IMG/VR virus record: IMGVR_UViG_3300042564_001295
Span: 1-57,576 of that record
Direction: 5' to 3' (one strand)
Source of the DNA: a virus
Taxonomy: Duplodnaviria > Caudoviricetes
DNA: 57,576 nt
The notes under the pieces: generated by a model
The model's database searches: none
The model's input: only the letters and a program-made list of their open reading frames with translations
Told to the model about the DNA's origin: nothing
Program-made: the position numbers and the translations under genes
Shown here: positions 1 through 57,576 of the stretch, one piece after another
How the letters are laid out: every line of letters begins with the position of its first letter
Numbering within the stretch: the stretch's first letter is position 1

Positions 1-30289: not shown

Positions 30290-30456
30290 CAGTGTACCGC
30301 TTCCTTAGCATCACATTCGCACTCGACCACCCAGTTGTTAAACTGAGTAAACTTGTTTACTTCTACGCCAAGGCCAACTGCTTCATTTACAAAGTGTTGC
30401 AACAGTGCATTATACAGTGCATCGGGCATTGTGTTTTTATCAAATTTAATTTTCAT
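30289..30456 (-). CDS. Small hypothetical protein (55 aa, not in ORF track)
   Basis: Own translation MKIKFDKNTMPDALYNALLQHF...; 1-nt stop/start overlaps on both sides. Confidence 0.55.
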   Translation of the reverse strand: MKIKFDKNTMPDALYNALLQHFVNEAVGLGVEVNKFTQFNNWVVECECDAKEAVH

Positions 30457-30647
30457 TACCAATTCTCAATTCCAGAAATTTCAATTGTAAATTTACCTTC
30501 ATAGCCGTTTATCTCTGTGAAGACCATTAGTGTAGTTATGGATCCAATTCCAGAATCACTGTCTTGCTTTAATTCAAAACATCCTGCTTCCGGAAACTTT
30601 TCCATAACTTCCAAAATTTTCAATACTTCTTCTTTGCTCAAATGCAT
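30456..30647 (-). CDS. Hypothetical protein
   Basis: 63 aa, coupled to neighbours. Confidence 0.6.
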   Translation of the reverse strand: MHLSKEEVLKILEVMEKFPEAGCFELKQDSDSGIGSITTLMVFTEINGYEGKFTIEISGIENW

Positions 30648-31123
30648 TAGATATCTCCATCTTGTCGCATAAACTCGTCACCTGCTAGTGGCACTGGCTT
30701 TTCATCTGCATCGTATGTCCAACCCAATGCTTTCATCATACGATGCTTGACCAGCAAGTTAGGAGCACGAAATCTTTCTGTGTCATCAAATCCCATTGCC
30801 ACACCAACTTCACAAACTGCACCACTACGGCATATGCCTGCAAAACAGTGTACTACAACATTCATATGATTGTCAAGAGCATGTTGCAACAAACGGACAA
30901 GTTCAGCGGCTTGCTCGTGACTACAACGCATAGCTTCATCAAGTGCAAAGTCCTTTTCTTCAATATCCAAGAACTCAAAGTCATGACGTTCTTTGAATTC
31001 GTGTTTTGCAGTTGGCCTCCAACTTGCTGGATCAGTAATGCTGATCAACATGCTATTCTCTCCAGCCGCATGGTGAAATCCAATAGGAATATCAGCGGCT
31101 GCTACATTTTCAATCCACGGCAT
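30647..31123 (-). CDS. Cys-dependent (CX5R) phosphatase
   Basis: VHCFAGICRS. Confidence 0.85.
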   Translation of the reverse strand: MPWIENVAAADIPIGFHHAAGENSMLISITDPASWRPTAKHEFKERHDFEFLDIEEKDFALDEAMRCSHEQAAELVRLLQHALDNHMNVVVHCFAGICRSGAVCEVGVAMGFDDTERFRAPNLLVKHRMMKALGWTYDADEKPVPLAGDEFMRQDGDI

Positions 31124-31350
31124 TATGTTCTCTCCTTTTTAACACGACCAATTCGGCTTGCCTTGTTCCAAGTGTATGCAACACCATCCGGACATAGTCC
31201 ATCCTTAACAGCGTCAACACCAAAGATACCGCATACTTCAAAATCTTTTCCAACGATCCTAACAAATTCGTTCATGCTCTTAGCAACATTCATTGCTTCG
31301 GCAAGTGTAAGAACTCGGAATGTTTCTTCTTTTCCTATTACTTTATACAT
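31123..31350 (-). CDS. Hypothetical phage protein
   Basis: 75 aa, coupled to downstream gene. Confidence 0.6.
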   Translation of the reverse strand: MYKVIGKEETFRVLTLAEAMNVAKSMNEFVRIVGKDFEVCGIFGVDAVKDGLCPDGVAYTWNKASRIGRVKKERT

Positions 31351-31895
31351 TCTTTCTTTCTTTTTCTATACGTCTCATTATTACAATAAGGCCAAATCAC
31401 CGGAATTATGGCCTCTTCAATCGAACTAATTTGTTCTGCGGACATGTGATCCAAATTCCAAACCAGCACAGTTAATGTATCTACATCAACTTTGTGTTTA
31501 ACTGGGAAGTCCAGCACACCAGGTGCTACACGTTTCTTTCCAATTTTAACATAATGACTTGGAATTTCTTCCACGTCTTCGATGATGTATTTGCATACAC
31601 CTTCTTTCCATCCTTCTGGGAACTGCCATTTGGGTTCCACTTTTTCAACTGGTGTACTGTACAAGCAAGCCAAGTTCACATCTAATTTTGGACGATGTGT
31701 TTGGTGACGATTAATAACAGTATTTGTTGCAGCCTTACCAAAGTAAAAATTTACCTCTGGATAAATGTAATACAAGCCACGATGATTACCTACCTCTTGG
31801 CGATTAATTGCACCTTCTGTAGTTTGATAAGGCTCAACCCAATCAAAACCCAGTTGCTCAAAAACTTCTCGAATAGCTTGTACGTGTTGTTTCAT
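31338..31895 (-). CDS. Putative GIY-YIG-like nuclease
   Basis: GLYYI..FYFGKA..R..H ... E...N. Confidence 0.5.
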   Translation of the reverse strand: MKQHVQAIREVFEQLGFDWVEPYQTTEGAINRQEVGNHRGLYYIYPEVNFYFGKAATNTVINRHQTHRPKLDVNLACLYSTPVEKVEPKWQFPEGWKEGVCKYIIEDVEEIPSHYVKIGKKRVAPGVLDFPVKHKVDVDTLTVLVWNLDHMSAEQISSIEEAIIPVIWPYCNNETYRKRKKECIK

Positions 31896-31985
31896 ATGTT
31901 AATTATACTGCCTTTTGACTATGATGTCAATAGACAAATGTGTTGTATTTTAACAACAATAATTTTGATTAATAAATAATCAACC

Positions 31986-32705
31986 ATGACATACTTTCAC
32001 CCACACGTTCCTCCAAGTTGGCGTACTCTTCCTATATTCGAACATCATACTAATTCTATATTGTTGTTTCTCGGCGATCTCTGGCCTCGCTCTAAGGATA
32101 CTGCTAAAGATGAAAAGTATCATGATCCTAAAATAAGTTATCAGTTTAATTCTCTCGGTTATAGAGACGCAGAATACAAAGATCGATATGACACTGTGAT
32201 ATTATCATTTGGTATGAGTTCCACCATGGGTCTTGCAATCCAGCTGGAACAAACTTATTCAAAATTAATAGAACAACATACTGGAATCTCAGTATTAAAT
32301 TTTGGAATTCCTGGTGCCTCAGCTGACACTATAGCAAGAATGGTAAGCTGTACTGTTCCTTATTTCAAGGAAAGAGCAAACACTGTAATGGTGTTGGTTG
32401 GTTGGCCTTATGTTTCAAGACGTGAAGTGTTTCTAGACAATTATAAACAGTCAGTAAACACAAACGGCACGCCGCCGTTTCCAGAATTTTGGATGTTATT
32501 AGACAACACTTCTAATTCTCATAACGCAGAACTGAATGCTCATTTTGTAGATCAAATATGTAAAGCAAATGCCGTTAGACTTATTAGTATTCCAATAAGC
32601 ATTTATCCGGATGGGATAGAAAGTGGTGATAAAGGCAGAGACGGAGTAAACCCTGGCCCGGAATGGAATAAGAGAGTTGCCGAGTGGGTGCTTGCTACCT
32701 TATGA
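31986..32705 (+). CDS. SGNH-like protein
   Basis: NSLGYRD, GMSSTMG, NFGIPGAS; paralog of 25197..25904. Confidence 0.6.
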   Translation: MTYFHPHVPPSWRTLPIFEHHTNSILLFLGDLWPRSKDTAKDEKYHDPKISYQFNSLGYRDAEYKDRYDTVILSFGMSSTMGLAIQLEQTYSKLIEQHTGISVLNFGIPGASADTIARMVSCTVPYFKERANTVMVLVGWPYVSRREVFLDNYKQSVNTNGTPPFPEFWMLLDNTSNSHNAELNAHFVDQICKANAVRLISIPISIYPDGIESGDKGRDGVNPGPEWNKRVAEWVLATL

Positions 32706-32724
32706 TAACGATAGCTTCAAAAAA

Positions 32725-32744
32725 ATAGCACCCGAAGGTGCTAT
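32725..32744 (-). terminator. Intrinsic terminator with cUUCGg loop
   Basis: ATAGCAC-CTTCGG-GTGCTAT-TTTTTT downstream of the DUF2828 gene. Confidence 0.85.
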
Positions 32745-32760
32745 CCAAAAACATTGTTTT

Positions 32761-34173
32761 TTACAAAGCGTAACGATCACTCATTACAGTCTTAAGCATG
32801 ATGCCTTCTGGAGTGAACTGATCCAAATCAGCGGCTAGCAAGCTAGTCATTATACTTGGGCTAAATCCACTTACCAATGCGGCACCACTCTTGTCAGCCT
32901 TAACAGGCACGTTGTCTGAACTGTTTAGGTTCCAGAAAACAATCTGTGGCACAGTGTAACCTGCATCTGTGAACTTGCGTTCGATCATTTGCATTGATGT
33001 GTCGTCGTAACGAGCACATTGGTTAAACTGCATGTCTGACAAGATTAGCAACATGGCTGGCATGTCGCCTGCTGGTACTGAACCCTTAACTGCAACGCTC
33101 AAGATCTTGTCCATAGCGGCATGCAAATTAGTGCTCATTTCCCAATCACTCTTGCTCATTTGAGCAACCTTGTCAACAATGTTACCCTTTAGAGTAACAA
33201 GTTGTGGCTTGTCTGAGAAAGTCAAGAAAGTGTCCTTGAACACGCCCTTGTTCTTATCTGCTAGGTACAAGCCCAAGCTAATTGAAACATCCATGCAAGT
33301 CACATTAGTGTTCTTGCCTGCTGGGCAGGACATAGAACCGCTAACGTCTACAATTGGCATGATGCTTGCATCTCCAACGTAGTTTGGCAAAGCATTCCAC
33401 TGTGCCACAATGTGGTCAGTTTCTGTCTTATCCAACTTAGCACGGTAGCTACCGATGACTCCCTTTAACACGTCATGTGGGAAGATTGCGCTGGCGTTAA
33501 CCTTAACAGTCTTATCACCACTTACCAACTTGGCAACATACTCTGCAAATGCAGGAGTGTGACGGCCGAATGCCTTCTTGTAGTTGCGAGCAGCCACAGA
33601 AGGAACGTGACTGAAATTGATGTTATCCCAATCTCCTGCACACATTTGGGTTTCAACAACTGTGGTCATTGTTACCAATGACTTGCGGTACTGCTTCGGA
33701 GTCATTCCGAAGAATGCTCGTACTTCAGCCGCAATCTTACCCTTACGAGGAGTCCACTTTGCAGCCAATCCGTTTTGCGCACGAAGGGCATCGCCCAACA
33801 TGGTATAAGCGGCTGACTTCAGAACTGGGTTTGAGAAGACAAAGATGTCATCCCAACGACCTACTTCTGGAATCTTCTTTAGAAGAGCCAAAGCGGCGTC
33901 TGGGTCACGCTTTTCTAGATGTACTAGAATATCTCGGAACAATTGACGTTCACCAGCACCGCCACGGACATCACGTGCCCATTGTGCAATGCGTAGTGCT
34001 ACGTCAGAGTTTTCTACATAAGCGGCTGTGAAGTCGCCTGTGATGTTCTTACCACGGCTTGCGCCGATCTTGTAGAACAAGTCAACACAAGCCGAAGCTG
34101 TTGACTTACGTGCCTTCATACCATTTTCGGTACGGGCTTCTTGATTTGCTACTGCTGTTACAAATGCGTTCAT
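32761..34173 (-). CDS. DUF2828-family helical + vWA protein (Ro60/TROVE-like architecture)
   Basis: TENG..STASACVDLF, RDVRGGAGER, GRWDD, AAKWTPR; vWA MIDAS DVSGSM, ILSDMQF, FWNL. Confidence 0.85.
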   Translation of the reverse strand: MNAFVTAVANQEARTENGMKARKSTASACVDLFYKIGASRGKNITGDFTAAYVENSDVALRIAQWARDVRGGAGERQLFRDILVHLEKRDPDAALALLKKIPEVGRWDDIFVFSNPVLKSAAYTMLGDALRAQNGLAAKWTPRKGKIAAEVRAFFGMTPKQYRKSLVTMTTVVETQMCAGDWDNINFSHVPSVAARNYKKAFGRHTPAFAEYVAKLVSGDKTVKVNASAIFPHDVLKGVIGSYRAKLDKTETDHIVAQWNALPNYVGDASIMPIVDVSGSMSCPAGKNTNVTCMDVSISLGLYLADKNKGVFKDTFLTFSDKPQLVTLKGNIVDKVAQMSKSDWEMSTNLHAAMDKILSVAVKGSVPAGDMPAMLLILSDMQFNQCARYDDTSMQMIERKFTDAGYTVPQIVFWNLNSSDNVPVKADKSGAALVSGFSPSIMTSLLAADLDQFTPEGIMLKTVMSDRYAL

Positions 34174-34188
34174 TTTCTTTTTACCTTT

Positions 34189-34244
34189 ACAGAATGTATT
34201 TTATTTTCGATTATAGTGAAATTTAAAGTTGCTGTTAACATTCT
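34189..34244 (-). ncRNA. ACAGCAA-box RNA 1 (short)
   Basis: AGAATGT-TA-ACAGCAA...ACATTCT-GT. Confidence 0.65.
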
Positions 34245-34253
34245 AAAACTTTA

Positions 34254-34483
34254 ACAGGATGATCGTGCCAATTTGTTTAGTATTCTGGTCTGACCAATTA
34301 CGGCACTCAGACCCTATCAACATTCATGTTGCCTATTACATGTTTTTCTGTATGTAAATCATATCCGGGCTTTGCCGGCCTATCTATTCCTTGAGCGTCT
34401 ATTTCTAGAAAGCATTTCTGCCTGTTCTTCAACCACTTTCAATAGCAGTTACGTTAGTAGTTTTTAAATTGCTGTAGTCATCC
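34254..34483 (-). ncRNA. ACAGCAA-box RNA 2 (multi-hairpin, probable pseudoknot)
   Basis: GGATGA-CT-ACAGCAA...TCATCC-TGT. Confidence 0.65.
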
Positions 34484-34490
34484 AAATATA

Positions 34491-34647
34491 ACAGGATCGT
34501 TTTCTACTTTTTGTTTTTATCGAGGAGACTTATCGAAACTCCTCTATCTAATCCTACTATTGCTAATAACCTTCAAAGCCAATTAAGGCTCCAGCTATTA
34601 GCATAAGATTAGCAGTCCATGTAATATGAAGTTGCTGTACCGATCCT
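34491..34647 (-). ncRNA. ACAGCAA-box RNA 3 (long internal hairpins)
   Basis: AGGATCG-GT-ACAGCAA...CGATCCT-GT. Confidence 0.65.
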
Positions 34648-34682
34648 AAAACTTTCTTAACAATGTTACTTGCTATACGACT

Positions 34683-34711
34683 ATTATAGTACAAACAACA
34701 TGTGTTGTCTA
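34683..34711 (-). promoter_or_regulatory. Sigma70-type promoter for RNAs 3-2-1 and the DUF2828 gene
   Basis: TAGACA-17nt-TATAAT. Confidence 0.7.
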
Positions 34712-34725
34712 TACATTTTGGTGAA

Positions 34726-34857
34726 ACAGGATACATTTTTAACGACTTTTGCTCTACCACTGAGCTACAACCGACTGCTTTTTAGGCTTGATCGGAAAGT
34801 GAGATTCGAACTCACGACCAAAAGTTTTTCCATGTTAAAAGTTGCTGTTAGTATCCT
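34726..34857 (-). ncRNA. ACAGCAA-box RNA 4: YrlA/Y-RNA-like circularly permuted tRNA mimic
   Basis: AGGATAC-TA-ACAGCAA...T arm, closed acceptor-like stem, D arm...GTATCCT-GT. Confidence 0.75.
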
Positions 34858-34917
34858 AATAAGGGCCACTGGTTAGTGACGATTCCACCATCTAGTTAGA
34901 ATGAACTAGCACATAGC

Positions 34918-34995
34918 TGGAGCAACGGGTGAGATTTGAACTCACGGTCTTCGGGATTTGCAATCCCGTGCATTGGGCCGCTCTGCCACCGTTGC
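34918..34995 (-). tRNA. tRNA-Cys(GCA)
   Basis: Cloverleaf, loop TTGCAAA, U73, CCA. Confidence 0.92.
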
Positions 34996-35003
34996 ATGTT
35001 ATT

Positions 35004-35606
35004 TTAATAATTAAACAACATTTTTCTTGCATCCTCAAAATATGTATGAGGTTTTAATTCTGGAATAATACGTAGTGTTAGTACTACTCGTTCGTTATTT
35101 GAGCCAGTGTTATCCCAATCATGGAATATCTCTGTATTAAATAATATACACTCGCCTTGTTTTGCTATCATACTTTTTAATGGTGTATGATTTTCTTTTA
35201 CGAAACCATCGCATTCTCTGGATGTATTGGTGCGTAGGTTATCTATTGCATACTCTTTTAGATCTTCATCACTATACCAATTAGTAATACACTTATCATC
35301 TAATACTCTACTAACGTAGTTGATACTGAATTTGTTGTTCATTCCGTCTTTATGTGCTCTGTAATATAATCCAGGTTTGCTAATAAACAATGATATTCTA
35401 TTTTTTATCAATTTTATTCTATCTGCCATAGGAATCAAAGACAACATGTGTTGTGCTTGATGCTTTAGTAGAATGTAATTTGTAAATTTATTTAAATTTG
35501 CAATCTCAGGAGTACATTTGTTGCAATAGTCAATTATATCATCGATACCATCGTGGGTAAATCTAATATAATACGGACTACAATCTTCAATAATAGTGTA
35601 TTTCAT
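35004..35606 (-). CDS. 2OG-Fe(II) oxygenase-like protein
   Basis: AHKD...FHDWDN...RVVLTLR. Confidence 0.7.
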   Translation of the reverse strand: MKYTIIEDCSPYYIRFTHDGIDDIIDYCNKCTPEIANLNKFTNYILLKHQAQHMLSLIPMADRIKLIKNRISLFISKPGLYYRAHKDGMNNKFSINYVSRVLDDKCITNWYSDEDLKEYAIDNLRTNTSRECDGFVKENHTPLKSMIAKQGECILFNTEIFHDWDNTGSNNERVVLTLRIIPELKPHTYFEDARKMLFNY

Positions 35607-35615
35607 ACTATAAAA

Positions 35616-35690
35616 TGGTAGGACGTGACGGGATCGAACCGCCGACAGCCACCGTGTAAGGATGGAGTTCTACCTCTGAACTAACGTCCC
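35616..35690 (-). tRNA. tRNA-Val(TAC)
   Basis: Cloverleaf, loop CTTACAC, CCA. Confidence 0.92.
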
Positions 35691-35699
35691 ATATTCTCA

Positions 35700-35930
35700 T
35701 CAAACTCGTTTCAAATATTCTGCACCAACTTTGCCACTTTGGATTTCCAGCAGTGCAGTTAGATTAGAATACACATGTTCACGCTTGTCGCTTTCACGAT
35801 GTTGGCGTTTGATCTCACGTGCTCTTGCTGCCGCAATCAGCACGAGATTAAATCTGTTGCCGCCTGATAGGTCAACACATTGATTGGTGTCAATTTCAGT
35901 GCCGCGACTAAGTCCGATTAGTTTACTCAT
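35700..35930 (-). CDS. rpoZ: RNA polymerase omega subunit-like protein
   Basis: GNRFNLVLIAAARAREI...TALLEIQSGKV. Confidence 0.8.
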   Translation of the reverse strand: MSKLIGLSRGTEIDTNQCVDLSGGNRFNLVLIAAARAREIKRQHRESDKREHVYSNLTALLEIQSGKVGAEYLKRV

Positions 35931-35950
35931 ATATGCCTCATTAAAATGTT

Positions 35951-35979
35951 ATTATACTGTGTTTGGGTTGTGATGTCAA
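35951..35979 (-). promoter_or_regulatory. Consensus sigma70 promoter
   Basis: TTGACA-17nt-TATAAT. Confidence 0.85.
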
Positions 35980-35986
35980 TGCTTTT

Positions 35987-36061
35987 TGGCCTCGCCACCC
36001 GGAATCGAACCAGGATCAAAGGTTTAGGAAACCCTTATTCTATCCATTGAACTACAGCGAG
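35987..36061 (-). tRNA. tRNA-Arg(CCT)
   Basis: Cloverleaf, loop TTCCTAA, CCA. Confidence 0.9.
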
Positions 36062-37138
36062 TTAGCCAATAATTTTTAAAACCTCTGCAAAAGTATCCTT
36101 GTAGGATATGTTTCGTTTTTGATCCAGCATTTCCATATTTTCAACCAGTTTTTGAAACTTGCCCGGAACTTCAGGATGAGATTTTAACAAACGAGTTATG
36201 ATATGGTCGGTTCCAAACTTGTCTTCTATATGCTGTCTTAGCTTTAATGGAGTAGCATCTATGCCCCAAACACCAAAGCATGGACTAACTTGCAATCCAG
36301 AAAACTCATTGCTTCTACTGGGCCATGATCTTTTTGAATGCCAGGTTTCTAATTCTTTAAAATAAAAGATATTCATAGGATTAGCTGTAAACTGTATGTA
36401 AAAGCCCAGCTTGTCTTTTAATATATTATCATAGTGTAGCATGTTATGCTCTACTTTTTTCCAACTCAGCGGCCAACGTATGTAATCAAACTGCTGATTC
36501 ATTCCATCTATGCTGAATGCAAGATCAACCTGTTTAAATGTTGACCATAATTCTATCAATTCAGAATCTGGCAAAATACTACCGTTTGTGTTATAGAATA
36601 CTTCTACATTTGACGGAGTAGTTACACGTTTCAAAAAATCTACATTGTGTTCACTTAGTAATGGTTCTCCACCCACAAAGTCCAAACGGGTGAGTTTATC
36701 AAAGTTGGTAAAAGATATTAATTTTTGATATTGTAGTGAATAATTTTTTAATTTAGCATTGGGGTTATTTTGTTTCTGCCAAAGACTGCTAGAATGCGGC
36801 CCACAGATTGTACATGCCGCATTACATGTTAAATCGATCTGTACCGCAATGTGATACATATCACCGTCCACTGCATCTTCTGGTATAGAAGTTTTGGCAA
36901 CTTGTCTATGACTGACTCCATATTGGTTTTGCTCGCGTCCAAGGCATTCATGGCAGTTTTTTTCAGTATCGGCAAGTACATTTTTTGTAAACTGTCGTCT
37001 AACTGAAGTTAGTTGTATTTTATGTTCTATAGGCGTGCTACTTGGAAGAATCCAACAGCATGGTTGATACACAATGTTGCCATCTTTTTCAAGAAACCGA
37101 AAAGAGTTACTTAGTTTTCTACAAAATTCGTTGGCCAT
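36062..37138 (-). CDS. Radical SAM protein inserted in the tRNA array
   Basis: CNAACTIC, VGGEP, NTNGS; start moved to MANEF to avoid overlap with tRNA. Confidence 0.9.
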   Translation of the reverse strand: MANEFCRKLSNSFRFLEKDGNIVYQPCCWILPSSTPIEHKIQLTSVRRQFTKNVLADTEKNCHECLGREQNQYGVSHRQVAKTSIPEDAVDGDMYHIAVQIDLTCNAACTICGPHSSSLWQKQNNPNAKLKNYSLQYQKLISFTNFDKLTRLDFVGGEPLLSEHNVDFLKRVTTPSNVEVFYNTNGSILPDSELIELWSTFKQVDLAFSIDGMNQQFDYIRWPLSWKKVEHNMLHYDNILKDKLGFYIQFTANPMNIFYFKELETWHSKRSWPSRSNEFSGLQVSPCFGVWGIDATPLKLRQHIEDKFGTDHIITRLLKSHPEVPGKFQKLVENMEMLDQKRNISYKDTFAEVLKIIG

Positions 37139-37153
37139 TTTTGTTTTCCTATT

Positions 37154-37229
37154 TGGTTGCAGAGGATGGATTCGAACCACCGACCTCTAGGTTATGAGCC
37201 TAGCCAGATACCACTTCTAACACTCTGCG
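37154..37229 (-). tRNA. tRNA-fMet(CAT), initiator-like
   Basis: C1:A72 mismatch, loop CTCATAA; only two G-C pairs at bottom of anticodon stem. Confidence 0.85.
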
Positions 37230-37235
37230 TCAACT

Positions 37236-37309
37236 TGGTGGAGGTTAAGAGAATCGAACTCTTACGAAGACCTTGCAAAGGTCCCAGGCTACCATTACAT
37301 CAAACCCCC
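37236..37309 (-). tRNA. tRNA-Ala(TGC)
   Basis: G3:U70, loop TTTGCAA, CCA. Confidence 0.9.
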
Positions 37310-37314
37310 GAATA

Positions 37315-37391
37315 TGGTCGGAGTACAAGGATTCGAACCTTGGACCCCCTGGTCCCAAACCAGGTGCGCTACCAGACTGCGCTACACTCCG
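37315..37391 (-). tRNA. tRNA-Pro(TGG)
   Basis: Canonical cloverleaf, CCA. Confidence 0.95.
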
Positions 37392-37401
37392 AAAAATTGT
37401 G

Positions 37402-37475
37402 TGGAGCGGGATGGGAGAATCGAACTCCCGACATTAGATTGGAAATCTAAGGTAATGCCATTTTACGAATCCCGC
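37402..37475 (-). tRNA. tRNA-Gly(TCC)
   Basis: Loop TTTCCAA, U73, CCA. Confidence 0.92.
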
Positions 37476-37574
37476 ACACTTTATTAGAATACACTCATGC
37501 CTTTTTCGTCAGAGGATGGTGGCCAGTCCTTACTACCCAAACTATGTTCGAGCTGAATGTACTTTAATAAAGTG

Positions 37575-37776
37575 TCCGGCTACTCACACCACATGAGCCC
37601 CGGACTGAGCTGTTACTCTGTCCATAACATTTGTTCTTCTGGAAAGGTGCTAAACCTCACCCAATGCGTTCTAGTATCCCTTAACTCAGAGAACTAATGG
37701 TCATAGCATTGAATACCCGGCGCTCTCTATGGTGACTGCCCCACCCACTTTCTTAACGGAAAAAGTGTAATCCGGG
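37575..37776 (-). ncRNA. Candidate structured ncRNA (~200 nt)
   Basis: Closing helix CCGGATTAC/GTAGCCGG and several internal hairpins, no ORF. Confidence 0.5.
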
Positions 37777-37781
37777 TTTCT

Positions 37782-37855
37782 TGGTGCCCCAGTAAGGAAT
37801 CGAACCTTCTTCTAATGCTTACAAGGCAATTGTAATACCAATATACTACAAGGGC
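37782..37855 (-). tRNA. tRNA-Thr(TGT)
   Basis: Loop CTTGTAA, CCA. Confidence 0.88.
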
Positions 37856-37863
37856 AATATTTA

Positions 37864-38088
37864 TTATCCTGCTGTACTTGCTGTACCAGTGTCGTTGGTC
37901 ACATAACCAGTTGAGCCATTGCCACGTGGTGCATTTCTATCACGTGTAGGAGTTTTGATAACAACTTCACTGCATAGTTGTGCATCAATCATTGCACGTT
38001 TCCACTCATTACGCTTTACTGGATCTACAATAGATGCCAGCATGGTCTTTGTGGGCTTTCTTAATTTGAATGTCTTACCTGGTTTCAT
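37864..38088 (-). CDS. Small basic hypothetical protein
   Basis: 74 aa, AAAGG RBS. Confidence 0.6.
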   Translation of the reverse strand: MKPGKTFKLRKPTKTMLASIVDPVKRNEWKRAMIDAQLCSEVVIKTPTRDRNAPRGNGSTGYVTNDTGTASTAG

Positions 38089-38142
38089 ATTTTACCTTTG
38101 TTAAATTCTGGCGGAACGACTGAGTTCCTGATTTTCTTATTT

Positions 38143-38232
38143 TGGCGGAGAGACCGAGACTCGAACTCGGAAGCCGGATTACGCCGACCGATGGATTAGC
38201 AATCCACTCCAATACCATTATGGGACCTCTCC
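38143..38232 (-). tRNA. tRNA-Ser(GCT)
   Basis: Long variable arm, loop TTGCTAA, G73, CCA. Confidence 0.92.
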
Positions 38233-38592
38233 TAAATCTTTTACATCGTCTGGCTTAATGTGATGAACACCTTTACCGTTCATCTTATCTATCGGCATGT
38301 ACACAACTTTATCAATATTTGACAGATAGATAGCCCATCCATCTATAAGATTTCTGTCTATTGGTCTGCCTTTTCCATTTATAACAGTTGTTGCTGATAT
38401 CTCATAATAGTTTCTTTTTTCATATAAGGATCTGTACTTTACTTGCAATCTACGAACTTGTCCAGATTTGTCTAATGATATTAAATCAACTGGGCTATGA
38501 TCGTCAAACGGTGTAAAACAATGATATCCTTTACTATACAAATCTGCTATTACTTTAATTAAGCCTAAATTACCTTTTTCATTAACATTCAT
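38218..38592 (-). CDS. PD-(D/E)XK homing-endonuclease-like protein
   Basis: KGNLG..PVDLI..RLQVKY motif typical of intron/tRNA-associated PD-(D/E)XK nucleases; GGAG RBS. Confidence 0.8.
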   Translation of the reverse strand: MNVNEKGNLGLIKVIADLYSKGYHCFTPFDDHSPVDLISLDKSGQVRRLQVKYRSLYEKRNYYEISATTVINGKGRPIDRNLIDGWAIYLSNIDKVVYMPIDKMNGKGVHHIKPDDVKDLGEVP

Positions 38593-38647
38593 GACTAGCT
38601 CCTGCTTTGTTTATTTAGCAGATGAGCCATCTGTTATCCGTATAACT

Positions 38648-38734
38648 TGGTACGAGAGACGGGACTCGAACCCGTAAGCCCATTACAGGCGGCAGATTTT
38701 AAGTCTGCTGTGTATACCATTCCACCACTCTCGC
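38648..38734 (-). tRNA. tRNA-Leu(TAA)
   Basis: Long variable arm, loop CTTAAAA, CCA. Confidence 0.93.
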
Positions 38735-38754
38735 ATTATTTCTTGCTTGTGCTT

Positions 38755-38783
38755 ATTATACTGCAAGCGTCACAAAATGTCAA
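38755..38783 (-). promoter_or_regulatory. Consensus sigma70 promoter
   Basis: TTGACA-17nt-TATAAT. Confidence 0.85.
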
Positions 38784-38802
38784 CACTTATTTCGAATTAT
38801 TC

Positions 38803-38876
38803 TGGCGTACCCACTAGGACTCGAACCTAGACTGACGGTTTTGGAGACCGCGATGCTGCCATTACACTATGGATAC
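38803..38876 (-). tRNA. tRNA-Trp(CCA)
   Basis: Loop CTCCAAA, CCA. Confidence 0.92.
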
Positions 38877-39001
38877 ATAAAAAGGCACTTGCTGTGACGC
38901 TTGAATTCATGGTAGCCCTACTCTTCATGGCCGGTCCTTGTGCATAGTCGACATTGACAAGTTTTTCGGTGTTCCATTGTAGCTACTCAGCAAGTATTGA
39001 T

Positions 39002-39091
39002 TGGCGGAAGTAGTAGGATTCGAACCCACGGACCCTTTCGAGCCTTCAGTTTTCAAGACTGCTGCCTTAAGCCATGCTCAGCCATACTTCC
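39002..39091 (-). tRNA. tRNA-Ser(TGA)
   Basis: Long variable arm, loop CTTGAAA, G73. Confidence 0.92.
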
Positions 39092-39097
39092 ATATTT

Positions 39098-39173
39098 TGG
39101 CTCCCCGAGTACGGATCGAACGTACGACATCTTCGTTAACAGCGAAGCGCAACTACCTCTGTGCTATCGGGGA
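39098..39173 (-). tRNA. tRNA-Asn(GTT)
   Basis: Loop CTGTTAA, CCA. Confidence 0.92.
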
Positions 39174-39179
39174 ATTGAT

Positions 39180-39264
39180 TGGTGGAGATTACTGGGATCG
39201 AACCAGTCGTGCCCGAAGGCGGCGGATTTACAGTCCACTGCATCACCATTGATGCTTCATCTCC
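39180..39264 (-). tRNA. tRNA-Tyr(GTA)
   Basis: Long variable arm, loop CTGTAAA. Confidence 0.92.
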
Positions 39265-39270
39265 AATTAT

Positions 39271-39354
39271 TGGTGCCCAGGGAGAGACTCGAACTCTCAA
39301 TCCTTTCGGCAGTGGCTTCTAAGACCACCGTGTATACCATTCCACCACCTGGGC
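39271..39354 (-). tRNA. tRNA-Leu(TAG)
   Basis: Long variable arm, loop CTTAGAA. Confidence 0.93.
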
Positions 39355-39445
39355 AATACTTTACATATAAAAACACACTCAAGTCCGCGGCACGGAAGGC
39401 ACTATACCCGCAATGGTCTATGACCAGTCCTAATGTGTTTTTATA

Positions 39446-39520
39446 TGGAGACGCTACGGGGAATCGAACCCCGCTTTACGGGATGAAAACCCGTTATCCT
39501 GACCGATAGATGATAGCGTC
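39446..39520 (-). tRNA. tRNA-Glu(TTC)
   Basis: Loop TTTTCAT, CCA. Confidence 0.88.
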
Positions 39521-39575
39521 AAATTGTCTTTTAAATTTTTAAGGAGCATTGCTAAACTTGTTAGCGTATGTGACT

Positions 39576-39604
39576 ATTATATAGCCTATGCTACGCTGTG
39601 TCAA
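39576..39604 (-). promoter_or_regulatory. Consensus sigma70 promoter
   Basis: TTGACA-17nt-TATAAT. Confidence 0.85.
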
Positions 39605-39634
39605 TGCTTTTTTGAACTAATTGCAAAATATATT

Positions 39635-39709
39635 TGGTGGGCCCTGCTGGGATCGAACCAGCACTGTCGGTTTCGAAGACCGAAGTGATATCCATTTCAC
39701 TAAGGACCC
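39635..39709 (-). tRNA. tRNA-Arg(TCG)
   Basis: Loop CTTCGAA, CCA. Confidence 0.9.
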
Positions 39710-39710
39710 T

Positions 39711-39787
39711 TGGTGCGGCTGAAGGGATTCGAACCCCTGACCCACGAGGTAGAAGCTCGTTGCTCTAATCCACTGAGCTACAGCCGC
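39711..39787 (-). tRNA. tRNA-Arg(TCT)
   Basis: Loop CTTCTAC, CCA. Confidence 0.93.
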
Positions 39788-39796
39788 AATTAAAAT

Positions 39797-39870
39797 TGGT
39801 GCTCTTAGAAAGAATCGAACTTTCATTACTTCCATACCAAGGAGGCGTTCTACCATTTAACTATAAGAGC
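39797..39870 (-). tRNA. tRNA-Thr(GGT)
   Basis: Loop TTGGTAT, CCA. Confidence 0.88.
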
Positions 39871-39871
39871 A

Positions 39872-39949
39872 TGGTACCCCGGGTGAGATTCGAACTCACA
39901 CGATTCTCCTTTTGAGAGAGACGCCTCATACCAATTGGGCTACCGGGGC
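39872..39949 (-). tRNA. tRNA-Leu(CAA) with short variable loop
   Basis: Loop CTCAAAA, 5-nt variable region. Confidence 0.85.
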
Positions 39950-40004
39950 ATTGAATTAACACAAGTTGTTCACCGTACAACTTGTAAAACGGGGGTCTGT
40001 TGAA

Positions 40005-40221
40005 TTTGTAAGTAGTAGAGCCACTTTAATCTCTACCATTCACCCGATTGCACTGGTCCGGACGGGAAGTGGTGCATCACTTGGGATACTTGTCCAGCGT
40101 ATAGACCTTTCTACCTCGGACACTACGTGCCCGGGTGGGGATCGAACCCATTTGCCTTCTACTATAAAGTACCTTCGAAGAATACAGTATAGCGTGACTT
40201 TCTCTTGCTGACACTTACAAA
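40005..40221 (-). ncRNA. Structured ncRNA with T-loop and RNase P-like motifs
   Basis: Closing helix TTTGTAAGT/ACTTACAAA; GAGAAAGTCAC near 5' end; internal TGGGTTCGATCCCCA. Confidence 0.5.
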
Positions 40222-40224
40222 ACT

Positions 40225-40300
40225 TGGTGCACCCTGTTGGAATCGAACCAACTTCAACGGCTCTTCAGACCGCCGCTATGACCACATCAGCTAAAGGTGC
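40225..40300 (-). tRNA. tRNA-Phe(GAA)
   Basis: Loop CTGAAGA, CCA. Confidence 0.9.
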
Positions 40301-40307
40301 ATATACT

Positions 40308-40381
40308 TGGTAGTTCCTGAAAGAATCGAACTTTCGTCAATGCAATGTCAATGCACCATTCTCCCATTGAACTAAGGAACT
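40308..40381 (-). tRNA. tRNA-Val(GAC)
   Basis: Loop TTGACAT, CCA. Confidence 0.88.
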
Positions 40382-40393
40382 AAAATCTACTTA

Positions 40394-40466
40394 GGGGTGA
40401 CCACTGGGAATTGAACCCAGATAAGCGGAATCACAATCCACGACTTTACCATTAAGTTATGGCCAC
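40394..40466 (-). tRNA. tRNA-His(GTG), no encoded CCA or G-1
   Basis: Loop TTGTGAT, C73, ends CCT. Confidence 0.88.
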
Positions 40467-40484
40467 ACCTAAGTAGATTAAAAT

Positions 40485-40559
40485 TGGTACCGCCAAAAGG
40501 AATCAAACCTCTATTCCCACGTTCGTAGCGTAGTGTATTATTCATTATACTATGGCGAT
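40485..40559 (-). tRNA. tRNA-Arg(ACG), somewhat degenerate
   Basis: Loop CTACGAA; D-loop GA and T-loop TTTGATT deviate. Confidence 0.75.
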
Positions 40560-40564
40560 ATATT

Positions 40565-40638
40565 TGGCAGGGGCACTAGGGATCGAACCTAGACTGACAG
40601 AGTCAAAGTCTGTTGTGCTACCATTACACAATGCCCCA
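40565..40638 (-). tRNA. tRNA-Gln(TTG)
   Basis: Loop CTTTGAC, CCA. Confidence 0.92.
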
Positions 40639-40644
40639 ACAATT

Positions 40645-40718
40645 TGGAGCGGGATAGGAGAATCGAACTCCTGACTAAACCTTGGCAAGGTTTCGTTTGA
40701 CCATTAAACTAATCCCGC
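40645..40718 (-). tRNA. tRNA-Gly(GCC)
   Basis: Loop TTGCCAA, CCA. Confidence 0.92.
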
Positions 40719-40727
40719 ATAAAGATA

Positions 40728-40968
40728 TTAGTTAAAGACGCTGAGAGTTTTGGTTGACGTATTCGGTCCAGCCACCCAGTACTTACAGTACCGCTCTACT
40801 AGTCTAGCGTAACATGGAGCACCATTTGTCAACTAGGACCGCCCATGCTGTAAGCACTGATCCATCTTCGTCAACTGGAGTAAGGTTTATAACTATCAAC
40901 AACCGAAGTTTTCCACTCTTCCATCGTTTCTCTTGCGAGACTCCTTGGCACCTTGCGTCTTTAACTAA
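40728..40968 (-). ncRNA. Candidate structured ncRNA (~240 nt)
   Basis: Perfect 14-bp closing helix TTAGTTAAAGACGC/GCGTCTTTAACTAA plus nested helices. Confidence 0.55.
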
Positions 40969-40990
40969 CACATTTAGTTATCTTTAAATT

Positions 40991-41065
40991 TGGTGGTAAC
41001 GGTGAGATTCGAACTCACACCGGGCAGCGTATGAAGCTGTTGCACAACCATTATGCTACGTTACC
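40991..41065 (-). tRNA. tRNA-Met(CAT) elongator (or Ile2)
   Basis: Loop TTCATAC, paired 1:72, CCA. Confidence 0.88.
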
Positions 41066-41145
41066 ATAGAAAAACACACTCGGGGATGTGCTGAAAGTAC
41101 CCCTTGTTGATCCTAAATCTTTATGTTTTAGAATGTGTTTGTCTA

Positions 41146-41221
41146 TGGTAGGACCGCCCGGACTCGAACCGGGAATTGGCAGATTAAAAGTCTGCTGTGA
41201 TAACCATTTCACCACGATCCC
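41146..41221 (-). tRNA. tRNA-Lys(TTT)
   Basis: Loop CTTTTAA, CCA. Confidence 0.93.
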
Positions 41222-41226
41222 ATGTA

Positions 41227-41303
41227 TGGTCCACAGCGTCAGATTCGAACTGACACCTCATCGGTTAAGAGCCGAGTACGCTACCGTTAAACGCCAGCTG
41301 TGG
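41227..41303 (-). tRNA. tRNA-Lys(CTT)
   Basis: Loop CTCTTAA, CCA. Confidence 0.85.
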
Positions 41304-41422
41304 ATAGTTACGTATTGAATTTTCTTTTACGTGCCTATCCAAGACCATACATGGGATCTCAGAAGACACTAAAGTTTAGCAGAGCTTCGCTTCATTGTGT
41401 TACCTCTTTTGTTTATGTGTTA

Positions 41423-41451
41423 ATTATACACTTAGTCACGACTGTTGTCAA
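41423..41451 (-). promoter_or_regulatory. Consensus sigma70 promoter
   Basis: TTGACA-17nt-TATAAT. Confidence 0.85.
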
Positions 41452-41563
41452 TCGCTTTCTTTTGTGCTTGGCGTTCTGATTTCCAGAACACTCGTTTCCA
41501 ATCCTTAAGGTGTTTCCACCACTGAGGACTCTTTGTTAAGTTACCTTGTTTGACATTTGCCAT
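41432..41563 (-). CDS. Small basic Trp-rich protein (43 aa, not in ORF track)
   Basis: Own translation MANVKQGNLTKSPQWWKHLKDWKRVFWKSERQAQKKAIDNSRD; AAGGA RBS. Confidence 0.6.
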   Translation of the reverse strand: MANVKQGNLTKSPQWWKHLKDWKRVFWKSERQAQKKAIDNSRD

Positions 41564-41580
41564 ACTAGTTCCTTTATAAA

Positions 41581-41637
41581 ACAGGATGCTTATTTTTCAA
41601 TTAAAAGTTGAATTTTTGAATTTGCTGTTCGCATCCT
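41581..41637 (-). ncRNA. ACAGCAA-box RNA 5 displaying a Lys(UUU) anticodon stem-loop
   Basis: AGGATGC-GA-ACAGCAA..TTCAA-CTTTTAA-TTGAA..GCATCCT-GT. Confidence 0.7.
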
Positions 41638-41641
41638 AAAC

Positions 41642-41733
41642 TGGTACCAGCGGAGAGGATCGAACTCTCTCAAGAACGCTAATCTGGCGCTAAAAGGTGT
41701 ATAAGACCTCTCTGACTTCCAAGTCTCGCTGGC
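41642..41733 (-). tRNA. Atypical tRNA-Ile(TAT)-like
   Basis: Acceptor, T arm and CCA intact; minimal D arm, long variable arm; loop CTTATAC. Confidence 0.65.
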
Positions 41734-41741
41734 ATAAAAAT

Positions 41742-41817
41742 TGGTCTCTCTGCTAGGATTCGAACCTAGACCACACGGCCCCAAACCGTGTACGCAACCT
41801 GATAACGCTTCAAAGAG
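41742..41817 (-). tRNA. tRNA-Pro(TGG), second copy
   Basis: Loop TTTGGGG, CCA. Confidence 0.82.
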
Positions 41818-41824
41818 ATAAAAT

Positions 41825-41899
41825 TGGTGGAGGCCGAGGGAATCGAACCCTTCTAGACAAGATGCTTGCAAGGCAACTCCGTAGCCCACTACTGCCCCC
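41825..41899 (-). tRNA. Atypical tRNA-Ala(TGC) with truncated D arm
   Basis: G3:U70, loop CTTGCAA, D arm GTAG-TGGG-CTAC. Confidence 0.7.
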
Positions 41900-41906
41900 A
41901 ATTGTT

Positions 41907-41981
41907 TGGTACTGTCGACGGGTATCGATCCCGCTTCTCCACCTTGAAAGGGTAGCGTCCTAGCCACTAGACGACGACAGT
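41907..41981 (-). tRNA. tRNA-Glu(TTC), second copy
   Basis: Loop CTTTCAA; T-loop ATCGATA. Confidence 0.85.
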
Positions 41982-41988
41982 GTAAAAA

Positions 41989-42049
41989 ACAGGATAGCAT
42001 TTTTGGCTTTTTTTCAAGAAAAGGTTTTTAAATTTGCTGTTGCTATCCT
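41989..42049 (-). ncRNA. ACAGCAA-box RNA 6 displaying a Ser(UGA) anticodon stem-loop
   Basis: AGGATAGC-A-ACAGCAA..CTTTT-CTTGAAA-AAAAG..GCTATCCT-GT. Confidence 0.7.
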
Positions 42050-42054
42050 AAAAT

Positions 42055-42128
42055 TGGTCCTCTCGTATGGAATCGGACCATCATCGTTCGATTATCAGTC
42101 GAATGCTCTACCATTGAGCTACAAGAGG
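42055..42128 (-). tRNA. tRNA-Ile(GAT)
   Basis: Loop CTGATAA; T-loop TCCGATT. Confidence 0.85.
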
Positions 42129-42133
42129 AAATT

Positions 42134-42208
42134 TGGCGGCTCCAAGGAGAATCGAACTCCTATTAATGGCGTGACAAGCCACCGTACTAACCATTATACT
42201 ATGAAGCC
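42134..42208 (-). tRNA. tRNA-Asp(GTC)
   Basis: Loop TTGTCAC, G73, CCA. Confidence 0.92.
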
Positions 42209-42214
42209 AAATTT

Positions 42215-42302
42215 TGGTGGATCTTGATGGAATCGAACCACTTGCCGCCACCCCACTTGTTAATGGCTACCGGGTTACAGCCGGCAATGGGGGACAAGAT
42301 CC
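42215..42302 (-). tRNA. D-armless tRNA-Tyr(GTA)-like RNA
   Basis: GGATCTTG/CAAGATCC-A-CCA, GCCGG-CTGTAAC-CCGGT, T-loop TTCGATT, no D arm. Confidence 0.6.
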
Positions 42303-42583
42303 ATAACACACTCACGACCGGTAATTACCAATCCATAAGCAAACTATGTCTGCTTATAAAGAATGTGTATATTAAAACATACTGATAACGCCACTATGTG
42401 TACTGTACTGTGAGCACAGCCGTCCCTTTCAGTATGCTTTAATATGACAGATTTTTCGCTCTAGAAAAAGAGTTTCATCCTTGCCACCGCCCGTTCGCTC
42501 CGTGTTTTAAGTGCAGAGCCAGGACCTCGTTTCCTGTATATTCACACTTTGCTTCAACGACTGCCTTGGCAATCTCAGCGTCT

Positions 42584-42620
42584 AAAAACAAAAAACCCCA
42601 GGGTTTTTAATCCTAGGGTC
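42584..42620 (-). terminator. Intrinsic terminator (attenuator) ahead of the tRNA array
   Basis: GACCCTAGG/CCTGGGGTT hairpin followed by TTTTGTTTTT. Confidence 0.8.
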
Positions 42621-42647
42621 CTTGAAGTTTGTTATGTAAGTTTTAAG

Positions 42648-42794
42648 TTACACTACAGTCCTCCGGACCCTTGAAATCTCTGGTGTGCGATCATATGATA
42701 AACTTCCGCAATTAATCATAGACCAACCAGAGGCTATAAAGCCTGCCAATTTGGGCATTGTATTAAATTGTTGATGTTTAACGTTCGATTGCAT
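42648..42794 (-). CDS. Putative leader peptide (48 aa, all 20 amino acids; not in ORF track)
   Basis: Own translation MQSNVKHQQFNTMPKLAGFIASGWSMINCGSLSYDRTPEISRVRRTVV; lies between promoter and terminator. Confidence 0.7.
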   Translation of the reverse strand: MQSNVKHQQFNTMPKLAGFIASGWSMINCGSLSYDRTPEISRVRRTVV

Positions 42795-42852
42795 TTAGTT
42801 TCTCGTTTATCCTTTGTTGCCAACAAGCACCATTGCCTGCTAACTAGTCCTA

Positions 42853-42881
42853 ATTATAGTGCCTTTCAGCACACTTGTCAA
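42853..42881 (-). promoter_or_regulatory. Consensus sigma70 promoter of leader/tRNA array
   Basis: TTGACA-17nt-TATAAT. Confidence 0.9.
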
Positions 42882-42951
42882 CAACTTTTGAAATCTTTCT
42901 TTGTTGTATTTTCACAACACTGTCTGACGCCTTGCTTGCTAACTTGTTTCT

Positions 42952-43068
42952 ATTGTACAGTTAATTAGTCTCTGTGTCAACATGTTTTTGTCTTTTTGGA
43001 CAAATTGTTTTTCATAGACACCTTCTTAACAGTCTTTCTATTGTATGTTTATTTAGTCTCTTTGTCAA
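42952..43068 (-). promoter_or_regulatory. Two tandem related sigma70 promoters
   Basis: TTGACA-CAGAGACTAATTAACTG-TACAAT and TTGACA-AAGAGACTAAATAAACA-TACAAT. Confidence 0.75.
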
Positions 43069-43121
43069 GACCTATATGATAATGTGGCTTTTTTACAACA
43101 TCTAAAAAGCCACATTATGTT

Positions 43122-43250
43122 TTACAAAGTTTCGTAGTCAGCTTTGAAGCCGCCACACTCTGGGCAAGGAAAATCTTCGGGTAAGTCTTCCCATACGCCT
43201 TCTAGTTCTTCATCGTGGACATGGCCACAAATTACACATACATGATCCAT
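43122..43250 (-). CDS. Rubredoxin (42 aa, not in ORF track)
   Basis: Own translation MDHVCVICGHVHDEELEGVWEDLPEDFPCPECGGFKADYETL; two CxxC. Confidence 0.9.
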   Translation of the reverse strand: MDHVCVICGHVHDEELEGVWEDLPEDFPCPECGGFKADYETL

Positions 43251-43699
43251 TACAGTGTCTCCAATACTTGTTGATATGCTGCCGCATGACGCTGTTCAAC
43301 TTTTGCCAACGCCGCAAAACGCTTTGAAGCCTTTTCCAACACAGCTTTGAACTGTTGGGCATGTTCTTGTGACTCACGACCTTGCTCGTTGAATTCTTTG
43401 ACAGCTTCAATGTTGTGTTCAGCTTTGGCACGATATTCAAACTCTGGATACATTGTGGTGAACTCATATGTTTCGCCTTCGATGGCCAGCTCTAAACACT
43501 TACGAGTGTCGGGTTTGCCAATCAGCAAGTCCAAATGTCCCCATGCATGTTGCAGTTCTTGATCTGCTGTATGTTCAAAGTGTTGAGCAACTTCTTCAAA
43601 TCCTTCTGCACGGGCAATTCGGGCAAAGTAGCGGTACTTGATGTGTGCTTGTGACTCGCCGGCGAGTGCGGCCTCAAGATTTTTAATTGTGATAGACAT
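43250..43699 (-). CDS. Rubrerythrin (ferritin-like diiron)
   Basis: NLEAALAGESQA..ELQH..GETYE..MYPEF..ESQEH. Confidence 0.92.
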   Translation of the reverse strand: MSITIKNLEAALAGESQAHIKYRYFARIARAEGFEEVAQHFEHTADQELQHAWGHLDLLIGKPDTRKCLELAIEGETYEFTTMYPEFEYRAKAEHNIEAVKEFNEQGRESQEHAQQFKAVLEKASKRFAALAKVEQRHAAAYQQVLETL

Positions 43700-43805
43700 A
43701 TTTCTCCTTTGTGTGTGTTGTCTTAGTTGTATTGTAATAGTATTTAACTATGAAATCAAGCAATTTATAGGTTTTTGCTATGGTATTTTTTAATGGCTTT
43801 CATAG

Positions 43806-44420
43806 CTAAAATTTATAACCAAACCGTTCAATATCTTCCTTGAACACGTCTGCTACGATTGCTTTAGTTTGTTTGTTGTAAAACTTTTTATAACTGGGAA
43901 GTTTTTTAGGTAAATCCAATGGAGTTTTTGTGCAAAAATAATCTTGTAATGTTTGAAAATCTTCTGCTATAGTATTATCTTTTAAAATATAATCCACAGT
44001 TTTCGATTCGCCGTCTTGTACATAATCAAACCATCTGCACATGGGTGTTGCCAGTGTAAACCAGAACTTGTCAGTTGGTTGCATTGTGGGCAAACTATTA
44101 ATGAACTCGTCAAAGCTATCCAATTGCAATAATTTCAAATACGAATCATTGCTTATTTCTTTCATCTTACAAAGCTGAGTGTATGCATAACGCATACGTG
44201 CCCACGGATTAACTACTATACTGATTGTCTTTATTCCCGGGTATATATCATCTACTTGTTCCAACTTCCAAAATTCAGTTTCAATTTCTATATCTCGTAT
44301 GTATCTAAACTTTGCTGAGGAATTATTAACAAACCAAAATTTAATACAGGTACCATAAAACACAAATGGTGGGAACACTGTTGTAAAAAAAGAATCGTCG
44401 GTTTTATAAGTCAAGTTCAT
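43806..44420 (-). CDS. Sulfotransferase family 2-like protein
   Basis: VVNPWARMRYAY and FKEDIERFGYKF C-terminus; 5'-PSB motif degenerate. Confidence 0.65.
   Translation of the reverse strand: MNLTYKTDDSFFTTVFPPFVFYGTCIKFWFVNNSSAKFRYIRDIEIETEFWKLEQVDDIYPGIKTISIVVNPWARMRYAYTQLCKMKEISNDSYLKLLQLDSFDEFINSLPTMQPTDKFWFTLATPMCRWFDYVQDGESKTVDYILKDNTIAEDFQTLQDYFCTKTPLDLPKKLPSYKKFYNKQTKAIVADVFKEDIERFGYKF

Positions 44421-57576: not shown

What the first reader, a model, noticed from the sequence alone, without database searches (positions are those of the whole stretch)
34726..34857. Circularly permuted tRNA mimic with YrlA topology
Seen, 5'->3': terminal stem + ACAGCAA, ACTTTTG, T arm GTGAG-TTCGAAT-CTCAC, closed acceptor-like hairpin CCGAT..GTCGG, D arm TA-GCTC-AGTGGTA-GAGC, AAAAGT (pairs with ACTTTT), then terminal stem. 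The T arm precedes the D arm, and the anticodon stem continues into the protein-binding stem. Established: this is the architecture of bacterial YrlA Y RNAs encoded next to Ro orthologs. It is independent support that DUF2828 is a Ro counterpart.
Basis: partly seen in the sequence, partly recalled or inferred. Interest (0 to 1): 0.85.

Follow-up and report, generated by a model that had tools for sequence, protein, structure and literature searches.

The report
tRNA-shaped partner RNA of phage Ro-like protein
A giant lake-water phage encodes, just upstream of a ring-shaped Ro-like protein gene, a small RNA with a rearranged tRNA-like head; it belongs to a family of small RNAs, apparently undescribed, that accompanies this protein in many unrelated phages.

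Summary

It is not an Rfam YrlA member. It scores 29.1 bits against a cut-off of 69. It carries CAGCAA where YrlA has GNCGAA.

It is one of six tandem or dispersed RNAs in the window (A-F). All share a 6-7 bp basal stem followed by N-ACAGCAA, and later AAAAU-stem-UGU. Their apical modules differ. One copy lies in the 5' leader of the DUF2828/DUF7788 gene.

- **Distribution.** A covariance model of the basal motif hits 13 of 14 DUF2828-bearing phage genomes and 0 of 6 phages lacking the gene. In 20 independent viral contigs, 32 of 32 hits lie on the gene's strand.
- **tRNA-like heads.** T-before-D heads recur in 14 lineages, with compensatory changes in the T, D and acceptor-like stems.
- **Protein.** The AlphaFold model has pLDDT 91.9. 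Its 12 best PDB matches are all Ro60/TROVE, over the full length.

Best reading (about 0.7): these are Y-RNA-like partners of a divergent Ro paralogue. The family has YrlA-like (tRNA-headed) and YrlB-like (short) members. No binding has been shown.

I class it as a new variant of a known kind. My searches found no description of it in Rfam or in the literature.

The parts
34727..34858 (-). RNA A, the finding. Basal stem AGGAUAC/GUAUCCU, UAACAGCAA motif, anticodon-like helix, T arm, loop-closed acceptor-like hairpin and D arm: a permuted tRNA-like head.
   Evidence: Sequence. R1 scores 36 bits and R2 scores 122 bits. YrlA model 29.1 bits, below the cut-off. Covariation.
34488..34652 (-). RNA E. 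Basal stem AGGAUCG/CGAUCCU plus G-UACAGCAA, with an apical domain of about 140 nt of unknown kind.
   Evidence: R1 25 bits, E 0.0039. Fold -50.2 kcal/mol, z -4.5, 0 of 200 shuffles as good, with the basal stem closing the structure. No Rfam match.
34255..34483 (-). RNA F. Basal stem GGAUGA/UCAUCC plus CU-ACAGCAA, followed by UGUU, with an apical domain of about 200 nt of unknown kind.
   Evidence: Read from the sequence. The MFE closes the basal stem, but z is only -1.1. Not found by R1. Its 3' strand ...AUCCUGUUAAAC recurs just upstream of copy D in relatives.
34191..34244 (-). RNA or leader element D. Basal stem AGAAUGU/ACAUUCU plus UAACAGCAA and a small hairpin. It ends 3 nt before the Shine-Dalgarno-like AAAGG and 17 nt before the DUF2828 start codon.
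   Evidence: R1 60.7 bits. Present within 60 nt of the ATG in 50 of 71 related loci by a strict pattern; 10 of 12 inspected misses also have it, 8 with the usual stem and UGA behind it and 2 with another stem.
32761..34173 (-). Gene for the DUF2828/DUF7788 protein (470 aa, P0001), the predicted Ro60-like ring plus vWA domain.
   Evidence: Pfam DUF7788 1e-49 and DUF2828 1.2e-28. PHROG 850 'RNA-binding protein' 9.3e-141. AF2 pLDDT 91.9. Top 12 Foldseek PDB hits are all Ro60/TROVE. MIDAS residues D276, S278, S280, T348 and D380 are invariant in 67 sequences.
41582..41638 (-). RNA B. Basal stem GGAUGC/GCAUCC plus G-AACAGCAA and a small hairpin. It starts 3 nt after the CCA of the upstream tRNA-Ile(tat) and ends just before the ribosome-binding site of a 43-aa ORF.
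   Evidence: R1 58.3 bits. ORF.
41990..42050 (-). RNA C. Basal stem GGAUAG/CUAUCC plus C-AACAGCAA. It fills the gap between tRNA-Ile(gat) and tRNA-Glu.
   Evidence: R1 54.2 bits. tRNA coordinates.
34918..34995 (-). tRNA-Cys, the last tRNA of the array and directly upstream of the RNA A-E-F-D series. In relatives L013, L041 and L042, RNA A starts 3-5 nt after a tRNA 3' end plus CCA.

Best explanation
The element is a small non-coding RNA. It belongs to a phage RNA family that plays, for the DUF2828/DUF7788 protein (a divergent Ro60/TROVE paralogue), the role that Y RNAs play for Ro60.

**Anatomy.** Each RNA is closed by a 6-7 bp stem formed by its two ends. Directly above the stem, the 5' strand carries the conserved N-(A/U)(A/G)CAGCAA, and the 3' strand is A-rich (AAAAU). 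UGU(U) follows the stem. Above this docking module sits an exchangeable head: a small hairpin, a large domain of unknown kind, or, as in this element, a circularly permuted tRNA-like domain.

**Proposed mechanism (inferred).**
1. The RNAs are transcribed with the tRNA array and with the DUF2828 message.
2. The nucleases that trim the flanking tRNAs set them free.
3. The basal stem plus the CAGCAA loop docks on the protein ring.
4. The tRNA-like head is recognised by tRNA-handling factors (modification enzymes, RNase P, CCA-adding enzyme, or an exoribonuclease such as host PNPase). It thereby tethers or gates the ring for handling structured RNAs, probably tRNAs, during infection.
5. The copy in the gene's own leader, 3 nt from the ribosome-binding site, would let the protein repress its own translation.

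**Shown here.** The family, its structure, its linkage to the gene and the protein fold.

**Inferred.** Transcript processing, binding, recruitment and autoregulation.
For: **Structure of the element.** All listed features are present. In 13 T-first RNAs the T and D stems pair at 96.9% and 98.1%, with compensatory changes, and 0 of 500 shuffles reach the covariation score. An acceptor-like hairpin forms in 12 of 13. Columns for U8, G10, G18, T54, T55, C56, A58 and C61 are invariant, and those for A14, G19 and A21 nearly so (at least 90%), by my assignment of tRNA numbering to the columns.

**Shared docking module.** There are six copies in the window, all on the gene's strand. The basal stem changes sequence yet stays paired: GGAUAC/GUAUCC, GGAUGC/GCAUCC, GGAUAG/CUAUCC, GAAUGU/ACAUUC, GGAUCG/CGAUCC. 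Homologous positions in close relatives, found by blastn and not by pairing, also show GGAUAC to GGAUGC with GUAUCC to GCAUCC.

**The head is exchangeable.** By blastn, 5 of 80 related loci keep the full element. Ten keep both flanks with an 18-25 nt hairpin in between.

**Linkage to the gene.**
- In five large related genomes or fragments (167-356 kb; two of them 94-96% complete) a strict motif occurs 1-4 times, 13 of 13 on the gene's strand, within about 13 kb of the gene where the gene's place is known (four of the five). The backwards control pattern gives 0.
- Model R1 hits 5 of 5 training phages. 12 of 14 hits lie within 1.5 kb of the gene, and no hit lies elsewhere in 76-166 kb genomes.
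- Model R1 hits 8 of 9 independent DUF2828 phages. In 6 of these the best hit is within 500 nt of the gene, on its strand.
- R1 hits 0 of 6 phages without DUF2828: CcrColossus, Bxz1, G, T4, T5 and phiKZ. PF11443 was found in 0 of the 5 tested, though that search's own 14-genome control also found nothing. CcrColossus carries a TROVE protein, but its whole genome was not searched for DUF2828.
- In 20 further viral contigs, 18 of 20 have hits, and 32 of 32 hits are on the gene's strand.

**Host range of the phages.** Mycobacterium, Listeria, Escherichia, Bacillus, Enterococcus, Staphylococcus, Fusobacterium, Aeromonas, Campylobacter, Erwinia and Synechococcus.

**Protein.** AF2 pLDDT 91.9, pTM 0.91. 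The 12 best PDB matches are all Ro60/TROVE, aligned over about 500-570 columns, with TM 0.47-0.63 in 11 of the 12 (0.32 for the twelfth) and E from 1.6e-7 to 1.7e-4. The next hits are vWA domains only, at E >= 0.019. The MIDAS residues are invariant.

**Precedent.**
- YrlA RNAs lie within 4 kb of Ro60 on the same strand, and several Y RNAs can share one docking motif (PMC4201824: passages, section 6 and Table S2).
- Thermus phage phiLo Ro60 binds two upstream Y-like RNAs and host PNPase (PMC12135203, passages).

**RNA libraries.** Contigs from 4 of 4 laid metatranscriptome runs cover 33900-34700. One contig spans 34695-34895.
Against: - No binding data exist. No tool here models protein-RNA contacts.
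- The motif is not the Ro-binding motif of known Y RNAs (GNCGAAN0-1G or CGAA). The analogy of the docking mode is therefore an inference.
- In two DUF2828 phages the RNAs sit in the tRNA array, not near the gene: 10 kb away in Aeh1 and about 200 kb away in Erwinia phage pEa_SNUABM_47. One DUF2828 phage, Vibrio K491, has no hit. The RNAs are thus linked to tRNA arrays as well as to the gene, and could serve tRNA-transcript processing without touching the protein.
- The protein has no sequence-level match to TROVE. Pfam gives none at E <= 0.01. phmmer against the PDB gives 0 hits at E <= 10. hhalign against one TROVE protein aligns only 47 columns at the MIDAS site, probability 66%.
- My pattern-based collection required a paired stem. 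The 100% pairing is therefore partly circular.
- The metatranscriptome evidence is contigs only. It gives no strand or ends, DNA carry-over is not excluded, and depth over RNA A is only 1-4.
- The anticodon-like helix is AU-rich and has two possible 5' partners. It is paired in only 67.9% of cells outside the window's own clade.
Confidence: 0.7

Rival explanations
1. The basal stem plus CAGCAA is a processing or punctuation signal of phage tRNA-array transcripts. It would be a site for a host or phage endoribonuclease, or a structure that protects ends. It does not bind the DUF2828 protein. The tRNA-like head merely adds an RNase P or tRNA-enzyme handle. Co-occurrence with DUF2828 arises because both travel with tRNA arrays.
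For: - Copies B and C abut tRNAs: they start 1-3 nt after the CCA and end 11 nt before the next tRNA.
- In Erwinia phage pEa_SNUABM_47 all 6 hits, and in Aeh1 both hits, lie in or at the head of the tRNA array, far from the gene.
- In Nate one hit and one T-first RNA lie between tRNAs.
- DUF2828 genes often sit beside tRNA arrays: the window, Alf5, BUCT-ZZ01, Nate and EFGrKN.
Against: - tRNA-rich phages without DUF2828 have no hit in 6 of 6 genomes: T4, T5, Bxz1, G, CcrColossus and phiKZ.
- In Faith1, S-CoN_Ph5, FNU2 and LAh_8 the RNAs flank the gene with no tRNA annotated beside them within the loci fetched.
- A copy sits in the gene's own leader in most relatives.
- Multiple RNAs sharing one conserved stem and loop but carrying different heads is the Y RNA pattern.
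Confidence: 0.17
2. The elements are cis-acting leaders, such as attenuators, riboswitch-like sensors or translational operators, that control the DUF2828 gene and neighbouring ORFs. They are not free small RNAs.
For: Copy D ends 3 nt before the ribosome-binding site of the gene. Copy B ends just before the ribosome-binding site of a 43-aa ORF. In LAh_8, Listeria A511 and BUCT-ZZ01 the copies lie upstream of the gene.
Against: - In Faith1, Alf5, S-CoN_Ph5 and many IMG/VR loci the copies lie downstream of the gene.
- Copy C lies between two tRNAs with no ORF.
- Tandem arrays of 3-5 copies, and tRNA-like heads, are not expected of a leader.
Confidence: 0.06
3. The element is a circularly permuted or split tRNA gene. 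Its transcript would be rearranged, as in the permuted tRNA genes of the red alga Cyanidioschyzon (recalled), into a working tRNA. Alternatively it is two unrelated tRNA fragments left by recombination.
For: The T-arm half precedes the D-arm half. The core nucleotides are those of a real tRNA. The element lies at the end of a 34-tRNA array.
Against: - There is no anticodon loop. The anticodon-like helix runs into the conserved basal stem.
- Read as a 7-bp acceptor stem, the acceptor-like stem has two U-U mismatches. It is closed by a loop that is conserved in the clade.
- The same basal stem carries non-tRNA heads in relatives.
- The structure is kept by compensatory changes in 13 lineages, which argues against decay.
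- ARAGORN calls nothing here.
Confidence: 0.03
4. It is a chance juxtaposition of T-arm-like and D-arm-like hairpins in AT-rich spacer DNA.
For: The fold energy is not better than shuffles (z -0.80). The YrlA model gives similar sub-threshold scores on tandem tRNAs.
Against: Covariation. Recurrence in 14 lineages. Strand bias of 32 of 32.
Confidence: 0.01

Closest known systems
YrlA-type bacterial Y RNAs (Rfam RF02553; Chen et al. 2014, PMC4201824) with Ro60/Rsr
   Same: - The terminal stem is formed by the 5' and 3' ends.
- A conserved single-stranded motif lies on the 5' strand just above that stem.
- The head is ordered (V)-T arm, loop-closed acceptor-like stem, D arm, with the tRNA core nucleotides.
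- It is encoded within a few hundred bases of a ring-plus-vWA protein, on the same strand.
- Several paralogous RNAs occur per locus, some without the tRNA-like head (like YrlB).
   Different: - The conserved motif is N-ACAGCAA, not GNCGAAN0-1G.
- The Rfam model scores 29.1 bits against a cut-off of 69. It gives no hit at E <= 1 on the T-first RNAs of Faith1 and Alf5.
- The partner protein is a DUF2828/DUF7788 protein with no sequence-level TROVE match.
- Many copies are embedded in tRNA arrays, and one lies in the gene's mRNA leader.
Phage Ro60 systems: Caulobacter phage CcrColossus, cluster C mycobacteriophages and Bacillus phage G (Chen 2014, Table S2); Thermus phage phiLo Ro60 with Yrl1/Yrl2 (PMC12135203; PDB 9KOP, 9L5Y)
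   Same: A phage-encoded ring protein has tandem Y-like RNAs next to the gene. CcrColossus has three listed by the authors, and I read further tandem copies in the same spacer. The phiLo protein is among the best structural matches of the DUF2828 model (9kop E 1.6e-7; 9l5y_B E 5.7e-7).
   Different: Those proteins are recognisable TROVE proteins: CcrColossus gp139 scores Pfam TROVE 1.2e-17. Their RNAs carry the CGAA-type motif. Model R1 finds nothing in CcrColossus, Bxz1 or G.
Stable small RNAs of the phage T4 tRNA region (species 1 and 2, rnaC and rnaD); recalled, not checked here
   Same: Small stable RNAs of unknown function are co-transcribed with a phage tRNA cluster and released by tRNA-processing enzymes.
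   Different: T4 has no DUF2828 gene (although that search's own control found nothing in any genome). It has no match to model R1.
Circularly permuted tRNA genes of Cyanidioschyzon merolae (recalled)
   Same: The 3' half, with the T arm, is encoded upstream of the 5' half, with the D arm.
   Different: Here there is no anticodon loop. The acceptor end stays closed by a loop. The outer ends form a conserved protein-type docking stem shared with RNAs that have no tRNA-like head.

Membership tests
YrlA (Rfam RF02553) | Score at or above the curated gathering score of the covariance model (69 bits) | tested here: not met
   29.1 bits, E 3.1e-4 in 601 nt. A tandem-tRNA artefact in the same window reaches 22.6 bits.
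YrlA (Chen et al. 2014) | GNCGAAN0-1G motif near the 5' end (presumed Ro-binding) | tested here: not met
   The 5' strand above the basal stem reads UAACAGCAA. The model aligned AUGGAAAA to that part. The motif definition is from PMC4201824, section 6.
YrlA (Chen et al. 2014) | T stem-loop, then acceptor-like (AS) stem-loop, then D stem-loop, with tRNA core nucleotides | tested here: met
   Sequence. Covariation of the T and D stems. AS hairpin in 12 of 13. Columns for U8, G18, T54, T55, C56 and A58 are invariant and those for A14 and G19 nearly so. G15 and C48 can form the Levitt pair (read).
YrlA (Chen et al. 2014) | Encoded within 4 kb of a Ro60 (TROVE) ortholog, on the same strand | tested here: inconclusive
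   The element lies 554 nt upstream of a gene on the same strand. That gene is DUF2828/DUF7788 with a Ro60-like predicted fold but no Pfam TROVE match.
YrlA / Y RNA | Bound by the Ro protein; carries tRNA-type modifications; cleaved by RNase P | not testable with these tools
   This needs RIP, EMSA, modification mapping and RNase P assays.
Y RNA (functional class) | Several paralogous RNAs share one conserved end-to-end stem and loop, differ in the apical module, and are encoded beside the protein gene | tested here: met
   Six copies in the window. Three or more tandem copies occur beside the gene in Faith1, A511, BUCT-ZZ01 and LAh_8; Alf5 has three spread over about 830 nt of the tRNA array downstream of the gene. 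The heads are exchanged between close relatives.
Ro60/TROVE superfamily (the protein) | HEAT-repeat ring followed by a vWA domain with a MIDAS site | tested here: met
   AF2 model pLDDT 91.9. The top 12 PDB hits are Ro60/TROVE over the full length. D276, S278, S280, T348 and D380 are invariant.
Ro60/TROVE superfamily (the protein) | Sequence match to the Pfam TROVE model or to solved Ro60 chains | tested here: not met
   No TROVE hit at E <= 0.01. phmmer against the PDB gives 0 hits at E <= 10. hhalign against CcrColossus gp139 aligns only the MIDAS stretch, probability 66%.
Permuted or split tRNA gene | The ends can be joined to give a 7-nt anticodon loop; the acceptor end is opened to give a chargeable 3' end | tested here: not met
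   The anticodon-like helix continues into the basal stem without a loop. Read as positions 32-38, the 3' side would have G at position 33 instead of U (my reading). The element is not called by ARAGORN.

The most novel reading that the evidence does not exclude
DUF2828 proteins and their CAGCAA-stem RNAs form a widespread, undescribed phage ribonucleoprotein. It would be a second, phage-centred branch of the Ro/Y RNA system. The RNAs would be modular adaptors whose exchangeable heads (a permuted tRNA mimic, or large domains of unknown kind) aim the ring at particular host or phage RNAs or enzymes. This would serve to mature, police or protect the phage's tRNA supply, for example against host nucleases that cut tRNAs. 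The protein would limit its own synthesis through a decoy copy of the docking site in its mRNA leader.
Probability: 0.35. Interest if true: 0.88.

Novelty: new variant of a known kind. Interest (0 to 1): 0.78.

Why it matters
- **Scale.** DUF2828 homologues occur in 706 of 50,697 deposited phage genomes. These include well-studied laboratory phages: the Felix O1 group, Listeria A511, cluster L mycobacteriophages and staphylococcal phages. The genes are annotated only as 'RNA-binding' or 'Ro-like' proteins.
- **What the RNA family adds.** It gives these proteins a concrete, testable ligand. It extends the Ro/Y RNA principle to a protein clade that sequence methods do not join to Ro.
- **Independent tRNA mimicry.** A permuted tRNA mimic appears to have been attached to two different docking modules.
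- **Annotation.** The family explains many 'empty' spacers, and some doubtful small ORFs, in phage tRNA regions.
- **Open question made testable.** What Ro-type rings do in bacteria and phages becomes testable in easy phage-host pairs.

Tried and rejected
- **Close DNA matches.** megablast of 32700-36100 against deposited phages found nothing.
- **Earlier scan notes.** There are none on this genome or on look-alike DNA.
- **Rfam YrlA on other loci.** At E <= 1 it gave no YrlA hit on the Faith1, BUCT-ZZ01 and Alf5 loci, although Faith1 and Alf5 hold T-first RNAs. The Rfam model is too specific for this family.
- **Rfam on 34150-34700.** Only a chance CRISPR-repeat hit at E 0.32.
- **Are RNAs E or F copies of the 23S rRNA uL11-binding centre?** This was a lead from earlier scan notes. 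The bacterial LSU model gave no match in the window at E <= 1 (after a machine failure). A 58-nt local likeness could escape that search, so the question is left open.
- **General promoter?** Rejected. The strict motif occurs only 1-4 times per genome or fragment of 167-356 kb, all near the gene where its place is known.
- **Pseudoknot between AACAG and the CUGUU after the stem?** Rejected on geometry, by my own reasoning: a 1-nt linker cannot span the stacked helices.
- **Model R2, built from the T-first RNAs.** It is not specific. It also picks up tandem tRNAs, canonical YrlAs of CcrColossus and Bxz1, and the short RNAs. I used it only to find one more T-first RNA, in phage Nate.
- **Second distant query.** P0228 found no viral contigs.
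- **Metatranscriptome contigs.** They show presence in RNA libraries only. They give no strand, no ends and no level. Parts without cover mean nothing.
- **Literature.**
  - 'DUF2828': 5 papers, none on phage RNA.
  - 'YrlA' plus 'phage': 6 papers.
  - 'Ro60' plus 'phage' plus 'Y RNA': 19 papers.
  - 'Ro-like RNA binding protein': 6 papers, among them four phage genome announcements.
  - 'ROT TROVE': 0 papers.
  - 'Y RNA' plus 'bacteriophage' plus 'tRNA-like' plus 'Ro60': 2 papers.
  - None describes RNAs linked to DUF2828.
  - Two Wolin-laboratory reviews (PMC10870794, PMC6047535) are not held. The supplementary-figure PDF of Chen 2014 cannot be read here. A mention there cannot be excluded.
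Full report
**Setting.** The window is a 57.6-kb fragment of an uncultured lake-water virus, about 16% complete. Close relatives reach 345-356 kb. It carries 34 tRNA genes and a permuted tmRNA, all on the minus strand. The flagged stretch lies at the downstream end of the tRNA array. It is 554 nt upstream of a 470-aa gene on the same strand (34173..32761), which Pfam assigns to DUF7788 (1e-49) and DUF2828 (1.2e-28).

**Observation.**
- a 7-bp stem made by the two ends (AGGAUAC/GUAUCCU);
- UAACAGCAA;
- an AU-rich helix, ACUUUU/AAAAGU;
- a canonical T arm;
- a hairpin, CCGAU...GUCGG, in the place of the acceptor stem;
- U8-A9 and a canonical D arm.

ARAGORN calls no tRNA here. Two single-sequence tests do not prove anything. 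The fold energy is ordinary (z -0.80). The Rfam YrlA model gives 29.1 bits against a cut-off of 69. The same model gives 22.6 bits on two adjacent tRNAs of the window, and it rings below the cut-off in 6 of 14 control genomes. Chen et al. warn of this tandem-tRNA artefact (PMC4201824, methods passage).

**A modular RNA.** 338 viral contigs encode close relatives of the protein, and 80 were fetched. By blastn only 5 of the 80 keep the whole element. Ten keep both flanks but have an 18-25 nt hairpin where the tRNA-like part should be. Others carry differently built T-first heads: L010, L034 and L067. The conserved part is therefore the basal stem with its neighbours: UUAG-stem-N-AACAGCAA ... AAAAU-stem-UGU. 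Between homologous copies the stem changes on both sides, GGAUAC/GUAUCC to GGAUGC/GCAUCC.

**Six copies in the window.** All are on the minus strand.
- A: 34858..34727, the finding.
- E: 34652..34488.
- F: 34483..34255.
- D: 34244..34191.
- B: 41638..41582.
- C: 42050..41990.

- A, E, F and D fill almost the whole spacer between tRNA-Cys and the gene.
- D ends 3 nt before the ribosome-binding site.
- B and C start 1-3 nt after the CCA of a tRNA, and C ends 11 nt before the next tRNA.
- E folds far better than shuffles (z -4.5).
- F was read by eye and has weak fold support.
- Neither E, F nor D matches any Rfam family.

**Not a general signal.** In five large related genomes or fragments (167-356 kb; two of them 94-96% complete) the strict motif occurs 1-4 times. 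All 13 occurrences are on the gene's strand. Where the gene's place is known (four of the five), they lie within about 13 kb of it. The backwards control pattern gives 0.

**Linkage to DUF2828 across phages.** tblastn finds the protein in 706 deposited phage genomes, at 24-48% identity in the rows listed. A pattern scan found the same motif next to the gene in several phages:
- Mycobacterium phage Faith1: three copies just downstream, the middle one with a T-first tRNA-like head.
- Synechococcus phage BUCT-ZZ01: three copies upstream, the last in the leader.
- Listeria phage A511: three copies upstream.
- Bacillus phage PJN02.
- E. coli phage Alf5: three copies in the tRNA array just downstream, one of them T-first.

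I built covariance model R1 from 21 short copies. The 100% pairing of the basal stem in that alignment is partly circular, because my pattern demanded a paired stem. The tests that count are the searches.

- **Training genomes.** 14 hits in 5 genomes, all on the gene's strand. 12 lie within 1.5 kb of the gene, and none lies elsewhere in 76-166 kb.
- **Nine DUF2828 phages not used for the model.** 8 have hits.
  - CP30A: 17 nt upstream.
  - S-CoN_Ph5: 15 nt downstream.
  - EFGrKN: two hits upstream.
  - FNU2: 45 nt upstream.
  - LAh_8: nine hits, five of them tandem and directly upstream.
  - Nate: three hits between the tRNA array and the gene.
  - Aeh1 and Erwinia phage pEa_SNUABM_47: hits in the tRNA array, 10 kb and about 200 kb from the gene.
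  - Vibrio K491: none.
- **Six phages without the gene.** CcrColossus, Bxz1, G, T4, T5 and phiKZ, 1.5 Mb in all, give 0 hits. PF11443 was found in none of the five tested, though that search's own control also found nothing.
- **Twenty further viral contigs.** These were fetched with a 42%-identical query. 18 of 20 have hits, and 32 of 32 hits lie on the gene's strand. Some of these loci are near-duplicates, so the number of independent lineages is smaller.

The sequences of the new hits show the same UUA(A/G)-stem-N-NCAGCAA ... stem-(U/C)GU pattern, with entirely different stem sequences.

**The tRNA-like head.**
- Thirteen T-first RNAs were aligned: the window, seven relatives, Faith1, Alf5, PJN02, EFGrKN and the Erwinia phage. 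A fourteenth, in phage Nate, turned up later.
- These RNAs were found through the basal motif, not through their arms, so the arm statistics are independent.
- T stem: 96.9% paired, 4 of 5 pairs with double changes.
- D stem: 98.1% paired, 2 of 4 pairs with double changes.
- 0 of 500 shuffles reach the covariation score, and slid controls pair at 32-46%.
- The segment between the arms folds into a 5-9 bp hairpin in 12 of 13, and is 7 bp in several, the length of an acceptor stem. The thirteenth also has one by eye.
- By my assignment of tRNA numbering to the columns, U8, G10, G18, T54, T55, C56, A58 and C61 are invariant, and A14, G19 and A21 nearly so.
- Many have a small hairpin 5' of the T arm, like the V stem-loop of YrlA (PMC4201824, section 6).

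**The protein.**
- Sequence methods do not reach Ro. Pfam gives no TROVE hit. phmmer finds no PDB chain. hhalign against the TROVE protein of CcrColossus aligns only the MIDAS stretch.
- The AlphaFold2 model, built from 67 diverse homologues, is confident: pLDDT 91.9, pTM 0.91.
- Its 12 best Foldseek matches in the PDB are all Ro60/TROVE chains. They come from Xenopus, human, Deinococcus Rsr and Thermus phage phiLo, aligned over 504-567 columns.
- E ranges from 1.6e-7 to 1.7e-4. TM is 0.47-0.63 in 11 of the 12 and 0.32 for the twelfth (9nen).
- From rank 13 on, only vWA domains match.
- The MIDAS residues are invariant.
- Depositors already label homologues 'Ro-like RNA binding protein' or 'RNA-binding protein', and PHROG 850 says the same. 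The protein's kinship to Ro is therefore not new. The partner RNAs are.

**Comparison with known Y RNAs.**
- Chen et al. list YrlAs for 22 phages, all with TROVE proteins (Table S2).
- I read the CcrColossus locus. Its tandem RNAs share a different docking sequence, GGUGGCGUAG... with ...UGUUCCCC. Its protein is a Pfam TROVE protein, and R1 finds nothing there.
- The phiLo study found two upstream Y-like RNAs through a CGAA motif. It showed binding and a ternary complex with host PNPase (PMC12135203, passages).

The present family has the same architecture and gene linkage. It differs in its docking motif and in its protein clade.

**Expression.** Contigs of 4 of 4 laid metatranscriptome runs cover 33900-34700 at summed depths of tens to hundreds. 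One contig spans RNA A (34695-34895, depth 3.9). Two runs hold the short-hairpin allele in place of the tRNA-like head. These are contigs from RNA libraries. They show neither strand nor ends, and DNA carry-over is not excluded.

**Mechanism.** See Best explanation. The family, its structure, its linkage to the gene and the protein fold are shown. Transcription with the tRNAs, release by tRNA-processing nucleases, docking of the stem and CAGCAA loop on the ring, recruitment through the tRNA-like head, and feedback through leader copy D are inferences from the Ro/Y RNA precedent. The main rival is a tRNA-transcript processing signal independent of the protein. It keeps about 0.17 because of the Erwinia and Aeh1 arrangement.

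**Verdict.** The element is not a YrlA family member by the family's own criteria. It works like one within a sister system that I could not find described in Rfam 15 or in the searchable literature. Two reviews and one supplementary PDF could not be read.

Noticed in passing
window 34488-34652 (-) and 34255-34483 (-): RNAs E and F carry large apical domains (about 140 and about 200 nt) of unknown kind on the same docking stem. E folds far better than shuffles (z -4.5). Part of F (34263-34350) has the highest summed depth in the metatranscriptome contigs. There is no Rfam match and no match to the bacterial LSU model.
   Followed up: partly
window 53761-54259 (-): A two-piece (permuted) tmRNA gene lies in the phage (Rfam tmRNA_permuted 135.7 bits; ARAGORN tag peptide ANANTFEYVQVPFTVSAMNDREFALAA). 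Synechococcus phage BUCT-ZZ01 shows sub-threshold hits to the permuted-tmRNA models (35.5 and 33.7 bits, against cut-offs of 47 and 84) cut off at the 5' end of locus L084, about 4 kb upstream of its DUF2828 gene.
   Followed up: no
window 11761-24592: A cluster of eight radical SAM proteins lies here, two of them with SPASM domains, together with a sulfotransferase-like protein. A ninth radical SAM-like ORF (below Pfam's cut-off) lies at 36062-37180, inside the tRNA region.
   Followed up: no
window 29166-31123 (-): Three small enzymes lie just downstream of the DUF2828 gene on the same strand: a metallophosphoesterase, an AAA_33 P-loop kinase-like protein and a dual-specificity phosphatase-like protein. 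This set recalls RNA end-healing enzymes. In Erwinia phage pEa_SNUABM_47 a putative RNA ligase lies about 420 nt upstream of the DUF2828 gene, with one small gene between them (L089 1319-2578).
   Followed up: no
L084 5575-5830 (Synechococcus phage BUCT-ZZ01): Two adjacent tRNA-like genes downstream of the DUF2828 gene each carry a roughly 40-nt insert. The two inserts share the same sequence, ...ACGCAUUCUGUAAAGAAUGAAUUCUGCAAUC.... Rfam calls one of them a 114-nt tRNA.
   Followed up: no
L085 6327-6650 (E. coli phage Alf5) and L099 4019-4108 (Staphylococcus phage S-CoN_Ph5): Annotated 'hypothetical protein' ORFs overlap RNAs of this family. In Alf5 the ORF lies on the opposite strand. They are probably mis-annotations.
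   Followed up: partly
L092 1727-2994 (Campylobacter phage CP30A) and L090 1392-2970 (Bacillus phage PJN02): Unannotated gaps of 1.3-1.6 kb lie upstream of the DUF2828 genes. The CP30A gap holds unannotated tRNA-like sequences (my reading of the model R2 hits at 1922-2030 and 2073-2213). The PJN02 gap holds CAGCAA-stem RNAs.
   Followed up: partly
L129 2095-2260: A tRNA-like gene in an uncultured phage appears to be split by a long insert that itself contains a UAUCAGCAA motif. It lies directly after a short CAGCAA-stem RNA.
   Followed up: no
window 35700-35930 (-): A 76-aa ORF with an RNA polymerase Rpb6/omega-like domain (Pfam 1.8e-7) lies among the tRNA genes.
   Followed up: no

Follow-up and report, generated by a model that had tools for sequence, protein, structure and literature searches.

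We suggest that two short RNAs, RNA 5 and RNA 6, encoded in the tRNA array of a 57,576-nt stretch of DNA from a giant phage of the Caudoviricetes (IMG/VR record IMGVR_UViG_3300042564_001295; hereafter the window), are probably Y-RNA-like partners of a Ro-like protein of the same virus, and that they would display mimics of tRNA anticodon arms. The parts of this reading, which comes from comparison of sequences, do not carry equal weight. It is very likely that the RNAs built on the common scaffold are partners of the Ro-like protein, and there is a good case that the short hairpins are anticodon-arm mimics maintained by selection. That the specific job of these hairpins is to decoy anticodon nucleases is a proposal that we put forward as tentative and rather doubtful.

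RNA 5 and RNA 6 follow a common plan, with a closing helix, an ACAGCAA box, a CUGUU tail and a hairpin with a 5-bp stem and a 7-nt loop (Table 1). On the minus strand RNA 5 reads GGAUGC-GA-ACAGCAA-AUUCAAAAA-UUCAA-CUUUUAA-UUGAA-AAAUAA-GCAUCC-UGUU, and its loop is identical to that of the tRNA-Lys(UUU) of the phage, the arm of which is GCAGA-CTTTTAA-TCTGC. The loop of RNA 6, CUUGAAA, is likewise identical to the anticodon loop of tRNA-Ser(UGA). Both hairpins and both identities had been read from the letters in an earlier note on this DNA, and comparison of the sequences confirmed them. The two loops have the U33, the pyrimidine at 32 and the purine at 37 of an anticodon loop. Neither site was called as a complete tRNA (acceptor, D and T arms) by ARAGORN or by the Rfam tRNA model, and the cargo enclosed by each scaffold is the 17-nt hairpin only, with no tRNA-like module of T and D arms. 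Both RNAs lie 7.4-7.9 kb from the Ro-like gene, within the tRNA array (the phage carries about 34 tRNAs), and RNA 6 is flanked by tRNA-Ile(gat), which ends at 42055, and tRNA-Glu, which starts at 41981.

The two small hairpins are energetically marginal, with a folding energy near -0.7 kcal/mol where one is predicted at all. The minimum-free-energy folds of RNA 5 and RNA 6 do not contain them, and thermodynamic folding alone does not call for them (z-scores -2.05 and -1.81); the support for them, as predicted structures, is comparative. Contigs from four RNA-library runs, at least 90% alike, span both RNAs, although strand and ends are not readable from them and DNA carry-over is possible. Cover by RNA-library contigs is little or nil in the bins 35086-35416 and 36079-37071.

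Table 1. Positions of the RNAs, their parts and the genes discussed in the text, numbered along the window.
Feature	Position	Strand	Description	Basis
Metallophosphoesterase gene	29771-29166	-	downstream of Ro-like gene	Pfam; PHROG 547 'phosphoesterase'
P-loop kinase gene, polynucleotide kinase-like	30289-29825	-	downstream of Ro-like gene	Pfam; PHROG 505 'polynucleotide kinase'
DSP-type phosphatase gene	31123-30647	-	downstream of Ro-like gene	Pfam
Ro60-like protein gene, 470 aa	32761-34173	-	predicted helical-repeat ring and vWA domain	
RNA 1	34188-34243	-	scaffold, directly 5' of the ribosome-binding site of the Ro-like gene	pattern
RNA 2	34253-34483	-	scaffold and ~200 nt of cargo, no fold assigned	exact pattern
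RNA 3	34490-34647	-	scaffold and ~130 nt of cargo, including a T-arm-like hairpin	exact pattern
RNA 4	34725-34856	-	scaffold and YrlA-like tRNA-like module (T-arm, acceptor-like stem, D-arm)	pattern, fold
tRNA-Ser(UGA)	39002-39091	-	loop copied by RNA 6	
tRNA-Lys(UUU)	41146-41221	-	loop copied by RNA 5	
RNA 5	41580-41636	-	short box RNA	sequence and pattern script
RNA 5 closing stem	41636-41631 / 41589-41584	-		
RNA 5 box	41628-41622	-	ACAGCAA	
RNA 5 hairpin	stem 41612-41608 / 41600-41596; loop 41607-41601	-	anticodon-arm-like; loop CUUUUAA	
RNA 5 tail	41583-41580	-	UGUU	
RNA 6	41988-42048	-	short box RNA	sequence and pattern script
RNA 6 closing stem	42048-42041 / 41999-41992	-		
RNA 6 box	42040-42034	-	ACAGCAA	
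RNA 6 hairpin	stem 42023-42019 / 42011-42007; loop 42018-42012	-	CUUUU-CUUGAAA-AAAAG	
RNA 6 tail	41991-41988	-	UGUU	

The Ro-like protein and its scaffold RNAs

The candidate partner of these RNAs matches the Pfam families DUF2828 and DUF7788 and PHROG 850 ('RNA-binding protein'). Its AlphaFold2 model (pLDDT 90.8) predicts a helical-repeat ring followed by a C-terminal vWA domain, which is the Ro60 fold. The 12 best-ranked chains among the Foldseek matches listed are all Ro60/TROVE structures (E 2.9e-8 to 2.6e-5), aligned over the full length in about 500-550 columns with TM-scores mostly of 0.5-0.6, and the best of the listed chains is the Ro60 of Thermus phage phiLo, at about 16% identity. 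The vWA domain holds the MIDAS motif D276-x-S278-x-S280, the three residues of which are invariant in 97 aligned sequences and align with the Ro60 motif. Pfam TROVE gave no match to the protein even at E<=10, a sequence search against the PDB returned nothing, and a profile search against PDB sequences returned a weak match to the Ro60 vWA domain only (E=0.049). Ro-like homologs of the DUF2828 type occur in at least 706 cultured-phage records, including those of FelixO1-like, A511-like and T4-like phages and of mycobacteriophages, where they are annotated as 'Ro-like RNA binding protein'; they are also present in model phages of E. coli K-12.

We counted 24 exact copies of the box ACAGCAA in the window; shuffled sequences had 14.0 +/- 3.3, and none of 100 shuffles had as many as 24. 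Six of the 24 copies, all on the minus strand, sit in a full scaffold of closing stem, box, complementary stem and UGU. The common scaffold has a closing helix, (U)AGGNU.../...ANCCU, with a single-stranded (A/U)CAGCAA box just inside its 5' strand, an A-rich 3' internal strand and a 3' GUU tail. Within the box, C14, A15, G16, C17, A18 and A19 are invariant in the 22 seed sequences. The 5' and 3' ends form a basal stem, and this outer helix is 95.1% paired, with changes on both sides in four of its eight pairs. A permissive regular-expression search, which accepted G-U pairs, any C[ACT]GCA box and lengths to 450 nt, had returned 1670 mostly spurious pairs on both strands and was replaced by a covariance model, R1, built on the scaffold alone, with its 8 outer pairs and with cargo structure left out; the seeds held anticodon-like cargo, and the model may slightly favour such members.

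R1 recovers RNA 5 at 41579-41640 (69.3 bits, E=2.2e-11) and RNA 6 at 41987-42052 (62.8 bits, E=5.8e-10). At E<=0.01 it has 146 matches in the window and 80 related viral loci, and a further 123 matches fall in 65 of 78 additional viral loci (protein identity 63-96%). In 80 loci of bacterial and archaeal assemblies, where the neighbouring homologs are 33-67% identical, there are 45 matches at E<=1, among them 22 at E<=0.01 in 17 of the loci. All 314 matches (146, 123 and 45) share the strand of the gene. In Synechococcus phage BUCT-ZZ01 a scaffold precedes the homologous gene (E=1.4e-8), Listeria phage A511 has three tandem copies upstream of it, and in Escherichia phage Alf5 two copies, recognised by eye and borderline by R1 (E about 1), lie just 3' of the gene between tRNAs. 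Matches in mycobacteriophage Faith1 are weak (E 0.05-0.06), and R1 found nothing convincing (E>=0.79) beside the homologous genes in Aeromonas phage Aeh1 and Vibrio phage ValKK3; there the scaffold has either diverged or is absent. The earlier note had described the RNAs as protein-scaffolded, and the strand-specific co-occurrence of the scaffold with a gene of Ro60-like fold in very distant phages supports this description well. None of the 4227 families of Rfam 15 matched the scaffold family at gathering score, and we found no account of a CAGCAA-box family in full-text searches of the literature, which covered main texts. A megablast of positions 33000-43000 against cultured phages gave tRNA-sized matches only.

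RNAs 1-4 lie head to tail at 34188-34856, immediately upstream of the Ro-like gene. RNA 4 (R1 score 34.8 bits) scores 29.1 bits (E=4.7e-4) against the Rfam model of YrlA, RF02553, under its gathering score of 69. No YrlA match was found at the coordinates of RNA 5 or RNA 6; a 19-bit match at 42082-42188 overlies neighbouring tRNA genes. The long-cargo RNA 2 and RNA 3 fall above the R1 cut-off of E<=0.01 and both rest on the exact pattern, and the cargo class of each is found again in relatives. RNA 1 scores 60.1 bits with R1 and has a cargo loop of 9 nt that is not anticodon-like; members of its class in relatives have 4-6-bp stems and 9-10-nt loops of varied sequence, for instance AAGCATATC, ACCATAATC and GCTATAAAA. 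Its cargo had been likened to the tRNA-Ile(GAT) arm minus two G, and the likeness is real, the string being TTCGA-CTGATAA-TCGAA less those two letters. The step from this likeness to anticodon mimicry is not supported, and the reading of RNA 1 as a tRNA-Ile arm is rejected in view of the 9-10-nt loops of its class and of the overlap of its box and loop with a sigma-70-like promoter match (TTAACA-17-TATAAT, 34238-34210).

Anticodon-like loops in the short RNAs

Short members of the family were cut at 80% similarity into 43 cargo clusters and compared with 200 shuffles. A 7-nt loop is present in 19 of the 43 clusters, against a shuffle mean of 3.4 and a maximum of 9, and in 12 of these 19 the stem has at least 5 bp. 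In all 19 the second letter of the loop is U (null 0.9), in 11 the loop fits YU-NNN-R (null 0.2) and in five it equals a tRNA loop of the window (null 0.02), although such shuffle nulls overstate significance because the compared sequences are related. The other 24 clusters lack a 7-nt loop. The 1603 tRNAs of these phages supply 107 distinct loops for comparison. Ten of the 25 distinct 7-nt loops of the short RNAs equal real anticodon loops in this set (Lys, Thr, Arg, Asn, Tyr, Cys, Ser, Ile), and 15 equal no tRNA loop. Permutation of the loops gives 0.41 tRNA matches on average (0.98 if position 2 is held fixed), and none of 2000 permutations gives as many as 10. U33 is found in 23 of the 25 loops, C or U at 32 in 16 and A37 in 19. 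Location also separates the short RNAs by loop length: a tRNA gene is at most 10 nt away for 42 of the 73 that have a 7-nt loop, and for 1 of the 81 members of the 9-10-nt-loop class.

In the 23 RNA 5-like sequences the arm helix is 98.3% paired, with changes on both sides in three of its five pairs. Within the loop, six positions out of seven are at least 90% conserved, and five of these are invariant. The loops seen are CUUUUAA, CUUGUAA and CUUCUAA (CUUNUAA), plus one CUUUUUA, and 0 of 500 shuffles reach the covariation score observed for the whole structure. The loops of the RNA 6 family stay 7 nt long with U as their second letter but otherwise drift (CUUGAAA, CUGUAAA, CUCGAAA, AUUGAUA, AUGGAAA, AUCAUUC and others) and its stem hardly covaries. 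Across the class, the loops CUGUUAA, CUGUAAA and xUGCAAA are found again in different phages on stems that are unrelated. The mimic stems are rich in A and U and the stems of real tRNA anticodon arms in G and C, so that the mimics did not arise by recent copying of tRNA genes. In most displayed loops position 36 is U or A and is followed by A37-A38, the typical context of a heavily modified position 37.

The claim that the RNAs display anticodon stem-loops is thus supported for the RNA 5 family, with its kept loop and covarying stem, and statistically for the short-RNA class; it is weaker for RNA 6 and is not supported for RNA 1.

Possible roles of the displayed arms

We propose that the scaffold would be a docking site for the ring protein, as the co-occurrence of the two suggests, and that the part it encloses would be an exchangeable module. 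In long members this module is tRNA-like (T and D arms) or has no assigned fold; in short members it would be a 5-bp stem and a 7-nt loop copying an anticodon arm, with U33, mostly A37/A38 and a variable 'anticodon'. The short members would presumably be cut out of a polycistronic transcript by the enzymes that mature the flanking tRNAs, and the ribonucleoprotein would then present its anticodon arm to proteins that recognise anticodon loops. The likeliest of these would be tRNA-targeting defence nucleases, which may be titrated or tethered, or enzymes of tRNA repair or modification. One could go further and posit that DUF2828-type Ro-like proteins use a universal, hitherto unrecognised CAGCAA-box RNA, the exchangeable cargo slot of which holds anticodon arms (Lys, Thr, Arg, Asn, Tyr, Cys, Ser and others) as programmable decoys or adaptors against tRNA-targeting immunity, the drift of the 'anticodon' being the trace of an arms race. 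We regard this generalization as speculative, with the chances against it.

Two alternatives would dispense with mimicry. It is highly improbable that RNA 5 and RNA 6 are non-functional, whether as decayed tRNA fragments, spacers or terminators of the tRNA array. Their location between tRNA genes and the U-rich tracts at their ends would fit, but the terminator scan found no terminator-like site (G+C-rich stem, 3-8-nt loop, U run) at 41580-41636 or 41988-42048, and the terminator version was rejected. The same scaffold moreover precedes the Ro-like gene, where termination would silence the gene; it is kept with covariation in phages of hosts from Listeria to cyanobacteria; and the stems differ from real tRNA anticodon arms. 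The other alternative accepts the RNAs as functional and takes them for minimal Y-like RNAs (cf. YrlB and Yrn2), in which the hairpin would serve only to close the scaffold or to gate the ring, and in which a U-turn loop of 7 nt would be a stable, generic feature of A/U-rich sequence. The drift of RNA 6-type loops, the 15 of 25 loops without a tRNA counterpart, the weakness of the hairpins and the tolerance of the scaffold for other loops, as seen in the RNA 1 class, are all consistent with it. Such a generic loop would not account for an RNA 5-family loop that is kept despite complete turnover of the stem, for the three loops shared by unrelated stems in different phages, or for exact tRNA loops in 10 of 25 cases where at most one is expected even with U33 fixed. 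At one related locus (L145:760-864), sited between two tRNA genes, a scaffold encloses a hairpin, an anticodon-like arm and a T-arm, which places such an arm in a tRNA-like context. On balance we consider the absence of mimicry unlikely.

If the arms are indeed selected mimics of anticodon arms, as we favour, they could serve as baits that titrate or sense anticodon nucleases (PrrC, RloC, PARIS AriB, colicin-like or VapC-like enzymes) and spare host or phage tRNAs, with the Ro-like ring stabilising the bait or passing the enzyme on. This is what the earlier note had in mind, and we see it as a possibility with less than even prospects. The loops copy real anticodon loops, and the best-kept family shows CUUUUAA, the loop of tRNA-Lys(UUU), a tRNA that PrrC and AriB do cut, as the note had stated and as the literature confirms. 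A fixed 33, 37 and 38 around a variable 'anticodon' is the expected look of an exchangeable specificity, and the roughly 34 tRNAs and possible RNA end-healing enzymes would fit a conflict centred on tRNA. A putative family member, the Ro60-like gp130 of the Felixounavirus Bas63, has been shown experimentally to counter the Ppl defence (PhageMaP preprint, PMC11482910). Ppl, however, is an ATPase-PHP protein that is not known to be an anticodon nuclease or to cut tRNA. Expression of gp130 alone, from a plasmid or from T7, is enough for its effect, so that the protein can act without phage-encoded cargo RNAs (PMC11482910). It also weighs against a bait that anticodon nucleases have so many known targets that nearly any anticodon would 'match', and that the presumed decoy loop is identical to the loop of the phage's own tRNA-Lys, which leaves no contrast between a sensitive host loop and a resistant phage loop. 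Known anticodon nucleases, furthermore, often require tRNA modifications or the tRNA body. Alternatively, the ribonucleoprotein could be a platform for tRNA repair or quality control, as proposed for Ro60, Y RNA and RtcB: the arm would recruit, or compete for, a kinase, phosphatase, ligase or anticodon-loop modifier, and the ring would handle broken or misfolded tRNA. Genes for a polynucleotide-kinase-like P-loop kinase, a metallophosphoesterase and a DSP phosphatase adjoin on the same strand (29166-31123), and we infer that their products could heal RNA ends and form part of the Ro-like system. The U36 or A36 with A37-A38 of most displayed loops would also suit such a role. Ro/TROVE proteins with a tRNA-like partner have been described as an RNA-repair platform in jumbo phages, and the rsr-yrlA-rtcBA operon of Salmonella responds to damaged tRNAs. 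We still hold a repair platform to be improbable. No mechanism accounts for an isolated arm in place of a tRNA-like body; no RtcB or other RNA ligase was found in the record, which is weak evidence because the record represents only about 16% of a genome.

Relation to known Ro and Y RNA systems

Ro60 and Y RNA make up a classic ribonucleoprotein, in which RNA modules decide what the ring protein touches. The scaffold RNAs resemble YrlA (RF02553; PMC4201824) in lying beside a Ro60-type gene, often several to a locus, in having paired 5' and 3' ends that form the stem of the protein site, and in enclosing a module that mimics part of a tRNA; RNA 4 adds its sub-threshold YrlA match. In YrlA-type Y RNAs, however, the Ro-binding site is defined by the motif GNCGAA(N0-1)G / CGAA (Chen et al., 2014, PMC4201824), whereas the scaffold in the window lacks this motif and has (A/U)CAGCAA and a CUGUU tail. 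The putative partner is a Ro-like protein of the DUF2828 type and not a Ro60 with a TROVE domain. What the short members show is the anticodon arm, the one tRNA part missing from the consensus module of YrlA in Rfam, and the RNAs in the window are scattered in tRNA arrays as well as grouped at the gene. YrlB and Yrn2 are comparable in that each is a second, smaller RNA bound by the Ro protein of its system and folds into a small-looped hairpin, but their text description reports no anticodon-like arm of 5 bp and 7 nt (PMC4201824).

Thermus phage phiLo likewise has a phage protein of Ro60 fold, with two RNAs, Yrl1 and Yrl2, upstream of its gene (PMC12135203; PDB 9KOP, 9L5Y). In the parts of that report drawn on here, the protein is a TROVE-domain Ro60, the RNAs carry the CGAA motif in a large bulge, the proposed partner is the PNPase of the host, and an anticodon-arm module is not mentioned for Yrl1 or Yrl2 (PMC12135203). 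Judged by its description, the gene of Bas63 gp130 lies directly upstream of a tRNA cluster, as does that of the Alf5 homolog, which is 36.7% identical to the Ro-like protein of the window; its authors guessed that some 'tRNA genes' there might be Y RNAs, and no RNA partner was identified there, in contrast to the defined scaffold RNA family reported here (PMC11482910). A conflict over the anticodon loop, with RNA as the countermeasure of the phage, is also familiar from phages whose own tRNAs withstand anticodon nucleases or stand in for the tRNAs that these have cut (van den Berg et al., 2023, PMC10264068; PARIS commentary, PMC11455837). Those are full, functional tRNAs for translation (PMC10264068, PMC11455837), whereas here an arm alone would sit on a putative protein-binding scaffold and could not decode.

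Mimicry of tRNA by a body of T and D arms is already known. If the reading of RNA 5 and RNA 6 as scaffolded anticodon-arm mimics is true, it would add a second family of scaffold RNAs, widespread and linked to the large DUF2828 branch of the Ro-like proteins, and a module that shows the anticodon arm only, which is the tRNA part cut by many phage-defence nucleases. It would also suggest a new route by which phages interfere with proteins that read or cut tRNAs, and could explain both which RNAs are the partners of these Ro-like proteins and why their genes are sited beside phage tRNA clusters. The homologs in E. coli K-12 model phages, together with one counter-defence phenotype, make the idea directly testable.

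Scaffold RNAs and a Ro60-like gene

The window is a piece of a virus record, 57.6 kb long and ~16% complete by the CheckV estimate; its close relatives are contigs of 345-356 kb. On the - strand of the window lie 34 tRNA genes and one tmRNA. Two short non-tRNA elements, RNA 5 and RNA 6, stand either side of four tRNA genes in the interval 41581-42049. The earlier note described both accurately, in their sequences and in their 7-nt loops: that of RNA 5 has the same sequence as the anticodon loop of tRNA-Lys(ttt) in the window, that of RNA 6 the same as the loop of tRNA-Ser(tga), also in the window. Four further elements, RNAs 1-4, follow one another head to tail at 34188-34856, with closing stem, box and tail as in RNA 5 and RNA 6. 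Searches of these box RNAs against Rfam 15 gave no match at gathering score; RNA 4 has a YrlA match of 29.1 bits, below the Rfam threshold, because its cargo, the part enclosed by the scaffold, is a T-arm/acceptor/D-arm module.

Adjoining RNAs 4 to 1 is an ORF of 470 aa (34173-32761) that matches only DUF2828 and DUF7788 in Pfam, with no TROVE match even at E<=10, and whose family bears the PHROGs label 'RNA-binding protein'. Its AlphaFold2 model, built from 97 homologs, has a pLDDT of 90.8, and the best 12 PDB chains among the Foldseek matches listed are all Ro60/TROVE proteins aligned over the whole length (E 2.9e-8 to 2.6e-5), including Thermus phage phiLo Ro60, Xenopus and human Ro60 and Deinococcus Rsr. 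Since the vWA MIDAS residues D276, S278 and S280 are also invariant in the 97-homolog alignment, the predicted structure identifies the product as a divergent Ro60-like ring protein, of TROVE fold without TROVE membership at the sequence level. The family numbers 6243 representatives at E<=1e-3 and occurs in at least 706 cultured-phage records, among them FelixO1-like phages, Listeria A511, Aeh1, ValKK3 and mycobacteriophages, whose homologs are annotated 'Ro-like RNA binding protein'.

Computation establishes both the scaffold and its linkage to this Ro-fold protein. A covariance model seeded with 22 diverse short members, in which eight outer pairs alone were structured, gave 146 matches at E<=0.01 in the window and 80 related viral loci, and 123 matches, in 65 of 78 loci, in a further set (protein identity 63-96%). 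Beside homologs of just 33-67% identity, from assemblies labelled Gammaproteobacteria, Izemoplasmatales, Bacilli, Chloroflexota and Woesearchaeota, among others, it gave 45 matches at E<=1, of which 22, in 17 of 80 loci, had E<=0.01. Every scaffold match (314/314) lies on the gene's own strand, the majority upstream of it by at most a few hundred bases. More distant loci have UUCAGCAA or UACAGCA as the box and CUGUU or CCGUU as the tail. The scaffold stands upstream of the homologous gene in Synechococcus phage BUCT-ZZ01 (E=1.4e-8) and, in three tandem copies, in Listeria phage A511; mycobacteriophage Faith1 has a weak match downstream. Escherichia phage Alf5 has two box RNAs (~5711-5790 and ~5872-5950 of locus L239; GACCNN stem, UUACAGCAA box, GGU tail) among the first tRNA genes past the Ro-like gene, in a region kept in 252 FelixO1-like records. 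Between its two copies, in the interval from tRNA-Glu to tRNA-Tyr, Alf5 has a tRNA-like sequence that carries no annotation.

The box RNAs are a real, conserved feature of the Ro/Y-RNA kind. The ends of Y RNAs form a protein-binding stem, accompanied by a variable module and a GNCGAA/CGAA motif (PMC4201824; PMC12135203). Box RNAs likewise have paired ends as a putative protein-binding stem, a variable inner module and several RNAs per Ro gene, but their conserved motif is (A/U)CAGCAA and their putative partner belongs to a different branch of Ro-like proteins from Ro60. It is already known or suspected that phages encode Ro-like proteins, that Y RNAs mimic tRNA and that one member of the protein family acts in counter-defence; in Rfam 15 and in full-text searches of the literature, supplementary phage Y-RNA lists aside, we found neither a family of scaffold RNAs with a CAGCAA box that goes with the DUF2828 branch nor the display of an isolated anticodon arm.

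The small hairpin and anticodon arms

Among 244 aligned scaffold-model matches, 201 were of at most 76 nt, and their 140 unique sequences were sorted into classes. Computation shows that the anticodon-like arm of the RNA 5 family is selected. Members have a 5-bp stem and a CUUNUAA loop, most with an additional 2-6-bp helix outside the stem. In an alignment of 23 distinct members the loop is conserved at >=90% in six of its seven positions, of which five are invariant (CUUUUAA, CUUGUAA, CUUCUAA and a single CUUUUUA), on stems UUCAA/UUGAA, UUGAA/UUCAA, UUUGA/UCAAA, UUAGA/UCUAA, UCAAA/UUUGA and UUUCA/UGGAA. Pairing in the arm helix is 98.3%, with two-sided changes at three of five pairs; the covariation score of the whole structure was reached by none of 500 shuffles, and sliding the partners by 1-3 columns lowered pairing from 94.7% to 25-44%. 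Other phages carry one loop on unrelated stems (CUGUUAA on two, CUGUAAA on two, xUGCAAA on three). In the RNA 6 class CUUUU...AAAAGCC is retained, as is a 7-nt loop whose second position is U, but the other loop positions vary. The display of anticodon arms, which the earlier note had proposed for RNA 1, RNA 5 and RNA 6 together, is well supported for RNA 5, by its kept loop and covarying stem, and moderately supported for RNA 6; for RNA 1 it was rejected, as that class, always the last element ahead of the gene, has 9-10-nt loops that are not anticodon-like. Minimum-free-energy folding of RNA 5 and RNA 6 does not recover the small hairpins, which are too weak for it. At L145:760-864, and also in L146 (both compared viral loci), a hairpin, an arm UUUGA-CUUAUAA-UCAAA and a T-arm sit on the scaffold exactly between tRNA-Phe and tRNA-Leu genes, with no ARAGORN call: in effect, a tRNA body with its acceptor stem replaced by a Ro-type scaffold.

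Homolog loops were also enriched for the YU-NNN-R pattern, close to the one that the note had suggested testing: 11 of 43 clusters have it (null 0.2, from 200 shuffles), though the compared sequences are related, which makes the shuffle nulls generous, and the model seeds contained anticodon-like cargo. On the same footing, a 7-nt loop occurs in 19 clusters (shuffle mean 3.4, maximum 9), all 19 with U at position 2 (null 0.9), and five clusters equal a loop of a window tRNA (null 0.02). Against 107 distinct anticodon loops from 1603 tRNA genes of these phages, ten of 25 distinct 7-nt loops have an exact counterpart (Ser-UGA, Lys-UUU, Thr-UGU, Tyr-GUA, Asn-GUU, Arg-UCU, Cys-GCA, Ser-GGA and two Ile-UAU) and 15 equal none. 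Permuted loops gave a mean of 0.41 matches, or 0.98 with position 2 fixed, and ten were reached in none of 2000 permutations. The mimics are not recent copies of tRNA genes, since their stems are rich in A/U and the stems of the phages' own tRNA anticodon arms are rich in G/C.

Genomic setting and possible function

Short RNAs with a 7-nt loop typically sit inside tRNA arrays, 42 of 73 being no more than 10 nt away from a tRNA gene; in the 9-10-nt-loop class this is true of 1 of 81. RNA 6 starts 6 nt past the CCA of tRNA-Ile and ends 6 nt ahead of tRNA-Glu, so that release by tRNA-processing enzymes would be the obvious route. Perfect sigma-70-type promoter matches are dotted along the tRNA array, with a near-perfect one ahead of RNA 3; RNA-library contigs over RNA 5 and/or RNA 6 (four runs, >=90% alike) attest presence, not strand or transcript ends.

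We suggest that a Ro-like ring would bind the scaffold and present the arm to proteins that read anticodon loops, with counter-defence as the putative outcome. Published work shows that tRNA-Lys is cut by PrrC and PARIS AriB and that phage tRNAs are able to counter anticodon nucleases (PMC10264068; PMC11455837). Bas63, a Felixounavirus, has a Ro60-like protein, gp130, whose gene lies directly upstream of the tRNAs, and this protein is reported to counter Ppl defence, even when transferred alone into T7 (PMC11482910). This result speaks for proteins of this kind having a part in counter-defence, and to that extent favours the decoy of anticodon nucleases that the earlier note proposed; but gp130 can evidently act without phage cargo RNAs, and against Ppl, which is not known as a tRNA cutter, so we hold the decoy to be possible yet rather unlikely. 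Phages of E. coli K-12 would allow a direct test of it. A repair or adaptor role, recalling the jumbo phages in which Ro/TROVE with a tRNA-like partner is regarded as a repair platform, seems to us improbable, and we would give equally little credence to the absence of any mimicry, set beside the ten matched loops and the 15 unmatched.

Other features of the window

Table. Coordinates of box RNAs with anticodon-like loops and of other features
Feature	Position	Strand	Remarks
RNA 5	41580-41636	-	GGAUGC-GA-ACAGCAA-AUUCAAAAA-UUCAA-CUUUUAA-UUGAA-AAAUAA-GCAUCC-UGUU
RNA 6	41988-42048	-	GGAUAGCA-ACAGCAA-AUUUAAAAAC-CUUUU-CUUGAAA-AAAAG-CCAAAAA-UGCUAUCC-UGUU
tmRNA, permuted	53761-54230	-	Rfam tmRNA_permuted 135.7 bits, beta_tmRNA 110.1 bits; ARAGORN: permuted, tag ANANTFEYVQVPFTVSAMNDREFALAA
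DSP phosphatase, polynucleotide-kinase-like kinase, metallophosphoesterase	downstream of Ro-like gene	same as gene	Pfam, PHROGs
Small protein like Rpb6/omega subunit of RNA polymerase	35700-35930	-	among tRNA-array genes
Radical-SAM protein ORF	36062-37180	-	among tRNA-array genes
PD-(D/E)XK endonuclease-like protein ORF	38218-38592	-	among tRNA-array genes
Three closely spaced radical-SAM/SPASM proteins	19574-24592		
Two TctC-family solute-receptor-like ORFs	45588-47285		
Weak QueC-like ORF	48536-49429		

The box region (GUUAACAGCAA) and cargo loop (ACUAUAAUC) of RNA 1 coincide with a sigma-70-like match, TTAACA-17-TATAAT (34210-34238, -), ~30 nt upstream of the Ro-like gene start, and the class in relatives retains GAAUGUUAACAGCAA and loops resembling a -10 element; the site may be a promoter, a protein-bound autoregulatory leader, or both. 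An ORF of ~43 codons with a ribosome-binding site (41433-41564, -) starts 15 nt past RNA 5 and ends inside a perfect-consensus promoter match (41451-41423) ahead of two tRNA-Lys genes. ARAGORN calls a 92-nt tRNA-Ile(tat) at 41642-41733 (-), anticodon at position 31, where the Rfam tRNA model gives no match at gathering score or E<=10; the call may reflect a tRNA with an intron, an aberrant tRNA or a different tRNA-like RNA. Rfam places a tRNA missed by ARAGORN at 39183-39264 and a sub-threshold tRNA-Sec-like match at 42218-42303. Four stretches of the tRNA array (-), of 250-300 nt, have neither ORF nor tRNA call (37480-37780, 39950-40225, 40720-40990, 42210-42450), and RNA-library contigs over 37581-37751 and 40079-40209 show one mismatch only.

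What the first reader, a model, noticed from the sequence alone, without database searches (positions are those of the whole stretch)
42584..42881. Pan-amino-acid attenuator: an all-20-residue leader peptide gates the tRNA array (putative general tRNA-depletion sensor)
Seen (- strand): perfect promoter (42881-42853), then a 48-codon ORF (42794-42648) containing every amino acid and 36 distinct codons (all four Val, three Gly, Arg CGC/CGG/AGG, Ile ATA, single C/D/E/H/W/Y). Next comes an intrinsic terminator GACCCTAGG/CCTGGGGTT-TTTTGTTTTT, then the tRNA/ncRNA array. The last seven codons form a mutually exclusive antiterminator: AGGGTCC-GGAG pairs with CTTC-AA-GGACCCT (the terminator 5' arm), extended by TGT-A-GTGTAA/TTACAT-A-ACA. 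Established: in trp/his-type attenuation, a ribosome reaching the stop masks the antiterminator, while stalling upstream allows readthrough; those leaders are enriched in ONE amino acid. Inference: here a stall at almost any codon (tRNA cleavage, starvation, translation shut-off) switches on the backup tRNAs and decoy RNAs, at least up to the next promoter at 41451.
Basis: partly seen in the sequence, partly recalled or inferred. Interest (0 to 1): 0.92.

Follow-up and report, generated by a model that had tools for sequence, protein, structure and literature searches.

The report
Pan-codon leader attenuator before phage tRNAs
A large freshwater phage places a short test gene that uses nearly every kind of codon in front of its tRNA genes, apparently so that slow translation of any codon lets transcription run on into those tRNAs.

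Summary
No experiment exists.

- **Anatomy.** The window (- strand) has a 12/12 consensus promoter, a 48-codon ORF with all 20 amino acids, and an intrinsic terminator. A more stable antiterminator has a 5' arm made of the ORF's last codons.
- **Family.** I found 81 distinct homologous leaders in IMG/VR contigs, with pairwise peptide identity as low as 0.18.
- **Reading frame.** It is always open, with 0 stops against 2.8 and 4.1 per ORF in the other frames. ORF indels are multiples of three. Fourteen variants are leaderless.
- **Coverage.** 73 of 81 peptides keep all 20 amino acids (3.7-10% expected by chance). Single Cys, Tyr, His and Lys residues relocate rather than disappear. Leaders cover 26-32 (median 30) of 32 wobble codon classes. 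Phage gene windows average 22.6 and never exceed 28.
- **RNA switch.** The antiterminator covaries and is more stable than the terminator in 80 of 80 sequences.
- **Context.** A same-strand tRNA array follows in 78 of 79 loci.

Caveats: 21 of 78 relatives have another strong promoter before the first tRNA. The first gated products are a small protein and a new structured RNA. The closest known analogue is the mycobacterial whiB7 uORF attenuator.

The parts
42853..42881 (-). Leader promoter, TTGACA-17-TATAAT. The predicted +1 is near 42846.
   Evidence: 12 of 12. A TTGAC-N17-19-TAnAAT site lies within 140 nt upstream of the start codon in 79 of 81 distinct family members.
42819..42844 (-). 5'-proximal hairpin of the leader transcript
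   Evidence: Present in the MFE fold. The arms differ between relatives while staying complementary, by my reading of the alignments. Absent in the 14 leaderless variants.
42648..42794 (-). Leader ORF of 48 codons plus TAA. It has all 20 amino acids, 36 distinct codons and 30 of 32 wobble codon classes.
   Evidence: The frame is conserved in 81 distinct homologues, with 0 in-frame stops against 2.75 and 4.14 per ORF in the other frames. The coverage is frame-specific.
42675..42692 (-). Invariant block GATCGCACACCAGAGATT, encoding DRTPEI, immediately 5' of the antiterminator arm. It supplies the D, R, T, P, E and I codons.
   Evidence: In the 21 distinct sequences found with a pattern that did not require this block, it varies only at CGC/CGT, at ACA/TTA and by one 3-nt insertion. 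RNAalifold draws it as a small hairpin without covariation.
42615..42671 (-). Antiterminator hairpin. The 5' arm AGGGTCC.GAGG is codons 43-46, the stop codon lies inside the hairpin, and the 3' arm is CTTC..GGACCCT.
   Evidence: Present in the MFE fold. On the unfitted MAFFT alignment, 11 of 20 pairs have compensatory changes. On the model-fitted alignment it is 17 of 20, with 0 of 500 shuffles reaching the observed values. Mean dG is -24.4 kcal/mol.
42584..42620 (-). Intrinsic terminator: stem GACCCTAGG / CCTGGGGTT, 9-nt loop, T tract. It shares GGACCCT (42615-42621) with the antiterminator 3' arm.
   Evidence: In 80 sequences 99.6% of cells are paired and 2 of 9 pairs change on both sides. 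Mean dG is -14.2 kcal/mol.
42365..42547 (-). Element A, a conserved structured non-coding RNA. It is the first intact product behind the terminator in this window.
   Evidence: nhmmer finds it in 63 distinct sequences, right after the terminator or the small gene. RNAalifold on 36 sequences gives 22 of 34 pairs with compensatory changes. No Rfam family matches.
42218..42303 (-). tRNA-like element not called by ARAGORN. It corresponds in position to the tRNA-Tyr(gta) that heads many relatives' arrays.
   Evidence: tRNA-Sec model at 25.2 bits, below the gathering score of 47. nhmmer matches of this part fall on the first tRNAs of relatives.
41642..42208 (-). First tRNA cluster (Asp, Ile, Glu, Ala, Pro, Ile-tat). 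It lies before the next perfect promoter at 41451-41423.
   Evidence: No promoter-like site of 10/12 or better lies on the - strand between 42584 and 42208.

Best explanation
This is a ribosome-mediated transcription attenuator at the head of a jumbo-phage tRNA array. Its leader ORF has been selected to contain at least one codon for every amino acid and for nearly every wobble class of codon.

Proposed mechanism:
- A strong sigma-70-type promoter starts a ~260-nt leader transcript.
- If a ribosome translates the ~48-codon ORF without delay and reaches the last seven codons and the stop, it occupies the 5' arm of the antiterminator. The shared segment GGACCCT is then free to form the terminator hairpin, and RNA polymerase stops at the T tract.
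- If the ribosome lags or stalls at any earlier codon, or never loads, the more stable antiterminator forms first. Transcription then continues into the small protein gene (lost in this window), the structured RNA 'element A' and the first tRNA cluster.
- Because every amino acid and about 30 of 32 codon classes are sampled once or a few times, shortage or cleavage of almost any tRNA, or general translation failure, should raise readthrough.

Shown here: the anatomy, the conservation of the frame, the selected residue and codon coverage, the covarying mutually exclusive structures, and the constant position before tRNA arrays.

Inferred: that the ORF is translated, that ribosome position decides termination, and what the natural signal is.
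For: **Family.** Two DNA patterns retrieved the family from IMG/VR (23 and 105 stretches). After dropping 8 loci, 81 distinct peptides of 43-53 aa remain.

**Coding.**
- There are 0 stops in frame 0 in 81 of 81 sequences, against means of 2.75 and 4.14 in frames +1 and +2. The stop is TAA in 80 and TAG in 1.
- By my reading, the seven ORF indels are all 3 or 6 nt, while indels in the UTR and the loop are not.
- In 14 variants the -10 box ends 6-10 nt before the ATG, so they are leaderless.

**Residue coverage.**
- 73 of 81 peptides have 20 kinds and 8 have 19.
- Nulls give 3.7-5.6% and 9.9%. Column shuffling gives 23.8 +/- 3.5 of 81, maximum 35 in 2000 shuffles.
- In 40 edge-disjoint sister pairs there were 42 cases where all copies of a residue type were displaced. 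In 38 the type was kept elsewhere, against 18.8 expected, and 0 of 200,000 simulations reached 38.
- 10 of 11 clusters at 60% identity contain a 20/20 member.
- 62 of 81 already have 20 kinds upstream of the antiterminator arm.

**Codon coverage.**
- Leaders cover 26-32 of 32 wobble classes, and 48 of 81 cover 30 or more.
- Gene windows average 22.6 with a maximum of 28. Under iid phage codon usage P(>=30) = 2.5e-4, and under uniform codons 3.7e-3.
- A synonymous redraw gives 27.0 against 29.5 observed.
- Frames +1 and +2 of the same DNA give 24.1 and 24.4 classes, and 0 of 81 have 20 kinds.
- The adjacent small gene has 14-19 kinds, 0 of 57 with 20 kinds, and at most 26 classes.

**RNA switch.**
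- The antiterminator is in the MFE fold.
- Covariation holds on an unfitted alignment (11 of 20 pairs, 85 cells, 0 of 500 shuffles) and on a fitted one (17 of 20 pairs, 144 cells).
- The antiterminator is more stable than the terminator in 80 of 80 sequences. The joint MFE takes the antiterminator in 70 of 80.

**Context.** A same-strand tRNA array starts 265-1042 nt after the stop in 78 of 79 loci that have at least 1500 nt downstream.

**Precedent.** In the whiB7 uORF attenuator, a single Trp codon in a diverse uORF is needed to sense Trp starvation (PMC10274678, passages read).
Against: - No experimental or read-level evidence shows translation, termination at 42584 or regulated readthrough. 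The RNA libraries gave only contigs.
- The Shine-Dalgarno signal of the non-leaderless forms is weak: AAAGG lies about 15-20 nt upstream and GAGAAA about 7-12 nt upstream of the ATG.
- 21 of 78 distinct terminator-to-tRNA intervals contain a promoter-like site of 10/12 or better, often about 38 nt before the first tRNA. The window itself has further perfect promoters inside the array. Much of the array can therefore be transcribed without readthrough.
- Each rare codon occurs once, which should give a weaker response than the codon runs of trp or his leaders.
- 8 of 81 leaders lack one residue type (Cys in 6), and CTY is missing in 68 of 81.
- Leader codons are no better matched to the phage's own anticodons than a uniform synonymous choice would give. 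For example, 37 of 48 against 36.8 expected; 9 of 13 loci were scored before the script stopped.
- RNAalifold on the whole leader returns the terminator and a small hairpin, not the antiterminator.
- The terminator and the lower antiterminator stem are so conserved that few of their pairs vary.
- Both retrieval patterns lie in the 3' half of the leader, so more divergent members are not sampled.
- One relative has the antiterminator and terminator deleted (L166).
Confidence: 0.72

Rival explanations
1. Same attenuator, different signal. The leader measures overall translation capacity or infection timing (ribosome availability, host shut-off, coupling of transcription and translation) rather than individual tRNAs. 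Even codon coverage would then serve to make the read-out an unbiased average, not to detect single-tRNA loss.
For: In this design, absence of translation also gives readthrough, because the antiterminator is the default and is more stable in 80 of 80 sequences. Single copies of rare codons predict weak sensitivity to any one of them. Leader codons are not matched to phage anticodons. The whiB7 uORF responds to general translation stress as well as to starvation (PMC10274678).
Against: An averaging device would not need every residue type to be present. Yet displaced residue types are re-created elsewhere in 38 of 42 cases against 18.8 expected. Coverage of wobble classes also exceeds even a uniform-codon model.
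Confidence: 0.15
2. An ordinary small early protein gene with its own terminator. The hairpin over the stop codon would be an mRNA-stability or translation-termination element, and the position before tRNAs would reflect gene order only.
For: The ORF is clearly conserved as a reading frame. The C-terminal part DRTPEI...R/V/G is conserved as peptide. Terminated ~260-nt transcripts would be the main product if translation is efficient.
Against: - Outside DRTPEI and one Trp, the peptide drifts to 18% identity while keeping composition, not sequence.
- Cys occupies 14 alignment columns and Tyr 13.
- No Pfam or PHROG family matches.
- The hairpin shares 7 nt with the terminator stem and covaries with it.
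- The DRTPEI block is fixed at synonymous sites too.
Confidence: 0.08
3. A structured non-coding RNA whose open frame is incidental.
For: The leader folds far better than shuffles, z = -5.0. The neighbouring element A is a true structured RNA.
Against: Only frame 0 lacks stops in all 81 sequences. Indels inside it are multiples of three. Residue and codon coverage are specific to frame 0. Fourteen variants put the ATG at the predicted transcript start.
Confidence: 0.03

Closest known systems
whiB7 uORF transcription attenuator of mycobacteria (PMC10274678; passages read)
   Same: - Efficient uORF translation forms a rho-independent terminator, and stalling forms an antiterminator.
- The uORF is long and diverse. 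[quoted passage not shown]
- The amino acids present in the uORF decide which starvations are sensed, and a single Trp codon suffices.
- It responds to general translation stress.
   Different: - There is no sequence relation.
- The whiB7 uORF is 25-40% Ala and varies in which residues it lacks. Here coverage itself is conserved: 73 of 81 with 20 kinds, and a median of 30 of 32 codon classes.
- The regulated product there is a transcription factor. Here it is a structured RNA, a small protein and a tRNA array.
- This one is encoded by a phage.
Classical leader-peptide attenuators of amino-acid operons (trp, his, leu, phe; from my own knowledge, and named in the passages of PMC10274678 read)
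   Same: All have a promoter-proximal short ORF, mutually exclusive terminator and antiterminator hairpins, and ribosome position as the switch. Stalling upstream gives readthrough.
   Different: Those leaders carry runs of one cognate codon and control synthesis of that amino acid. In them an untranslated leader terminates through a 1:2 pairing (recalled). Here no codon is enriched, no conserved anti-antiterminator was found, and the untranslated default is predicted to be readthrough.
T-box riboswitches (from my own knowledge; not tested here)
   Same: A terminator/antiterminator decision reports the state of the tRNA pool.
   Different: A T-box binds one specific uncharged tRNA directly and needs no ribosome. 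This element has no T-box features in Rfam searches. It would read all tRNAs indirectly through translation.
Phage tRNA arrays as counter-defence against tRNA-targeting nucleases (PMC10264068; abstract start seen in the listing only)
   Same: This concerns the purpose of large phage tRNA sets. It offers a natural signal, loss of host tRNAs, for the sensor proposed here.
   Different: As far as I saw, that work concerns the tRNAs' anticodon loops, not regulation of their transcription. No paper describing a leader-peptide attenuator before a phage tRNA array came up.

Membership tests
Ribosome-mediated (leader-peptide) transcription attenuator | Short ORF close to the promoter, with a usable start | tested here: met
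   The ORF starts 52 nt after the predicted +1. The ATG is conserved in 81 distinct homologues. Fourteen variants are leaderless. The SD of the other forms is weak.
Ribosome-mediated (leader-peptide) transcription attenuator | Intrinsic terminator between the leader ORF and the regulated genes | tested here: met
   A 9-bp G+C-rich stem plus T tract lies at 42620-42584. In 80 sequences 99.6% of cells are paired. The consensus scan missed it.
Ribosome-mediated (leader-peptide) transcription attenuator | Alternative antiterminator that excludes the terminator | tested here: met
   It shares GGACCCT with the terminator stem. Covariation is shown. It is more stable than the terminator in 80 of 80 sequences.
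Ribosome-mediated (leader-peptide) transcription attenuator | The end of the ORF overlaps the switch, so that ribosome position chooses the structure | tested here: met
   The 5' arm is codons 43-46. The stop lies inside the hairpin, 24-39 nt after the EI codons and 22-41 nt before the shared segment, in 80 sequences.
Ribosome-mediated (leader-peptide) transcription attenuator | Regulatory codons enriched for one cognate amino acid | tested here: not met
   No residue is enriched in runs. Composition is even, with C, H, W and Y present exactly once in 79-88% of peptides. This is the feature that makes it a variant.
Ribosome-mediated (leader-peptide) transcription attenuator | Readthrough depends on leader translation | not testable with these tools
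   This needs reporter, in vitro coupled transcription-translation, Term-seq or Ribo-seq data. RNA-library contigs cannot show ends or levels.
whiB7-type uORF attenuator | Alanine-rich uORF upstream of a WhiB7 transcription factor gene in Actinobacteria | tested here: not met
   Ala averages 2.4 residues per peptide. The downstream products are RNA genes and a ~52-aa protein. The tmRNA type and one MAG bin hint at a betaproteobacterial host.
Any Rfam 15 family (leader, attenuator, T-box, riboswitch) | Score at or above the family's gathering threshold | tested here: not met
   No family reaches gathering in 42200-42900. The best is the trpB motif at 20.1 bits against 59. The gathering run over the whole window lists only tRNAs and tmRNA.

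The most novel reading that the evidence does not exclude
The leader is a pan-tRNA decoding-capacity sensor used as an inducible counter-defence. When a host anticodon nuclease or starvation removes any one tRNA species, the ribosome stalls on the single matching codon of the leader and the antiterminator forms. The phage then switches on a structured RNA of unknown function and its own replacement tRNAs. Once decoding is restored, the leader is translated to its end and transcription shuts off again. This would make it a self-correcting supply circuit for the whole genetic code.
Probability: 0.3. Interest if true: 0.95.

Novelty: new variant of a known kind. Interest (0 to 1): 0.88.

Why it matters
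Why phages carry large tRNA sets is a long-standing question, with codon compensation and escape from tRNA-cleaving defences as the main answers. How those sets are regulated is essentially unknown.

A conserved leader that samples every amino acid and about 30 of 32 codon classes, wired to a terminator/antiterminator in front of the array, implies that the phage measures decoding capacity and adjusts tRNA transcription to it.

This makes the question directly testable with simple reporters. It gives a natural example of selection for complete codon coverage in about 48 codons. It offers a compact general sensor of translation or tRNA status for synthetic biology. It also points to an undescribed structured RNA and a small protein under the same control.

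Tried and rejected
- **blastn against cultured phages.** 42200-43100 against 50,697 phage records gave no match. The family is so far known only from metagenome contigs.
- **Neighbour-based retrieval.** Rubrerythrin gave 80 loci, but only 2 (L002, L074) had the leader by blastn. Three more matched only element A. I switched to DNA patterns.
- **Terminator scan.** The consensus scan did not list the terminator.
- **Whole-leader consensus fold.** RNAalifold returned the terminator and a small invariant hairpin, not the antiterminator. The large in-ORF hairpin seen in the window's MFE is not in that consensus, so I make no claim of a pause hairpin.
- **Codon-to-anticodon matching.** Matching leader codons to each phage's own tRNAs gave no signal in 9 loci. 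The script then stopped with an IndexError, before the remaining 4 of 13 loci and the intended look at the tRNA list of L110/L172. I did not repeat it.
- **Protein families.** Pfam and PHROGs have nothing for the leader peptide. The downstream small protein gives one weak PHROG of unknown function at E = 0.0013.
- **Rfam.** Nothing matches the leader or element A.
- **Genome-contig scan.** Of 55 stretches, 1 is a true member by model R1: a 6.2-kb contig binned as a Polynucleobacter MAG. The rest are chance. This is a host hint only.
- **Sequencing runs.** 22 runs were listed, 16 on record as RNA, and none holds half of the sampled words.
- **Laying X1-X4.**
  - This gave contigs only.
  - One 442-nt contig of X2 spans 42523-42958, across the terminator.
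  - Two short X3 contigs end at 42846 and 42849, near the predicted +1.
  - Contigs cannot show starts, ends or levels, DNA may be present in these libraries, and only one study shows those ends. I therefore draw no conclusion.
- **Literature.** Four searches found no description of such a leader. From them I read only passages of PMC10274678. Supplements are closed and may hold uORF tables that I could not see.
- **Rows dropped before the counts** (8 of 110 loci):
  - L122 and L182: pattern inside long unrelated ORFs.
  - L145, L167 and L171: ORF cut at a contig end.
  - L128 and L160: 3' part cut at a contig end.
  - L166: deletion variant without antiterminator and terminator.
- **L152.** It has an interrupted T tract and failed my terminator pattern.
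Full report
**What is there.** The window is a 57.6-kb fragment of an IMG/VR virus record, with a CheckV completeness estimate of 16. On the - strand it carries 34 ARAGORN tRNAs between 34918 and 42208. One further Rfam-only tRNA lies at 39183-39264, and a two-piece beta-type tmRNA is also present.

- TTGACA-17-TATAAT at 42881-42853, 12 of 12.
- A 48-codon ORF at 42794-42648 with all 20 amino acids and 36 distinct codons.
- A terminator at 42620-42584.
- A hairpin at 42671-42615 whose 5' arm is codons 43-46 and whose 3' arm contains the 5' half of the terminator stem.

The unconstrained fold of the predicted transcript adopts that hairpin, not the terminator. It is far more stable than shuffles, with z = -5.0 and 0 of 200 shuffles as good.

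**Is the single observation unusual?** At residue level, only mildly. 20 of 20 kinds in 48 residues is expected in 5.6% of iid peptides of the phage's composition. It occurs in 3.7% of 11,350 real 48-residue windows. At codon level it is unusual. The ORF covers 30 of 32 wobble classes (NNY and NNR boxes, with ATG, ATA and TGG counted separately). Under iid phage codon usage P(>=30) = 2.5e-4, and no gene window reaches 30.

**Relatives.** blastn against cultured phages found nothing. Two short DNA patterns from the 3' half of the leader retrieved 23 and 105 stretches from IMG/VR. Nearly all are the same element. After dropping 8 of 110 loci, 81 distinct peptides of 43-53 aa remain. The dropped loci were two chance matches, five cut by contig ends and one deletion variant. 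Pairwise peptide identity goes down to 0.18, with a median of 0.44, and there are 11 single-linkage clusters at 60% identity.

**The frame is read.**
- Frame 0 has no stop in any of the 81 sequences. Frames +1 and +2 of the same DNA have 2.75 and 4.14 per sequence.
- In the alignment of 21 distinct sequences, the seven ORF indels I count are 3 or 6 nt. Indels in the 5' UTR and the apical loop are of other lengths.
- A consensus promoter lies upstream in 79 of 81.
- In 14 variants from several lineages the -10 box ends 6-10 nt before the ATG. The transcript should then start at or next to the start codon, the leaderless form.
- In the others the ATG follows a 5' hairpin and an A-rich stretch with only a weak SD.

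**Coverage is the conserved trait.**
- 73 of 81 peptides have all 20 residue types. Eight have 19, lacking Cys six times and Val and Lys once each.
- C, H, W and Y occur exactly once in 79-88% of peptides. Their positions nevertheless move: Cys occupies 14 alignment columns, Tyr 13 and His 9.
- Shuffling residues within columns gives 23.8 +/- 3.5 full sets of 81, with a maximum of 35 in 2000 shuffles. This control ignores relatedness.
- I therefore also took 40 edge-disjoint sister pairs. In 42 cases all copies of a residue type were displaced between the two members. In 38 the type was present elsewhere in the partner, against 18.8 expected, and 0 of 200,000 simulations reached 38.
- 10 of 11 clusters contain a 20/20 member.
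- 62 of 81 have all 20 kinds already in the part upstream of the antiterminator arm. The invariant DRTPEI block supplies the last ones, notably Glu.

**Codon classes.**
- Leaders cover 26-32 of 32 classes, with a median of 30, and 48 of 81 cover 30 or more.
- Phage gene windows give 22.6 +/- 2.05 with a maximum of 28. Uniform random codons give 25.0.
- Redrawing synonymous codons for the same peptides gives 27.0 against 29.5 observed. Both codon boxes of Ser, Arg and Leu are present in 81, 69 and 74 of 81 leaders, against 75.9, 57.0 and 52.7 expected.
- The other two frames give 24.1 and 24.4 classes, and 0 of 81 have 20 residue kinds.
- The adjacent small gene of the same genomes has 14-19 kinds and at most 26 classes.

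**The RNA switch.**
- On the plain MAFFT alignment of 80 distinct 3' parts, the antiterminator has 79.8% of cells paired. 11 of 20 pairs and 85 cells have changes on both sides. 0 of 500 shuffles reach these values, and slid partners pair in at most 47% of cells.
- After realignment to a covariance model, which leans towards the structure, it is 87.8% paired, with 17 of 20 pairs and 144 cells.
- The visible types are AGGGTCC:GGACCCT, GGGGTCC:GGACCCC, GGGTTCC:GGAACCC and GGGTTCTT:AAGAACCC.
- The terminator is 99.6% paired, with two pairs changing on both sides.
- Mean dG is -24.4 kcal/mol for the antiterminator against -14.2 for the terminator. The antiterminator is the more stable in 80 of 80 sequences.
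- The stop codon always lies inside the hairpin, 22-41 nt before the shared segment. By my inference from the usual ribosome footprint, a ribosome at the stop covers the 5' arm but not the terminator.

**What is gated.**
- A same-strand tRNA array begins 265-1042 nt after the stop in 78 of 79 loci with at least 1500 nt of downstream sequence. The exception is L185. Upstream tRNAs number 0-4 per locus.
- In most relatives the terminator is followed within 10-28 nt by a ~52-aa basic, helical-looking protein with a good SD (58 distinct forms). In the window this gene is truncated.
- Next comes 'element A', a ~185-nt RNA with 22 of 34 predicted pairs showing compensatory changes and no Rfam match.
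- Then follows a tRNA-Tyr or, in the window, a tRNA-like remnant at 42303-42218.
- In 21 of 78 distinct intervals a promoter-like site of 10/12 or better lies before the first tRNA. The window has further perfect promoters at 41451, 39604, 38783 and 35979.
- The attenuator therefore surely controls the small gene and element A. It controls the first tRNAs in about three quarters of relatives, and it adds to other promoters elsewhere.

**Mechanism.** Fast, complete translation of the leader masks the antiterminator arm and gives termination. Delay at any upstream codon, or no translation at all, gives antitermination. Shown here are the parts, their conservation and the selected coverage. Inferred are translation, coupling and the natural signal.

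The nearest experimentally studied system is the whiB7 uORF (PMC10274678, passages read). There, efficient uORF translation forms a terminator and stalling an antiterminator. The residue content of a diverse uORF decides which starvations are sensed. Removing a single Trp codon reduces sensing of Trp starvation. This makes the single-codon design plausible.

**Against, and open.**
- There is no experimental evidence, and RNA-library contigs are uninformative.
- The SD is weak.
- Internal promoters exist.
- Leader codons are not matched to the phage's own anticodons (partial).
- CTY is missing in 68 of 81 leaders.
- Some leaders lack Cys.
- The retrieval patterns fix part of the sequence.
- The whole-leader consensus fold prefers the terminator.
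- The DRTPEI block is fixed even at synonymous sites for reasons I cannot explain.

**Host hints.** These are weak: a beta-type tmRNA and one family member on a contig binned with a Polynucleobacter MAG.

**Verdict.** This is a real, widespread, undescribed leader-peptide attenuator whose selected property is complete residue and near-complete codon-class coverage.

Noticed in passing
window 42365-42547 (-): Element A is a conserved ~185-nt structured RNA between the attenuator (or the small gene) and the first tRNA. 22 of 34 RNAalifold pairs show compensatory changes in 36 sequences. Conserved motifs include GGAAACGAGGTCC, GCACTTAAAACA and AAACGGGCGG. No Rfam match. Function unknown.
   Followed up: partly
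relatives, 10-28 nt after the terminator (for example L107 and L121); remnant in window about 42475-42591 (-): A ~52-aa Lys/Arg/Glu-rich protein with a good SD follows the terminator in most relatives (58 distinct forms). It is truncated in the window. It gives only one weak PHROG hit of unknown function.
   Followed up: partly
window 42218-42303 (-): A tRNA-like element that ARAGORN does not call (tRNA-Sec model at 25 bits, below threshold). It sits where many relatives have tRNA-Tyr(gta) as the first tRNA.
   Followed up: partly
window 32761-34173 (-) and 34724-34833 (-): A Ro60/TROVE-like protein (DUF2828 + DUF7788) lies at the far end of the tRNA array. It is 42-48% identical to 'RNA-binding' proteins of many large phages. 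Beside it is a weak YrlA (Y RNA-like) match of 29 bits, below the gathering score of 69.
   Followed up: no
window 53781-54259 (-): A phage-encoded two-piece tmRNA passes the Rfam gathering scores of both beta_tmRNA and tmRNA_permuted. ARAGORN gives the tag ANANTFEYVQVPFTVSAMNDREFALAA. It hints at a betaproteobacterial host.
   Followed up: no
window 42902-42919 (-): An inverted repeat TGTTGTG-N4-TACAACA lies about 20 nt upstream of the leader promoter's -35 box. It is kept in 13 of 21 sequences of the alignment. It could be an operator or the end of an upstream transcript.
   Followed up: no
window 43068-43040, 42980-42952, 42881-42853 (-): Three tandem near-consensus promoters (11/12, 11/12 and 12/12) lie within 230 nt, all pointing into the leader.
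   Followed up: no
L105, L111, L115, L119, L141, L142, L149, L150, L153, L158, L161, L165, L183, L185: These are leaderless versions of the leader ORF. The -10 hexamer ends 6-10 nt before the ATG, and the 5' hairpin and A-rich UTR are absent.
   Followed up: yes
L166 (and L160, cut by the contig end): In this one relative the antiterminator and terminator are deleted, and the leader frame runs on for 52 codons towards the small gene.
   Followed up: no
window 43122-43699 (-); 14884-15909, 20547-21863, 36062-37180 (-); 23180-24592 (+): A rubrerythrin plus rubredoxin pair lies directly upstream of the leader promoters. The window also has at least four radical-SAM ORFs, one of them inside the tRNA array.
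   Followed up: no
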